Positions 1 to 64,000 of a stretch of 64,000 nt of DNA are shown here, in pieces. The DNA lies in the NCBI GenBank assembly GCA_036736205.1, contig DAINMX010000002.1, positions 6,001-70,000 of the forward strand. Direction: 5' to 3'. The translations under genes and the position numbers were made by a program. Every line of letters begins with the position of its first letter. Position 1 is the first letter of the stretch. The notes beneath the pieces were generated by a model, which saw only the letters and a list, made by a program, of their open reading frames with translations, had not been told where the DNA came from and searched no databases. This DNA is from Myxococcota bacterium. GTDB lineage: Bacteria; Myxococcota; XYA12-FULL-58-9.

Positions 1-162
1 TTTGCTGGTGAGCGTCAACACCACTCGAGCGACTGCGTTCTGGAAGCCGAAGGAGTTGTTCTTGAGCGTTTCGTCCACAATCTGTTGTGCTGTCATCTCC
101 GCGGCATCCGCACGACTACCGAAAAACAAGACAACAGCAAAGACCACACTGAGCTTACTCAT
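1..162 (-). CDS. Partial CDS (N-terminal 54 aa; continues beyond window start): exported LolA-like outer-membrane lipoprotein-sorting family protein
   Basis: Reverse complement of 1-162 gives MSKLSVVFAVVLFFGSRADAAEMTAQQIVDETLKNNSFGFQNAVARVVLTLTSK. It has a signal peptide and resembles the N-termini of LolA-like/DUF4292 proteins. GGAG sits 7 nt upstream of the ATG at 162-160. This gene is not in the ORF track because its stop lies outside the window. Confidence 0.45.
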   Translation of the reverse strand, partial: MSKLSVVFAVVLFFGSRADAAEMTAQQIVDETLKNNSFGFQNAVARVVLTLTSK

Positions 163-196
163 TCGTCGCTCCTCATAAAGAACCATTGAACAGGGG

Positions 197-2182
197 TCAG
201 ACCGACTCATCGTCTGTGTCTCCCAAGCTCTCTTGGCCACTCTTCTCCGCATCAACCGAAGAATCCTGAGAACCGAAATCGAGAATCTTCGAACTGCCAA
301 CGTACGCCTTCGTCTCGTAGGCGGTGATCTGACCAATGCGCCTGACAATCTGCGCCATTCTGTCCGTCTCCCGATAGATTACATCGACGGGCTTCCGGTT
401 CGCATCTCCCTCAGGGATGCGACGGCGCAACATTTCCGCATAACCGAGAATTGACGTCAGAGGCTGATTGAGCTCGTGAGCCGTGGCACCGGCGAGTTCC
501 ACAGCGACGACCTGCCGCTCAGTGTTCTTGAGCCGTCGTTGCACCTGACTGAGCTTCTCCTCCATCTTCAACAACTCACGCAGATCGGTAAAAATACCGA
601 CGGTGGCGATCTCTCGCTCTCCCTCGTAGATCACCGACGCTGTGAGATTCACCGGCACGAGGATCCCATGCTTGGACACCAAGTCTTTGCGGGTCATCTC
701 CAAACGCCCCGCACCACCAAATGCCTCCGAACGCAACCGGCGCATAACGTCGCGGGCTTCCCCGGGTGGATACAATCGCGCCACATTCATCTTGCCCACC
801 ACGTCGCGGGCCGAGTAACCGAGAAAATCTTCGGCAGCCCGATTGAACAGGATGATGCGACCATTGATATCAGCGGCGACAATTGCGTCAACGGAGCTCT
901 GAATAAGGTTCTCGAGAAACTCTTTGGTTTGACGCAACTCTGTTTCGATCTCTCGCAATTCCGTCACATCACGAAAACTCACGAGGACACCGTTTGGCTG
1001 TTCCAACGCTCGAATCGCCGCAGAAATGACAATCTCCTGCTCACCCTCAACGGGAACCAAGAGGTCGATATAACCGTACGAGTCACCGACCTGGTCCCCG
1101 CGAATCGCTCGACGTGCAAGAACGTGCGAATCTGCGTTCAACAGCTCGACAAACCGTTTGCCGCCGAGTTCCCCCACCTCGCACCGGAGGATAGAGCCCG
1201 CGGCCTCGTTGGCATAACGGATCACTCCATCATCGTCTGTGACGACGATGCCATCGTTGGCTTGGGCGAAAAAATTGGAGAACTGCTGAAGTCCGGCAAC
1301 GCGTTCATCGGCCTCTGCCTTCTTGCGACGCAACGCTCGATGTTCACTGAGCAACGTATCCTGCTCCAACGCTGCACCAATGGCGACCGAAGTAACCGCT
1401 GCGATGAGCTTTCCCATATGCATGAGCCGCTCTTCGACGCTTCCGAGTGGCTGACTGTCCCTCAGAAACAATGCGCCAACGACCTCGTCTTTGTGCAGCA
1501 GTGGAAACAGCACCGATGCCCGGGGCGTCTGTTTGGCATGTTCGAGCTTGCTGCGCACGCCCGATAGAAGAGTATCCCCGAGCACGTCGGTGATCACCAA
1601 TGGTTCGTGTGAGCCCATCACCGCTCGCAGTTCAGGATAGTCGTCGACGCGAATAACCAGGTTGTCGATCAAAGACTCCTCGTGCTCGGCCACGACAAAA
1701 GCGATTTCATCCCCGGGTTTGAAGAGCACAACGGATACCCGATCGATACTGAACAGCTCGGATAACCTAAGGACTGCAGTGCACAAGACCTCGCCGAGCT
1801 CCGGATGCGAATTGATCTCGGTGATCAGACTTACCAGACCATGGTGAATCTCTGATTGTGTCGCGTTGGCTTCGGCCAGCTCGAGGTCTCGGGACCAACG
1901 AGAAACGCAATGGTCGAGATGTGCTTCACCCATCGCGACAGCATCAAATCCGGCAGCCACACAATCGCTAACCCTCTTCTCATCGAGGGCGGGCAACCAC
2001 GCCATGAGTTGTACGTCGACATAACGAGCCCGTAGCCGCTCAACCAACGCGGCCGAGTGCTCGAACGGGACGGCGACGATGATCAGACGAGCGCCGACGG
2101 GAAGGGCGTCTTCATCATCGTATGCGCGTATCCCTCGGTGGATGATCGAACCAAGGGCAATGATTGCAGCGTCTCCCTTCAT
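197..2182 (-). CDS. Signal-transduction protein: receiver-like N-term, GAF, two PAS domains, HisKA dimerisation/phosphoacceptor domain; no HATPase_c catalytic domain
   Basis: 661-aa ORF. An H-box (ELAGATAHELNQPLTSILGYAEML) lies near the C-terminus, followed only by a ~70-aa acidic/Ser tail. GAF-like and PAS-like segments (DGIVVTDDDGVIRYAN..., VDAIVAADINGRIILFNRA...) are visible. The stop at 197 lies just upstream of the next gene's start at 162, so an ATPase domain cannot be hidden by a frameshift. Confidence 0.7.
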   Translation of the reverse strand: MKGDAAIIALGSIIHRGIRAYDDEDALPVGARLIIVAVPFEHSAALVERLRARYVDVQLMAWLPALDEKRVSDCVAAGFDAVAMGEAHLDHCVSRWSRDLELAEANATQSEIHHGLVSLITEINSHPELGEVLCTAVLRLSELFSIDRVSVVLFKPGDEIAFVVAEHEESLIDNLVIRVDDYPELRAVMGSHEPLVITDVLGDTLLSGVRSKLEHAKQTPRASVLFPLLHKDEVVGALFLRDSQPLGSVEERLMHMGKLIAAVTSVAIGAALEQDTLLSEHRALRRKKAEADERVAGLQQFSNFFAQANDGIVVTDDDGVIRYANEAAGSILRCEVGELGGKRFVELLNADSHVLARRAIRGDQVGDSYGYIDLLVPVEGEQEIVISAAIRALEQPNGVLVSFRDVTELREIETELRQTKEFLENLIQSSVDAIVAADINGRIILFNRAAEDFLGYSARDVVGKMNVARLYPPGEARDVMRRLRSEAFGGAGRLEMTRKDLVSKHGILVPVNLTASVIYEGEREIATVGIFTDLRELLKMEEKLSQVQRRLKNTERQVVAVELAGATAHELNQPLTSILGYAEMLRRRIPEGDANRKPVDVIYRETDRMAQIVRRIGQITAYETKAYVGSSKILDFGSQDSSVDAEKSGQESLGDTDDESV

Positions 2183-2946
2183 GGGTTCGTGTCCCCCTCG
2201 AAACCATACGCCCGCAAGACATTGGGACGGGAATCGAATCGACGGCTCCCTGCCCCGACACCTCGGAGCCTGGCATCACCGCAGAGATCGTCCCGGTAGC
2301 TGGTACAAATCTCTGCGATCACCGCTATGCCGGTCGGCGTAATCGTCTCACCCACCAGAGGTACGTCGACCAATGGCACGTTGGCCCGCGCGGCGATCTC
2401 CCGCACAGCTGGCACCGGACAATTTAACACGCCATGCGCCGTTGAGACCGTACCGCTTCCACTCGGCAGCGGCGCGCAACTCACCCGAGGCGTTCCAAGG
2501 CTGTGGAGCGCCACCGCTATCCCCAACACATCCAATATCGAGTCGAGTTGACCAACTTCGTGCAGGTGCACTTCGTGCGGTCCATCGGTGCCATGCACAG
2601 CCGCTTCAGCCTCGCCCAGGCGGACAAAGATTCGTCGTGCAAGTGCAAGGGCCGCCGGCGGCACGTCCGCGGTGGCTAGAATCTCAAACACATCGGCCAG
2701 ATGACGATGGTGTGGCTCAACAGAGCGAGGAATGGACCGTACGTGCAAAGCCGTTTCGCCATCCACCTCCACGGGCTGCACAATGAGCTCGAGGCCGTCT
2801 ATTTCGAGACTTTTGATCGCGTGCTGAACCACACTCTCCGCGCCGAGATCGCACAACGCACCCAACAACATATCCCCGGCCACTCCGCCCACTGGCTGAA
2901 AATGGAGACGCCTGAGGCGGGGTACACGACTTCTCATGGTCGCCAA
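2179..2946 (-). CDS. LarC N-terminal-domain (DUF111 / nickel-pincer cofactor nickel-insertase LarC1-like) protein, lacking the LarC C-terminal domain
   Basis: 255 aa. FQPVGGVAGDMLLGALCDLG...HHRHLADVFEIL...HLHEVGQLDSILDVLGIAVAL...GSGTVSTAHGVLNCPVPAV matches the LarC/DUF111 N-domain motifs (SGISGDM-LGAL-DLG, HH-H--H, HFHEVGA-DSIVDIVG, GSG-V-TAHG-LPVPAPA). Start and stop overlap the neighbouring genes by 4 and 13 nt. Confidence 0.55.
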   Translation of the reverse strand: MATMRSRVPRLRRLHFQPVGGVAGDMLLGALCDLGAESVVQHAIKSLEIDGLELIVQPVEVDGETALHVRSIPRSVEPHHRHLADVFEILATADVPPAALALARRIFVRLGEAEAAVHGTDGPHEVHLHEVGQLDSILDVLGIAVALHSLGTPRVSCAPLPSGSGTVSTAHGVLNCPVPAVREIAARANVPLVDVPLVGETITPTGIAVIAEICTSYRDDLCGDARLRGVGAGSRRFDSRPNVLRAYGFEGDTNP

Positions 2947-3533
2947 CCGCCCGCACCAGCCATTTGCGCGGCGGCCTGATTGTCGACGACAACAAGCAGG
3001 CGGCCCGCGAACCCAGCTGCAATATCGGCGAAATGGGTCGTCACCACAGTCGCGTCTCCGACACGCTTTTGCACGACGGTATGAAGCACCCCGTACTCAA
3101 AGTCGGGCGGGCTTGGTATGAGATCGCCACGAACGAGACGACCGAGCGCCCCAAGAAACGCACAAAACATGATATTGGCTGTCTCCAACAGCGCGCTCTC
3201 TTCGAGAGAACCTCTCACAATGGCGTCAACCGAACAGTGAGTCAGAGTCGAGGCAAGCTTGCATGCCGACGCTTCGTCGAAAACGGCAAGCAGGCAGCAG
3301 GGAATCTCCCCCTCGACACCCAGCCGTATGGCAATCCCTCGTCGCTGCAGATCTGCGAAGTCCGACAATGCGTCTGCCTCAACCACTTGTGGGACATCCG
3401 GAACAATGCGACCGCCGCCGAGCAGTTGTACCAACGAGGAAAGGGCACTACCGCTGCCAATGTTGACCAACTCGCAGAGAGCATCCCGGACAACTTCTCC
3501 ATTGGCGACTGCTGTGTGTTTCATGCTGCCCAC
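2934..3533 (-). CDS. cheC: CheC-family chemotaxis protein phosphatase (CheC/CheX/FliY fold)
   Basis: 199 aa. ELVNIGSGSALSSLVQLLG matches the CheC consensus E-(L/I)-G-N-I-G-x-G-x-A-A-x-x-L-S-x-L-L. It overlaps the cheA stop by 13 nt. Confidence 0.6.
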   Translation of the reverse strand: MGSMKHTAVANGEVVRDALCELVNIGSGSALSSLVQLLGGGRIVPDVPQVVEADALSDFADLQRRGIAIRLGVEGEIPCCLLAVFDEASACKLASTLTHCSVDAIVRGSLEESALLETANIMFCAFLGALGRLVRGDLIPSPPDFEYGVLHTVVQKRVGDATVVTTHFADIAAGFAGRLLVVVDNQAAAQMAGAGGWRP

Positions 3534-5446
3534 CGAGATCGCAACGCCTTGGGAATATCCAAAATCAGAATCGGTTCACCGTCCCCGAGAATGGTCGCTC
3601 CTGAGAACCAGTCCATTCGGTCAAGTGGATCGCCCAAGGGTTTGACAACAACCTCGTGATAACCGACCACCCTGTCAACTGCCACAGCGGCAAGGTCACG
3701 GCCGTCCTCCATGAGAACAGCTTGCTCTGGCGGGTGGGTTGCCCGCAATCCCAATAGCGTCCCCAAGTTGAAAATGGGTGCCAACGCATGCCTGAAACTC
3801 AAATAGGTGTTTCCACCGGCTTCCTGAATGGTATCGTCACCGGTCTCCCTGACGGCAACAACTTTGGCAACCGGCAACGCGAACAATCTGCCACAGGATT
3901 CAACCAAGAGAACATTGATGATTGCCACGGTGAGCGGCAATCGAAACAGGAAGCGTGTGCCAGACCCAAAGGTAGACTCTATGTCGAGTGTGCCGCCGAT
4001 GGCCTCAATCTTGGCGCGAACGGCATCCATGCCCACCCCACGTCCAGAGAGATCACTCACCTCCGCCTTCGTCGAGAAACTGGGGAGACAAATGAGAAAG
4101 TAGCAATCCCTTGAGCTCATAGCCTCTGCTTGCGCCTCACTGACGAGACCGAGTCGCACCGCACGTTCCCGCAGGACATCGGGATTGAGCCCACGCCCAT
4201 CGTCCTCGATGATGACAACAACAGTGTCCCGATCCCTCGTCGCAGATATGCGCACTTTCGCAATCGGAGGCTTGCCCGCCGCTTCGCGTTCCTGGGCACT
4301 TTCGATGCCGTGATCCAAAGCGTTTCGCAAGGTATGCACAAAGGGCTCATCGAGGTTCTCGAGAATCGCTCGATCCAGCTCAATCTCCGACCCTTCAATC
4401 TCGAGCTCCGCCTCCTTGCTGAGCGAATGCGCGAGATCACGAACCAGGCGGGGATATCTGTCGGTGAGATTACGCATGGGCGTCATCCGCACGGCCATGA
4501 CCTGACCGCGAATCTCACGAATGGTCTTGCCGAGCGCGTCCAAAGTGGTGTGCAGCTCTGGACGAGGCTGATCGGACAAAAGGCTTTCGAGTCGCTCTCG
4601 CAGAATGAAGAGCTCTCCGACGTTATCAATAAGCGTATCCAGTATGTCAGTGCGCACCCGAACGGTGGTGCTCCTCTTCGCTTCCGCGACGGGCTCCGTG
4701 GTCGCTGACTCTGGTGCGGGTTCTGCATTGGCCACCACGGTGCCCACGGTTACTGCAGCGACCTCGCCCACCTCAAGCACCGCGGCACGCAGCTCGTCGT
4801 CGGTCGCCATTGCCTCAACAGTGAAGCGTGCGTGACCACCCACTTGGCCGCCGCGAATCTCCTCCATGCTTGGCGTCGAATCGACAACGCGTCCGAGGGT
4901 CTCCAATCGACGGTGCACCATGAAAAGGCGAACCGCTGGCGTCTTGCACGCATCATCGATGAGGACGTCAATGGAAAGGTGATTCCTCGTCGCTCCTTCA
5001 GAAGGCACCCTCGCCACTGTCACGGTGGATTCAGAACCGGCCGCCGTTGACTTCTTCGCGAGCATTGGCACCTGGGCACCCGCATTGTTGAGCTCCGTGA
5101 GCAACTCACTGTGCGCGGGAATCGCCTGGTCATTGGCCACTGCCTCAACCTGTTGGGCAAGACCATCAACGCCGCGCAACAAAAGATCGACAATGGAGCG
5201 TTCGAAGGCGCGTTTCTCTGCGCGTCCGTGGGAAGCCACGTCCTCCATCTTGTGCGCGAGCGACGCAATCGGATCGAAACCCATGGATGCCGCCATTCCC
5301 TTAATCGAATGGAAGCGTCGGAAAATCTCTTCGATGATCGGTACGGGCTCACTCGTTGATTCGATCTGAACGAGCAACCTCGAAAGGTCAGACAAATGCT
5401 CACGGCTCTCCTCGATGAAGAGCGCCTTGTATTTCTCCATGTCCAT
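3521..5446 (-). CDS. cheA: Chemotaxis histidine kinase CheA (Hpt/P1, dimerisation, HATPase, C-terminal CheW-like P5)
   Basis: HPt motif FRRFHSIKGMAASMGF; ATPase boxes HTLRNALDHGIE, IEDDGRGL, SGRGVGMDAV; C-terminal CheW-like segment. Start placed at MDMEKYKALF (5446) because the ORF's 5' extension would overlap cheY. Confidence 0.9.
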   Translation of the reverse strand: MDMEKYKALFIEESREHLSDLSRLLVQIESTSEPVPIIEEIFRRFHSIKGMAASMGFDPIASLAHKMEDVASHGRAEKRAFERSIVDLLLRGVDGLAQQVEAVANDQAIPAHSELLTELNNAGAQVPMLAKKSTAAGSESTVTVARVPSEGATRNHLSIDVLIDDACKTPAVRLFMVHRRLETLGRVVDSTPSMEEIRGGQVGGHARFTVEAMATDDELRAAVLEVGEVAAVTVGTVVANAEPAPESATTEPVAEAKRSTTVRVRTDILDTLIDNVGELFILRERLESLLSDQPRPELHTTLDALGKTIREIRGQVMAVRMTPMRNLTDRYPRLVRDLAHSLSKEAELEIEGSEIELDRAILENLDEPFVHTLRNALDHGIESAQEREAAGKPPIAKVRISATRDRDTVVVIIEDDGRGLNPDVLRERAVRLGLVSEAQAEAMSSRDCYFLICLPSFSTKAEVSDLSGRGVGMDAVRAKIEAIGGTLDIESTFGSGTRFLFRLPLTVAIINVLLVESCGRLFALPVAKVVAVRETGDDTIQEAGGNTYLSFRHALAPIFNLGTLLGLRATHPPEQAVLMEDGRDLAAVAVDRVVGYHEVVVKPLGDPLDRMDWFSGATILGDGEPILILDIPKALRSRWAA

Positions 5447-5459
5447 CGGAGGCTGAACC

Positions 5460-5843
5460 TCAGGTGGAGCCGCGGGCCCCCAGAACCTTGAGAACCACCC
5501 GTTTGACGTCATCGGGTTTGAATGGCTTGACGATAAAGTCCGCTGCGCCAGCCTCAATAGCTTCCATGACCAGCGATTCTTGACCGAGCGCGCTGCACAT
5601 GATCACCACCGCGTCTTTGTCCAACTCGACGATCTCCTTGGTGGCCTCGATACCACTCTTGAACGGCATGACGATGTCCATGGTGGTCAGGTCGGGTTTC
5701 AGCTCTCGGTACTTCTCGACCGCCTCGACGCCGTTTGCCGCTTGACCTACCACCTCGAACTCATCACCTGCGAATATGTCGATAATCATGTTGCGCATGA
5801 AGATGGCGTCGTCAACGACTAGAACTCGCGTCTTGCTCATCAA
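5460..5843 (-). CDS. cheY: CheY-like single-domain response regulator
   Basis: 127 aa. VLVVDDAIFMRNMI...DLTTMDIVMPFKSGIEATKEI...VIMCSA...DFIVKPF is a typical receiver domain with the phosphoacceptor Asp and the T/K residues. Confidence 0.9.
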   Translation of the reverse strand: MMSKTRVLVVDDAIFMRNMIIDIFAGDEFEVVGQAANGVEAVEKYRELKPDLTTMDIVMPFKSGIEATKEIVELDKDAVVIMCSALGQESLVMEAIEAGAADFIVKPFKPDDVKRVVLKVLGARGST

Positions 5844-6367
5844 TGGACTCCTTGGCGCACCTGTTGGCCAGCGCCAAATTCACGGATCAGTCTGTCGAGC
5901 AAGTGCTCAACATGAATGATATTAATCAACCGCTGGCTGTGCTGCAAAACCCATTTTACACATGGGCCGGTCGACACATCCGCACTGCTCAATTCCCCAG
6001 ACGGGAGAATACTGTGGACTCGGCTTACGTACAATCCAACATTCCCCTTGGCTAACTGCCCCTGCCGCAACAACAGCACACGGGTATCTGGGCCTGGCAT
6101 CGCCGGCACATTGTTGACACCCAATATAGGGGCGGGATTCACCACGGTCACTATCCTGCCATGAAAGTTCATAATTCCCAAGACAACTGTGGGTGCCAAA
6201 GGCACCGGAGAAATAGTCCCAGGTTCAGCTACTTGGAGCAGTTGGGCGACCTCGATGCCGAACACCCCGCGCCGTCCATCCAAAACAGGAGGGTCCCTAT
6301 GCCCGACAGAAGGGCCCAGTTCAAACACGAGGACGGGTCCCCAGCTCTTCTGCTTCTCTGGGCTCAT
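5840..6367 (-). CDS. cheW: CheW coupling protein
   Basis: 175 aa with CheW-like fold motifs ([52 protein letters not shown]). ATGA overlaps with both neighbours. Confidence 0.85.
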
Positions 6368-7701
6368 TGGCCGTCGCGGCCCGGCGAACGCTCAGCGGCG
6401 CCCAGGCGGAAACGGGTGACCACAGCTTCGAGCTCGTGGGATAAGTTGGTGAGCTCGACAGCGCTCGACGCCATGGCCTGCATCGAAGCCGACTGTTTGT
6501 CGATCGCCTGAGACACTTGCAGAGTGGTCGTCGCATTGGAGACTGCCACCGCCGAGATGTTCTCGATGGCCTTGACCATTTCACCGGCACCCTCGAGCTG
6601 CTCACGGGTCGCCCGGGTGATCTCGCTCACCACGTCCGCGCCCTTCTGCGCTGTGATTGAGATGTTCTCCAGCGACTGTATGATCGTATTCATGTCTTCG
6701 CGGCCTTCGGCGAGTTCCTTTGTCGACTCGCTCATTGCAACCACCGCGGAGACCGATTCGCTAAGATTCTCGTGGATGAGCGCGGAAATCTGATCGGCGC
6801 TCTTGGCGCTGTTCTCGGCGAGCTTACGAATCTCGTCGGCAACCACGGCAAAACCCCGACCATACTCACCGGCCCGGGCTGCCTCGATGGCGGCATTGAG
6901 TGCGAGGAGGTTCGTCTGTTGCGAAAGCTTGGTAATCACCTCGACGATGTTACCGATCTCCTTTGACTTCTCGCCGAAACGAACGACGCGTGTCCCTGTG
7001 GCCTCAACCTTCTCGAAGACCATGCGCAACTTGTCGACCGCGAGCTTGCCCACCTGGCTGCCGGATTGCGCCGCGGCGGCGGTCTCTCCCGACGCCACCG
7101 CCGCGTCCTCCGCAGAGCGGGCGGTACTCTCGATCCCAGCCGCAATCTGGGAAATAAGTTTCGATGCTTTCGCAACCAGTTCCGCTTGGAGCTCCGCTCC
7201 ATGCCCAATTTTATCGATGGAAATGGTGACTTCTTCGGTGGAGGCGTTTACCCCTTCTGCGGTGCCAGACAGACCCTTGGCACTTTCGGCCACCGCCCGT
7301 GATGTCCGCTGTATGTGAGCCACCAACTCGCGAAGATTCTCGAGCATGTAGTTGATCGAATTGGCGAGATTGTCGACCTCCTCGGGCGCGGATTTCGGCC
7401 GTTGCAAACGTGCATGCTGCGACAGGTCACCACGGGACACGCGGCTCGCGAACTGGGCGAGGTTACGGATCTCACGGGAGAGGGGACCTGCAAGATAACC
7501 GCCCCCAACTACGCCGAGAAGCAGTGCTCCACAGCCAGCGCCAACCCAGGTTGCCCACCGACTGTCGGTCAACGCTTCAGCGCCGAGTGTCACCACTGCA
7601 CTGGCCATGGAGATACCCACGAAGCCGAGTGCAAGTTTAAAACGGAGAAGTCGAACCACCGGGCAATACTGTGGCAAAAAGATCCCTAGGTCAAACCCCA
7701 A
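6364..7701 (-). CDS. Methyl-accepting chemotaxis protein (two TM, HAMP, MCP signalling domain)
   Basis: 445 aa. The N-terminus has two hydrophobic segments flanking a short loop, followed by a HAMP-like linker. The highly conserved MCP hairpin [31 protein letters not shown] is present. Confidence 0.85.
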
Positions 7702-7826
7702 CAGTCGGCGAATCGACTTGCGACGACAGGCCGCTGGTGTAACCTACCCCCCTTGGGATTGGTCGCTGGGATGCATTCGAAAAATGCACCACCCCTACAC
7801 GGGATTGGACGAATGGGCCTGAAGCC

Positions 7827-9689
7827 ATGATGACGAGCAAACAATTGATTGCCTTTGTGGTCTTGGTTCTGTGCGCAGCGTGCGAGCCGGAGAACCTGTC
7901 GAGACAACAGGCCAAAATCGCCCTGACGCCACGCCCTACGGCGACGCAGACGGCGATGAACGATCCGGCGGGCATCGATTGTGGCCAGGTAACAGTCCAC
8001 GGTTTGGACATCGCGACCTTCCGCATCGATAACCTCGGCAGCGCAACGCTCGAAATTGAATCCACCAGGATAGCGTCACAGTCGGGAGGCACTTTTCGGG
8101 TGCAATCCGTGAGCGATCGGGTGACGGCGTACCACACAGACGACGAGGCTGGGGAGTTGGTGATCAGCCTCACTCCCAATGCGGATCAGGAGCCCGCAGA
8201 GGCGACGATCGAGCTCTTGACCAACAGCGGCGAAAACGGCGACGAGACGGCTCACGTCATCGTTCGGGCAGTCGGTCTCTACATCGGCGATCCCAACATT
8301 GAGGTCTGCTACGATGGCACTTGTTACCCAGGCGCCGAAGATTGCAGTGATCGTGGTGATGGAAAGAATATCTGCCAGCTGCCAACTCTCGATTGGGGCA
8401 ACGTCTCCCTCGGCAAAACCTCGACCCGCGAGATTCGGCTGCGCAATGTCCCCAGAGCGGGTACGTGTCTACCGCCGCCGGGAGCCGCGGAGTGCACCCG
8501 AGTTTGCCGATTGACGTTCGACCGCGACCCGAGCCATCAGAACCTCGGATTTGGCTTTGTCCCAGACAACACCGGGTTCGAGTTCCGGGGCAACATCGAA
8601 TTGCCACACGCCCTCGACGTGGCAAACCCGCAATGCGGTCTGGTCAACGAGGAACCGCTGTTGATTCGCTTCAACTCGGGAAACGAAGAAGGTATCGCGA
8701 CCAGCACCCTGGTGATCGAAAACAACGACCCTGATGCCCCACTCATCGAGATCCCGTTGTCAGCCCATGCACGACAGGCCCCAGTCGCGGTGGCACAAAT
8801 TCGTGCCTGCAGCGGCGAAACGGTCCCAAACTGCACTCCCGACGTCACCGACATCCGCCCCCTCGACCGCGTCTATCTCACGAGTGTTGCAAGCTTTGAC
8901 ACCAGCACCCCGCCGCGGGATCTCATCGCCTGGGAGTGGACTGTCGAGGAGTCCCCGCAAGGCGCGAACCCCGATGACTTCGCTCTGCAAGGCACCGATA
9001 CCGAGGTCATGTCCATGTGGCTGCCCCTCGCGGGCCGCTACGTCGCCAAGCTACGAGTCACCAATGACCTCGGCATCAAGAGCGGAATCACCCCCACTGC
9101 CCTGGTCGAGTTCTACGCCATCCCCAACAGCCGGGTGCACATTCAGTTGGTGTGGGATCACCCAACAAACGATTTGGACCTGCACGTGACCTCGACCGCA
9201 ATGGGTGACTTGGTCTGCGAGGCACCCAATGACTGCTTCTGGGGCAACTGCAAACGACAGTGTCTCGAGCCAGACTCAGAGTGTCGGGAACCACCGGTCT
9301 GGTTCGCGTCCGCCAATGCTCTCGAGGGCCCAAACCCGCGCCTCGACATCGACGACACCAACGGCCTTGGCCCTGAAAACACCAACATCGACGAACCATC
9401 TCCCGGCAAATTCCGCATCTATGTCCACTATTACACGCTCATCGATCGCAGCACCGATCCTACCCAGGCGATCATCCGCATCTACATCGACGGACAGGCG
9501 GCCGCAGAATACCGACGGGTGCTGCGGCCGGATGATCTCTGGCGGGTGGCTGAAGTTGAATGGACCATGGACATCGACGGCTCCGAGCAGGCACATATCA
9601 ACATGGCCACGAGCGATGGCCTCGGCCAGGGAGCGCTAAAGAAGATGTACAACTGCTCCCATCCGTTTGACTTTGGTGAGGTGTTTTGA
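7827..9689 (+). CDS. Secreted (signal peptide / possible lipoprotein) cysteine-containing protein, paralogue A of a tandem pair; ASH/DUF1573-like beta-sandwich N-region, conserved ~200-aa C-terminal module
   Basis: The signal peptide MMTSKQLIAFVVLVLCAAC is visible. The C-terminal module IHIQLVWDHPTNDLDLHV...DIDDTNGLGPENTNIDEP..GKFRIYVHYY is shared almost motif-for-motif with the next gene. Confidence 0.7.
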   Translation: MMTSKQLIAFVVLVLCAACEPENLSRQQAKIALTPRPTATQTAMNDPAGIDCGQVTVHGLDIATFRIDNLGSATLEIESTRIASQSGGTFRVQSVSDRVTAYHTDDEAGELVISLTPNADQEPAEATIELLTNSGENGDETAHVIVRAVGLYIGDPNIEVCYDGTCYPGAEDCSDRGDGKNICQLPTLDWGNVSLGKTSTREIRLRNVPRAGTCLPPPGAAECTRVCRLTFDRDPSHQNLGFGFVPDNTGFEFRGNIELPHALDVANPQCGLVNEEPLLIRFNSGNEEGIATSTLVIENNDPDAPLIEIPLSAHARQAPVAVAQIRACSGETVPNCTPDVTDIRPLDRVYLTSVASFDTSTPPRDLIAWEWTVEESPQGANPDDFALQGTDTEVMSMWLPLAGRYVAKLRVTNDLGIKSGITPTALVEFYAIPNSRVHIQLVWDHPTNDLDLHVTSTAMGDLVCEAPNDCFWGNCKRQCLEPDSECREPPVWFASANALEGPNPRLDIDDTNGLGPENTNIDEPSPGKFRIYVHYYTLIDRSTDPTQAIIRIYIDGQAAAEYRRVLRPDDLWRVAEVEWTMDIDGSEQAHINMATSDGLGQGALKKMYNCSHPFDFGEVF

Positions 9690-9727
9690 TCGCAGGCACT
9701 CCGCCGGCTTCATTGCACCCCAAGGTA

Positions 9728-9738
9728 CCGTCCTATAG
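9728..9738 (+). promoter_or_regulatory. CCGTCCTATAG element (candidate -10 region) 57 nt upstream of the paralogue-B start; identical 11-mer recurs upstream of ftsE
   Basis: Exact 11-nt identity between 9728-9738 and 15448-15458, both shortly upstream of plus-strand gene starts. Promoter function is inferred only. Confidence 0.25.
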
Positions 9739-9794
9739 AGGTGTTTGATTCTGTGGGGTTACCTGCAACCATGACAACAGCGTCGGAGGTATGG

Positions 9795-11705
9795 ATGCGG
9801 CGTCTCCTTAGATTGACAACGGCACTGGCGGTTTTGCTCACGATCGGTTGCAGCGACGACACCTTCACAACCAGCACCGCTCGATTGGACATGCTCGCGT
9901 ACACCCCGGGCCAAGGTTACGGCTGGGTCGACGATGACCAAAGAACCATCGACCTCGGTGATGTCCCCGTCCACGCCACCAAGTGGGCGATCTGGAAACT
10001 CGAAAATCCCAGCCCCATCCCTCTGTTGGTTCGTGAGGTCACCTTCAAGAACGGCGTTGGCCGACGTTGGGGTCCCGCCCGCGCCGTGGTGCTCGAACAG
10101 GCACCCGACCCATCCCGGCCCCTAAACGACAACGCCCGCGCTGATGGCAAAGGCGGAGCTGAACCACCGTTTGCCGTGCCCGCATACGCCGGCGTCGCAC
10201 AAGGACAACCAACCTACCTGCTCGGCGTCGAATACTCCCCGATTGAGCTTGGTGCCCATTCGGTCACTGCGGTCATTCACACCGATGCCGAAAACGCCGG
10301 CCTCGATGGCACCATCGACGCGCTCATTCGCGCCAACGCCGTGTACACGGGAGAACCCGACATCGAAGTAGAATACGCGGGGTTTCGTGGTCCCAATCCA
10401 AGCACCGATTGCACCACGGATGGCATCTGCACCATTCCGGCGAACCAAGGCGTCGATTTTGGCAACATTGGCCTGGGTGGGAGCAGCTCGATCCGATTGC
10501 TGCTGCGCAACCAGTCGGAGTGCACACCCTACGAGGGCACCGACCCCTGCTCTCTGTGCAAACTGACCGTCGCAGCCGACCCTACCCGCCAGAACATCGG
10601 TTTCGGTTTCAAGCCCGGCACCAACGACGCGGAGGTGTTCAAGTTCGCCGGCTCGACCGCGGTGCCCTTTGAAATCCGCCAGCGCAACGTCGCCTGCGGC
10701 GAGAGCGGTGAGCAACGCATCGCCCTGGAGTTCAACGCTCCTACACATGAGGAGGAGTACAGCGCGATCGTCGTCCTCGAGTCCACCGACCCAAATGAGC
10801 CACTCATTGAAATCCCCATTCGTGGCGCAGCCCGCAACGCGCCAGTCGCCATCGCCAAGTTCCGCGAACGTGACCCCACAAACCCGAGTGCACCATTCAC
10901 CGATCCCAGTGGCATCGAGCCGTTGGAGTGGGTCTACTTCGATGGGCGCGACAGTTGGGATCCCGTCAATCCGAACGATCCCGGAAGAATCGCGGGGTAT
11001 CAGTGGGAAATCCTCGAGTACCCTCCCGGCGCGAACCCCGATGACTTCGACCTCCAAGGGATCTATTCGAGCGTCTTTGCCTTCTGGTTGCCGCTCGCGG
11101 GTCACTACGAGGCCCGGTTGCGGGTGTGGAATGTCGATGGCATTGAGAGCGGCGACACCCCCGCAGCGCGTAAGGAGTTCGACGTCATTCCCGGAGACGC
11201 CATACACGTGCAGTTGGTTTGGGATAACCCCACCAACGACCAGGATTTGCACCTGACCTACCTCACCCAAGACGATCGCGTGTGCAACAAGCCGTGGGAT
11301 TGCTACTACGGCAACAGAAAGCCCTTGTGGTTCTCTAGCCCTGCCGGCGAAGGCCCCAATCCTTCATTGGATATCGATGACACCCAGGGCCTCGGGCCCG
11401 AGAACATCAACATCGATGACCCCGAGACTGGGGTCTATCGTGTCTATGTCCACTACTTCGGCGATTTCTCCGGTGGTGCCGACACGCCGACCCGGAACAC
11501 TGTACGAATCTACCTCAACGGTCGCCAAGAGGCCGAGTATCGACGCACCCTCGATAACGAAAAAGACATTTGGGCGGTTGCAGACATCACCTGGCTACCC
11601 AATGGCACCGGTTACGCCACCCCGTATCCACCGGATGCCCAAGGGCAAATCGGCGCAACCGACGTGATGACAAGTTGCACATCGCCCGGATACACATTTC
11701 CCTGA
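9795..11705 (+). CDS. Secreted lipoprotein-like protein, paralogue B of the tandem pair
   Basis: The ORF track starts at a GTG at 9741. The preferred start is the ATG at 9795 (MRRLLRLTTALAVLLTIGCSDD, a lipoprotein-type signal) with GGAGG 5 nt upstream. It shares VYTGEPDIEVEY..., PLIEIPIRGAARNAPVAIA, IHVQLVWDNPTNDQDLHL and DIDDTQGLGPENINIDDPETGVYRVYVHYF with the preceding gene. Confidence 0.7.
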   Translation: MRRLLRLTTALAVLLTIGCSDDTFTTSTARLDMLAYTPGQGYGWVDDDQRTIDLGDVPVHATKWAIWKLENPSPIPLLVREVTFKNGVGRRWGPARAVVLEQAPDPSRPLNDNARADGKGGAEPPFAVPAYAGVAQGQPTYLLGVEYSPIELGAHSVTAVIHTDAENAGLDGTIDALIRANAVYTGEPDIEVEYAGFRGPNPSTDCTTDGICTIPANQGVDFGNIGLGGSSSIRLLLRNQSECTPYEGTDPCSLCKLTVAADPTRQNIGFGFKPGTNDAEVFKFAGSTAVPFEIRQRNVACGESGEQRIALEFNAPTHEEEYSAIVVLESTDPNEPLIEIPIRGAARNAPVAIAKFRERDPTNPSAPFTDPSGIEPLEWVYFDGRDSWDPVNPNDPGRIAGYQWEILEYPPGANPDDFDLQGIYSSVFAFWLPLAGHYEARLRVWNVDGIESGDTPAARKEFDVIPGDAIHVQLVWDNPTNDQDLHLTYLTQDDRVCNKPWDCYYGNRKPLWFSSPAGEGPNPSLDIDDTQGLGPENINIDDPETGVYRVYVHYFGDFSGGADTPTRNTVRIYLNGRQEAEYRRTLDNEKDIWAVADITWLPNGTGYATPYPPDAQGQIGATDVMTSCTSPGYTFP

Positions 11706-11725
11706 CCAACGATCGTGAGGACCCT

Positions 11726-14700
11726 ATGGCAACTTTGACGCGTCTTTCTGTCGTGGCCGCACTGGCCCTGACATCCATCGCCTGTGAGCGCACTTCCAAA
11801 CCCCGAGACGAATGCGAAGTCAACGAGGACTGCAATGGCCAGTATTGCTTGCAGGGAGTGTGCGTCGAGTGCTCGGAGGACAAGCAGTGCGATAAGCATC
11901 GCATATGCGCCACCAACACCTGTGAGCTCCTCGGCGCTGAGCGCGAGAATCAGGCCCAGAACGCCCACGGCAACTGGCGCGGCACCCCTGGGCAACCAGG
12001 CTACGATCCCATCGACACGTGCACCATAAATGAGGACTGTTCCTTTGGCGAGCTCTGCAACCCCTTCACCGCCGGTTGTATCCGCGCCGTCGATTTTACC
12101 GAGACCTGCGACGACGGTACATGCTCAGAGACCGGCCCCAATGGCGAGACCCTCGCTTGCGAGCCACAGAGCGACACCTGTTATCCAGCCCCACGCTGCA
12201 CCACCGACCGGAACTGCGCCGGCTACGATGAGTTCGTCTGCGACCCTGGCAGCGGGGTGTGCCAGTTCCAACAGCGAGAGTGTACACCGCCAACGGCGAG
12301 CGAAACCCAACCATGTCCCTTCTCGCCGCGGCTAACCGACGAGTGCACGGTCCCTGGGCTTTTTTGCTCGCCCTTGGGCCGCTGCGTGCAGTGCACCTGC
12401 AACCTCGATTGTGATGCCAATGGTGGCTTGCCTGTTTGTTACGCTCCCACCGGCCGTTGTGTACGTGAGGACTTCTGCACACGCGCGGGCGAGTGTACCC
12501 CAGACAAATGTGACGGCCCGACCTGTTCCTGTGACCGACGCAACCAGATGTGCCAACCCTACTGCGATCAGGCGGACGACTGCGGCGACAACCAATACTG
12601 CGATACACTGGACAATGTCTGTCGACCCGAGGTTGAGCGCCCTTGCCTTACGGACTCCCTCGAGGGATCACCCAACAACGACCAGAGTAGCAGCGCCGCC
12701 GACTTGCCACTGCCCGCCATGGGTGAAAGCGTCGAGATCCCCGCCGATAGCGACCACGTCCTTTCCCTGTGCGACACCGATACCTACACCGATCACGACG
12801 ACTGGTATGCCTTGGATCTTTCGGCCGGTGACGCCATCCGTATCATCGGTAGCAGCAACGATGGCCTCATAGCCGTCATGACCGCCTTTGCCGCCGATGG
12901 ATTCACCGTCCTCGACACCGGTGCCATCAATCCTATCGTTGGAGATCTATTGCACATCACCGCCGGATTTGACGCGGTCTATTGGGTGCACATCGCCTCT
13001 GGCTACGATGTCGTCGCCGGCGTGCAGTCCACAGGCACGTATCGTTTGAGTGTGACCTTAACCCGCGGCCAGAGCTGCAGCGACGCCTTCGAGGTTAACC
13101 TTGGCCGCAACGACACCCCTGCCGTGGCCACCGTCCTCAACGACGAAACCGCAGGCATCCCCGCCGACTGCACGGGCACTCTCGGTGCTCAACAAATGAT
13201 TGAATGCAAGGACGGCGTTAACATGTGTCTCGGCGACGTCGACTACTATCTCATCAACGCGAGCGCCGGTGCCACCGTGTCCGCAACCATTGACAGTTTT
13301 AGCAACAACCTCGATCTGCACTTGTATGGTCCATTCGCTCACGGCGAGGTTCCATCCTTGTCACCACAAGCCGACTATTCCACCGGACCCGGCGTAAGCA
13401 GCGAAGCCGTCATGGCAGCGACCCGCGCCGCGGGCTCATTTCTGCTCCGGGTGAGCCGCACGAGCGGCGAGGCGAGTGTTTACAGCCTCGCCGTCGAAGT
13501 ACTGGCCGGACCCGTTTGCAGCGAAGACCGCTTCGATGACGAGTCGGGTGAGTCGGGCAGCACCGGCGACCCCGCCTCCATGTCGCCATTCATCGAAGAC
13601 CCCGCTAGCCTAAACGACACCCTTACCACCGCGACGTTCATTGATGTCGACCCGAGTTCGGCTGCAACACTCACGGTCGCCACGGATGAAACCACGCCTC
13701 TCACACTGTGCGGCGGGGACGTCGACTGGTTCCGACTCGGTGCCCAGGGGACCGACCGCCTCGTCAATGTCGATGCCGGCCTGCGAATCACCGGACACCT
13801 GACGGTGTCGAGCCTCGAGGAGGGCGACAAAGTGTTCGTGAGCGTCGGCAGCTCGAGTGAAGCGATGCAGCTCGACGAAGACGACTCCACGGCGTTCACC
13901 ATCTCGGTGACAAATGGTGGCCCCCTGTACCTGCGTGTCTACGGTGCACCGACAAACATCGGCGCGGTGGCCTACACCATTGAGATTGGGACGATCGCGC
14001 CCGAGTGCGCCCCCGACAACCGCGGCGATACCACAACATTGAGTAATGACGACCCCAACGATGCCTATGCGCTCATCGCCAGTGATGGTTGGCCCACGAT
14101 CTTGGGCGACCCTGCTCACGAAGAGACCGCCTTGTCGTTGTGTACCCGCCTCGACGGCACATCGTTGGTCCGCGACATCGATTGGTACACCATCGGTGTG
14201 CCAGCGGGCTCCGAGGTCGCCGCGACCGTGCACTACGATGCCAGCGAATCGGAAGCCAACCTGACGTTGTTCGCATCCTCCGTCCTCAACGCCACAAATC
14301 TCGACTCGCCGAACGAGATCCCCAACACCGGCCTGCTTGTCGAGAGCGTCGTCAACGGGCTCGGCACGGAGCGCGCCCGAGTCAACGCCACGGGGACCAT
14401 CTACATTCGCGTCGGCAACGAAAGCGGTTGGCCCATCTCCCATTACAGCCTCGAAGTGCGCCTGCTGCCCCTCGCTTGCACCGAGGACGAGCACGAACCC
14501 AACCAGTCCTGGGATCCAGGCGTTGCCATGCCGTTGTCGATGGCGAGTGTAGAGCCGCCTATCGAGACCGGCACCCTCGACGAGCTCAGCATCTGCACGG
14601 GTGCCGACCGGGATTGGTACACCGTGCCACTCGGCATTGGCGACGAGATCACCGCGACGTTGTTCTCCCATCCCACAGAGGGAGAGATCGATTTCTATCT

Positions 14701-15244
14701 GTACCGTCCCGGCCCCGCGGGCGTACAAGATCTGAACACCTTCATTACCCACAAGGCGGTCACATCGGAGGTCACAACCCTCAACCACAAAGTCGCCGCG
14801 AGCGGCCCCGTGGGCGACTATCTCCTGCAGGTCCGCCCCGAGGGATCCGGCCCCTTTGCCAACCGTTACGCCCTCGAAACCCGTGTCGCCCGCGAGTGCA
14901 TCGATGACAGCTTTGAGGATTTCTCCCTCCTCGTGCTCGGTAACCACTACCCGGAGCTGCAATTGTGTGGGGACGAGGATTGGTTCACCTTCGTCCCAAA
15001 CGGCGCCGGGGATGTCACCGTCTGCGCCCTCTTCTCCCACGCCGCGGGCAACATCGATCTGTTTGTCTACGACGAACTCGACCCGCCATCAATTATCCGT
15101 GGTGCGCAGAGCCTGACCGATGATGAGCGCGCCTCTTTCCAGGCTGTGGCAGACGTGAGCTACTACGTCCGCGTGTTCACGCCGACCCCGGTCAACACCG
15201 CCTACGAGCTGCATGTGCTGTGGGGCGACGTCCCCTGCCCATAA
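11726..15244 (+). CDS. Large secreted protein (1173 aa): N-terminal Cys-rich modules followed by about six pre-peptidase C-terminal (PPC)-type domains
   Basis: Start set at the ATG at 11726 (MATLTRLSVVAALALTSIAC) with GAGG 7 nt upstream; the ORF-track 5' extension overlaps the previous gene. The Cys-rich region resembles CNGQYCLQGVCVECSEDKQCDKHRIC. Repeated PPC signatures are DHDDWYALDLSAGD, GDVDYYLINASAG...LDLHLYG, GGDVDWFRLGAQG, RDIDWYTIGVPAG, ADRDWYTVPLGIGD...IDFYLY and GDEDWFTFVPNGAG...IDLFVYD. Confidence 0.75.
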   Translation: MATLTRLSVVAALALTSIACERTSKPRDECEVNEDCNGQYCLQGVCVECSEDKQCDKHRICATNTCELLGAERENQAQNAHGNWRGTPGQPGYDPIDTCTINEDCSFGELCNPFTAGCIRAVDFTETCDDGTCSETGPNGETLACEPQSDTCYPAPRCTTDRNCAGYDEFVCDPGSGVCQFQQRECTPPTASETQPCPFSPRLTDECTVPGLFCSPLGRCVQCTCNLDCDANGGLPVCYAPTGRCVREDFCTRAGECTPDKCDGPTCSCDRRNQMCQPYCDQADDCGDNQYCDTLDNVCRPEVERPCLTDSLEGSPNNDQSSSAADLPLPAMGESVEIPADSDHVLSLCDTDTYTDHDDWYALDLSAGDAIRIIGSSNDGLIAVMTAFAADGFTVLDTGAINPIVGDLLHITAGFDAVYWVHIASGYDVVAGVQSTGTYRLSVTLTRGQSCSDAFEVNLGRNDTPAVATVLNDETAGIPADCTGTLGAQQMIECKDGVNMCLGDVDYYLINASAGATVSATIDSFSNNLDLHLYGPFAHGEVPSLSPQADYSTGPGVSSEAVMAATRAAGSFLLRVSRTSGEASVYSLAVEVLAGPVCSEDRFDDESGESGSTGDPASMSPFIEDPASLNDTLTTATFIDVDPSSAATLTVATDETTPLTLCGGDVDWFRLGAQGTDRLVNVDAGLRITGHLTVSSLEEGDKVFVSVGSSSEAMQLDEDDSTAFTISVTNGGPLYLRVYGAPTNIGAVAYTIEIGTIAPECAPDNRGDTTTLSNDDPNDAYALIASDGWPTILGDPAHEETALSLCTRLDGTSLVRDIDWYTIGVPAGSEVAATVHYDASESEANLTLFASSVLNATNLDSPNEIPNTGLLVESVVNGLGTERARVNATGTIYIRVGNESGWPISHYSLEVRLLPLACTEDEHEPNQSWDPGVAMPLSMASVEPPIETGTLDELSICTGADRDWYTVPLGIGDEITATLFSHPTEGEIDFYLYRPGPAGVQDLNTFITHKAVTSEVTTLNHKVAASGPVGDYLLQVRPEGSGPFANRYALETRVARECIDDSFEDFSLLVLGNHYPELQLCGDEDWFTFVPNGAGDVTVCALFSHAAGNIDLFVYDELDPPSIIRGAQSLTDDERASFQAVADVSYYVRVFTPTPVNTAYELHVLWGDVPCP

Positions 15245-15430
15245 CCCAAGGCAATGGCCTGCATGAGAGCGTGGCGAAGTTGTTTGGATCGAATCTCCCA
15301 GATTGCCCATGTCTCTCTCCGGGAATAGGCAAATCACATCTCGGACACAGGAACCCTCGTCCGCCCCATCATTGCGACACAGGGCAACCCTATTTTGATA
15401 ACCGGATTGACCAGATTGATCGATGCCTGT

Positions 15431-15460
15431 TGCCCGTATGCGGCACGCCGTCCTATAGTC
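15431..15460 (+). promoter_or_regulatory. Candidate sigma70-like promoter for ftsEX (TTGCCC-N18-TATAGT), -10 only about 10 nt from the ATG (leaderless-type)
   Basis: Read directly: ttgccc gtatgcggcacgccgtcc tatagt ctcaccgactc ATG. Not verified experimentally. Confidence 0.3.
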
Positions 15461-15470
15461 TCACCGACTC

Positions 15471-16127
15471 ATGATTCAATTGTTCCATGTCTACAAGACC
15501 TTCAGTGGCGACCAGCAAGCGTTGGTGGACATTACGATGGAGATCGAGAAAGGTGAGTTCGTGTACCTTGCCGGTGCATCTGGAGCGGGTAAATCAACGC
15601 TGCTCAAACTGATGTTCTGCGCTCTGCGTCCCACTCGCGGTCAGCTGCTGGTCAACGGTCGCAATGTCGCCCGATTGGGAACCAAGGCCATTGCCTACCT
15701 GCGACGTAACATTGGCGTGGTCTTCCAAGACTTCAAGCTGCTCCCTCGCCTCACGGTGGAAGAGAACGTGGCCATCGCCCGCGAGATCACCGGAGCTCCC
15801 CGTCGGGATATTCGCAGACAGACGTACTCGATTCTCAAAGAGGTGGGGCTCGCGCACAAACTGCATCAGCTACCACCCCGACTTTCTGGTGGAGAGCAAC
15901 AACGGGTAGCCATCGCTCGAGCTCTCGTCAATGAGCCACAGATCCTCCTCGCTGACGAACCCACGGGCAACCTCGATGAGGAACGTTCCGCAGAGATCAT
16001 GGGCCTGCTGGAACAGGCAAACAATCGCGGTACAACTGTCGTCGTCGCCACCCACGATCGCAACCTTCTCGAGTCGGCGAATCGGCGAGTCATCACCCTG
16101 GAAGATGGCCGCGTGGCGGAACGATGA
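15471..16127 (+). CDS. ftsE: Cell-division ABC transporter ATP-binding protein FtsE
   Basis: Walker [11 protein letters not shown]-loop, ABC signature [15 protein letters not shown], Walker [13 protein letters not shown]; 218 aa. It is followed by ftsX with an ATGA overlap. Confidence 0.9.
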
Positions 16128-17029
16128 TGCGGCGGCTTTTCTACTTCGCGGGCAAAGGTTTCCGATCTGTCCGGGATTCTCCCGGAATCAGCCTCCTCAC
16201 TGCCGGAACCGTCGGGGCCACTCTATTCGTCGCGGGACTGTACGTGATGGCACTGCAGAACCTGGAAGGATTGGCGCTCATCTGGGGCCGGACAGCAACA
16301 TTGACCGCCTACATCGACGACGCCGTTCCTCCAGAAGGTCGCGAACCTTTGCGGGCCAGACTCGAAGCATTCGAACAAGTCGAGCATGCAGTTCTCGTCA
16401 GCCCGATCGAGGCGCTGGAGCGCTTCAAAGCACGAGGGGCGTCTGCGGCTGCCCTCGTTGAGGGCGTCTCGGAAGAGATTCTACCCGCCTCCATTGAGCT
16501 TCAACTCGAAGGCGGGTTCGCGGATCTCACCGCCGTCGAAAAGCTCGCCTTGCAGACTCGCGAATTGCCAGGAGTAACAGACGTCGACTACGGGCAGCAG
16601 GAGCTAGAACGCCTGCAAACCCTCCTCGATCTGTTGCGAATGGGGGGACTCATTGCTGGAATCCTCATCGCGATTGCGACCGCGTTCATCGTCTCCAACA
16701 CCATTCGCCTCACGGTATATGCTCGTCGCGACGAGATCATCATTCTGCGACTCGTCGGTGCCACCAACGGCTTCATTCGCACACCTTATCTTTTCGAAGG
16801 TCTGATCTGGGGACTTGCTGGTGGGGGCGCGTCTGCGTTGATGATGTGGCTCGCGGATGTTAGTCTTGCTCCGCAGATCAGCATTGCAGTCGCCAATGTC
16901 GTTGGCGGTCTCAATATTCATCTTTTCAATCTCGAGGTTGCGGGAATTCTAGTTGTTGCGGGCGTGTTCCTCGGTGTGTTTGGCAGCGGCCTGGCGGTTG
17001 GACGGTTCATTGACCAGGAGACCTCGTGA
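16124..17029 (+). CDS. ftsX: Cell-division permease-like protein FtsX
   Basis: 301 aa with an N-terminal TM helix, a periplasmic domain and three C-terminal TM helices (FtsX fold, e.g. [21 protein letters not shown]). It is operonic with ftsE. Confidence 0.85.
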
Positions 17030-18042
17030 CTCTCTGGCTCCTCATTCTCATCGCGGCGACGTCAAACGAGCGCTCTATCATGGGGGAGCTTGAGCACATC
17101 GACAGGACCCTTGCGAAGGCCGAGACCCGCTTGGCAGAGATTGCCGCAGAGCACGGCGGCGCCGAGAAAGAACTCGCTCATCTCGAAGCCGAGCTCGCCT
17201 CGACACGACTGCGAAAAGGCGAGGCCTTGGAACAATTTCGCCGAAGAGTACGTGCTCTCGCTCGCATGCCCGCGGGTGCCCGGCTCGCTCTGTTGGGCGG
17301 TTCTCGCTCATTGTCTGACTATCTGGAAACCACCCGAGTGCTCCGCTGGGTCGCGACTCACGATCGGGATCTGCACCAACACTACATCACGGAGGCCAAC
17401 AAGCTACAGAACCTCGAGACCGCCATGCGGCGCAGACGGGACCGCCTGCAGACGCTCGAGGACGAACAACGCACAGCGCGGGATCTCCTCGCAGCCCAAC
17501 GCCAACAACGTTTTGCGCTGGCCGAATCCATCATCAACCGCCATGACATAGCCGCGCGCGTGGCCGTGGAGAAGACCAAAGCCGGTCGCGAACTCGCACA
17601 ATTGGTGCGCAAGCTCAATCCTGCAGGTACGCAAAGTGGAAATTTCGCAAACAACAAGAGACGCTTTCCCTGGCCGGCCGCAGGTCTCGTTGACGTGGGC
17701 TTTGGCCAAGTCGTCGACCATGGCAGCGGCTCAACCACCACTCACAACGGTCTCGACATCCGCGCCGCTGCGGGGGCACAGGTGCAAGCGATAGCCAAGG
17801 GGCGGGTGGTCTTTGCCGATTGGTTGCGTGGTTACGGCAGAGTCGTCATCATCGACCACGGCAATAAATACCATACTCTCTGTGCCCACTTGGCAGAAAT
17901 CACCGTTGCCACTGGCGACGTGGTCGAAACCAGCACGCCTATCGGAACTGTGGGGGACACCGGTTCGCTTCGAGGAACTGTTCTCTACTTCGAAATTCGC
18001 CACGGCGGAACACCCATCAATCCATCCGAGTGGCTGCGGTAA
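17026..18042 (+). CDS. M23 family metallopeptidase with N-terminal coiled coil (EnvC-like murein hydrolase activator)
   Basis: Coiled-coil region (LAKAETRLAEIAAEHGGAEKELAHLEAELAS...). The C-terminal LytM/M23 motifs are GLDIRAAAGAQVQAIAKGRVVFA, GYGRVVIIDHGNKYHTLCAHL and GDTGSLRGTVLYFEIRHGGTPINP. It overlaps the ftsX stop. Confidence 0.8.
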   Translation: MTLWLLILIAATSNERSIMGELEHIDRTLAKAETRLAEIAAEHGGAEKELAHLEAELASTRLRKGEALEQFRRRVRALARMPAGARLALLGGSRSLSDYLETTRVLRWVATHDRDLHQHYITEANKLQNLETAMRRRRDRLQTLEDEQRTARDLLAAQRQQRFALAESIINRHDIAARVAVEKTKAGRELAQLVRKLNPAGTQSGNFANNKRRFPWPAAGLVDVGFGQVVDHGSGSTTTHNGLDIRAAAGAQVQAIAKGRVVFADWLRGYGRVVIIDHGNKYHTLCAHLAEITVATGDVVETSTPIGTVGDTGSLRGTVLYFEIRHGGTPINPSEWLR

Positions 18043-18055
18043 ACAATGGGAGCAT

Positions 18056-19192
18056 AGGATGAAAGCTGTTTGGCGGGCGTTCCACAAGGGAGGGTGGCTT
18101 GTCGCCGGGTTGGTTTTGGGCAGCACCATCTCAACCGCGGTGGCCAATGACCGGGTGGAGACCCTGTATCGCAAGTTAGAAGTGCTCGCGGAGGTTTTGG
18201 GTCAAATCGAAAACCACTACGTCGACTCGATATCCCCACAAGATCTCGTTTATGGTGCCGCGCGCGGCGCTGTGGCGGAGCTCGACGACCACTCCGCATT
18301 CTTTACACCTGAAGAATACCGCGAGCTCATTGACGTCACCGAAGGTGAGTACGCGGGAATCGGCGTCGAGTTGTCCACCCGTGACAATGCCATCGAGGTT
18401 GTCGCCGTCTTCGACGGCTCTCCCGCACAGCGAGCAGGGATGCAAGTCGGCTCCAGAATCCTGCGTGTTGATGACGAGACCTTTGATGGCCGAAACATTG
18501 AGGCCGTTCACGCAAGCCTGCGCGGAGCGCCGGGAACCAAGGTAGTGCTCACCGTCCTCGCCCCTGATCGAGACGACCCCTGGACTTTTACCCTCGTTCG
18601 TCGCTGGATTCGAGTCGCCCCCATTGAAGCACGCCCTGTGCTCCCTGGCGTGGAGTACGTTCACATCAAGAGTTTTGCCCGGCGGATCGCCACCGATCTG
18701 GACGCGCAACTCGCGCGACGGCCCCCCAAGAGTGGCCTTGTCATCGACCTGCGCGGGAACCCCGGTGGCCTGTTCGACGAGGCCATTGCCGTGAGTGACC
18801 TCTTCCTCAGTGAAGGGCCGATTGTCTCCGTCACGGGCAAGAGCGGTCGCGTTATCGAGCAACATGCCGCCCACGAACGTGGGACTCAGCCCAACTATCC
18901 CATCGCCATACTCATCGACAACGGCAGCGCCTCAGCCGCTGAGATCGTCGCAGGTGCCTTGCACGACCGCGGTCGCGCTCGCCTATTCGGTGAACGCTCA
19001 TACGGGAAAGGCTCGGTCCAAAGCATTCTCGACCTCTCGGACGGCTCAGGGCTCAAGCTCACCGTCGCCAGATATTTCACTCCATCGGGCCAGCAGATCG
19101 ATAGCAAGGGTATCGAACCTGACGATGCTGTACCTGCGCAGCAGAACTCCGATACCGTCCTCGACGCTGCCCTCGACTGGCTCTCTGACTGA
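18056..19192 (+). CDS. ctpA: Carboxy-terminal processing protease (S41 family, PDZ domain)
   Basis: Start at the ATG at 18056 (MKAVWRAFHKGGWLVAGLVLG) with GGGAG upstream; the ORF-track 5' extension overlaps the M23 gene. PDZ motif GIGVEL...VVAVFDGSPAQRAGMQVGSRILRVDD and S41 motifs DLRGNPGGL and GSASAAEIVAGAL are present. Confidence 0.85.
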   Translation, partial: RMKAVWRAFHKGGWLVAGLVLGSTISTAVANDRVETLYRKLEVLAEVLGQIENHYVDSISPQDLVYGAARGAVAELDDHSAFFTPEEYRELIDVTEGEYAGIGVELSTRDNAIEVVAVFDGSPAQRAGMQVGSRILRVDDETFDGRNIEAVHASLRGAPGTKVVLTVLAPDRDDPWTFTLVRRWIRVAPIEARPVLPGVEYVHIKSFARRIATDLDAQLARRPPKSGLVIDLRGNPGGLFDEAIAVSDLFLSEGPIVSVTGKSGRVIEQHAAHERGTQPNYPIAILIDNGSASAAEIVAGALHDRGRARLFGERSYGKGSVQSILDLSDGSGLKLTVARYFTPSGQQIDSKGIEPDDAVPAQQNSDTVLDAALDWLSD

Positions 19193-19197
19193 AGCGC

Positions 19198-19222
19198 CGA
19201 TCAGTTTGTTCTGAAAACTGAT
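19198..19222. terminator. 9-bp-stem hairpin (GATCAGTTT-gttctga-AAACTGATC) at the convergent junction of ctpA (+) and the 19201-19644 gene (-)
   Basis: Inverted repeat read directly from sequence. It overlaps the last codons of the minus-strand gene. No U-tract follows, so this is at most an intrinsic-terminator-like structure. Confidence 0.3.
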
Positions 19223-19644
19223 CGCCTGTCGCTCGGCAAATCCCCCACTGCATCGTCTGCAGCCTCGACGCCACCATTGACCTGATAGAGATAGCAAGCG
19301 TTGGACAACAAAGACGACGTCGCCGTTACTCGCGCTTGCATGCCACTTGGCTCAAAGATCACGTTCGCCTGAGCTGTTGCGGTACACCCGGCTTCGTTAG
19401 GGGTGAGGCAGGACGGACTGGGCGAGCCGAGACAAGTGAGGCTGATCTCCCTGGCGGCTGCACTCGGATCAGCAACCTCATGGCTGAACGCCAACAAACC
19501 CTGCACATCTACCGAAATGGCCACGGAGCCGTTCGGCGGATAGAAGTCGACTGACATAACCTCGGGAACAGTTATGTCGGGCTCGCCACAGGCGACTCCC
19601 AGCGCCATTAATATAACAACGCAGCTCAGGGATCGTTTTGCCAT
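19201..19644 (-). CDS. Small exported protein (147 aa) with N-terminal signal peptide, hypothetical
   Basis: MAKRSLSCVVILMALGVACGEPD has a signal or lipoprotein-like N-terminus. No recognisable domain. Confidence 0.5.
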   Translation of the reverse strand: MAKRSLSCVVILMALGVACGEPDITVPEVMSVDFYPPNGSVAISVDVQGLLAFSHEVADPSAAAREISLTCLGSPSPSCLTPNEAGCTATAQANVIFEPSGMQARVTATSSLLSNACYLYQVNGGVEAADDAVGDLPSDRRSVFRTN

Positions 19645-19695
19645 AGCTGGTAGATATCCTCCGCCGCCACTGTGTTCAAGATGATTGTCGATCTC

Positions 19696-21018
19696 TCAGG
19701 AGTGCTCTTCGAGACTCGCCAGAATGGCCGCGGCACCGGGGTGATCCGGTGCTACCTCCAAAAGGCGCTCTATGGTTTCCTCGGTACGCCGGCGCGCAGC
19801 ACGGCGTTCGTCTTCGGTGGGTGCGCCCAAGGCCAATTGAGCTTCAATCGAAGCGAGCTCGAGGAGGAGAGGGACGCTCTGGCCGGAGATGGCAACGCCT
19901 GCCTCGGCGGCCCTCCGTGCCGCGGTGGCGCGTCCCAGGCGTCGTTCGCTACGCGCCAACAACAGGTAGTGCTCTGCCACGGCAGGTTCGAGTCGAGTGA
20001 GATCCACGTACGTATCCCGGGCAGTCTGGAAATCCTGGGTCTGGGTGGATGTCGAAGCAAGCACACGTGCCACGTCGACGTCAAATGGATCACGTCGATG
20101 TGCCTCACCCAGAGCGGCGGCCGCTTCGTTGGCCCTCTCGCCCGCATGCCTTGCCATACCAAGAATTCGCCATGGTTCGGGATCGAGAGGACTCAGCTCG
20201 GCAGCCACTTCGAGTCGATTGACCGCCTCGGTCTCGAGTCCACGGTGCAATGCCACCAGCGCTGCAACTTTGAGCACCCGCGGGTGTGGTACCTCCTCCA
20301 CCAAGGCTTGCGCACGTACCAGGGCCGTCGTTTCGGGGGTCCCCTTTTCCAATCCAACCAAAATGTCTTGGAGCGTGCGCTCAACGCCTGGGTTGAGCTT
20401 TGGCTCTGCACCGTCGATGGCCGTGCCCAGAATCCGGCGAGCCTTGTTGATCTCTTCAGGCGTCACATCGAGCGCGAGAACACCACGCAGCACCGCAACG
20501 GCCTCAGCGTACTCTTCGCCATCAACCAAGACCCGCGCCATAGCCAGTCTCACGTCTACTCGCGCGGGTGCGAGTCCCGCCGCCCTTTCCAGATATGACA
20601 GTGCGTCGACATTGCCAGCGTTGAGGGCAACCAGCCCACGACGGTATTCAATCTCAGCGTGATACGCCGGGGGAGACAGTTCCAGAGCGCGCGCCAGAGC
20701 AATGTCAGCATCGCGGGAGCGGCCTGCCACAGCAGCGCGCATCCCCTCGATATACAGAACGACGGGCTCCGACACTTTGCATCTCGAGACCTTTGCCGCC
20801 GGATCACCGACACCGCCGAGTTGGTGCCAGATCTCGACGAACTCTGTTGCCACCCTCACATCACGGGGGTTCTCGCACACAGCTTCGGCAAAAGCCTCGT
20901 AGGCCTCAACTGCCCGCCCTTCACGGGCGAGAACCTCTCCACGCTCGATGGCACTTGACGGCAACAAATGGCCGCATGCCGAAATGGCCAGCAAACCCAT
21001 CCAAGATAGATACCGCAT
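19696..21018 (-). CDS. TPR-repeat lipoprotein
   Basis: Lipobox-like N-terminus MRYLSWMGLLAISACG. Multiple TPR-like helical repeats follow (YEAFAEAV, ALARALELSPPAYHAEIEYRRG, LAMARV, ...). 440 aa. Confidence 0.75.
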   Translation of the reverse strand: MRYLSWMGLLAISACGHLLPSSAIERGEVLAREGRAVEAYEAFAEAVCENPRDVRVATEFVEIWHQLGGVGDPAAKVSRCKVSEPVVLYIEGMRAAVAGRSRDADIALARALELSPPAYHAEIEYRRGLVALNAGNVDALSYLERAAGLAPARVDVRLAMARVLVDGEEYAEAVAVLRGVLALDVTPEEINKARRILGTAIDGAEPKLNPGVERTLQDILVGLEKGTPETTALVRAQALVEEVPHPRVLKVAALVALHRGLETEAVNRLEVAAELSPLDPEPWRILGMARHAGERANEAAAALGEAHRRDPFDVDVARVLASTSTQTQDFQTARDTYVDLTRLEPAVAEHYLLLARSERRLGRATAARRAAEAGVAISGQSVPLLLELASIEAQLALGAPTEDERRAARRRTEETIERLLEVAPDHPGAAAILASLEEHS

Positions 21019-21020
21019 CG

Positions 21021-21332
21021 TCAGTAACTAGCAGCTCCCCTGCGCCTTGACCATCCGCTGAAAACACGGACGGAGACCAAGAAGCCTTCGGCCACGAAAC
21101 CTCCCGCTGGGGGCACCGGCCAGCGCGTATGGGTCTGGCTGAATCCAGGACCCGTGTTCAGATATACCTTCCAATAGTCGCCGCCAACGTCTCTCCAGAC
21201 CGTTTCGATGTGCGAGAAATCACCCGTCTGGACCAAATCGCGGAGATCATCGCCGTTGATATCCATGGTGCGCCAAAATTCGGCATTCAGCGACCACCCT
21301 ACGGCAAAGACGGCAAAGAAGCCTTCGGCCAC
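21021..21332 (-). CDS. Short ORF (103 aa) carrying FG-GAP-type repeat motifs; possible remnant of a larger integrin-like protein
   Basis: MDINGDDLRDLVQTGD...DYWKVYLNTGPGF matches FG-GAP repeat signatures also present in the 32228-37084 protein. There is no signal peptide and the sequence has no defined N-terminal domain. Confidence 0.35.
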   Translation of the reverse strand: MAEGFFAVFAVGWSLNAEFWRTMDINGDDLRDLVQTGDFSHIETVWRDVGGDYWKVYLNTGPGFSQTHTRWPVPPAGGFVAEGFLVSVRVFSGWSRRRGAASY

Positions 21333-21347
21333 TGTGGCTTCATGCTT

Positions 21348-21686
21348 TCACTTCTGGGGAACGGCCATCAGTTTTAACTTCCGTTCTTCCAAGGCAGCGA
21401 TCTGCGACTTGAGGCACTTCAACTCGCGATTGATCTTGGTCAGCTCTGCCTTCGTTTGCCTCTGTTGCAGGTAGTCGGCCCCGTGCTTGGCGTGGACCAG
21501 CGCCTCAACCTCCCGCCGCAGCAATCGCAGCCATGGATTCCCGTAGATTGAGTGCTCCCGGTATCGTAGCTTGCCGGCCCGGATTGCTTCGACGATCTCG
21601 TCTTGCGTCAGCCCAAACTCCTTGCGCGCCGTCTTGTCGCTGAGAGTGGCACCCTTGCAGTTCCAATCGGTTTCCACGTCGTTCAT
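21348..21686 (-). CDS. Hypothetical protein (112 aa) with C-terminal coiled-coil-like region
   Basis: ORF with a plausible protein-like composition (…TKINRELKCLKSQIAALEERKLKL). No domain recognised. Confidence 0.4.
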   Translation of the reverse strand: MNDVETDWNCKGATLSDKTARKEFGLTQDEIVEAIRAGKLRYREHSIYGNPWLRLLRREVEALVHAKHGADYLQQRQTKAELTKINRELKCLKSQIAALEERKLKLMAVPQK

Positions 21687-21783
21687 TGGTTCGATCCTGT
21701 GCAGGTCAGCATCCCGAGAGGATCAGGTTGAAGCCCAACGCGATCTCCTTGCCCTCCTCGGGGTTCAAGGTAGTCCTCGTATC

Positions 21784-22911
21784 TCATGGCTGCTCCGCGG
21801 TTACGCCGACCTGGCCACCGCCCCCTTCAAGGCCCGTCATGGCTGCCTCGAGCTCGGCCACGAGCCGCGGATCACCCGTGAATCCACCGATACCTTTGGG
21901 CAGCTGCTTGACCCGTTTGGAGTAGCCCTTCTTGAACGACACTCCTTCGCCGTTGTCCATCAGCCCCAGCTCGACCAGAAAATCAATGAAGCATGGAAAG
22001 CCCAGGCCGGCCGCTGCGGCGCGATAGGGCCCTGGGCAAAACATGTCGAGCTGCCCGGCCAGAAAACGGTCAGCACTCTCGGGTGAGATCAATGCGGCAA
22101 AAGGCGACGGACCCTGGTTGTCTAACGAGTCTTGCCGATGCTTGCGAGCTTTGGGCCCTCCTGCCTTGTTCTTCTCATCGTGGCGATCACACACGAAGAG
22201 ACAAAGCTCGAACCGCGCCAATTCTGCGCGCAATCGTGGCCAAGAGCGACGTTCCCAGAGCCACATCGAGAACTGCACGGTCAGCAGGAAGACTCGTTGT
22301 ACCCATTTCGCCACGTCACCGCCAATCACGAACTCGTGGCGCTTCCATATAGGTTGCAGTCGGCCGGTGCGGATCTCGATGTAGTCCTGCCACCAGGGGA
22401 AACCGTCTCTGAGCCTGTAGGCTTTGGTCGCAGCCAAGAACGCGGCATCGTCCTGCGCCAAGCTCGGGTTTCCTTTCACGTGTTTTTCGATCTCCAACCC
22501 GAGCGCAATGTCGGCAAGCTCCGCCTTGCCGTAGGGCATGATGTTGTTGTCCTTCTTGATGGCCGGCCACGCAGCGTTGATGGCGTCGACGAGCTCGTCC
22601 AGGTGATCGTAGAACATGACCCGATGCACGATGCGGAAGAACTCGTCGATGCCTTTGGCCGCGCTTTTTGCGAGCGCCATGAGCGGAGCTCGGAGCTCAG
22701 TCCCGGTCAGGAGAGCATTTTCGACCCGCCACGAGTCAAACCAATGGGCCTCGGCTTGGAACGCATCCGGATGGCGCTGCTCGACCAGATCAATCACAGC
22801 GCCGAAATCCGACACGCGGCCATAGTGTTGCAGCGAGCACAGACTCTCGACGAGATCGAATGCGACACCGCCGTCGAGTTCGGGCTCCGACTCAATCGCA
22901 CCTTTCGCCAA
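21784..22911 (-). CDS. Hypothetical protein (375 aa as called from a TTG); a protein-like in-frame region continues upstream to a stop, and a SEC-C motif lies upstream in another frame (possible frameshifted gene)
   Basis: Upstream in-frame sequence ANFDGSHEAIKAKVERPKKDPEGERWESFWKRYEKASLDEKLW is protein-like and has no ATG. It abuts the SEC-C ORF (MKIGRNEPCPCNSGKKYKKCCW) in the +1 frame. Confidence 0.5.
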   Translation of the reverse strand: MAKGAIESEPELDGGVAFDLVESLCSLQHYGRVSDFGAVIDLVEQRHPDAFQAEAHWFDSWRVENALLTGTELRAPLMALAKSAAKGIDEFFRIVHRVMFYDHLDELVDAINAAWPAIKKDNNIMPYGKAELADIALGLEIEKHVKGNPSLAQDDAAFLAATKAYRLRDGFPWWQDYIEIRTGRLQPIWKRHEFVIGGDVAKWVQRVFLLTVQFSMWLWERRSWPRLRAELARFELCLFVCDRHDEKNKAGGPKARKHRQDSLDNQGPSPFAALISPESADRFLAGQLDMFCPGPYRAAAAGLGFPCFIDFLVELGLMDNGEGVSFKKGYSKRVKQLPKGIGGFTGDPRLVAELEAAMTGLEGGGGQVGVTAEQP

Positions 22912-23104
22912 CCACAGCTTCTCATCCAGTGAGGCCTTCTCGTAGCGCTTCCAGAAGGATTCCCAACGCTCGCCTTCGGGATCCTTCTTGGGACGTTCGA
23001 CCTTCGCCTTAATAGCCTCGTGTGATCCGTCAAAGTTGGCTCATCGAAGCTTGGTTCCAATTGTCGGTGTGACGCCCGCGCTGCATCAGCCGCGGCATCC
23101 TTGG

Positions 23105-23171
23105 TCCAGCAGCACTTCTTGTATTTCTTTCCGGAGTTACACGGACACGGCTCATTCCGCCCAATTTTCAT
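23105..23171 (-). other. SEC-C motif coding segment (MKIGRNEPCPCNSGKKYKKCCW) at the 5' end of ORF 22794-23237; the remainder of that ORF is Arg-rich and not protein-like
   Basis: Seen on reverse-complement translation. The motif is canonical SEC-C (C-x-C-x-S-G-K-K-Y-K-x-C-C). It is probably the N-terminus of a frameshifted version of the 21784-22911 gene. Confidence 0.35.
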
Positions 23172-24151
23172 TTGCCCACTCCGCTTTGGTGGTCTGATGC
23201 CCAATGGCACTTCTTGTATTTCTTGCCGCTGCCGCACCAGCAGCGCTCATTGCGCCCGAGCCTTCTCGAGGGCACGCCATACCCTCGGTTCGGACTGAGA
23301 CTGGGTGACGCCGTCGAAAGCAACGGCATGGAGCTACGCATGTCCACCACAGGTGTGCCGCGACCTTTTGGGGCGTCGAGTTTTGGTGGCTGGGTTGGGT
23401 TGGGCGCTACTCGTCGTTGTCTGAGGCTATCGAAGTATTCATGCAGAACGTGTCGATAGCGCCCGGCAAGCTCCAGCGCTTGTCCGTACTTCTGCTGATG
23501 GCTCGGGGTCAGTCTCCCGCCCAGCTTCTGAATGGCGGCCTGCATCTCAATGACCGCGTGGTTGGCAAATGGGCTGCCGTTGTCCACGATTTCGAAAGCA
23601 TCAAGCCGACGCGCAAGACATTCGAGCCCGCGGGGATCGCCGTAGTCCGCGAGCCAACCGGCGGCCCTGTCCGGGTTCTTCTCCAGCTCCCTCAGCAAGA
23701 TTTGAAAAAGTCCTTCGTCACGAACCCCGAGACATGGCAGGACGGCACAAAGGCTATGTCGAAGCTCGTCATCATCGGTGGCCTGGTACGCGAGGAGCGC
23801 CGGTTCAAAGGCCACCTGGCCCATGCGTTTCATGGCTTCAATGGTTCGGTCGTGAATCCAGGAAATGCCCTCCGTCCTCTTCAAGATCTCCAGCATTGGA
23901 GCGACGGCATCGGCAGCTTGAAGATCGGCAAGAAGCCCAACCGCGTGGACTTTGGCGGTACCTGCGTCAACGTCATCTATTCGCGACGATGGCGCCTCCT
24001 TCAGAAGCGCCAACAAAGGTTGGGCCACCGCCTGCCCATGACTGAGGATGCGTTTGCGCGTCTCTTCGGGGAGTCTGTCGCCAGACCGAGCCAGTATCTC
24101 ATGGAGCGATTGAACGGAAAATGGGGGCGTGGTCACGGTGGTTTCCCTCAA
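23168..24151 (-). CDS. HEAT/DUF1186-like helical-repeat protein with C-terminal SEC-C zinc-binding motif
   Basis: 327 aa. The C-terminus is RNERCWCGSGKKYKKCHW (SEC-C). The body is a leucine-rich alpha-helical repeat region (LLALLKEAPSS...VHAVGLLADL...). Confidence 0.7.
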   Translation of the reverse strand: MRETTVTTPPFSVQSLHEILARSGDRLPEETRKRILSHGQAVAQPLLALLKEAPSSRIDDVDAGTAKVHAVGLLADLQAADAVAPMLEILKRTEGISWIHDRTIEAMKRMGQVAFEPALLAYQATDDDELRHSLCAVLPCLGVRDEGLFQILLRELEKNPDRAAGWLADYGDPRGLECLARRLDAFEIVDNGSPFANHAVIEMQAAIQKLGGRLTPSHQQKYGQALELAGRYRHVLHEYFDSLRQRRVAPNPTQPPKLDAPKGRGTPVVDMRSSMPLLSTASPSLSPNRGYGVPSRRLGRNERCWCGSGKKYKKCHWASDHQSGVGK

Positions 24152-24432
24152 TTCAACCCCAACGCCATAGCCGCCGCCTTGACCTCACCGTAAAAGATCG
24201 GGTCCACGTACTCCATGACGTCGGCATTCACGTCCAAGAAGTTCCGCTTGTTCTCGATGGAGATGAGCGCCCGCTTGGTGCCCGGGCTGTAGGTGACATG
24301 AACACCATGGCTCCACCGGCCCCGGAGTTTACATTTATGTTTTGTATCATACATTCCGTCCAGCACGGCCCCGCAACTCTCTTCCAGCCAGCGCGTATGG
24401 GTCTCAGGTCCAAGTAGTGACTGTTCACCCAT
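24148..24432 (-). CDS. Hypothetical small protein (94 aa); may be the 3' part of a frameshifted gene whose 5' part is the SH3b-like ORF 24228-24539
   Basis: Protein-like composition (HGVHVTYSPGTKRALISIENKRNFLDVNADVMEYVDPIFYGEVKAAAMALG). ATGA overlap with the downstream gene. The overlapping alternative-frame ORF encodes an SH3b-like segment (WVGQYSWWKVYTIDGKSGWVNSHYLDL). Confidence 0.3.
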   Translation of the reverse strand: MGEQSLLGPETHTRWLEESCGAVLDGMYDTKHKCKLRGRWSHGVHVTYSPGTKRALISIENKRNFLDVNADVMEYVDPIFYGEVKAAAMALGLN

Positions 24433-24538
24433 CCCGACTTTCCATCAATGGTGTAAACTTTCCACCAGGAATACTGGCCAACCCATTGGCGCTCACCGCG
24501 ATGTTCGACACAAACCGCATTTCGCGGCAGAGTCGACA

Positions 24539-24640
24539 AGCGCGCACAGATACCGCGTGATCTCTTGGGCCGGCAAGCATCTCACTACTGTCCGGTCCTG
24601 AGCGCGCGCAGATACCGCGTGATCTCTTGGGCCGGCAAGC
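24539..24640. repeat. Two copies of a 40-nt direct repeat (39/40 identical) spaced 62 nt apart; one copy encodes the penultimate residues of gene 24585-25223, the other lies just past its stop
   Basis: agcgcgcAcagataccgcgtgatctcttgggccggcaagc at 24539-24578 and agcgcgcGcagataccgcgtgatctcttgggccggcaagc at 24601-24640, read directly. Confidence 0.85.
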
Positions 24641-25223
24641 CAGTGTCACTTTGCAGGACTTCTACAACGGTATTCTCGTCCTTGGAGGCTAGCATGTTCA
24701 GGACATAGTCACGCCGTTTGTCCAGAAGATGGTTCGCGAAACGCCGCGGGCTCCCGGACAACAATCCACGCAGCAAAAAGGCGAGATTGTTGAGGATGAA
24801 CCCGGGTGTGATGAAAAGAGAGATGAGCCCCCACCAACCAAGGCAAAGGGTGTGCCGAGTCATTTTCACGAAGGCTTTGGCGCTACAGGATCGGCAGGAG
24901 AATACCGACAGCTCGCGCATGAGCATGACTACGACAAGCCCAGTGAGTTGGAGGTAACGCACGGGCGCGGTGGGCTTCGACGCACCACATATTGGGCATT
25001 GCGATGGCGGGATGGCCTCACGACCCTTGAACGGGCGGATGACGCGCACCGCGATTGCAATGATCGCAATCAGCCCTGTAAACGGGAAGAACAGCCAAAG
25101 AATGTCGCGGTGCTCCGGGACTGCAATGAAGCCGGCAATCCAGGCTCCAAGGACACCATACGAGAGCGTTGTCCCAGCAAGCCCGGCGGGTTGGTTGAAG
25201 TGGTCTTTGATGGGGTTTGACAT
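24585..25223 (-). CDS. Integral membrane protein (about 4 TM) with an internal CxxC...CxxC zinc-ribbon-like motif; hypothetical
   Basis: Start set at MSNPIKDHF (25223). Hydrophobic segments: LGAWIAGFIAV, LWLFFPFTGLIAIIAIAV, LTGLVVVMLM, LGWWGLISLFITPGFILNNLAFLL. Cys pairs: QCPICGAS and SCRSCSA. It lies 18 nt downstream of the nucleotidyltransferase gene. Confidence 0.6.
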   Translation of the reverse strand: MSNPIKDHFNQPAGLAGTTLSYGVLGAWIAGFIAVPEHRDILWLFFPFTGLIAIIAIAVRVIRPFKGREAIPPSQCPICGASKPTAPVRYLQLTGLVVVMLMRELSVFSCRSCSAKAFVKMTRHTLCLGWWGLISLFITPGFILNNLAFLLRGLLSGSPRRFANHLLDKRRDYVLNMLASKDENTVVEVLQSDTGLPAQEITRYLRALRTGQ

Positions 25224-25283
25224 GCAGCTATCGCCTCCATGGCTCCATGGCTCCATGCATCGCAACTGGATCCATTTGCCGTC

Positions 25284-25772
25284 CTACTTCCGAAGCTCAT
25301 CCCGAAGTGCCAGGAGCACCGGCACAAGAAGTTGATCCTTGGCGCGTCCAGTCCCTGACTTGATCTCGATCAGGGTATCGAGGTCGAGCACCCGGAGGCG
25401 CATGGAACCATCTTCAAAGACGGTGGTATGCGGCGCGAGTTCATCGAAACCACGGCCATCATGGAGCCGGCAGAGCGGATCAATGGGTCCGAGGACAGTT
25501 GAAAGGTTGAGCTGGCCCCCGCCGGCAAGATGGTCCTTTGCCGGGCGCAGCCGCCGCTCTCCAGGCTCACGAAAATAGGCGTCGAGCCGTTCCAGCACTG
25601 CAAGCAACCGGTCAATGTTCTCTGGCGTACGCCGGTGAACGATATCAAGATCTTGTGTAGCCGTAGGTGCGCCGTGCAATATGGCAGCAGCCCCGCCTAC
25701 GACGATGAACTCCACGCCCGCATCCACAAGAGAGTGGAGAAGGGTGTCGAGATCTGCCTCACTCGGGTGCAT
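25284..25772 (-). CDS. Minimal nucleotidyltransferase-fold protein (pol-beta superfamily; LnuA/MNT/AbiEii-like size class)
   Basis: 162 aa. The hG[GS]-x9-13-DhD signature is VEFIVVGGAAAILHGAPTATQDLDIV. Additional acidic residues lie downstream. Its start overlaps the stop of the small upstream ORF. Confidence 0.65.
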   Translation of the reverse strand: MHPSEADLDTLLHSLVDAGVEFIVVGGAAAILHGAPTATQDLDIVHRRTPENIDRLLAVLERLDAYFREPGERRLRPAKDHLAGGGQLNLSTVLGPIDPLCRLHDGRGFDELAPHTTVFEDGSMRLRVLDLDTLIEIKSGTGRAKDQLLVPVLLALRDELRK

Positions 25773-26001
25773 GACGATGGAACTTGCTCAAGGCCTTTTG
25801 TGCGCGCGTTGCGACTCGCAAGCGCTCCCGCGGCGATCGCCGAAGACTAAGCTGCAGCAGCGTACGATCAACCTCGGACGCAGCTCTCCTGAACTGCTCC
25901 AGGCTCGCCGATTGGGGTTGTGCGGGTTTTGGCGGAGGATGATCCATCTGACTACGATATCGTAACACGCCGATGAAAGGGAAGTGTTCGTTCCACGTCA
26001 T
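25759..26001 (-). CDS. Small ORF (80 aa) overlapping the nucleotidyltransferase start; candidate partner (antitoxin-like) protein
   Basis: ORF ends at 25759 and overlaps the NTase start at 25772 by 14 nt. The sequence (MTWNEHFPFIGVLRYRSQ...RERLRVATRAQKALSKF) has no recognisable domain. High GC makes a spurious ORF possible. Confidence 0.3.
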   Translation of the reverse strand: MTWNEHFPFIGVLRYRSQMDHPPPKPAQPQSASLEQFRRAASEVDRTLLQLSLRRSPRERLRVATRAQKALSKFHRHAPE

Positions 26002-26120
26002 CCCGCGGATCTCCTCGTTGTCGACGTAGACAACGGACTCTTCTTCGCTGGCGATAATCGCCAGGTTAGTCTCGACTTCATGGCAACATGAACTTAAAGA
26101 TGTGCTAGGCTGAGTGGGTC

Positions 26121-26822
26121 ATGGATGAGTTGTCCGCCGCATTGTTGCTGACCGCTGTCGGGGTTGCCGTCACCCATACGCTTCTGGGGCCTGATCACTA
26201 CCTCCCATTTATCATGTTGGCCCGAGCCAGGCACTGGAGTTGGGCCAGGACGCTCCTCGTGACCGCTGCATGTGGTCTAGGACACGTGCTCGCTTCTGTT
26301 GCCCTCGGAGGCGTCGGTCTCGCCATCGGCGCGGGCATTGGCAGCATCGAAGCGACAGAGCTCGGACGCGGGGACTGGGCCGCATGGCTGCTCATCGCCT
26401 TTGGCGTCGCCTACGGCGTTTGGGGTGTTCGACGCGCCCTGAAAGAACGCGGTCTCGAACCCCACCCCCATGGGGGACACGTCCACGTACACACCCACGG
26501 CGCGGCCACACATCAACATGGCGAGGAACTGCCGGGCTCGAGCGTGACCTTCTGGACACTGATGATCGCTTTCGTCCTTGGGCCTTGCGAACCGCTCATC
26601 CCCCTGTTCTTGGTGCCGGCGAGTCGCGGACGCTGGGACGTGGCCATCGTCACGGCGGTCGTCTTCTCCGTGGTCACCATCGCCACCATGCTCGCGGCCA
26701 CCGCTTTTGCCCTAGCCGGTCTCAAGAAACTCCCCCTCGGACCACTCGAGCGCTGGGCACACACCATGGCAGGCGGCGTGGTTGCCGCGAGTGGTCTGGC
26801 TATCATCACCTTGGGTTTGTGA
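26121..26822 (+). CDS. Membrane transporter-like protein with central His-rich loop (NicO-clan Ni/Co transporter, UreH/RcnA/HupE-UreJ-like)
   Basis: 233 aa with about 6 TM. The N-terminal TM carries H-x3-GPDH (VTHTLLGPDHYLPFIML). A cytoplasmic loop reads HPHGGHVHVHTHGAATHQHGEE. The two halves are internally symmetric. Confidence 0.55.
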   Translation: MDELSAALLLTAVGVAVTHTLLGPDHYLPFIMLARARHWSWARTLLVTAACGLGHVLASVALGGVGLAIGAGIGSIEATELGRGDWAAWLLIAFGVAYGVWGVRRALKERGLEPHPHGGHVHVHTHGAATHQHGEELPGSSVTFWTLMIAFVLGPCEPLIPLFLVPASRGRWDVAIVTAVVFSVVTIATMLAATAFALAGLKKLPLGPLERWAHTMAGGVVAASGLAIITLGL

Positions 26823-26837
26823 GCCAATCGAAACCAG

Positions 26838-27686
26838 TCAACGGCGAGAGAGCAGTCTGACCTCGATGATCGTCTCGCCAGCGCCGATGAAATCGCCGCT
26901 CTTGATAACGGCACGTCTGACTCTCTGTTGGTTGAGCACAGTGCCATTGACGCCGCCAAGATCAACCAATTCAATGGCGTCGCCAGCATCAACGAGAATG
27001 AAATGGCGACGGGACATCCGCATGTCACCAGGAATCGACACCTCGACGTTTTCCCCACGGCCAAAATCGATGGACTTGCCAGCCTTAAGCCAATGCCTTT
27101 GTCCCTTTGCAGGACCGCTAACCACGATAAGCTCGGCCGCGGCCACTTCACTGGTCGATTCTCGCCCGGGAGCGTCACCAACCCAGGTTGCAGCTTCACC
27201 GCCTGGCATTGCCGCTGCGGACATGGGCGAGTGCGGGACCTTGTAATGCTGCTCGATAGCCTGACGCACCTGGGTCGCAGTGCTCACCAACGGCCGCACC
27301 ACCATACCCGTTTTGAACTGCAGATTGTCGATGAGTTGAATGTTGGTGGGATCAGCCATGGCAAGAACCAATCGGCGACGATGCCCCTCGCGCTCCAGAC
27401 GCACTGGTATCATCAAGCTCGCAAACGCCTCCGAGACGCTGACGGTGCGCAGTGCCTCCTGTGTGGGCGTCGTGTGAATCAGATCAATCGCCGGCAGATG
27501 CAGTGCCCTTGACAGGACATCCAGAATCACATCCTCGGTGGTCAAACCGAGCTGCAGAATCACTTCACCTAGCTTGGGACGGCGGACCGCGTGGCGCTGA
27601 TGTTCCAGCGCTGCCTCGATCTGTTTGCGGGAGAGAACTCCCGCCTGCACCAACAGCTCTCCCAACCGAGCTCGCATCTCAACCAC
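26838..27686 (-). CDS. MshEN (T2SS-E N-terminal, c-di-GMP-binding type) domain fused to a C-terminal FHA domain
   Basis: RLGELLVQAGVLSRKQIEAALEHQ and KLGEVILQLGLTTEDVILDVLSRAL fit the two RLGxxLLxxGhhxxxxLxxxLxxQ MshEN motifs. The C-terminus (...GKSIDFGRGENVEVSIPGDMRMSRRHFILV...NGTVLNQQRV...) is a typical FHA domain. Confidence 0.75.
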   Translation of the reverse strand: MVEMRARLGELLVQAGVLSRKQIEAALEHQRHAVRRPKLGEVILQLGLTTEDVILDVLSRALHLPAIDLIHTTPTQEALRTVSVSEAFASLMIPVRLEREGHRRRLVLAMADPTNIQLIDNLQFKTGMVVRPLVSTATQVRQAIEQHYKVPHSPMSAAAMPGGEAATWVGDAPGRESTSEVAAAELIVVSGPAKGQRHWLKAGKSIDFGRGENVEVSIPGDMRMSRRHFILVDAGDAIELVDLGGVNGTVLNQQRVRRAVIKSGDFIGAGETIIEVRLLSRR

Positions 27687-27790
27687 ACCTCACAATGCAA
27701 CCCTGCACGGGGATGCTATCCGCATTCGCGCAAGAATCGAAGCTTTCGATGATTTCATTTCGACGAAGTTCGCTGTGAAAATCAGAATGC

Positions 27791-29416
27791 TCAGGCGAGG
27801 ATCTCCTGGTGCTCGCCAAACACCTCACGCAGCGTGTTTGAGACCTCACCCACCGTCGCCATGGCCCGGACCGCGTCGAGGATCTTGGGCATGAGGTTGT
27901 CGCCCCCGCGTGCAGCTTTGGACAGAACACGCAAAGCATTATCGCAGGCAGTTTGGTCGCGACCGCTGCGGACGGCGGTGAGTCGCGCCTTCTGGATCGC
28001 CTCGGTTTCCGGGTTGGGACGCAACAGATCAGCAGGCGGGGCCGCCTTGCCGACAAAATCATTGACGCCGACGACAACCTGCTCACGGCTCTCTATCGCC
28101 AGCTGCGCACGGTAAGACGCGTCCTGGATTTGCCGTTGTGGGAAACCTTGCTCGATGGCGGCCACCATGCCGCCCATCTCGTCAATTCTACCAATCAGGG
28201 TTTGCGCCAATGTGTACAATTGGTCCGTCATGGCCTCGATCAGGTATGAGCCCCCCAACGGATCGGCAACGTCGGCAACGCCGGCCTCGTGGGCCAAGAT
28301 CTGCTGTGTTCGAAGGGCAATCGTCGCAGACTTCTCAGAGGGCAACGCGAGCGCCTCATCCATCGAGTTTGTGTGCAAGCTCTGGGTCCCACCAAGCACC
28401 GCCGCCAACGCTTGGATGGTGACCCGCACGATGTTGTTCTCCGGTTGTTGCGCGGTGAGCGTACTTCCCGCCGTCTGAGTATGAAAACGCAGCATCAACG
28501 ACCGTGGATCTTTGGCGCCAAAGCGGTCACGCATCAACGTCGCCCACAGCCTTCTCGCCGCCCGGAACTTCGAGACCTCCTCCATCAGATCGTTGTGGGC
28601 ATTGAAAAAAAACGCCAAGCGCGGCGCGAACTCATCGACAGCGAGTCCAGCATCGATCGCCGCCTGCACATAGGCCATGCCGTCTGCCAAGGTGAAGGCG
28701 ATCTCCTGCGCCGCTGTCGAGCCGGCTTCGCGAATGTGATAACCCGAAATCGAAATGGTGTTCCACTTGGGTACCTCACTCTTGCAGAAGGCAAAGATGT
28801 CGGTGACCAAACGCATCGACGGCCGCGGTGGAAAAATGTAGGTGCCGCGGGCAATGTACTCTTTGAGGATGTCGTTCTGAATGGTGCCGCGCAGCTTGCC
28901 AAAGGGAACCCCCTGGCGCTCAGCCACGGCCAGAACCATGCAGAGCAGAGTGCTCGCCGTCGAGTTGATCGTCATCGACACCGAAACATCGTCGAGAGGA
29001 ATACCGGTGAGCAACACCTCCATGTCTGCGAGACTGTCGATCGCCACCCCGACCTTGCCCACCTCACCGAGGGCGCGCGGAGAGTCCGAATCGTAGCCCA
29101 TCTGCGTCGGCAGATCGAACGCCACGGACAAACCTGTCTGGCCCTGCTCCAACAAATAACGATAGCGGCGATTCGACTCGGCCGCATCGCCAAAGCCTGC
29201 GTATTGCCGCATGGTCCACAGGCGGGAGCGGTACATCGTCGGATGCACCCCGCGTGTGTATGGGAACTGCCCGGGCAAATCGGAGTCGTCGACATCGGCG
29301 TAGACCGGATCGAGTTCGATGCCGCTGGTCGTACTGAACGGGGACCGGCGCTCCGCCTTTGCCGCCACCGCCGGACCATAGACTTCTTTGAGCCATTGTT
29401 CGTATGCGCGTGTCAT
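27791..29416 (-). CDS. Methylmalonyl-CoA mutase-family large-subunit catalytic (substrate-binding TIM-barrel) domain protein, without a B12-binding domain
   Basis: Start set at [11 protein letters not shown] (29416), so it does not overlap the divergent gene at 29484. Collinear identity to MCM alpha ([80 protein letters not shown]). It ends where the B12 domain would begin. Confidence 0.85.
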
Positions 29417-29483
29417 GACCCGATCGTCTAGCACAAATTCGTATTGTGTCCCCCAGTTTGTGACGTATGGTGTTTGGAACCCG

Positions 29484-30395
29484 ATGGAAAGAATATCCAC
29501 CATACTGCGTGCTGCGCCGAGGCTGTGCGCGGCCCTCGCAACAGCAACTCTGGCAACCGCGGGGTTCGTGGGTTCGCACTGTCCGGCAAATCCTCTCCAG
29601 GAGTTGGAAGGATTCGACGCCGCCGTGGCATATCTCGAGCAGAGCAGCAGCACAGGGTCGTTCGTCGTCGTTTGGCCCCCGGAGCAAGCGAGCGCCCTGC
29701 AGAGGTTGCCTGTCTCCCTACGCGCAGCGGATGCCGTTCCCTTCGAAAAGACCGACCGGCGTCAATACAGTCGCATCGCCGTCATTGGGCCAGCCGGCTT
29801 TTGCACCCCACCGGAGCTCGGTGCCGCCCTGGCCGAGCCGCGCAAGCGCTTCCACGAGGTGGAGATCGGCACCTTCCTATGGGAGACCGATGACCGCGTC
29901 GTTTTTGACTTACGCGCCGATCTGGGACAGGTGCGCCTCCTCTTGGAAGGCACCGGCACAACACTCGAGTGTGACAAGCGGCGACCGGACGGCGGCTGGA
30001 GCTGCCCCGGCAGGCCACCGTGGAATCACGTCGCGCCGACCTCACTCACGGTGGAGGGACAAAACTGGCCGGCGGTTTGGGCCCATCCGGTGGCACAACA
30101 CCAGCTCATCATCGACCTCGGAGAGCGGGAGTTGGCAGATCACATCGAAGTCTCCGCGGCCTTGGCCGACGCCGCCGTTTCCACGCCCAACGGTGCGACC
30201 GTGCAGGTGCTGTTGGAGGTGGATGGGATGGGCAAACAAACCCTCAACCGCATTAACAGCCGTGGCATCGCTAGCATGGCCATGCCCACACAGCCCGGCA
30301 CCAAGGCCAAGGTGCGACTGACGGTGAGCGCTCTCCGTGACGGTCGCCGCCACCTCGGCATCAACCTGCGGATTGTGGAAAAACGGACGCCATGA
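29484..30395 (+). CDS. Hypothetical exported protein (303 aa)
   Basis: Start at [33 protein letters not shown] (signal-peptide-like). The ORF-track 5' extension overlaps the MCM gene. No domain recognised. Confidence 0.5.
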
Positions 30396-32170
30396 ACGAC
30401 GAGTGTACACCTGCCGCCGAGGATGCGGCGCCGTCTGCACCTGCCACCGAGGATGCGGCGCCGTCTACACCTGCCGTCGAAGGCACCGCACCTGAAGCTA
30501 TTTCGCACAGTGATAGACTCGCCGCCCATGCCGAGGGTCGGCCCTTACTCACCGCCGCGATTGTCTTTTTCTTCTTCTTGGTGATCGGCATTACCATCGA
30601 CAACAGAGTCCCCTGGACTGACGACGCCCGCTTCTATGTTCCGGCAGCCGCCGCGTATGGCGAGTGGGCGGTAGCAGCCCTGACCTTCGATAGCAACGCC
30701 TGGTCACGCACGGGCATCGAGCATGCCTTTCGCGAAAACCACGAGCACCCTCCCGTCGGCAAGTATGCCATGGCCGCCACCTGGTTGGTGTTCCACCGCT
30801 CCACCGGCATGGTCGATGAGGTACGGGCGTGCCGCCTCGGCGTCATTCTCCTGTGGGCGATGATGGTCGCCATGGTCTTCTGGTGCATCAGTCGGATTCG
30901 CGGACTTGGGCCGGGGTTGTTCGGCGCCTTTGCCCTCGCCACAATGCCGCGGGTTCTGTTCGACGGTCAGGTCGAGACCCTCGACCTACCCGTCGCGGCT
31001 CTCACGGTCGCCACCTTTGCCCTCCTCTGGCAGTGCCTCGAGAATCCTCGCTGGCCGATCATCGCCGCCACCGTTGTCGTCTTTGGTCTCGCACTCGGCA
31101 CTAAGCTCAACGCGCCATTCTTCCTGGTGGCCCTGTTTGCTTACTGGCTACTCTTATCACCGCCGAGAAGAACGCCCCAGGGCTTGCGCCTCGGCTCGGT
31201 TCCCGTCGTCATCTTGGGGATGACTCTGGTCTCACCGCTGATTGTTTGGCTCGTGTGGCCATGGATGTGGTTCGACACCCTGGCGCGATTGCAGCAGTAC
31301 CTCCAATACCACCTGCACCATTATAATATCCTCTTCTACTTTCGCGGGGTCCTCTACAGCGAAGAGGTCGCCCCGTGGTACGCGCCCACCCTATTGGCTG
31401 GGGTCACCGTTCCCGTGTGCATTCTCCTGCTCGCTGCGTTCGGTGCTTGGCTTGCGGCCCGCGCCATCGCCGCCCGCATGCGCTCGTTCCGATGCCCCGG
31501 CAATGATCCGTTGGCCGACAACGCCAACGCGCGATTTGCGGTGTTGGCGGCCATCACAGGGACGGTGCAACTCGTCGCCGTCTCACTTCCAGGAGTTCCA
31601 GTCTACGGCGGCGTCAAGCTGTTTCTTCCTGCCTTTCCCTTCATCGCCATCCTCGCCGGATTGGGTTTCGCAGAGCTGCAACAAGAAATCCAGAAGGTCG
31701 TTCAGAGAATCCACCTGCGCCCGTGGTTGAGCGGGGGACTCGCCGTCGCCCTTCTCTTGCCTGGCCTGCTCGGCGTCTTCGCCTATCACGGAGCCTGGCT
31801 GTCCTACTACAACGAGCCCGCGGGCGGCCTGCGAGGCGCCGTCGCCGCCGGATACGAGCGGCAATATTATGACCTCGCCTACCCAGAGATCCCCAAAGCC
31901 CTCAACGACTTGCTGCCCAACGGTGGCTCCGTGGCGTTTCTACCCAACCCCAAGGAATACACGCCCTACCTCGCCCGGTGGCAAAAAAGCGGCGACTTGC
32001 ATCGGAACATCCGGCGGGCCCCACCCGAGAACGCTGACCTCTTGGTCCTCACCCACGAGCGGCGTTGGCAAGAGTACCCCGAACTGCAAGCTCGCTACCG
32101 TACCCACCGGCTCGCCGCCCAACACAAGGTCGCTGGCGTACCTCTCTTTTCGATCTACGACTTGCGTTGA
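30392..32170 (+). CDS. Polytopic membrane glycosyltransferase-like protein (GT-C fold; ArnT/PMT/GT39-83-like) with repetitive Ala/Pro/Glu-rich N-terminal tail
   Basis: 592 aa with at least 10 hydrophobic helices and large C-terminal soluble domain. The architecture is typical of GT-C glycosyltransferases. The call is from topology only, and no catalytic DxD loop could be confirmed. Confidence 0.5.
   Translation: MNDECTPAAEDAAPSAPATEDAAPSTPAVEGTAPEAISHSDRLAAHAEGRPLLTAAIVFFFFLVIGITIDNRVPWTDDARFYVPAAAAYGEWAVAALTFDSNAWSRTGIEHAFRENHEHPPVGKYAMAATWLVFHRSTGMVDEVRACRLGVILLWAMMVAMVFWCISRIRGLGPGLFGAFALATMPRVLFDGQVETLDLPVAALTVATFALLWQCLENPRWPIIAATVVVFGLALGTKLNAPFFLVALFAYWLLLSPPRRTPQGLRLGSVPVVILGMTLVSPLIVWLVWPWMWFDTLARLQQYLQYHLHHYNILFYFRGVLYSEEVAPWYAPTLLAGVTVPVCILLLAAFGAWLAARAIAARMRSFRCPGNDPLADNANARFAVLAAITGTVQLVAVSLPGVPVYGGVKLFLPAFPFIAILAGLGFAELQQEIQKVVQRIHLRPWLSGGLAVALLLPGLLGVFAYHGAWLSYYNEPAGGLRGAVAAGYERQYYDLAYPEIPKALNDLLPNGGSVAFLPNPKEYTPYLARWQKSGDLHRNIRRAPPENADLLVLTHERRWQEYPELQARYRTHRLAAQHKVAGVPLFSIYDLR
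30410..30499 (+). repeat. 3 x 30-nt tandem repeat (cctgccRccgaggatgcggcgccgtctRca; third copy degenerate) encoding PAAEDAAPSA-PATEDAAPST-PAVEGTAPEA
   Basis: Read directly. It lies in the N-terminal tail of the GT-C gene. Confidence 0.75.
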
Positions 32171-32227
32171 GCATGCCCATTCCGGCGTAACCTGATAGCA
32201 TATTTGGGTCATCAGAAAGGACCTGAC

Positions 32228-35200
32228 ATGCGCTCGTCACCAGTGTGGGTCGCGATGTTGTGGGCCGGCTGCCAAGCGCCAGCCCCTGGTGTCCAAGAGT
32301 CACCCCTCGGCGCAATATCGTCACCCCAATCGGGCCAAGGTTCTGAGCGTCCTTTTGCTGCTACCTCCGGCAGCTTCACCGGTCATAGCAACCGCTACCA
32401 GATGACTGCTCGTTGGCAACAACAGGGCATGCTGATCGAGAGGCAAAACAGCATCCACGTCGCTGCCTTGGGTCAAAGCGGCGCACCCGCCCTCGGTCGC
32501 TGTCAGTCCGACACTCCGGATGGCGCCCACTGCGGACAGCGACTGGAGATCGAAGGGCCTGGCATGATCGAGTGGTGGGAGAATCGCAAGGACGGTCTGG
32601 CCCACGGCTTCGACGTCCACCAACCTTCGACCACAGGGCTGCTGCGTGTTTCCCTGGTGGTCTCCGGTGCACGGGTGATGCTGGCCGCCAACAGTCGTAG
32701 CGCAACCTTCGTTCCCCCGTTTGGGCACCATTTCCGTTATGCAGAGCTCGAAGCCCGGGACGCCATGGGCGACTCATTGCCAGCCTGGATGGAGCCAACC
32801 GCAGAGGGCCTGGCATTGGTCGTCGATGATGCCGCGGCTATCTATCCTGTCGTCATCGACCCACTACTCACCCCAGAGCCCTGGTCGATGAACTACCTGG
32901 CGGCATCTGTCGCTACCGCCGGAGATCTCAACGGTGACGGATTCGCCGATATCATCATCGGCGAGCCCACCTTCAATACAGGTCAAGGTAGAGTTGTCGT
33001 CTTCTACGGCTCCGCCTCGGGTTTGAGAGACACCGGCGACTGGGAGTATTTGAGCGATATGATCGCCGAGGGATTTGGCACATCCACTGCGTACGCCGGC
33101 GACGTCAACGGCGACGGATTCGGCGACATCGTCGTGGGCGCGCCATCCCTCAACGGCCCGACCGAGGCAAAAGCCTACCTCTTCTATGGCGGTCCCAACT
33201 CTCCGCAACTGGCACATGCCTGGTCCGACGCGCCCGAAGCTGGATTTGGCATCTCCGTCGCATCAGCCGGCGATGTCAACGCCGACGGCTTTGCCGATGT
33301 CATCGTCGGTGCCCATTTATACAGCGATGGGGAAGATGCCGAGGGCAGCGCCTGGGTCTACCTTGGCTCGACGGACGGATTGCAGTTCCCACAGGTGTGG
33401 ACCTACCAGCCCAACGAAGCCCTTGCCGGTTTTGGCTTCGCTGTCGCCTCCGCAGGGGATGTCAATGCCGATGGGTACAGCGACATCGTTGTTGGCGCCA
33501 AACGTGGGAACGCCCATGTGGGCCGTGCCTATTTGTTCCGAGGTGCAGGCGACGGCATCTCTGCCGACCTCTCACAAATCCTCGATCTCGAAAGCGGTGC
33601 CGCCGGTTCACTCTTTGGTGCCACGGTCAGCACCGCAGGCGACCTCAACGGTGACGGCTACAGCGACCTCGTTGTCGGCGCTGCCGCCTACGCTGGTTCC
33701 GCCGGCGCAACCGTACTGTATTTTGGCAACGCGACAGGCCTGGGCGAGCCGATCATTATCCAAGGCGAAACGGGAGACACCCTAGGGGCTTCAGTTGCCT
33801 GTGCCGGCGACGTCAACGGCGATGGCTTCGCAGATGTCGTGGCCGGGTCTCCCAGCACTGCCAGTTCTGTGCCTCACATCACCATGATCTTCGGTGCTAG
33901 CGATGGCTTCCGCGAGGACACCCAGGCTGCAACGAGCAGTGGGAACTCGGAGTTCGGCACCAACGTCGCCGGTGCTGGCGACGTCAACGGCGACGGATTC
34001 GGCGATGTCTTGGTGTCAGCCCCAGGCGATAAACGGGTCTATCTCTACATGGGCGCTGCATCCGCGAGCGGAACCGACGCAACATCGGTCTCGGGAGTAA
34101 CCAACGAGACGCTGGGCTTCATTGTGGCTGGGGCTGGCGACATCAATGGCGACGGTTTCGATGACGCCATTGTGGGTGCGTCAGGAAACGAGTCCGCCGG
34201 TGTGGACCCATCTGCGCAAATCTTTTTTGGTCTCTCGGGCTCTTTGCGCCATGGCCCCAACATCAATCCTGGCCTTGCGGGCGCCTGGACGGTCGCCACA
34301 GCGGGCGATACCAACGGCGATGGATACAGCGACGTCCTGGTCGGGGTGCCTGCATCAGATGCCGGGCAAGTACACATCTATTATGGCGGCTCAAACGGAC
34401 TTGCCGACTCTCCCCTGACCATCGATCCGGGCGTGCCCGGATTTGGTACAGCGGTGGCTGGCGGCGAGCTCACCGGTGACGGCTTGTCCGACATCGTCGT
34501 TGGGGTGCCTTCCTCTGATGGTTCGACTGGTTTGGCACGTCTCTACCTCGGAGCCACCCTGGGAACTGGATCAGACTTGTTCGTTCCGCTCACCGCCCCA
34601 GGTGCCGGCAACCTGTTCGGAATCAGCGTCGCGTCTGTCGGGGATTTGGACAACGACGGATTCGGTGACCTCGTCATCGGCGATCCCTCGAATGATCAGA
34701 ACGGCGAAGACGCTGGTGCTGTGTCCATCTACCATGGCAGTAGCGAGGGGACCGATCTCGCCCGCACCCACATGATCACCGGCCCATCCGCGGGGATCCG
34801 ATTTGGCCGCAGAGTGGCGGCGGCAGGCGACGTTGACGGCGATGGCCGCGCAGATTTTCTCGTAAGCCAGGGGAACTCTGCGGGTGGCGTCTTTCTCGTG
34901 TGTGGCTCGAGCCTCGATCTAATTGGCATCGAGCCGGTGGTCACAAACGGGAGCTACTTCGGCCGATCGTTGGCATCAGCCGGCGACGTCAACGGCGATG
35001 GCCTCGGGGACGTTGTCATCGGCGATCTCAGCACATCAACAAGCGGCCGCGTGGCTCTCTACCTCGGTCAACGTGGTTGCAGCCTGGGCCACCTCCGCGA
35101 CATCGAGCCGATTGTGCCCGATCCGTTCTTTGGGATCACACTCTCGAGCGGGGATTTCAATGGTGATGGATACGGCGATCTCCTCATTGGCGCACCAGAA

Positions 35201-37084
35201 CACCCCTCTTCCCTCACCGGTGGCAGTTTCTTCGTATACTGGGGCAACGACACCAAAAACTCCGAAGCCGGCCGGCCGCTACTGGCCGTGCCATCAACCC
35301 GTCAACTGGCAACCCCGATCGCCCCCGAGGGGATCACTGACGTGAGCAATGGCTTCACCCTGCTTATGTCGGGCGCGACGCCTTTTGGACGCAGCCGTGC
35401 CGTTGTGCAAGCAGAGGTCAAAGTTCACGGTGTGCCATTTGACGGCAAGAATCTGCTCACCGGTCGGCCTTTCGCACCATCCACCGACGCCGTCGAGACA
35501 GCCATCGGTTTCCTCGAGGAAAAGACGCCCTACCATTGGCGCGCGCGGCTCCTGTATGACCCTGCCATGGGTCATCCCCAAGGTTGGTCCCATTGGGTAT
35601 GGGGCGGGATCTCCGGACGAGCGAACGATGTTCACCTGCGCACCACCACCTGCACGATTTCCAGCCCTGACAGCAATGATATTAACTGCAATGGCATCGA
35701 CGAGAATTGCGACGGCGCCTTTGACGAAGGTTTTGTGGGGGACGCCGTGAGCTGCGGCGTGGGTGCCTGCAAGGTGACCACTTCGCTCGTGTGCAACCTG
35801 GGCCGTATCGAAAACCCCTGTGTCCCCCTGGTGCCAGCATTCGAGGATGACACCACCTGCGACAGCGTCGACGACAACTGCAATGGCGTCACCGATGAGA
35901 ATTTTAGCGAAAGCGAGACCGTCTGCGGCAAGGGGCCATGTGCCGCAACGGGCGTCCTGACCTGCACGGCTGACGGGGAGAAGGTCGACACATGTCAGCC
36001 CGCCCCGGCGCTCGCCGTAGATGATGCCACTTGCGACAGTGTGGACGATGACTGCGATGGTTTCCTCGACGAAGATGTCAATATGGATAGCTGTGCCACG
36101 GGCGCTCTGTGCGAAGTGGCGGTCTGCAATCCCTTTATCACCCCGCCGGGTTGTTCCGTTTCCTACATCACGGGTTGCTGCACCGACGTGTCCGACTGCC
36201 CGTCGACCACCTGCCTTTCCCCTTCTTGCGTTGGCAACAACTGCATGTTGGAGGCCAGAGCCGATTGTTGCAGCAGCGAGTCTGACTGCAATGACCAGAA
36301 CCCATGCACAATTGATTCCTGTGTCGCAGGTGCCTGCCAGAACGAAGCCATCGCTCACTGCTGCGTCACCGACGCCGACTGTTTCGATGAAAATCCCTGT
36401 ACCTTTGACCGCTGCAACGCCGAGCGCCGTTGCATGTACAGCCCAACGAGTTGCGGCACCGACGGTCCATGTGGCGACGATTCCTCATGTTGGTACAGTG
36501 GCGCTGTGGTGAGTCTCGGTGTGGAGAGCCCAGACACCGCCGTCGTCAAAGGTGCGTTACCCACGGCCGTGATGCACATCGATCTCACCACCGAGGCCAT
36601 CGGCGGCACCCTCGACACCCTGCGCCTCGGCCTCACTGGGACGACCTCCCTCGAGGCATCCCTGTTCATTGATCCCGACGGTGACGGCATCGACGGTGAC
36701 ACTCCACTTGCCACAGCCACCGTGACCAACGCAGAGATCCTATTCGAGGTCGGCCACACTCTTCTGCCCGCCACCACGACCACTTTCGTCGTCGCCCTGC
36801 GGCGTATCGATGCCAAGACCGGAACCTCCGCCGCAATTCTACTCGCTCTGTTGTTTGCCGTTGTGGCAGTCGCGGAGCGCCACCGTTTTGCGGTGGCGCT
36901 GGTGTGTACCCTGATGGCGTTGTCTTTGATGTCCGCTTGCGCCTACACCGCGCTGAAATTGCCGCAAATCGGTATCATCACCATCGCAACCGATGACAGC
37001 GTCATGGTGACGCCGTCCCATAGTTCCCTGCGAATCGCAGTACGCGGTGCCCCTATCGAGAGCGCACCCTTTCGCGTCGAGTAG
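32228..37084 (+). CDS. Giant surface protein (about 1619 aa): signal peptide, about 14-16 FG-GAP/integrin-alpha-type repeats, then MopE-like Cys-rich CxxCDxxDDxC repeats and a hydrophobic C-terminal segment
   Basis: Start at the ATG at 32228 (MRSSPVWVAMLWAGC) with AAAGGA upstream. Recurrent FG-GAP motifs DLNGDGFADIIIGEP, DVNGDGFGDIVVGAP, DVNADGYSDIVVGA, etc. Later repeats CDSVDDNCNGVTDE...CGKGPC and CDSVDDDCDGFLDED. C-terminal helix AAILLALLFAVVAVA. Confidence 0.8.
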   Translation: MRSSPVWVAMLWAGCQAPAPGVQESPLGAISSPQSGQGSERPFAATSGSFTGHSNRYQMTARWQQQGMLIERQNSIHVAALGQSGAPALGRCQSDTPDGAHCGQRLEIEGPGMIEWWENRKDGLAHGFDVHQPSTTGLLRVSLVVSGARVMLAANSRSATFVPPFGHHFRYAELEARDAMGDSLPAWMEPTAEGLALVVDDAAAIYPVVIDPLLTPEPWSMNYLAASVATAGDLNGDGFADIIIGEPTFNTGQGRVVVFYGSASGLRDTGDWEYLSDMIAEGFGTSTAYAGDVNGDGFGDIVVGAPSLNGPTEAKAYLFYGGPNSPQLAHAWSDAPEAGFGISVASAGDVNADGFADVIVGAHLYSDGEDAEGSAWVYLGSTDGLQFPQVWTYQPNEALAGFGFAVASAGDVNADGYSDIVVGAKRGNAHVGRAYLFRGAGDGISADLSQILDLESGAAGSLFGATVSTAGDLNGDGYSDLVVGAAAYAGSAGATVLYFGNATGLGEPIIIQGETGDTLGASVACAGDVNGDGFADVVAGSPSTASSVPHITMIFGASDGFREDTQAATSSGNSEFGTNVAGAGDVNGDGFGDVLVSAPGDKRVYLYMGAASASGTDATSVSGVTNETLGFIVAGAGDINGDGFDDAIVGASGNESAGVDPSAQIFFGLSGSLRHGPNINPGLAGAWTVATAGDTNGDGYSDVLVGVPASDAGQVHIYYGGSNGLADSPLTIDPGVPGFGTAVAGGELTGDGLSDIVVGVPSSDGSTGLARLYLGATLGTGSDLFVPLTAPGAGNLFGISVASVGDLDNDGFGDLVIGDPSNDQNGEDAGAVSIYHGSSEGTDLARTHMITGPSAGIRFGRRVAAAGDVDGDGRADFLVSQGNSAGGVFLVCGSSLDLIGIEPVVTNGSYFGRSLASAGDVNGDGLGDVVIGDLSTSTSGRVALYLGQRGCSLGHLRDIEPIVPDPFFGITLSSGDFNGDGYGDLLIGAPEHPSSLTGGSFFVYWGNDTKNSEAGRPLLAVPSTRQLATPIAPEGITDVSNGFTLLMSGATPFGRSRAVVQAEVKVHGVPFDGKNLLTGRPFAPSTDAVETAIGFLEEKTPYHWRARLLYDPAMGHPQGWSHWVWGGISGRANDVHLRTTTCTISSPDSNDINCNGIDENCDGAFDEGFVGDAVSCGVGACKVTTSLVCNLGRIENPCVPLVPAFEDDTTCDSVDDNCNGVTDENFSESETVCGKGPCAATGVLTCTADGEKVDTCQPAPALAVDDATCDSVDDDCDGFLDEDVNMDSCATGALCEVAVCNPFITPPGCSVSYITGCCTDVSDCPSTTCLSPSCVGNNCMLEARADCCSSESDCNDQNPCTIDSCVAGACQNEAIAHCCVTDADCFDENPCTFDRCNAERRCMYSPTSCGTDGPCGDDSSCWYSGAVVSLGVESPDTAVVKGALPTAVMHIDLTTEAIGGTLDTLRLGLTGTTSLEASLFIDPDGDGIDGDTPLATATVTNAEILFEVGHTLLPATTTTFVVALRRIDAKTGTSAAILLALLFAVVAVAERHRFAVALVCTLMALSLMSACAYTALKLPQIGIITIATDDSVMVTPSHSSLRIAVRGAPIESAPFRVE

Positions 37085-37093
37085 ACCCCACCG

Positions 37094-38422
37094 CTACAGG
37101 AGGTTTGCCGCGAGCTCCGCCAGATCTGAACGTTCGCCCTTCATCAGGGTGATGTGCCCGGCAATCCGTTCCGACTTGAAGTGGTTGACGATGTGGACCA
37201 AACCATTGTTGGTGGAGTCGACGTAGGGATTGTCAATTTGGTACGGGTCGCCCGTGAGAATAAATTTCGTGTTGTCGCCCGCTCGCGAGATAATCGTTTT
37301 GACCTCGTGAGGCGTCAGGTTCTGTGCCTCATCCACAATGATCACCTGGTTGGGAATGCTGCGGCCACGGATGTAGGTGAGTGGCTCAATCTCCAAGATG
37401 CCCATGTCCATGAGTTCCTGGTAGCTGCGACCGCGGCGACGCTCCGAGCGGGAGGCACCCATCAAGAGCTCGACATTGTCGAAGATCGGCTGCATCCAGG
37501 GCATCATCTTCTCCTCAATATCGCCGGGTAGGTAACCAATGTCGCGACCGAGTGGGAAAATGGGCCGTGAAATGAGCAGCCGCTGATAGATGCTCTCTTC
37601 GGTAACCTTGTGCAAGCCTGCGGCGATTGCGAGCAAGGTCTTGCCTGTGCCCGCTTTGCCCACCAAGGTCACCAGCTTGATGTTGTCATTCATCAAGACG
37701 TCAATGGCAAAGCACTGCTCGCGATTGCGTGGACGAATTCCCCAAACGGCTTCCTTGACCTGAATTAACGGCTCAACTGTCTCCGCATCAAGATTGAGCT
37801 TGCCGAGCGCGGTGTGCGCCGGGTTTGCGATGTCTTTGAGAAATGCAAACTGGTTCGGGTAGTAGTAGGGGTCGGGCAACGAGAGCCTGCCGTCCCGATA
37901 AAACTTATCGATGCTTTCGCCGGGCAGCTCAATCTCTGCTACGCCCGAATACAACTCACTGATGTCTGTACGTTCCGAGTCAAAGTCTTCAACCCTGAGT
38001 CCCAAGGCGTCAGCACGAATGCGAAGGTTCACGTCTTTGGTGACGAAGGTCACCTCGCGCCCATCGCTGAGCTCAGCGCAATTCAGAGCGGTGGCGACGA
38101 TCTTATTGTCCGCCGCATCACCATAGCAAAACTCCGGTGGAAGATCGCGATTGGTGATCGCGACCCTCACCGTGCCGCCACCGTTGGTCGCTACACCACG
38201 GGTGAGACTGCCATCGACACGCAATCCGTCGAGAATACGGGCGGCTTCGCGCGCATTGCGGCCGAGTTCGGAGAGGTCCTTTTTGAAGTGGTCAATTTCC
38301 TCGATGACGTAGATGGGTATGACGACCTCGTTGTCCTCAAAGGCAAACAACGAATTGGGGTCGTGGAGAATCACGTTGGTATCGAGAACGAAGATCTTCT
38401 TCGATTCGGCTGATTCAACCAT
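37094..38422 (-). CDS. PhoH2: N-terminal PIN-domain nuclease fused to PhoH-like P-loop ATPase
   Basis: 442 aa. PIN N-terminus IFVLDTNVILHDPNSL...IPIYVIEEIDHFKKD. PhoH Walker A LVTLVGKAGTGKTLLAIAAGL and downstream PhoH motifs. Its start abuts the stop of the GGDEF gene. Confidence 0.85.
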   Translation of the reverse strand: MVESAESKKIFVLDTNVILHDPNSLFAFEDNEVVIPIYVIEEIDHFKKDLSELGRNAREAARILDGLRVDGSLTRGVATNGGGTVRVAITNRDLPPEFCYGDAADNKIVATALNCAELSDGREVTFVTKDVNLRIRADALGLRVEDFDSERTDISELYSGVAEIELPGESIDKFYRDGRLSLPDPYYYPNQFAFLKDIANPAHTALGKLNLDAETVEPLIQVKEAVWGIRPRNREQCFAIDVLMNDNIKLVTLVGKAGTGKTLLAIAAGLHKVTEESIYQRLLISRPIFPLGRDIGYLPGDIEEKMMPWMQPIFDNVELLMGASRSERRRGRSYQELMDMGILEIEPLTYIRGRSIPNQVIIVDEAQNLTPHEVKTIISRAGDNTKFILTGDPYQIDNPYVDSTNNGLVHIVNHFKSERIAGHITLMKGERSDLAELAANLL

Positions 38423-40648
38423 TCACTGGCCTCCCGCAATTTTTGCTCTTGGCGCACCCGACATCACTGTTTGATTCCTTCCCGAGCTCTTTGCTTTGTA
38501 CAACGCCTGATCGGCACACTCAGTGATCTTGGCCTTGTTCGGTCCATCTGCTGGGAATGTCGCGATCCCAAGTGACAACGTACACCGGAACGTGCCGTGC
38601 TCGCACCGGAAAACTTCAGCTTCGACCGATTGTCGAATCCGCTCGGCGATCTGCAATGCTCCACGTGATCCCGTCTCTTCCATCAAGACTGCGAATTCCT
38701 CGCCACCATAACGGGCGGCAATATCGGTGCGTCTAGCGCTCTCAGCGATAATCGCAGAAATGCGTTTCAGGACGACATCGCCGACGGGGTGGCCGTAGGT
38801 ATCGTTGACTGATTTGAAATGGTCAATGTCAGTCAAAATCAATGATACCTGACGGGTGTATCGCTCGGCCCGCAACATCACTCCATCGAAAAGGTGTTGG
38901 AAATGCCGATGGTTGATGAGCCCGCTCAATCCATCTGTGGTCGCCATGCGCTCGACCCGTTCATTCATTTGCGCGTTGGCAATGGCGATGGCAGCGTGAT
39001 CTGCAATGACTCGTAGCATATCGAGAAGGTCGGCGGTCAGAAAGCTGGCATGCGCGCTGCCGAGGACCAATGCACCCACGCCTCGGTCCTTCCACCACAG
39101 CGGCAGAACCTTGACCGCCTCTACATTCACATCGAGGTCGGGAGCAAACACCGGTTGCGATGACGCCCGGACTGTACCGTGGGGCAATGGGTGCTTGGCC
39201 TTGATGGCTGCGCCGACCAATCCACTCTCGGCGTGAAACTTCACCCCCAGCAGCTTTTTGATCTCTGGATGCCCTTCCCACTCCGCAGCTTTGATGTAGA
39301 GGATACCTTCCTCTTCGGTGGCCACGGCCACCGCCGCAAGCTCAGAATTGGCGACGCGACGGGCGGCCTTGATGGCAACCTCAGCAACCTGATCGATGGT
39401 CCGTGCTGTGTTGAAATCGCGACTCGCCTGATAGAATCGCTCTTTTTGATACTTCTCCCGATCCATCTCGGAAAAAATGCGCTCGACCTGCACCGCTCGA
39501 GTGATCTCCTCAGCGATCGTGCACATCACCGCCACATCGGAGTCGTCGAAGGCCACCCCCTCTTTGCGGTCGGCTATGAGTACCCCGCGCAGATTCTTTC
39601 CTTCGAGGACTGGCACGCCGACAAAATCCGTGATGGGCTCGCTCTTTGAATAGTAGACCAATCCGGAATGCCCAGGCTTCAAGTTGGTCAACAGTAACGG
39701 CTCACCACGTTTGGTGATCGCCCCAAGAAGTCCCTCACCCGCAGCAATCGGTTTTTCGACGATGGCATCCGACTGAGAGCGGAGCTCTTTGACCCGCATA
39801 TGACGATCGCTACTGTCCAACCACAACAGCGCCACTGTGAATGGCTTCAACGCCCGCTCCGCAACTTCCAGAACGTTGTACAGAGAATCGTGGATCGCTT
39901 GCACCGATCCCACCGTACGACGACGCAGCAACTCCTCAGGTGAGAGATCGCGACTCTCGAGGCTCAGTCCAGAGGTCAGACGAAAGTCGGTGGCCTCGGC
40001 AGAGATCTCACTCAACCGAGCATCGATCTCTGTGCGCAATCGACGACGCCCCTGGGAAATCTCGGTGCGTAGAAACAAGGCGTAGAGAAAACCAAACAGG
40101 AGATTAAATGATGTATGGGATGCAAATAGACGCCAGCCATTGGGTTGCGGTTGAAGATACCAGGTCGCCGCCTCCACCCCGAGAATGAGAAGCATGAAGT
40201 AGACGCTCTGCCCCCACCCATGGAACGCCACGAGAAAAGCGACCAACGCAAAGATGAGCGGATAGAGCAACCCGGAGGGTCCGCCGGTAATCTCGATAAC
40301 CACAAAGGCCGCAGACACAAACAACGTCCCGAGCTCGAGATTCGCCCAAACTGCAGACTTAGGCTGGACTTGGTTACGCTGCAAACGCTCGAACAGGCGG
40401 GCGAGCAGGAGCACTGCAAGTCCCGCAAGGGCCAACAGTTGTGGTGTGCCGGTGCGGCCCGGATCCCGAAAAACTCCGTAAGCACACAATGCCAGCGCCG
40501 AGAAACCGATACCGAACCCCGCCACTGCACGCACGGCGCCTAGCACCCCAACACCAATCCACCGCATCAATGCGCGTGTTTGCTCCTGCCCAGAAAGACG
40601 AGACCTGCGTCCGCCTGCCGAACCTGCAGTTGAAGTCCGATGAGCCAC
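38423..40648 (-). CDS. Membrane-anchored diguanylate cyclase: N-terminal multi-TM region, GAF domains, C-terminal GGDEF (GGEEF) domain
   Basis: 741 aa. RYGGEEFAVLM with upstream DIDHFKSVNDTYGHPVGDVVL (GGDEF A-site context). The N-terminal 200 aa are hydrophobic. Confidence 0.85.
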   Translation of the reverse strand: MAHRTSTAGSAGGRRSRLSGQEQTRALMRWIGVGVLGAVRAVAGFGIGFSALALCAYGVFRDPGRTGTPQLLALAGLAVLLLARLFERLQRNQVQPKSAVWANLELGTLFVSAAFVVIEITGGPSGLLYPLIFALVAFLVAFHGWGQSVYFMLLILGVEAATWYLQPQPNGWRLFASHTSFNLLFGFLYALFLRTEISQGRRRLRTEIDARLSEISAEATDFRLTSGLSLESRDLSPEELLRRRTVGSVQAIHDSLYNVLEVAERALKPFTVALLWLDSSDRHMRVKELRSQSDAIVEKPIAAGEGLLGAITKRGEPLLLTNLKPGHSGLVYYSKSEPITDFVGVPVLEGKNLRGVLIADRKEGVAFDDSDVAVMCTIAEEITRAVQVERIFSEMDREKYQKERFYQASRDFNTARTIDQVAEVAIKAARRVANSELAAVAVATEEEGILYIKAAEWEGHPEIKKLLGVKFHAESGLVGAAIKAKHPLPHGTVRASSQPVFAPDLDVNVEAVKVLPLWWKDRGVGALVLGSAHASFLTADLLDMLRVIADHAAIAIANAQMNERVERMATTDGLSGLINHRHFQHLFDGVMLRAERYTRQVSLILTDIDHFKSVNDTYGHPVGDVVLKRISAIIAESARRTDIAARYGGEEFAVLMEETGSRGALQIAERIRQSVEAEVFRCEHGTFRCTLSLGIATFPADGPNKAKITECADQALYKAKSSGRNQTVMSGAPRAKIAGGQ

Positions 40649-40719
40649 CTGTCATTCATGCACCACGGATCCACCGAGAGCAAGAGGCATCTCCAGCTCG
40701 CTGGAGATCTGCGTAATGT

Positions 40720-43700
40720 TCAATCGAGCGCTTCGAGGTTCTTCTGTAGCACCGCGAGTTGCGACTGCTGCTCCGTGATTCTTTGTCGCTCGAGGTCGAC
40801 TATTTCCTTGGGGGCATTGTCAACAAACTTGGGGTTCTCGAGCTTCTTCTGGCTGACGATGAGCTGCTTATCAAGCTTCGCGATCTGTTTGGTGAGCCGC
40901 TCCCTTTCCTTTACCGGATCGAGCACGTCGCCCAGGAAGATTTCGAGCTCACCGTTTACCTGGGCCGCAGCGTTGTTCGGCGTCACGACATCTTCACCCA
41001 TCTCCAGACTTGCGAGTCGCGCCTGGTCGATGATGAGGTGGCGGTGTCGCTCCAACGTCTCGAGGGCAACACCGGCCGCCTTGATCACCGCCGGCAGTTC
41101 CTTGCGTGGCGGAATATCATGGCGAGAGCGCAGTTCACGCAATCGACTGATGACCGTTTGAATCTCAGTGATCTCGGCCTCCAGCGCGTTATCCTGCCAG
41201 TCTGCGTGTTGTTTTGGCCACAGCGCATTGATGCACAATTCCGAGCTCGGCAGTTCTCCGGTAATGCCGCGTCTTGGCACCTGTTCATTGAGATAGGACC
41301 AAAGAGCTTCGGTGATAAAAGGGACAAACGGATGCAACAGTCGCAGGATCTGGTCGAGAGCGACGGAGAGAACCTGCCGCGCTATCGGTGCCTGAGCATC
41401 ATCACGCATGCGCGGCTTGATGAACTCGAGATACCAGTCGCACAGCTCACCCCAAAAGAACTCGCGAGCAGCGCCGATGGCAGCCGAGGGGCGATAGCTC
41501 TCGAGATGACCCGTCACCTCGCCGATTGTGCGAGTCAGGCGTGAAAGAATCCAGCGATCCTCGCCAGCAAGCTCTGTCCAGTCGAGCGGCTGATATTCAT
41601 GCTCACCTAAGTTCATCAAGGCAAAGCGGGCCGCGTTCCACAACTTGTTGCAGAAATTCTTACCAACTTCGAAACGGTCGGAGATCACCTTGGCCGGTGG
41701 CACGGTTGCCATGGTACCGAGCACGTCGAACTCGGCTTTGCACGATGTACAGAGGTAAGTGTAAATGGTGCTGCCGTGCTTGGCGTCAGTGAGCTCGACC
41801 TGTTCATTGCAGGTTGGGCACGTGGCCTGCACCGGCAGGCGCACATCCTGCATACCGGTCTCCATGTCGCAGATGAGGTAGCGCATGGCGTCGGCACCGT
41901 AGCGTTCGATGATGTCGACGGGATCGATACCGTTGCCCTTGGTCTTCGACATGGTGACACCGCGCCCGTCAAGAATTTTGGCGTGCACAAAGCAGTCAGT
42001 AAATGGCACCTCGCCGTGATTGTAGAGCCCAGCAATCAACATCCGCGCCACCCACAACGTGATGATGTCGCGGGCAGTGACCAAGCACGAGCCTGGATAA
42101 TAATAGGAGAACGCATCGGGGATATCGCCGTCAGTCCCTAAAGGACTTTGGCCCTCCCCTATCGGCGCGGTCTCGGGGTTTGGCCAACCGAGAGTCGAGG
42201 ACGGCCACAGGGCGCTCGAGAACCAGGTGTCGAGAACGTCGGGGTCGTGCACGAGGCCCGCCTTCTCCAAGGCGGCTGCATGTTTCGCGTCACACTCGAG
42301 ATTTCGCGAGCAGGCCTGCACTTCCAATGAAACTGCGCCGTTCTTAGCTAGCTGAAGGGCCTGAGCTGACTCGTATTGGTTGCCGTCGGAGTCCGCGACC
42401 CACACCCAAAGGTCGTCGTCGTTCGGCATCGCTGCGAGCATCGTCTCCAGCGCTGCCATGTTGGCAGGCTCTGCGGTCCAAACGGGAATACGGTGTCCCC
42501 ACCACAGTTGCCGGCTGATGCACCAGTCCCGTTTTTCTGCCAACCAGTTGACGTAACCCATGCGGTAGCGCGCCGGATGAAAGGTCAGGCGTCTACCGCT
42601 CCTGGTGCTCCAGTCGTCTTTCACCGCATCAATGGCCGCCTGCGCCAAACCGGGGGATGTCATCTCATTGGCAGTGCCCTTGGCCAGCACGACGCCGCCC
42701 TCGACATCGCCCATGCGCACGAACCATTGCTTGGACAGATAGGGCTCAATCGCGGTCTTGGAGCGATCGGAGTAACCAATCTCGACATCCCGGTCTTCGA
42801 CTGCCTCGAGGAGCCTTTGCACGTCGAGATCGGCGACAACCTTTGCACGCGCTGCGAATCTATCCATACCCGCGTAGGGGCCTGCGTTATCGTTGAGCTC
42901 GCCGTTTGATTTCAAAATGTTGATGACACCTATGTCGGGGTGGCGCCCCCAAACATCGTAGTCGTTGGGGTCGTGGGCTGGGGTGATCTTCACGCAACCT
43001 GAGCCGAGCGCAGGCTTCGCCCACTCGTCCAAAATGAGCGGCATCTCCCGACCGAGCAATGGCAGACGCACCTTTCGGCCCGCCCGCGCCATGTCACGCA
43101 GTTGCTCGAGCTTGGGCAACATTGATTTCTGTCTCTCTTGTAGCTGCCCGACCTCCGCCGCGATGGCGTCTCTGTCCTTGGCTGACGCTTGCGCGAGCTT
43201 CTCTTCTTGCTCGGCAATCGTCGCATTGAGAGCGCCCTTGGGATCGGGGTGACAAGCGACGGCTGTGTCACCCAGCATGGTCTCGGGACGCGTGGTCGCA
43301 ACGATCACATACTCGGGCTCTCCCGGCTCGGGATCGATGATGGGATAACGTAAATGCCAGAAGTGCCCTTTGGTGGTCTCGTGGTAGACCTCGTCGTCGG
43401 CGACCGCCGTCTGCAACTGGCAATCCCAGTTGACCAAGCGATCACCGCGATAGATGAGCCGGTCTCGAAACAGCCGGAAAAACAACTCGCGAACAGCGGC
43501 GCTGCACACTGCGTCCATGGTGAAACGCTGGCGCTTCCAATCGCAGGAGCATCCCATCTCCTGTTGCTGGCGAACGATGCGTGCTTGGTACTCGTCCTTC
43601 CAGTGCCAGATCCGCTCGACCAGAGCCTCCCGGCCAATGTCGTGCCGCGTCTTGCCTTCGAGCTCGAACAGCCTTTTCTCGACAACGGCCTGTGTTGCAA

Positions 43701-43962
43701 TGCCGGCATGATCCGTACCCGGTTGCCATAGGGTGTTGTGCCCTTGCATCCGATGCCATCGAACCAGAAGATCCTGCATGACATTGTCCATGGCATGCCC
43801 CATATGCAGCGCCCCAGTTACATTGGGCAGCGGCATCATGATGACGTAGCGCTCCTTCCGCTCGTCGGGCACAGCGGCAAAGGCGTTGGCGTCTATCCAG
43901 CGCTGCACCACAATAGGTTGGATTTCCTTGGGATCGTAGGTCTTGGAGAGCTCTCTGGTCAT
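40720..43962 (-). CDS. valS: Valyl-tRNA synthetase
   Basis: 1080 aa. HIGH-region PNVTGALHMGHA, KMSKS (KMSKTKGNGIDP), and a C-terminal coiled coil typical of ValS. Confidence 0.95.
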   Translation of the reverse strand: MTRELSKTYDPKEIQPIVVQRWIDANAFAAVPDERKERYVIMMPLPNVTGALHMGHAMDNVMQDLLVRWHRMQGHNTLWQPGTDHAGIATQAVVEKRLFELEGKTRHDIGREALVERIWHWKDEYQARIVRQQQEMGCSCDWKRQRFTMDAVCSAAVRELFFRLFRDRLIYRGDRLVNWDCQLQTAVADDEVYHETTKGHFWHLRYPIIDPEPGEPEYVIVATTRPETMLGDTAVACHPDPKGALNATIAEQEEKLAQASAKDRDAIAAEVGQLQERQKSMLPKLEQLRDMARAGRKVRLPLLGREMPLILDEWAKPALGSGCVKITPAHDPNDYDVWGRHPDIGVINILKSNGELNDNAGPYAGMDRFAARAKVVADLDVQRLLEAVEDRDVEIGYSDRSKTAIEPYLSKQWFVRMGDVEGGVVLAKGTANEMTSPGLAQAAIDAVKDDWSTRSGRRLTFHPARYRMGYVNWLAEKRDWCISRQLWWGHRIPVWTAEPANMAALETMLAAMPNDDDLWVWVADSDGNQYESAQALQLAKNGAVSLEVQACSRNLECDAKHAAALEKAGLVHDPDVLDTWFSSALWPSSTLGWPNPETAPIGEGQSPLGTDGDIPDAFSYYYPGSCLVTARDIITLWVARMLIAGLYNHGEVPFTDCFVHAKILDGRGVTMSKTKGNGIDPVDIIERYGADAMRYLICDMETGMQDVRLPVQATCPTCNEQVELTDAKHGSTIYTYLCTSCKAEFDVLGTMATVPPAKVISDRFEVGKNFCNKLWNAARFALMNLGEHEYQPLDWTELAGEDRWILSRLTRTIGEVTGHLESYRPSAAIGAAREFFWGELCDWYLEFIKPRMRDDAQAPIARQVLSVALDQILRLLHPFVPFITEALWSYLNEQVPRRGITGELPSSELCINALWPKQHADWQDNALEAEITEIQTVISRLRELRSRHDIPPRKELPAVIKAAGVALETLERHRHLIIDQARLASLEMGEDVVTPNNAAAQVNGELEIFLGDVLDPVKERERLTKQIAKLDKQLIVSQKKLENPKFVDNAPKEIVDLERQRITEQQSQLAVLQKNLEALD

Positions 43963-44076
43963 GACGGCGCTACTTAGCCTCTAGGCCGGCACTTTTCAAA
44001 CAGACAATGTGCAACTCGACGATTCGCTTCTTGGGAACGGGCGACAGCCGCCGTCCCCTAAGCTATAAGCCTTCCC

Positions 44077-45264
44077 ATGGTCGAAAAAAAGCACATCATC
44101 CTCGGAGTTTCCGGAAGCATCGCCGCTTACAAGGCCGTTTACCTCACTCGACTGTTCGTCGAAGCGAGGGCGCACGTGTGGCCCATGCTCACCGCGGCGG
44201 GGGCACGCTTTGTCGGCCCCCTCACCTTCTCGGCTCTCACCGGCAATCGAGCGGTGACCGATATGTGGTCGGCATCTGAGGCAGGTGAAATCAATCATGT
44301 CGAGCTCGCACACCGGGCCGACCTCTTGGTGCTCGCTCCAGCCACCGCGGACCTGCTCGCGCGCTTGGCTCTCGGCCGTGCCGACGATCCACTCGCCGCC
44401 GTCGCGCTTTCGACTCAAGCGCCGTGGTTGGTCGCGCCGGCTATGGAAAGCGGCATGTGGAACAATCCGGCTACACAGAAGAATGTCGAGACACTGCGCG
44501 AGCGTGGTGCCCAGTTCGTCATGCCCACGGCGGGACGCCTCGCCTCGGGCGCAACCGGTGTCGGGCGGATGGCCGAACCCGAGGACATTTTCGAGGCTGC
44601 ACTGGGTCGACTCACGTCCCAAGATCTGCACGGCAAAAAGGTCGTCGTCACCGCCGGCCCCACCCGCGAGTACTTTGACCCTGTGCGTTTCATCAGCAAC
44701 CCTTCATCGGGGAAAATGGGGTTCGCTGTGGCGCGGGTGGCACGACGGCGCGGTGCAGAGGTTGTGTTGATCACGGGACCGAGTAACCTCGTTCCTCCCC
44801 CAGATGTTCACGTCGATCGCATTGAGACAACTGCCGAGCTTCTCACCGCTTGCCAAAACGCCCTCCAAGATGCGGATATCTTAGTCATGGCTGCAGCGCC
44901 GGGAGATTTCTCCCCAGCTTCCAGGCAAACGACAAAGAGTAAAAAACCGACAGCAGCTTTTCAGGCCGCACTCGAGCCCACTGTTGACGTTCTCAAGACC
45001 CTCGCCCCCCGCAAGGCTGGCTGCTTCGTTGTGGGTTTCGCCGCAGAGACCCATGACGTCAATGAAAGGGCCAAAGCCAAACTGGAGGCCAAAGACCTCG
45101 ACCTTGTTGTTGCGAATGACATCACGCTACCCGACGCCGGGTTCGGCACCGACACCAATGTCGTCACCATCATCTCACGCGATGGCTCGGCCGCCCGTTT
45201 GCCTGCGCTTTCGAAGGTGGCAGTGGCTGAGGAAATCCTCGATCGCGTCGTCACCGCGTTGTGA
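44077..45264 (+). CDS. coaBC: Bifunctional phosphopantothenoylcysteine decarboxylase / phosphopantothenate-cysteine ligase (Dfp)
   Basis: 395 aa. N-terminal flavoprotein motif ILGVSGSIAAYKA and C-terminal CoaB motifs (GPTREYFDPVRFISNPSSGKMG). Both halves are present. Confidence 0.9.
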   Translation: MVEKKHIILGVSGSIAAYKAVYLTRLFVEARAHVWPMLTAAGARFVGPLTFSALTGNRAVTDMWSASEAGEINHVELAHRADLLVLAPATADLLARLALGRADDPLAAVALSTQAPWLVAPAMESGMWNNPATQKNVETLRERGAQFVMPTAGRLASGATGVGRMAEPEDIFEAALGRLTSQDLHGKKVVVTAGPTREYFDPVRFISNPSSGKMGFAVARVARRRGAEVVLITGPSNLVPPPDVHVDRIETTAELLTACQNALQDADILVMAAAPGDFSPASRQTTKSKKPTAAFQAALEPTVDVLKTLAPRKAGCFVVGFAAETHDVNERAKAKLEAKDLDLVVANDITLPDAGFGTDTNVVTIISRDGSAARLPALSKVAVAEEILDRVVTAL

Positions 45265-45361
45265 CGTTGCCACATAGATCGCAAAGAACGGCACACGGGT
45301 GACGGTGGTCCCATCGAGGTTGTCGTGTCCCTCGGGTTGGCATGGCAGGATTCAAAACCGG

Positions 45362-45419
45362 CCTCAGGTGTGCGTTTCAGGATAACTCGGTAGCGACGTC
45401 GTTGGCGAACCTGAGGTTT
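45362..45419 (+). terminator. Long imperfect hairpin (CCTCAGGT ...39 nt... ACCTGAGG) followed by TTT, about 100 nt downstream of coaBC; candidate terminator or small structured RNA
   Basis: 8-bp perfect inverted repeat enclosing a 39-nt segment, then tttg. It sits in an unusually AT-rich 230-nt intergenic region. Structure not verified. Confidence 0.25.
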
Positions 45420-45493
45420 GCAAATACTTGGGCCGGATTCTATGATTCGCATATTGTTAGTGTGTCTTTGATGATTTATGGTCGGCACCAGTA

Positions 45494-54219: not shown

Positions 54220-57200
54220 GTGTGGCGCAAATTGTTCATCATAGCGGCAATCATCTGCTGCATAGTCGCGGGAGCCGTCATTGCTCTCAAGAGTCGACGA
54301 GTCGCCGACAACCTCAAGGCCTACCTCGTCCGCCAGGCACACGACCAATTTGGCGTCACCTTGGCGATGGCAGATCTCGAGGTGGAGCTACTGCCCCCCG
54401 GCATCAGCGTGAACCAAGTCATTGTCCAGCAAGCCGATTCTGTTGAGCCGTGGATTACCTTGCATCGGGGGCGTTTGCTCGTGCGTCCTTGGCCTTCGGC
54501 TGCTGGCGCTTTTGTCATACACAATCTCGAGCTCGACGGATTGCGTGGCGACATTGACCTGCGGGGTAGGGATGACCTCCTCCGACCCGGCGGTAACGCC
54601 CGATCTCACATGGCAGTCGACATACGCGAGCTCTCGGTGTGGAACACATTTGCAAGCCTGCGCACGGACGACTTTGACATCACTATCGAACGGGGAGACT
54701 GCCGGATGCGCCCCTCATTGGCGGGGCGGCAGATCGAGGTTCGGGTTGGCAACGCCATTCTCAGACGTGATGATCACCCCGTCAGCTTCGAGCTACAGAC
54801 CCGTGGCCTGCTGCGCGGCTCCGTCGATCGGCCCGAACGACTGGAGATTGTACGAGGTCTCTTGGCCCTCAGAGGTGTAACGCTAAGCGCCACAGGCGGT
54901 GTTTCCCTCACAGGTTCCCAATCCCTTGACGCGGTTATCGAAGCCCACGCACCTCTGGGATTGGTCAACCAGCTCACCACCGAAGCCCCGCAGATGGGTG
55001 GCAACGCCGAGATAAGGATCGAGGTGAGCGGATCGACATCTGCCCCCAAGAGTCGCGTACACCTTCTGCTGACCGATCTGGTGGTTGAGCGCAAACCCCT
55101 TGGCACCGTGGAGATTGACGCCACCCACACCCCGGAGCGAATCGCCTTCGATTCCGTTCGTGTCAGCCACCCCATTGCCGGATCTGTTACCGGCAGCGGT
55201 GTTCTTAACCTCGATGAGAGTCTGTCGCTCGAGCTCAACGCTCGCCTTCACAGCGCGTCGTTGCCCCACGTCCTCGACCTCGCGGATATGCCCGATACCT
55301 GGGTGCCGGTGTACCTCAACGCTGACGTTCAGGGCAGCGGCAGCTTCAATCCATTTCGGTTGAATCTCGAGTTGGGTGGCACGGTCGAACGCTTCGCGGT
55401 TCTCAACGACAGCTATCGCAATCCTGACGCTGTGCGCCTGATGTCGATCCCTGAGGTCGGCATCGAAGGAAGTTTTTACATCACTCGGCGGGCCATAACT
55501 TTCGATCACATAGCGCTCTCCCGCAATGAGAGCATCCTACACGTAGAAGGTCCTATCTACTTTGACGCGTCCAAAGGCATTGATTTGCGCGCCTGGACCG
55601 AACACATCCAAATGGCCGACATTGGCGCCATCGCGTCGGTGGAGTACGAAGGAAAGGGAGCGCTGGCCGCCACAATCCAAGGTCCGCTCATCGGTGCCCC
55701 CATCATCTCGGCGACGCTTGAGCTCGACGACTTCGCTGTTCAAGGTTTTTTCCTCGGTGATATTAAGAGCACCCTGGTATTTAGCGATCCCAACCTCACC
55801 ATCGGTCGAGCCACTGTCAAACGCAACGAGGGCACCGTAGAAGCCTCCGGTGCCTTCAATTTCGCAACCGAGATGCCCCGTGTCCACGGTGAATTTGCAA
55901 TCAAGAACATCAACATCAGCGACGTTCTTGAAACCCTGGAGGTCGACGAGAGCATCTCGCAACGCTTTCACGCGCGCGTGGACGGCTCAGTCTCACTCTC
56001 AGGGCCCGTGACTCGACCGGCGGGACTGGTGGCCGTGTCTGGTCCCGACCTGCGCATCAACAACATTCATCTCGGCCGCCTTGCCGTGCATGGTGGATTC
56101 TTTCGCGGCAATGAAAACATTTGGAGTGAGTTTCAAATCGAGCCCAAAAAGGGCAAGCTCGACGGGCGCGTCGCCTGGCTAAACGACGATACCCTGGAAA
56201 TCAGCGGCGATGCCGTCTCTGTCCCACTGGCACTTGCCCAACCATTCTTTGGCAACCCGGAAATAGAGGGTCGTCTAACCGGCAAGGTGAGCTTGCACGG
56301 CCCCAACACTGCGCTCTCGGGCACCATTGATGCCAACGTCGCAGGTTTGGTCGTCTCTGGGGTGCGCCTCGAAACCGCAAGCCTCGGTGCTACACTCGAG
56401 CGGGGCAAGATGAAGGTGACTGGCACAACCCTGGGCAACACATCCCGCGTCGATGCCACCATCGCACTTGGTGAGAAGCTGCCCTTCACCGCCACCGCAA
56501 CCTATCAACGCCTCGAGCTCGGCCGCCTCATCGACTTGCCTGCAAATCTCAACATCGTGACCACTGGCACCATGTTCGCCCAAGGAGACATGACCGATCC
56601 GGAGAACGTCATCGCCGATCTTCACGTCGAGGCCGCCGTGTTTGAATACGATGATCTCGAGCTGCGCTCCTTGCGACCGATCCGGCTCGAATACGCTGGC
56701 GGCCTCGTCCGTATCGAAGACATGATCATTTCCGGCAACGGCCTGCAGCTAAGCGCTGCTGGGCACCTCTATTCAAAGGAAGGTGTCAACCTGCAGATTC
56801 TAGGCGTGGGTGACCTCAGGCCCTCGATTCGTAGATCTGCCAACCTCGATTGGTTGCGCGGCCGATTTGACGTCGGTGGCCGCATCACCGGACAATACTC
56901 ATCCCCAAAGGTAACAGGTAACGCCAGTCTGTCGGATGCCGCTTTGCGACTGCCGGGAACTGGGCAGATTCTCGAGAAGATCAACACGAAGTTGGTTTTC
57001 TCGGGACGCACCGTCACCGTCGAAACCGGCTCGGCGATACTCGGTGGTGGAACTGTGCGCTTCGCGGGCAGCGGCCTTTTGCCGGTTGATGGCGAGAGTC
57101 AGCTAAACCTGCGTGCCGATCTCGACTCAGTCACCTTGTACCCGATGTTGGAAGTCCAGACGGTGGTGTCGGGCAACCTGAACCTCATCGGGCCCCTAGA

Positions 57201-58116
57201 CGGGCTCGCCCTGCGCGGTCGATTGAAGCTCGACTCCCTGCGCTATTCCGCAAACTTCGACCTCAACACGCTGGTTCCCAAGAGCAAAGCGCCGCTGCGT
57301 GTGACCACCCTCAATCCGAGCTCAGCCATCGAGCTCGGTGTCGCCATTTATGCCCCAAACAACATCATCATTTCCAACAACGTAGTGGACGCGGAGCTCC
57401 GAGCTGACCTCACCATCACCGGCACAACCGAGCGGGTCGGCTTGGTCGGCAGCATCACACCCATCCGAGCCAAAGCCCGACATGGCGACAATGAGTTTGT
57501 GGTCCATCGAGGCACTATCGATTTCACGGAGGAGTTCCGTATCTTCACTCAATTCGATCTGCACGCCACCACCGAGGCCTGCAAGATGAAGATCGGCGTC
57601 AACGTGCACGGCGATTCTGATCATGTCGCTGTGAGCTACCGCGGCGAGGATGACAACGGCAGGGCTGTCGACCAAAATGAGGTATCAACCTGTATCCTTG
57701 TGGGCATGCGCCAGCAGGACATTGACCGCCTTACCGCTGCAACCAGTCAAAACGACGCAGCCAACGCACTCAGCAATCCATTGGTGCAGGGCGGACTCGA
57801 CGTCCTGTGGACCGTTTCTGGCATGGACGCCAAGGTTCGCAAGCTTCTGCCGATCAAGTTGGATCGCGTACGCCTGGAGAGCGCCTGGTCGCCGCAGTTT
57901 CGGCGCACCACCACTCGTGTATTGGTCGGCAAAGATCTCGGTTCCGACGTACAACTCGAATACGCTCGATCCATCGAGGAGGTGGACGACCAAGCACTGC
58001 GCATCGAGTATCAACTCTCCGGCGTTGCGGCTCTCGAGGGGAACTGGCTGAGCGCTGGAGACGTCTCGGTCGAGGACTTTGGCCTCGATCTCAGACTCAG
58101 GTGGGAGTTCGAATAG
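54220..58116 (+). CDS. tamB: TamB/AsmA-like translocation-and-assembly module protein (N-terminal TM anchor, long beta-rich body, DUF490 C-terminus)
   Basis: 1298 aa. GTG start. Membrane anchor LFIIAAIICCIVAGAVIAL. Repetitive beta-strand-rich sequence. The C-terminus ...DVQLEYARSIEEVDDQALRIEYQLSGVAALEGNWLSAGDVSVEDFGLDLRLRWEFE is typical of TamB. Confidence 0.8.
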   Translation: MWRKLFIIAAIICCIVAGAVIALKSRRVADNLKAYLVRQAHDQFGVTLAMADLEVELLPPGISVNQVIVQQADSVEPWITLHRGRLLVRPWPSAAGAFVIHNLELDGLRGDIDLRGRDDLLRPGGNARSHMAVDIRELSVWNTFASLRTDDFDITIERGDCRMRPSLAGRQIEVRVGNAILRRDDHPVSFELQTRGLLRGSVDRPERLEIVRGLLALRGVTLSATGGVSLTGSQSLDAVIEAHAPLGLVNQLTTEAPQMGGNAEIRIEVSGSTSAPKSRVHLLLTDLVVERKPLGTVEIDATHTPERIAFDSVRVSHPIAGSVTGSGVLNLDESLSLELNARLHSASLPHVLDLADMPDTWVPVYLNADVQGSGSFNPFRLNLELGGTVERFAVLNDSYRNPDAVRLMSIPEVGIEGSFYITRRAITFDHIALSRNESILHVEGPIYFDASKGIDLRAWTEHIQMADIGAIASVEYEGKGALAATIQGPLIGAPIISATLELDDFAVQGFFLGDIKSTLVFSDPNLTIGRATVKRNEGTVEASGAFNFATEMPRVHGEFAIKNINISDVLETLEVDESISQRFHARVDGSVSLSGPVTRPAGLVAVSGPDLRINNIHLGRLAVHGGFFRGNENIWSEFQIEPKKGKLDGRVAWLNDDTLEISGDAVSVPLALAQPFFGNPEIEGRLTGKVSLHGPNTALSGTIDANVAGLVVSGVRLETASLGATLERGKMKVTGTTLGNTSRVDATIALGEKLPFTATATYQRLELGRLIDLPANLNIVTTGTMFAQGDMTDPENVIADLHVEAAVFEYDDLELRSLRPIRLEYAGGLVRIEDMIISGNGLQLSAAGHLYSKEGVNLQILGVGDLRPSIRRSANLDWLRGRFDVGGRITGQYSSPKVTGNASLSDAALRLPGTGQILEKINTKLVFSGRTVTVETGSAILGGGTVRFAGSGLLPVDGESQLNLRADLDSVTLYPMLEVQTVVSGNLNLIGPLDGLALRGRLKLDSLRYSANFDLNTLVPKSKAPLRVTTLNPSSAIELGVAIYAPNNIIISNNVVDAELRADLTITGTTERVGLVGSITPIRAKARHGDNEFVVHRGTIDFTEEFRIFTQFDLHATTEACKMKIGVNVHGDSDHVAVSYRGEDDNGRAVDQNEVSTCILVGMRQQDIDRLTAATSQNDAANALSNPLVQGGLDVLWTVSGMDAKVRKLLPIKLDRVRLESAWSPQFRRTTTRVLVGKDLGSDVQLEYARSIEEVDDQALRIEYQLSGVAALEGNWLSAGDVSVEDFGLDLRLRWEFE

Positions 58117-61100
58117 CGTGTCAGCTCTGGTCCTCCTGGCTGTGATTGCCGCCGGCCAAGTCTCGGGCGACGCTCTGGCACCCTATCGTGGCCAGACCGT
58201 TTTGTCTGTGGATGTATCCGCATCAGAGGACATCGATGTCGACGAGCTGCGTTCACTCATCGACATCCAACCTGGCTATCTCCTCTCATCCGACGTCGTG
58301 GGCGACGCACTCAAACGTCTGTATGCCCTGGGACGTTTCTCCGATGTCGGAGTGACGGCGGAGCGTCTGTCTGGAACCGTGAGTTTGCACTTCTATGTCC
58401 GACCGATCCGACGCCTTGACGAGCTGGAGATCAAAGGCCTCGAGAACGCGAGCGAAACTGAATTGCGCCGGGCGCTCGCCACCAAATCCGGTTCGGAGGT
58501 GGACAGTCGCACGGCGCAGCGACTCGATAACGCGGCAACTGACTATTTGCGCTCAGCGGGATTCCCAGCGGCCAAGGTCGACGTGAGTCTGGCATCTGCG
58601 CCAGACGCGGCCATGGTTTCGTACGTCGTCACCGTGGTCGAGGGAACACCCACTCGAGTGCATAGGGTCCGGTTCACTGGCCGACCTCGGCTGGCCCCAT
58701 CCATCTTGTCAAATCTGGTAGAAACTGAAGAGGGAGGCATCCTGCACCAGGGTACCGTTGAGACTGATGCCAAACGGCTACGTGATGCGTACCGCGCCCA
58801 CGGTTTTCTCGAAGCGGAAGTCTCTACACCACGGATGACGACCGAGGGCAGCCAAGCCGTGGTCAATTTTCCAATTCAGGCTGGAGACCACATCGTCATT
58901 GAGGTCGAGGGGAGCACCGTTCTCACCCGCGGGGATGTGGTTGCCCTATGGCCAACATCGGACAACAAGCCGCAACCGGCTGACCTTGAGCTCTTCGCTC
59001 AGCGACTCGAGGCACACTATCGACAAATCGGGTTTCTTGACGCCCAGGTGACCCTCAGGTCGAAGCGCGATGCTGCCAAGGAAGAAACAATCTATCGTCT
59101 CCGAATTCGCGAAGGCCCCATTGTCCGAGTCACCCGTATCGTGTTTCCCGGTGCCAATGCCATCCGACCAAAACTACTAGAGGCACAGATTCGTTCGTAC
59201 CTCAGTCGGGAGCTCGAAACAGGGGAGTTTTTTCAGCGAATCCGTGCTGCCCACAAATGCCTCGCCTGGCCAAGAAGTATGGACGGTGGCAAGCAGGGCT
59301 GCGCCGTGCCCATTCCCGATCCGGAGGATCGCTGGATCACCGACACCTACAAAGACGCCCTCGACGAAATCACAGCAGCATACCATGCAATAGGTTTTCG
59401 CAACGTCAAGGTTGGCCCCGTGGAGTCTCGGCGGCGCGAGAATGACATCTCAGTGACAGTCCCTGTCGTCGAGGGTACGCAAACGACCATTGCCGCCATT
59501 GCCTTCAGCGGCAATGAAGCCTTCACGGCCGCTGAACTCCTGGAAACCGTGGAGGCGGCGGGCTCCGAGGATGGTGTCGCACAACGGCTGAATGCCCCGT
59601 ATTCTGCTGCCGACATCGAAGACGCCCGCATCGCGATACTCCGTCGCTATCGTGATCTCGGTTATCTTTATTGCCACGCGTTCACGACGGAGAAATTCTC
59701 CCATGACGGCCGCGACGCCGAAGTAACCTTCCGCTTCGAAGAAGGACCACAGGTGCACATCGAGCGCATCCTGGTACGCGGTAACCGTTATACAAACGAC
59801 AGCGTCATTCGCAGTCGCATTTCCACGAAGCCTGGAGACCTCTATCGACTCGACCGAGCCCTCGCCGACCAACGCTCCATCGCCGAGCTCGGAGTCTTCT
59901 CTAATGTCCGGGTGAAGATTATCGACGAGGAGAAGCCCGCGGAGCGAAAAGACATGGTAGCCGAGGTAACTGAGCGAGGCCGCCACTCTATTGAGGGAAG
60001 GTTCGGCCTCTCCTCAGCCGAAGGGCCCAGGGTTTCTGCCTCCTACTCCCACAACAATGTATTGGGAACGGCGTCGACCTTTTCTACCTCCCTGCGCTTG
60101 AATCGCCAATTGTTTTTCGGCCTTTACGGCGAGCATTCGGAGCTGATGGCCAACCGCTACGAGACGCTCAGCGCTATCGATCAATTGGAGCGTGCACTCC
60201 GTATCGGGTTGCAGTCGCCCAAACAAAAAGGATTGCCCTTCGATCCGTTGGCCCGCATCGATCTCGTGCACGAACGGGAAAACGCCATCTCCTATTTGAG
60301 TGATTCCTATTCAGCTATCCTTGGCGTCGACTTCACGCCGACGAACTCTTTGACTTTCTCTATTGAGCCACAGATCTCCTACACCAACATTGCTTGCGAG
60401 GAGTTGTTGGGCACCAAGAAGTGCACAGAGGAGCTGCTCACTCAACGCCTCAGTGGCCGCCGCGCCATCGACTTGGGAGCACGCCAGGCGGTACAGCTGA
60501 GTCCCAGCATCACTTTGGATAAACGAGACAACGCGTTCAATCCGACCCGGGGTTTCTATGCCAGCATCAAGGGCGTCTACGCCATTGGACGTGCACAACC
60601 CCCCGCGGCCACCAGCGCGTCGAGTCAAAACACCGTCAGTCGGGAATTCGAACCCACCTCGCTGCCCGCGGCTCCCTCCCCCCCTCCTCCCGCAGAACGA
60701 ACGTTCTCGTATACCCGCGTCGAAGCTCGGGTCTCCGCATATGTGCCCACCAATGGGCTCGTCCTCGCCGTTTCCGCAAGAACCGGCATCGTTGGCATCA
60801 TCGATGGAGACGTACCCATCGACGAGCGTTTCTTCATTGGCGGGCGGAGCACGCTGCGGGGGTTTCCCGAAGGCGGAACAGTCATCCCGGAAGATGCTTG
60901 TGTTTATGACTCGAGTATCGACGGAGATGAGGAGTTCACCTGTGGTGGCGTTCCAGAGCGCAAGAAGCTGGGACGGACGGCAGACGAGGCACCGCTGAGC
61001 ACCGGGGGTGAGTTCTTTCTACTCTTCAAAGTCGAAGCCCGCATTCCCATGGCGCTGTTTAGCGACAATGTGTCGTTGGGCTTCTTTATGGACTTTGGCA

Positions 61101-61282
61101 ATCTTTGGATCGAGCCCCCAACGATCAAGGACCTATCCTTCCGCGTTGGCACAGGTGTTGGCATCCGGTGGGCGTCACCGGTTGGACCTTTGGCGCTCGA
61201 CATAGGCGTCAATACAAATCCCAAATCCATTAATGGCGAGCCTTCGGCACCCCTGCCACATTTCTCGGTGACGGTCTTTTAG
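58117..61282 (+). CDS. Omp85-family outer-membrane protein (POTRA domains + C-terminal 16-strand beta-barrel; TamA/BamA-like)
   Basis: Start at the GTG at 58117 immediately after the tamB stop (signal peptide VSALVLLAVIAAGQVSG). The ORF track offers an alternative ATG at 58079 inside tamB. Omp85 barrel terminus ...GTGVGIRWASPVGPLALDIGVN...HFSVTVF. Confidence 0.8.
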
Positions 61283-61303
61283 CCCGCTCTCTCGTGACCA
61301 ATG

Positions 61304-61870
61304 TCAGATCGGCGTCGAAGGTGCCTCCTCGGACAGGCCCTGTTCGAGCACGATCCCCACCGTGTCCGCTAGAGCCTGCAACAGCCGCAGGGTGTCGGCA
61401 TCCAGGGGCCGCTCGAGCCGTAGCCACAGGGCGCCGATGGTATCGTTTAGGCCACGGATCGGAATGAGCACACACTTCCCGACCACCAACAACTTGCCTG
61501 TGGTGGAAACTTCCGCGCGTTGTTGCTCTGCGGGCAAGGGAGAAACGTCCCCGACTGAGATAAGGGGCCAAGCCGTCGGCCGCTCCAGAAGCAAACAGCA
61601 ACCCGTGCCGCCGACTGCGTCGCAAATTCGGGTAACCAGATCCAATCCCAATTCAGGAGCAGCACGCGCCCCAATGAGGTCCCGAGCAATGGCACCGAGC
61701 CGTGTACGTCGCTTTTCGGGGTCTTGAACGGCGCGATCGAGACAGGCCCGCATCTCCTCGAGTCCCTCGAAGAACGTATCGATGAACGAACGGCCACACA
61801 GCTCCGCATGATCCGCGGCGACGGATGGCAGAATGCTTTCCTCAGATGGCTTGACCCTGCGAGACACCAA
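61304..61870 (-). CDS. Stand-alone GAF-domain protein
   Basis: 188 aa. GAF-like fold signatures (ELGLDLVTRICDAVGGTGCCLLLERP ... GKCVLIPIRGLNDTIGALWLRL). Confidence 0.55.
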   Translation of the reverse strand: MVSRRVKPSEESILPSVAADHAELCGRSFIDTFFEGLEEMRACLDRAVQDPEKRRTRLGAIARDLIGARAAPELGLDLVTRICDAVGGTGCCLLLERPTAWPLISVGDVSPLPAEQQRAEVSTTGKLLVVGKCVLIPIRGLNDTIGALWLRLERPLDADTLRLLQALADTVGIVLEQGLSEEAPSTPI

Positions 61871-61893
61871 ACCTATATACCGCCATTGTTGCT

Positions 61894-64000
<2,107 letters not shown>

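Follow-up and report, generated by a model that had tools for sequence, protein, structure and literature searches.

We found that seven chained genes near one end of the window (the whole analysed stretch of DNA, 64 kb) join a Dif-type chemosensory gene set to two genes foreign to canonical chemotaxis, one coding for a protein with only the N-terminal domain of LarC (LarC1) and the other for a sensor without a kinase domain. The Che part of the operon is by itself ordinary and of an already known type. The novelty of the operon lies instead in the pair of LarC1 and kinase-less sensor, which, judged from gene neighborhoods, is an obligate and autonomous two-gene module. Our best explanation of the whole, held with about even confidence, is that a Dif-type operon carries this module, with the sensor as a phosphotransfer or phosphatase node and LarC1 as its binding partner.

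Organization of the operon

Pfam and NCBIfam searches recovered all seven minus-strand genes with the domains that an earlier note on this DNA had given them, namely MCP, CheW, CheY, CheA, CheC, LarC N-domain and GAF-PAS-PAS-HisKA. The LarC protein consists of the N-domain only, and the last protein has a pseudo-receiver in front of its GAF domain. The features of the region are as follows.

7827-9689, plus strand: lipoprotein gene, divergent from the MCP gene (ORF layout)
7660-7826, no strand: divergent intergenic region between the MCP and lipoprotein genes, presumed operon promoter region (ORF layout)
6364-7659, minus strand: DifA-like MCP (GTG start at 7659 according to gene callers; the longest ORF reaches 7701)
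5840-6367, minus strand: CheW, DifC-like coupling protein (Pfam CheW, E=5e-12; ATGA overlap with the MCP stop)
5460-5840, minus strand: CheY, single-domain, DifD-like (Pfam Response_reg, E=2e-26)
3521-5446, minus strand: CheA, DifE-like kinase (Pfam Hpt-P2-dimerisation-HATPase_c-CheW)
2934-3524, minus strand: CheC-type CheY-P phosphatase, DifG-like (Pfam CheC and both active-site motifs)
2179-2937, minus strand: LarC1-only protein (Pfam Ni_insertion; NCBIfam LarC1)
197-2182, minus strand: kinase-domain-less sensor, 661 aa (Pfam; without HATPase_c)
1-162, minus strand: LolA-like gene, first 54 codons with the signal peptide (sequence reading; cut by the window edge)

Sequence reading and gene calls on identical contigs showed 4-nt ATGA overlaps at MCP/CheW, CheA/CheC, CheC/LarC1 and LarC1/sensor, a 1-nt overlap at CheW/CheY and a 13-nt gap between CheY and CheA. 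The longest ORF of cheA, from 5557, would overlap cheY, and gene callers place the start at 5446. We only infer that the operon promoter lies in 7660-7826, because a consensus scan gave no sigma-70-like site there. Within the operon, the same kind of scan found no excess of promoter-like or terminator-like sites.

The earlier note had the operon ending in two genes not normally part of chemotaxis. These two genes do exist, are conserved and have no place in canonical chemotaxis. However, the operon continues past position 197 with two further co-directional genes that run off the window edge. The first begins at 162, 34 nt after the sensor stop, and on identical contigs encodes a full LolA-like protein of 256 aa (PF17131, E=3e-61, outer-membrane lipoprotein-sorting family). 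Next on the full contig come a gene for a 529-aa protein, for which a Pfam search gave zero matches, and then convergent ETF genes. In addition, the LolA-like and 529-aa genes also follow the LarC1/sensor pair in three related loci (L009, L011, and L012). In three others (L014, L015, and L106), only the LolA-like gene is seen before the contig ends.

Dif-type chemosensory genes

By sequence comparison, the Che genes are an ortholog of the Myxococcus Dif system (DifA/C/D/E/G) in an uncultivated Myxococcota lineage. The top cultured homologs of CheA were Myxococcaceae CheAs, and the nearest named cultured relative is annotated 'histidine kinase DifE [Corallococcus coralloides]' (E=6e-134, 43% identity), its gene sitting in a dif-type cluster. 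Identity to the proteins at the corresponding Dif positions was 81-83% for CheY (three Myxococcia genomes), 41-43% for CheA, 32-34% for CheC and 31-35% for CheW. The MCP was 46-50% identical, over almost the whole length, to its counterparts at the DifA position in Corallococcus, Archangium, and Myxococcus, which share its topology of two TM helices and a minimal loop. The MCP contains HAMP and MCPsignal domains (Pfam, E=2e-39), and its two TM helices are joined by a loop of ~10 residues and followed by HAMP and a signalling domain of roughly 44 heptads. Furthermore, the receiver residues of CheY are intact (D11/D12, D56, and K106), the Hpt phospho-site of CheA is His46, and CheC has two phosphatase motifs D/S-x3-E-x2-N-x22-P, at residues 14 and 110.

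The clusters that hold related CheAs have the order MCP-(DifB)-CheW-CheY-CheA-CheC, and the operon shares with M. xanthus Dif the order MCP-CheW-CheY-CheA-CheC, the near-loopless two-TM MCP and the lack of cheR/cheB in the cluster. Its flanks also match, with thiL upstream in sister loci and a larC-type gene downstream. However, the operon has no difB and no larB, its larC is reduced to LarC1, and the kinase-less sensor, the LolA-like gene and the 529-aa gene are chained on. Moreover, its host lineage is uncultivated and its CheA is only about 43% identical.

There were zero matches to CheR, CheB_methylest or CheD among the scanned ORFs of at least 94 aa in the window, as the earlier note had proposed. 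We also looked for cheR/cheB just upstream of 7701 and found none; the divergent lipoprotein gene starts at 7827. The term 'adaptation-less' is therefore true of the cluster, but Dif-type systems are known to share this trait, which is not unusual: no adaptation enzymes lie nearby because the operon is, on these comparisons, an ortholog of Dif, whose cluster in Myxococcus likewise lacks cheR/cheB. The assignment to chemosensory systems of alternative cellular function without adjacent adaptation enzymes is borne out by the Dif orthology. The characterised Dif system has the orphan response regulator EpsW as its output, with CheY and CheC acting together as a phosphate sink (PMC12802240; PMC4671073). 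M. xanthus Dif regulates exopolysaccharide through EpsW, and by analogy the operon here may be linked to polysaccharide control.

A LarC gene at a shared position

In Myxococcus sp. and C. coralloides, thiL, the dif genes, larB and a full-length larC lie in this order on one strand, and their LarB, LarC1, and LarC2 all exceed the NCBIfam cutoffs. Similarly, thiL is upstream of the MCP gene in four related loci (L009, L013, L016, and L018) and fragmented in L008, and in four loci missing the che genes (L014, L015, L100, and L101) it is directly upstream of LarC1. Since full-length larB-larC come directly after difG in Myxococcus and Corallococcus, the LarC gene here is at a shared position and is not a random addition. 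Compared with these two genera, its LarC2 part has been lost and the locus has no larB; tblastn against the window and 14 related loci found neither LarC2 nor LarB coding sequence.

The LarC1-only protein covers positions 1-233 of 375 of the Ni_insertion profile (Pfam, E=4e-63) and matches NCBIfam LarC1 with 160.7 bits (cutoff 90), and LarC2 is unmatched. LarC is the CTP-dependent nickel cyclometallase of nickel-pincer nucleotide biosynthesis, known from L. plantarum and M. thermoacetica. A profile of the LarC1-only clade matched the LarC1 part alone of M. thermoacetica LarC (PDB 12bi, E=1.8e-53). Thus, the protein is predicted to be the nickel-binding, substrate-pocket domain of LarC; what it lacks is LarC2, the CTP-binding domain that builds the core of the hexamer. 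The gene that invariably adjoins it encodes a signalling protein instead of a Lar protein. AF2 models the LarC1-only protein as a compact domain (pLDDT 94.8).

The short LarC form is common to about 68 database clusters. In a neighbor-joining tree the LarC1-only proteins form a single separate cluster, and this tree leaves their descent from a dif-linked larC undecided. The alignment of 42 LarC1-only sequences has 34 invariant columns, which include E111, H115, H126, H168, D22, E127, D132, D136, and E197. In LarC, the equivalents are, in that order, E104, H108, H118, H160, D15, E119, D124, D128, and E187, three from the histidine cluster and six from the acidic pocket; they are essential, or their substitution cut activity (PMC13510736). 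Most residues reported essential for LarC activity are thus kept in the clade, which argues for an enzymatic rather than a purely regulatory role, and LarC1 appears to be kept under selection.

This retention fits a reading in which LarC was simply split in two, and LarC1, as one half, still takes part in making the nickel-pincer nucleotide cofactor. The genes for LarC2, LarB, LarE and an enzyme of LarA type that uses the cofactor would then lie elsewhere, the position after the che genes would be inherited synteny, and the sensor would be an unrelated or merely regulatory neighbor. The larB-larC genes after difG have no known link to Dif, and in L. plantarum LarC1 and LarC2 are separate reading frames (PMC13510736). 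However, those frames are joined by a ribosomal frameshift, and an altered LarC1-LarC2 linker drops activity below 10% (PMC13510736), so that LarC1 on its own would probably be a poor cyclometallase. The tblastn result above also speaks against a split LarC, and so does the gene pairing described below. We regard this reading as unlikely, though as the most probable of the alternatives.

Pairing of LarC1 with the sensor

LarC1 is followed by the kinase-less sensor in all loci with enough downstream sequence (17/17), whether che genes are present or not. The two genes usually overlap or lie within about 55 nt, with a maximum of 167 nt in L010, and in the operon here they are predicted to be coupled in translation. 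Such adjacency, often by an ATGA overlap and outlasting the loss of che genes, is unexpected for indifferent neighbors, as the split-LarC reading would have them. At least five loci (L007, L010, L014, L015, and L100) have the pair without any che genes, which indicates that its core function is independent of CheA/CheY. The suggestion that the HisKA protein is simply the output of the Che pathway does not agree with these loci.

Another reading is that LarC1 is a maturation factor which puts nickel or a nickel-pincer-like cofactor into the GAF domain or one of the PAS domains of the sensor, making it a metal-cofactor sensor of, for example, redox state or a small molecule. The catalytic-type residues kept in LarC1 would fit an enzyme or chaperone, and the strict pairing is with a GAF-PAS-PAS protein. 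Nickel-pincer cofactors are now known from proteins unrelated to LarA (PMC13524815), and in L007 the pair adjoins NiFe-hydrogenase genes. Nevertheless, a metal site in the sensor domains is unsupported, and tblastn found no nearby LarB as a source of the organic precursor. In L093, the LarC-like partner of the sensor is devoid of the catalytic motifs. Moreover, relatives of the sensor in Sorangium and Polyangiales share the GAF-PAS-PAS core without a LarC neighbor. We therefore consider this reading quite improbable.

The kinase-less sensor

By Pfam and alignment, the sensor consists of a pseudo-receiver, GAF, PAS, PAS, DHp (HisKA), a conserved tail (IGQITxYETKxYVGxxKIxD) and an acidic disordered end, with just 45 residues after the DHp domain. 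The phospho-His is His569 in an HELNQPL box, and both are invariant. HATPase_c was absent from the sensor and from all of about 110 relatives, and each complete ortholog ends shortly after the conserved tail. AF2 places the DHp helices at residues 535-588 and 596-619 and models the tail with pLDDT below 50. The N-terminus aligns with the true REC domain of Sorangium relatives and has lost the receiver phospho-site (the DD, D, T, and K residues are missing).

The sensor occurs in about 58 database clusters, compared with about 68 for the LarC1-only protein, and the identical 661-aa protein is found on 13 contigs, including ENA, NCBI, and JGI records. The identical contigs, the conserved stop of the orthologs and the widespread short LarC indicate that the truncations are not assembly artefacts. 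It might be supposed that the two terminal genes are decaying, functionless remnants of a larC and a histidine kinase, as each of them encodes a shortened form of a known two-domain protein and larB is missing from the locus relative to Myxococcus. However, dozens of lineages keep both short forms at 44-70% identity; their frames are intact, their functional residues invariant and their stop position conserved, and the copies on the 13 contigs also oppose decay. This reading is strongly disfavoured, and we find it the least credible of all.

The Sorangium and Polyangiales relatives, uncharacterised proteins named 'PAS domain S-box protein' (REC-GAF-PAS-PAS-HisKA), are 34-40% identical to the sensor and share its core, HELNQPL box and C-terminal tail. 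They have no HATPase_c and no LarC or che neighbors. These distant relatives have a real N-terminal REC in both groups, with canonical receiver residues in the Sorangium protein and degenerate ones in the Polyangiales protein. As the tail is also present in Sorangium relatives without a LarC neighbor, it is not a LarC1-specific docking motif. In both groups the next gene encodes a separate HisKA+HATPase_c kinase, a layout that would be compatible with a phosphorelay.

Since LarC1 takes the partner position held there by the kinase gene, it could be proposed as a stand-in for the missing ATPase domain, that is, a new catalytic subunit charging His569 from a nucleotide. The pocket of real LarC1 does bind a cytidine dinucleotide intermediate. 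However, it is LarC2, absent here, that binds and uses CTP in LarC, and the LarC1 model gave 0 Foldseek matches at E<=0.001, with no significant likeness to a kinase, GHKL or other nucleotide-hydrolysing fold. The degenerate partner in L093 speaks against catalysis there as well. Hence, we consider this proposal very improbable.

Proposed function of the module

The roles open to histidine phosphotransferases of the Spo0B/ChpT type and to the isolated EnvZ DHp are limited to accepting phosphate from receivers, handing it on or removing it. The sensor resembles them in its predicted helical hairpin, which carries a conserved His, and in lacking a functional ATP-binding domain. However, Spo0B and ChpT are devoid of sensor domains and retain a degenerate CA-like domain, whereas the sensor ends in a disordered tail of 45 residues and carries a GAF domain, two PAS domains and a dead receiver.

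In our preferred explanation, the receptor-CheW-CheA complex would phosphorylate a downstream receiver, and the CheY/CheC pair would drain phosphate with no methylation-based adaptation, both by analogy with Myxococcus. A DHp-only dimer would be unable to autophosphorylate, and the sensor could serve as a signal-regulated histidine phosphotransfer or phosphatase node, as in Spo0B/ChpT or the isolated EnvZ DHp. It would swap phosphoryl groups with a receiver, for which the DifD-like CheY is the obvious candidate in the operon. The direction and partner of this transfer are proposals, and the result may be a second, sensor-gated sink or relay branch on the Dif pathway. LarC1 would physically interact with the sensor as its partner subunit, with nickel, a pyridinium dinucleotide-like compound or both as ligands.

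Several observations count against this explanation, namely the pairs without che genes, the Dif system of Myxococcus, which works without the pair, the catalytic residues retained in LarC1 and the motif-less partner in L093. LarB, LarE, LarA or a separate LarC2 elsewhere in the genome could also count against it. Phosphotransfer to the HisKA protein, as raised in the earlier note, is nevertheless a reasonable idea. The relay or sink role is consistent with the kinase-adjacent relatives in Sorangium and Polyangiales, and with four che-linked loci (L013 and L016-L018) in which CheC is absent and the pair is retained.

Organization of the operon

The operon consists of the following genes (domains by Pfam unless stated otherwise).

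6364-7659, minus strand: MCP with HAMP and MCPsignal domains (longest ORF to 7701)
5840-6367, minus strand: CheW
5460-5840, minus strand: single-domain CheY
3521-5446, minus strand: complete CheA with five domains
2934-3524, minus strand: CheC-type phosphatase (Pfam CheC, E = 5e-9)
2179-2937, minus strand: LarC1-only protein of 252 aa, covering only positions 1-233 of 375 of the Ni_insertion (LarC) profile; also NCBIfam LarC1
197-2182, minus strand: GAF-PAS-PAS-HisKA sensor of 661 aa without HATPase_c
start at 162, cut by the window edge: LolA-like (PF17131/DUF1329) gene, chained to the operon; together with a 529-aa gene it occupies L001:12021-14380 (L001 is a fuller contig around the operon)

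The ORF listing, Pfam and NCBIfam confirmed the seven chained minus-strand genes and the domains that the earlier note had assigned to them. The junctions comprise four ATGA overlaps, one 1-nt overlap and one 13-nt gap. In addition, functional residues are present in CheA (His46), CheY (D11/D12/D56/K106) and the sensor (His569 in the HELNQPL box), and the CheC carries two D/S-x3-E-x2-N-x22-P active-site motifs at residues 14 and 110. A promoter and terminator consensus scan of the operon found nothing exceeding the shuffled expectation, a result that carries no information in this high-GC host.

The operon had been described as ending with the LarC and HisKA genes, which is refuted by the sequence that follows. 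On identical contigs, the LolA-like gene comes next, then a gene for the 529-aa protein, which has no Pfam match, and then convergent ETF genes. Since the LolA-like and 529-aa genes continue in the same direction, the co-directional unit includes nine genes rather than seven. The two additional proteins may represent an output or cargo related to the envelope.

The reported absence of CheR, CheB and CheD from the window was also borne out: CheR, CheB_methylest and CheD had no Pfam match among the 48 further ORFs of at least 94 aa across the 64 kb. A 1151-aa REC-PilZ-methyltransferase (50534-53989) was considered as a hidden CheR and rejected, as it matches generic SAM-methyltransferase families only.

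The Che core belongs to the Dif kind

Dif is among the best-studied chemosensory systems with a role other than steering motility, and to our knowledge its inputs remain unknown. In M. xanthus, the only species for which this is known, DifA (MCP), DifC (CheW) and DifE (CheA) activate exopolysaccharide synthesis via the orphan receiver EpsW, and DifD (CheY) and DifG (CheC) serve as a phosphate sink (PMC12802240, PMC4671073). The homologs of the window CheA were first about 45 close uncultured relatives and next the CheAs of Myxococcaceae, including 'histidine kinase DifE [Corallococcus coralloides DSM 2259]' (E = 6e-134), which is encoded in a dif-type cluster. Myxococcus sp. XM-1-1-1 and Archangium minus encode its counterparts within MCP-(DifB)-CheW-CheY-CheA-CheC clusters. 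Furthermore, the one-strand order MCP-CheW-CheY-CheA-CheC is the same in the dif loci of Corallococcus, Myxococcus and Archangium. The identities to the Dif proteins were 81-83% for CheY and DifD, 46-50% for MCP and DifA (over nearly the full length), 41-43% for CheA and DifE, 32-34% for CheC and DifG, and 31-35% for CheW and DifC. In the MCP, which carries HAMP, a hydrophobicity scan found two TM segments separated by about 10 residues, the same minimal-loop topology as in the receptors at the DifA position; the lack of a periplasmic domain in DifA is likewise taken from our topology scan. Based on best matches, synteny and identity, the Che core of the window can with high confidence be regarded as a member of the Dif kind, with its CheA in the DifE orthologous group. 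Missing adaptation enzymes are thus normal for such a system: the operon had been called adaptation-less, which holds as an absence in the window and is ordinary for Dif-type systems, nothing unusual.

One difference concerns difB. In Myxococcus sp., a 294-aa gene lies between difA and difC, whereas it is absent from the window, where the MCP and CheW genes overlap by 4 nt. Because this gene was found only in Myxococcus sp. and not in Corallococcus or Archangium, difB is not universal. Apart from it, the operon fits the Dif kind, as do the Corallococcus and Archangium loci, likewise without difB.

Some related loci with a short LarC gene vary in their Che genes. In four che-linked loci (L013, L016, L017 and L018), LarC1 comes directly after CheA, with CheC missing; the pair of LarC1 and sensor genes is kept. 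At L008:7461-9389, CheA is divided into three ORFs (Hpt, P2 and HATPase-CheW), through frameshifts or a real split.

A thiL-dif-larB-larC frame in Myxococcaceae

We found that in Corallococcus and Myxococcus two same-strand genes follow difG (L094:4621-12939, C. coralloides DSM 2259; L095:3771-13182, Myxococcus sp. XM-1-1-1), the Myxococcus sp. gaps measuring 25 and 6 nt. In Corallococcus, the first encodes LarB (NCBIfam 274 bits, cutoff 175); a full-length LarC, in which LarC1 and LarC2 both exceed the cutoff, is encoded by the second. The larBC genes are missing after dif in Archangium minus (L096). In addition, difA is preceded by thiL in each of the three genomes; thiL also lies upstream of the MCP gene in four sister loci (L009, L013, L016 and L018), and directly upstream of LarC1 in four che-less loci (L014, L015, L100 and L101). 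Given this shared thiL/dif frame, the LarC-type gene of the window occupies the place that larC has in the Myxococcaceae dif locus. From the sequences, gene content, orthology and this shared position are all read with high confidence.

Searches with tblastn found neither LarB nor LarC2 in the window and 14 related loci, and the AIRC family was not among the Pfam matches of the window ORFs. Thus, larB and LarC2 have been lost from the locus in the lineage of the window. The Myxococcaceae frame was read in Myxococcus sp. XM-1-1-1 and C. coralloides rather than in M. xanthus DK1622. A literature search on MXAN_6688-6690, which we take to be the genes after difG, found no paper on the Myxococcus genes at this place. 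The presence of lar genes directly after difG in Myxococcaceae, and of a LarC-type gene there in a far more distant uncultured Myxococcota lineage, is a new lead. This dif-lar neighbourhood has gone unnoticed in the model organism's own family, and it is directly testable by Myxococcus genetics.

A stand-alone LarC1 domain

The 252-aa protein scored 160.7 bits with NCBIfam LarC1 (cutoff 90) and had no LarC2 match. The short form is common to about 68 database clusters (227-274 aa), and in the database search the E-values fell apart between the short proteins (at most 1e-45) and the full-length LarCs of about 400 aa (at least 1e-42). In a neighbour-joining tree of LarC N-domains, the short proteins formed one cluster apart from all full-length LarCs, the dif-linked ones included. 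The remainder of the tree is star-like, and the descent of the short clade from a dif-linked larC is left undecided.

The clade profile matched the LarC structure of M. thermoacetica (PDB 12bi, E = 1.8e-53) over the LarC1 part only. In LarC, this domain carries a nickel-binding His cluster, with H108, H118 and H160 as essential residues and a moderate effect of H116, and an acidic pocket (D15, R71, E104, E119, D124, D128 and E187) that accommodates the CMP-activated substrate (PMC13510736). E111, H115, H126, H168, D22, E127, D132, D136 and E197 of the window protein, the equivalents of positions found essential in that study, are invariant among 42 clade members, and the equivalent of R71 is only mostly conserved. 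Thus, the short protein keeps nearly all of the residues that LarC requires for its activity.

Compared with the LarC nickel-pincer cyclometallase, the short protein shares the LarC1 domain with its His cluster and acidic pocket. However, LarC2, which is joined to LarC1 by a linker in the enzyme, is missing, as the protein ends at profile position 233 of 375; an association with larB, larE or larA was not found at the locus either, LarB being undetected by tblastn. Because LarC2 is a defining feature of LarC, the short protein ought not to be classified among the LarC enzymes. An alternative that remains is a conventional LarC in split form, with the other parts encoded elsewhere; the kept LarC1 residues would agree with it. 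Against it stand the <10% activity of LarC with an altered LarC1-LarC2 linker (PMC13510736), the strict pairing with the sensor described below, and the failure to find larB or LarC2 nearby.

The AF2 model of the short protein is a compact domain (pLDDT 94.8, pTM 0.92). A Foldseek search of this model against a PDB copy (to April 2026) that predates the LarC structures gave noise only (best E = 0.095). The lack of a significant match agrees with the new fold that the LarC structure paper reports for LarC1 (PMC13510736), and it lends no support to a kinase-like role. This bears on another remaining alternative, in which LarC1 substitutes as a catalytic domain for the lost ATPase domain of the adjacent sensor. 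Both the fold search and the location of CTP binding, which lies in LarC2 (PMC13510736), speak against it.

A sensor without a kinase domain

In the 661-aa sensor, HisKA was matched with E = 2e-12, and His569 of the HELNQPL box is invariant among 54 sequences. Pfam found no HATPase_c; only 45 residues, predicted to be disordered, follow the DHp domain. All complete orthologs likewise have no HATPase_c and end shortly after the same conserved tail. The sensor family includes 119 database clusters at E <= 1e-20, about 110 of them without HATPase_c, and keeps the H-box and the tail IGQITxYETKxYVGxxKIxD throughout. The tail is disordered in the monomer model (pLDDT < 50), which suggests that it may be a docking motif. 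At the N-terminus, Pfam found no Response_reg match and an alpha/beta fold is predicted; this domain aligns with the true REC of a Sorangium relative, and all of the phospho-acceptor residues (acidic pocket, Asp, T/S and K) are replaced. Some other clade members do not have this pseudo-receiver.

The sensor shares the DHp domain and the H-box His with sensor histidine kinases, but HATPase_c, a defining feature of these, is missing. With Spo0B/ChpT-type phosphotransferases, only its DHp-without-CA architecture is compatible.

Both truncations could be suspected to be artefacts. The 661-aa sensor is identical residue for residue on 13 contigs (ENA, NCBI and JGI records included), among them GCA_001798655.1, released as 'Deltaproteobacteria bacterium RIFOXYA12_FULL_58_15'; its relatives are labelled Myxococcota. 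Misassembly or recent pseudogene formation accounts for neither the LarC1-only form nor the sensor. Gene decay of both genes, which their lost domains might suggest, also remains as an alternative, and the conservation of the two proteins speaks against it.

Distant relatives of the sensor in Sorangium and Polyangiales are each immediately followed by a separate small HisKA+HATPase_c kinase gene (L091:10001-13224, Sorangium sp. So ce1036; L092:10001-13483, a Polyangiales MAG). Their N-terminal receiver is canonical in Sorangium and has degenerate residues in Polyangiales. This layout would fit a phosphorelay with the DHp-only protein as intermediate, and sensor relative and small kinase look like an uncharacterised relay-type pair. 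At the locus of one further relative (L093:8512-12604), there is a LarC-like protein of 501 aa, rich in alanine, that covers both the LarC1 and the LarC2 profile region but no longer has the GGxAGDM or the His/acidic motifs. Its gene runs into the beginning of that for a kinase-less sensor of 867 aa. The LarC-like protein is a degenerate LarC retained beside the same sensor family. A further alternative that remains is that LarC1 is a maturation factor loading a nickel cofactor into the sensor. The kept LarC1 residues would be in line with it, but the Sorangium relatives and L093 argue against it. The 195-residue extension of the L093 sensor was considered as a degenerate ATPase domain and rejected, being low-complexity, Pro/Ala-rich and without a Pfam match.

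LarC1 and sensor genes form a strict pair

The short LarC gene is followed by the sensor gene in 17 of the 17 loci with downstream sequence (the window, L007-L018, L097, L099, L100 and L106), which are not all phylogenetically independent. The two genes usually overlap or are separated by at most about 55 nt, with a maximum of 167 nt (L010). The genes upstream of LarC1 varied among 18 loci, with L106 left out of this tally.

Genes upstream of LarC1 in the related loci
che genes: 12 loci (window, L008, L009, L011-L013, L016-L018, L099, L103 and L104)
thiL: 4 loci (L014, L015, L100 and L101)
unrelated genes: 2 loci (L007 and L010)

Since the pair is constant and the che and CheC context is variable, LarC1 and the sensor are linked more tightly to each other than either is to che. 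The pair is thus an obligate module, and our confidence is equally high for the strict pairing and for the pattern of kept and lost residues in its members. No natural LarC1-HisKA fusion was found among the matches listed. In addition, seven loci (window, L009, L011, L012, L014, L015 and L106) have a LolA-like gene after the pair, and in four of these (window, L009, L011 and L012) the 529-aa gene can be seen as well.

Possible function of the module

The operon is a variant of a known system to which a previously undescribed module of two genes is joined. By analogy, the Dif-like core would signal as Myxococcus Dif does. A DHp-only sensor would not be able to autophosphorylate; it may instead be a sensor-gated node that exchanges phosphoryl groups with a receiver domain or acts as its phosphatase. 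The DifD-like CheY is the candidate receiver in the window operon, and another receiver would serve at other loci. LarC1 would be a nickel- and/or nucleotide-binding partner of the sensor. For this mechanism as a whole (Dif-like core, sensor node and LarC1 partner), our confidence is low to moderate. A more specific proposal, which we put forward tentatively and consider rather unlikely, is that LarC1, known only as the half of a cofactor-biosynthesis enzyme that inserts nickel, was recruited in this lineage as a dedicated signalling subunit: bound to nickel and/or a pyridinium nucleotide, it would control or mature a sensor that taps the Dif phosphoryl flow, and would thereby couple metal or cofactor status to cell-surface control.

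A stand-alone LarC1 with a near-complete set of LarC residues, always beside a kinase-less sensor, is a new lead. Were the two proteins to work together, a LarC domain would for the first time have a role outside nickel-pincer cofactor synthesis, and the sensor would be a natural case of a histidine phosphotransfer protein that is sensor-gated, has no kinase domain and is attached to a Che pathway. This possible second life of the LarC domain can be tested directly with purified proteins.

Other genes in the window and related loci

At L007:690-5656, divergent from a che-less pair, there are genes for HoxH (NiFe-hydrogenase large subunit), an FlpD/ferredoxin protein, and a Ser/Thr kinase that carries a fused hydrogenase small-subunit domain (Pkinase and Oxidored_q6). 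This nickel-related neighbourhood is a single case.

Three large consecutive genes (7827-15244, plus strand; 620, 654 and 1224 aa) are divergent from the MCP gene. Their products have signal- or lipoprotein-like starts, and the sole Pfam match is a PPC domain in the third. At the equivalent upstream position of L009, a sister locus about 55% identical, there are two large genes without Pfam matches.

The REC-PilZ-methyltransferase gene (50534-53989, minus strand), whose product has its methyltransferase region at the C-terminus, overlaps by 4 nt with that of a HisKA-HATPase-REC-HD (HD_5/HD-GYP type) hybrid kinase (47979-50537, minus strand), and together (47979-53989) they form an unusual c-di-GMP-linked signalling pair. 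A GAF-GAF-GGDEF diguanylate cyclase (38423-40648, minus strand) and an MshEN+FHA protein (26838-27686, minus strand) add to the c-di-GMP-related content of the window.

Follow-up and report, generated by a model that had tools for sequence, protein, structure and literature searches.

The gene at 197..2182 of the window, by which we mean the whole 64,000-nucleotide stretch of Myxococcota DNA analysed here, encodes a sensor protein that is, judged from sequence and predicted structure, a genuine member of the histidine-kinase superfamily whose catalytic ATP-binding domain has been lost. Comparison with its homologues indicates that the loss is ancient and conserved, and that the truncated form is under selection. 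We propose, as a plausible reading if one somewhat short of probable, that the protein is a signal-gated histidine phosphotransfer node fed by a partner, in this case CheA by way of CheY.

Results

The sensor ends shortly after its phospho-acceptor domain

The sensor gene and the modules of its product are as follows.

197..2182, minus strand: sensor gene, 661 aa, without a catalytic domain (ORF listing, Pfam, AlphaFold2)
1853..2182, minus strand: N-terminal pseudo-receiver, residues 1-110 (weak hhalign match and AlphaFold2 secondary structure)
1382..1798, minus strand: GAF domain, residues 129-267 (Pfam GAF and GAF_3, AlphaFold2)
950..1270, minus strand: PAS domain 1, residues 305-411 (Pfam PAS_4, AlphaFold2)
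575..922, minus strand: PAS domain 2, residues 421-536 (Pfam PAS)
323..580, minus strand: DHp/HisKA helical hairpin, residues 535-620 (Pfam HisKA, AlphaFold2)
275..328, minus strand: post-DHp motif ITAYETKAYVGSSKILDF, residues 619-636 (family alignment)
200..274, minus strand: acidic Ser/Asp-rich tail, residues 637-661 (differs between homologues; pLDDT <40)
197-199, minus strand: sensor stop codon

The GAF domain, the two PAS modules and the clear H-box described in the initial annotation were all confirmed, as was the acidic tail at residues 637-661. The H-box reads AHELNQPLT, with the putative phospho-acceptor at His569 (codon 476-478), and the Pfam HisKA match covers residues 562-616 (E 2e-12). 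PAS domain 2 is the best-conserved sensor module among family homologues in the conservation profile, and shares 44% identity with the PAS of P0112, a complete kinase. A structure-based fold search with the full sensor model returned generic GAF/PAS arrays only (phytochromes, PpsR, FixL and DosP).

No HATPase_c-type family was found on the sensor by Pfam even at E<=1, a search that returned 10 families; the proposed profile check thus came out as anticipated, with PF00512 present and PF02518 absent. Every alignment to NCBIfam histidine-kinase models ended by about residue 627, and a phmmer search of PDB sequences gave a FixL-type PAS-DHp alignment that ended at residue 620. In the AlphaFold2 model (mean pLDDT 85) the DHp helices span residues 535-588 and 596-620, residues 625-661 are disordered (pLDDT <50), and no alpha/beta ATPase fold follows the hairpin. 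A hidden or divergent HATPase_c in the tail was rejected on the negative outcome of all these searches and of the model, and the original description of a HisKA protein without an ATPase domain stands. The chain continues for 92 residues beyond His569, rather than the approximately 70 past the H-box first estimated, and for about 45 beyond the end of the DHp domain.

Of the features of a canonical class I kinase, the sensor has the DHp domain with its H-box histidine and lacks HATPase_c with its N, G1, F and G2 boxes. Such a lasting, conserved occurrence of HisKA with no HATPase_c is the pattern of an incomplete or split kinase. To judge by domain content, autophosphorylation would not be possible without a catalytic domain, and a protein that has no ATP-using domain would have to rely on a partner kinase. 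The partner here is probably the CheA of the same operon.

The N-terminal region had no match in the Pfam search. In the AlphaFold2 model residues 4-84 form a short alpha/beta domain, followed by a long helix, and hhalign gave a weak profile match to the true receivers of distant family members (E 0.0017). In Polyangia homologues the corresponding place is held by a canonical receiver that has the catalytic residues; in the sensor, and likewise in its clade, all five receiver catalytic positions (DD, D, T, K) are missing or substituted. The N-terminus had been called receiver-like, which holds as a weak resemblance and fails as a statement of function: it is, by its residues, a degenerate pseudo-receiver that is not phosphorylatable. 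An internal Asp relay step would therefore be impossible within the sensor.

Homologues stop at the equivalent place throughout Myxococcota

PF02518 was absent from all 111 of the 111 best matches of the window protein, and HATPase_c from 120 of 120 Myxococcaceae and Archangiaceae homologues among the matches listed. A C-terminal profile recovered 322 cluster representatives (50% identity clustering) at E<=1e-30; of the best 150 of these 322, about 140 end just past the profile and have no HATPase_c. The family is spread over Myxococcota and occurs in cultured Myxococcus, Corallococcus, Sorangium and Archangium, and the distance from the histidine to the C-terminus was 68-128 residues in 28 of the 28 family loci read. 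A metagenome locus scan for the family returned 12 loci.

These comparisons refute, at the level of sequence, the reading that a normal kinase gene has been cut by assembly error, frameshift or recent decay, to which we assign a negligible probability. In isolates and MAGs alike, homologues by the hundred end at the equivalent place, and an identical sequence, running beyond the window edge, is present on an independent metagenome contig, L085. Moreover, a separate gene follows the sensor:

1..163, minus strand: start of a LolA-like (TP_0789/DUF1329-type) gene, with signal peptide (sequence; phmmer)

Its ATG at 163 lies 33 nt past the sensor stop, and is preceded by its own ribosome-binding site, GAGGAG. 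The same-strand neighbour invoked in the initial annotation against a frameshift artefact is thus real, at 33 rather than 35 nt, and the conclusion drawn from it agrees with the homologue ends and with L085. On that contig the LolA-like gene is full length (Pfam LolA_like E 6e-61), and is followed by a 529-aa gene without a Pfam match and by ETF genes on the other strand; no HATPase_c was found downstream of the sensor on L085.

All 45 of the 45 aligned sequences, whose overall identity is only 31-69%, have a histidine at the position of His569, and the H-box residues A568, H569, E570, L571, N572, Q573, P574, L575 and T576 are invariant or nearly so in the family alignment, with a conserved acidic residue after the histidine. 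This is the opposite of the DivL/PsmA-type pseudokinase pattern, since here the histidine is invariant and it is the catalytic fold that is missing. Because pseudokinases such as PsmA lose their histidine, its retention in this family argues that it is in use.

A second conserved element follows the DHp domain, with the family consensus ITxYETKxYVGxxxILDL and near-invariant positions at I619, T620, Y622, T624, Y627, V628, G629 and I633. It is disordered in the predicted monomer (AlphaFold2), and the region is a low-confidence beta-hairpin (pLDDT <50) in a modelled natural fusion, P0122. We considered that the motif might be a leftover of the DHp-catalytic linker and first strand, by analogy drawn by eye with FixL and the downstream kinases described below; profile-profile alignment ends at residue 616 and leaves this idea unsupported.

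The sensor closes a chemosensory operon

The sensor is the last gene of an operon with the order MCP-CheW-CheY-CheA-CheC-like-truncated LarC-sensor, in which the gene junctions from MCP to sensor are mostly overlapping.

6364..7701, minus strand: MCP, two membrane-spanning segments, HAMP and signalling domain (Pfam HAMP, MCPsignal)
5840..6367, minus strand: CheW (Pfam CheW)
5460..5843, minus strand: CheY, single-domain receiver with intact D/D/D/S/K (Pfam Response_reg)
3521..5557, minus strand: CheA, Hpt-P2-dimerisation-HATPase_c-CheW (Pfam)
2934..3533, minus strand: CheC/CheX-like putative CheY-P phosphatase, 199 aa (Pfam CheC E 4.6e-9; NCBIfam CheC)
2179..2946, minus strand: LarC-like gene, N-terminal part only, 255 aa (Pfam, NCBIfam)

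The true start of CheA is probably the ATG at 5446, because homologues align only from residue 38 on. The periplasmic loop of the MCP, read by eye from the translation, is about 10 residues long, so there is no ligand-binding domain. CheY is the sole receiver protein of the operon by Pfam, and the genes near the sensor include no response regulator that has an output domain. A promoter and terminator scan gave matches at chance level, with no terminator-like signal above chance.

The LarC-like product spans positions 1-233 of the 375 in the Ni_insertion profile, and the stop codon of its gene overlaps the sensor start (ATGA). Truncated LarC also lies directly upstream of the sensor in loci L086, L087, L088, L098 and L099, and full-length LarC directly upstream of the family gene in L013, L016, L018 and L020. 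The idea that sensor residues 1-110 are the missing C-terminal half of LarC was rejected: Pfam found no Ni_insertion match on the sensor, and the region aligns positionally with the receiver of distant homologues.

Family genes often lie near CheA or beside complete kinases

The operon that holds the sensor also contains CheA, upstream of it, in the window, L002, L008, L018, L086, L097, L098, L099 and L100, and the CheA stop overlaps the sensor start in L097 and L008. The gene set MCP-CheW-CheY-CheA-CheC-like-LarC-like-sensor, which places the sensor in a che operon with CheA in the manner of CheS3 (see below), is found in the window, L002, L008, L097, L098, L099 and L100. This linkage is not universal: che genes are absent from L003 and L004 (50% identical), where the order is thiL-like, sensor and LolA-like, and in L088 only a truncated LarC lies upstream of the sensor.

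In most cases the family gene has a kinase gene as its neighbour. In Polyangia and Myxococcia this neighbour encodes a complete PAS-HisKA-HATPase_c kinase and lies directly downstream, an arrangement seen in 13 loci; the family stop often overlaps the kinase start, as in L001, L007, L012 and L101. These kinases carry their own H-box together with N, G1, F and G2 boxes. In addition, there are at least nine natural fusions of a family protein to a kinase, with two HisKA stretches and one HATPase_c in the layout DHp1, motif, linker/PAS, DHp2 and HATPase_c. The sensor DHp and the downstream-kinase DHp align with 98% probability in hhalign, and the H-boxes read HELNQPLTS in the family and HELNNPLTS in the downstream kinases. 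The surface after the histidine (TSxxGYAExL) is near-identical in the che-linked and kinase-linked clades. In the window's clade no kinase of the downstream type lies within about 10 kb of the sensor gene; the 64-kb window encodes just one further kinase, a HisKA-HATPase_c-REC-HD hybrid at a distance of 46 kb.

Discussion

Possible routes to and from His569

In the phosphotransfer node that we propose, a DHp dimer, forming a four-helix bundle, would most likely be gated by the GAF and PAS domains, and within it the invariant His569 would take its phosphoryl group from a partner and not from ATP. The most likely route in the window would run from CheA~P to the operon's CheY and thence by back-transfer to His569, in a His-Asp-His relay like those from Spo0F to Spo0B and from RedD to RedE; the phosphoryl group on His569 might then be passed to, or drained from, a response regulator encoded elsewhere. 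We infer phosphorylation of His569, CheY as its donor, gating by the sensor domains and the identity of the final acceptor alike. The initial annotation had suggested a phosphotransfer partner of another kinase, for example CheA; the adjacent and fused kinase genes fit the general suggestion, while transfer from CheA itself is conjectural. Its other suggestion, a dominant-negative kinase regulator, is neither favoured nor disfavoured by these comparisons. The incomplete che linkage argues against a relay from CheY, as do the lack of a response regulator with an output domain near the sensor and the degeneracy of its N-terminal domain. Furthermore, the near-identity of the DHp surface across che-linked and kinase-linked clades suggests one common partner in both contexts, and such a partner, the sequences suggest, would be neither the operon CheY nor the downstream kinase.

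At least in the lineages that have them, the fusions to full kinases favour direct phosphorylation by a catalytic domain, in trans or in cis. It is conceivable, if somewhat unlikely, that this applies to the window as well: a separate class I kinase of the downstream or fused type, encoded elsewhere in the genome, would use its catalytic domain to phosphorylate His569 directly through a DHp heterodimer or by transient docking, perhaps with the help of the post-DHp motif, and the che linkage would reflect co-regulation only. The complete kinases directly downstream in 13 loci, often with stop/start overlap, and nine in-frame fusions point this way, as do the relatedness of the two DHp domains, with their similar H-boxes, and the conserved acidic residue after the histidine; a near-invariant DHp surface and tail motif in both contexts fit one conserved partner, and EnvZ can be split in vitro, with split kinases predicted to be common (PMC3591291). 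Nevertheless, the downstream kinases have an intact H-box of their own and need no external acceptor, the window's clade has no such kinase close by, and models of the motif show disorder or a hairpin of low confidence. The sensor might instead be a bifunctional kinase locked in phosphatase mode, its DHp domain keeping no phosphoryl group for long and driving signal-dependent dephosphorylation of CheY-P or of another regulator. A DHp domain that has no catalytic domain could keep only phosphatase and transferase activities, CheY, the operon's single receiver protein, would be a candidate substrate, and RedE, a histidine-kinase-like protein that does not autophosphorylate, is a RedF-P phosphatase (PMC2755868). 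We regard this as distinctly unlikely, given that the family reads HELNQ, with an invariant Q at +4, in place of the phosphatase motif H-E/D-x-x-N/T, with which the HELNN of the neighbouring kinases agrees, and that the operon already encodes a CheC-like phosphatase. Moreover, RedE H24A kept phosphatase activity in vitro (PMC2755868), so that phosphatase action alone would leave the absolute conservation of the histidine unexplained. That same conservation, across the phylum and extending to the H-box, is not expected of a pure scaffold, in which the DHp domain would only dimerise or bind a kinase, CheA or CheY, and GAF/PAS signals would be relayed by stoichiometric binding, as with NifL, DivL or a dominant-negative subunit. 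Signalling by binding has precedents among histidine-kinase-like proteins, in DivL and PsmA, but PsmA-type pseudokinases have lost the histidine (PMC12963549). PAS arrays of the PpsR and NifL type were among the top fold-search matches, and a cytoplasmic sensor could supply input to an operon whose MCP has no sensing domain; phosphorylation-independent regulation is even so, in our view, very unlikely.

A broader form of the phosphotransfer proposal, rather unlikely as a whole, is that Myxococcota possess a two-part, sometimes fused, 'tandem DHp' unit that has been rewired onto the chemosensory pathway in the window's clade. The catalytic-less DHp sensor, charged by a partner kinase, would constitute a second, separately gated phospho-site, with ITxYETKxYVGxxxILDL as the element on which that partner docks. 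In that case the MCP-CheA-CheY module would have as its output the phosphorylation of a HisKA-type DHp domain and not a motor or transcription factor, and the LarC-like protein, given its close linkage, might connect the sensor with nickel or with a LarC product.

Comparison with known systems

In Spo0B and ChpT the histidine of a DHp-like hairpin shuttles phosphate between receiver domains without ATP. A His-bearing helical hairpin is common to these proteins and the sensor, in which phosphotransfer is putative. Spo0B and ChpT have kept a degenerate alpha/beta domain of catalytic type and are not known to carry sensor domains; the sensor has no domain after its DHp, and no Spo0B-type Pfam model was among the 10 families found at E<=1.

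The FixL/DctB/NtrB-type (HPK4-like) kinases resemble the sensor in their PAS-DHp arrangement and in the H-box AHELNQPL. FixL-type PAS-DHp constructs (8a7f, 4gcz) are its best solved relatives, and the dual PAS of the predicted sensor model superposes on FixL PAS-PAS with a TM of 0.75-0.79. These kinases, however, go on to HATPase_c, whereas the sensor chain breaks off.

Proteins with HisKA and no HATPase_c are a known class, catalogued as 'incomplete HK' in P2CS (PMC2716373) and analysed by Amin, Porter and Soyer in 2013 (PMC3591291); in SMART they number 1556 of 42417 HisKA proteins (3.66%), and the HisKA and HATPase parts of EnvZ function as separate polypeptides (PMC3591291). That class is a bioinformatic bin, whereas the members of the sensor family form a single set of orthologues spread through the phylum, share a tail motif of their own and are set apart by a conserved setting next to, or fused with, a kinase. 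Nor do they have the HE/DxxN/T motif (described in PMC3591291, PMC12963549 and a bioRxiv text) that flags putative bifunctional split kinases.

RedE of Myxococcus xanthus, also from Myxococcota, resembles the proposed role in being charged by a receiver, RedD, and acting on another regulator: it does not autophosphorylate, and phosphate reaches its histidine from RedD-P (PMC2755868). Unlike the sensor, RedE keeps HATPase_c, has no sensor domains and is 242 aa long, and no specific sequence relationship between the two was found. CheS3 of Rhodospirillum centenum, a sensor kinase embedded in a che cluster and wired to CheA3 (PMC3868531), is likewise a PAS sensor protein encoded together with CheA, but has working receiver domains and a catalytic domain, neither of which the sensor has. 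In Rhodobacter sphaeroides, kinase functions are divided between CheA3 and CheA4 in a chemosensory cluster (PMC3591291); these are class II CheA fragments and not HisKA proteins like the sensor.

Implications for the family

Family proteins are annotated as 'sensor histidine kinase' or 'PAS domain S-box protein', although by their domain content none could act as a kinase alone. Within an incomplete coverage of the literature, no published characterisation of the family was found for candidate M. xanthus locus tags or for HisKA-only proteins. The family is a large and easily recognised orthologous group that occurs in genetically tractable myxobacteria, Myxococcus xanthus and Corallococcus among them, and so offers a system in which to ask what role is played by HisKA-only proteins, which make up ~3.7% of HisKA proteins (PMC3591291). 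Because the family gene has a class I kinase downstream of it or fused to it in some cases and CheA upstream in others, the sequences suggest one phospho-acceptor module that is pluggable into different kinase inputs. If it is true that CheA feeds the sensor via CheY, this would be a new kind of output for a chemosensory pathway.

The sensor ends without a catalytic ATPase domain

The modules of the sensor were located as follows.

197..2182 (-): sensor ORF, 661 aa (ORF listing)
residues 129-267: GAF (Pfam)
residues 305-411: PAS1 (Pfam)
residues 421-536: PAS2 (Pfam)
residues 562-616: HisKA (Pfam, E 2e-12)

Pfam thus bears out the GAF and two PAS modules of the initial annotation, and no HATPase_c-type family was detected in the 661-aa protein by Pfam even at E<=1. 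NCBIfam kinase models (AtoS, FixL, PhoR, WalK, NtrB and others) reach only to about residue 627, and the alignment with the nearest solved sequences, FixL-type PAS-DHp constructs, stops at residue 620. In an AlphaFold2 model with a mean pLDDT of 85, computed from 45 family sequences, the chain opens with a small alpha/beta N-domain (4-84) and a long helix, continues through GAF, PAS1 and PAS2 to the DHp helices (535-588 and 596-620), and finishes in a disordered stretch (625-661). The C-terminus has no space for a catalytic domain, nor any trace of one. All four lines of evidence agree with the original claim that HisKA is present and the ATPase domain absent; a divergent HATPase_c near the C-terminus, named at that time as a possible refutation, was found neither by profiles nor in the model. 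Because it lacks this domain, the sensor is predicted from its domain content to be incapable of autophosphorylation. The acceptor histidine, His569 (codon 476-478), lies 92 residues before the C-terminus, rather than the H-box being followed by about 70 residues as first estimated, and the gap to the next gene, which has its own ribosome-binding site (GAGGAG), is 33 nt in the sequence rather than 35. The 363-aa ORF antisense to the sensor gene, 476-1567 (+), is unlikely to be a gene; it is probably a shadow ORF that arises from the high GC content here.

The N-terminus, initially described as receiver-like, gives only a weak profile match (E 0.0017) to the receivers of distant family members. 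Members from Polyangia carry a canonical receiver there, complete with DD, D, T and K (Pfam PF00072), but the domain of the window's clade is shorter and has lost all five receiver residues: it is a pseudo-receiver.

The catalytic-domain-free state is ancient

PF02518 was absent from all 111 best database homologues (31-100% identical, mostly 530-690 aa), catalytic-domain proteins appearing only from rank 112 on. A profile of the last 127 residues matched 322 cluster representatives (clusters at 50% identity, E<=1e-30), and about 140 of the 150 best matches stop no more than a few residues from the profile end. The distance from the histidine to the C-terminus is 68-128 residues in loci of Sorangium, Corallococcus, Archangiaceae, Kofleriaceae, Sandaracinaceae and Polyangiaceae. 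A search seeded with a Myxococcus-type member returned 633 clusters at E<=1e-60; PF02518 was absent from all 120 listed, which include cultured M. xanthus (WP_237078938.1), Pyxidicoccus, Corallococcus, Hyalangium, Archangium, Cystobacter and Melittangium and bear the database names 'sensor histidine kinase' or 'PAS domain S-box protein'. The window gene recurs with identical sequence on an independent metagenome contig (L085), where it is followed by a LolA-like gene, a 529-aa gene without a Pfam match and ETF genes. We conclude that this lack of a catalytic domain dates far back and is under selection.

Sequences that are overall only 31-69% identical keep His569 and the H-box AHELNQPLT with little or no variation, and PAS2 is the most conserved of the sensor modules. 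After DHp helix 2 comes a near-invariant motif, ITxYETKxYVGxxxILDL (residues 619-636 in the window protein), and then a variable acidic tail. As the motif is disordered in the AlphaFold2 monomer model, it resembles a docking peptide; modelling of one natural fusion (see below) gave no confident information on its packing. The idea, formed by eye, that a lost catalytic domain left the motif behind as a relic of its linker and first strand found no support in the profile-profile alignment, which ends at 616. The HisKA phosphatase motif H-E/D-x-x-N/T (PMC3591291, PMC12963549 and a 2026 preprint) is not matched by the family, which has HELNQ, with Q at +4, whereas complete kinases adjoining family genes have HELNN.

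Family genes lie beside che genes or complete kinases

The sensor is the seventh gene in a tightly packed (-) operon, the other members of which are listed here.

6364-7701 (-): MCP; by eye, no periplasmic sensing domain
5840-6367 (-): CheW
5460-5843 (-): CheY
3521-5557 (-): CheA
2934-3533 (-): CheC-like gene
2179-2946 (-): LarC-like gene, N-terminal part only

The junctions are mostly overlapping (ATGA between the LarC-like gene and the sensor), and no CheB or CheR gene lies inside the operon. Two membrane-spanning segments are predicted in the MCP, with a loop of only ~10 residues between them; HAMP and the signalling domain follow. The longest CheA ORF has a TTG start at 5557 and a 98-nt overlap with CheY; alignment with homologues begins only at residue 38, which makes ATG at 5446 (MDMEKYK...) the probable start. 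The same operon is found in seven further loci carrying a family gene (L002, L008, L086, L097, L098, L099 and L100), with 0-2 genes between CheA and the sensor; in L097 and L008 the CheA stop overlaps the sensor start. In L018, CheA and a full-length LarC lie upstream of the family gene.

In 10 loci across deep branches, the gene immediately upstream of the family gene is LarC-like (nickel-insertion), stop and start often overlapping. It is N-terminal-only in the window, L086, L087, L088, L098 and L099, and full-length in L013, L016, L018 and L020. The missing C-terminal part is presumably the CTP-binding domain. The form in the window's clade is conserved (250-269 aa, Ni_insertion profile positions 1-233 of 375) and hence no recent pseudogene. 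On the opposite strand, three large ORFs (620, 654 and 1224 aa) adjoin the che operon at 7827-15244 (+); the translations of the first two suggest that they are paralogues. In L002 and L003 the same relative position is occupied by large genes (621-1162 aa) whose PPC, PKD-like or Ig-like matches are weak or faint, so synteny may be conserved.

In 13 loci of Polyangia and Myxococcia, the gene directly 3' of the family gene encodes a complete (GAF-)PAS-HisKA-HATPase_c kinase that has an H-box and N/G1/F/G2 boxes of its own, and stop and start often overlap. At least nine proteins from the C-terminal profile search (P0121, P0122, P0134, P0164, P0168, P0184, P0231, P0233 and P0239) are in-frame fusions of the family protein with this kinase; their two HisKA/DHp domains both retain an intact H-box (AHELNQPLTS, then HE[LI]NNPLT), and the C-terminus carries their only HATPase_c. 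Kinases of this 'tandem DHp' kind are not known to have been described. Overall, the family gene travels with kinase genes: a class I kinase or CheA adjoins it in ~21 of the 27 loci whose flanks are long enough. The exceptions include L003/L004 (thiL-like, sensor and LolA-like genes, no che genes) and L088 (only the LarC-like gene upstream). No kinase of the downstream type is encoded within the 64-kb window, where the one other kinase, 46 kb from the sensor, is a hybrid unlike that type:

47979-50537 (-): hybrid kinase, HisKA + HATPase_c + receiver + HD_5 (HD-type), 852 aa; no other complete histidine kinase in the window

In Corallococcus coralloides (L101; CP034669.1, 8837635-8859593), the family gene overlaps a GAF-PAS kinase gene, and the pair has a MotA/ExbB-ExbD-ExbD cluster and an MshEN-domain gene as neighbours; ~8 kb away a MASE1-PAS hybrid kinase is encoded. 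The neighbourhood may resemble the aglRQS/espC region of M. xanthus.

How the sensor may be phosphorylated

The reading that we favour, tentatively and at somewhat under even chances, is that the sensor is a partner-fed phosphotransfer node. The GAF and PAS domains would gate the DHp dimer; CheA would charge the CheY of its operon, from which His569 would receive the phosphoryl group by back-transfer and pass it to an unlinked regulator. Spo0B and ChpT carry out histidine phosphotransfer of the same receiver-fed kind. RedE, which does not autophosphorylate and whose His24 receives phosphate from RedD-P (PMC2755868), is a precedent for an acceptor fed by a receiver protein, and the wiring of CheA3 to CheS3 inside a che cluster (PMC3868531) is one for a link with CheA. 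Against this reading, some relatives that have lost the che genes retain an intact H-box, and che-linked and kinase-linked clades differ very little in their DHp surface and tail motif, which points to one common partner encoded elsewhere.

Direct phosphorylation of His569 by a separate catalytic domain, as in a split kinase, would suit the adjoining kinases and natural fusions of other lineages, but such a kinase has an intact H-box of its own and is absent near the window's sensor gene; we consider this unlikely. A sensor acting solely as a phosphatase is more doubtful still, given the lack of N/T at +4 of the H-box, the invariant His569 and the CheC-like gene already in the operon. The same histidine, which sets the family apart from the pseudokinase PsmA, makes a phosphorylation-independent regulator less probable again. 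An artefact is barely credible: the family-wide endpoint and the identical contig L085 uphold the original view that no frameshift removed the domain.

P2CS lists HisKA proteins without HATPase_c as 'incomplete HKs' (PMC2716373); such proteins make up 3.66% of SMART HisKA proteins, have been proposed to be split kinases (PMC3591291) and are also treated in a 2026 preprint. The class being recognized already, the bare observation is not new in kind. A literature search of incomplete coverage found no description of this orthologous family or its tail motif, of its systematic pairing or fusion with a class I kinase, or of its other setting, as the last gene of a che operon and with a degenerate receiver. 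The family is useful mainly because orthologues occur in tractable myxobacteria.
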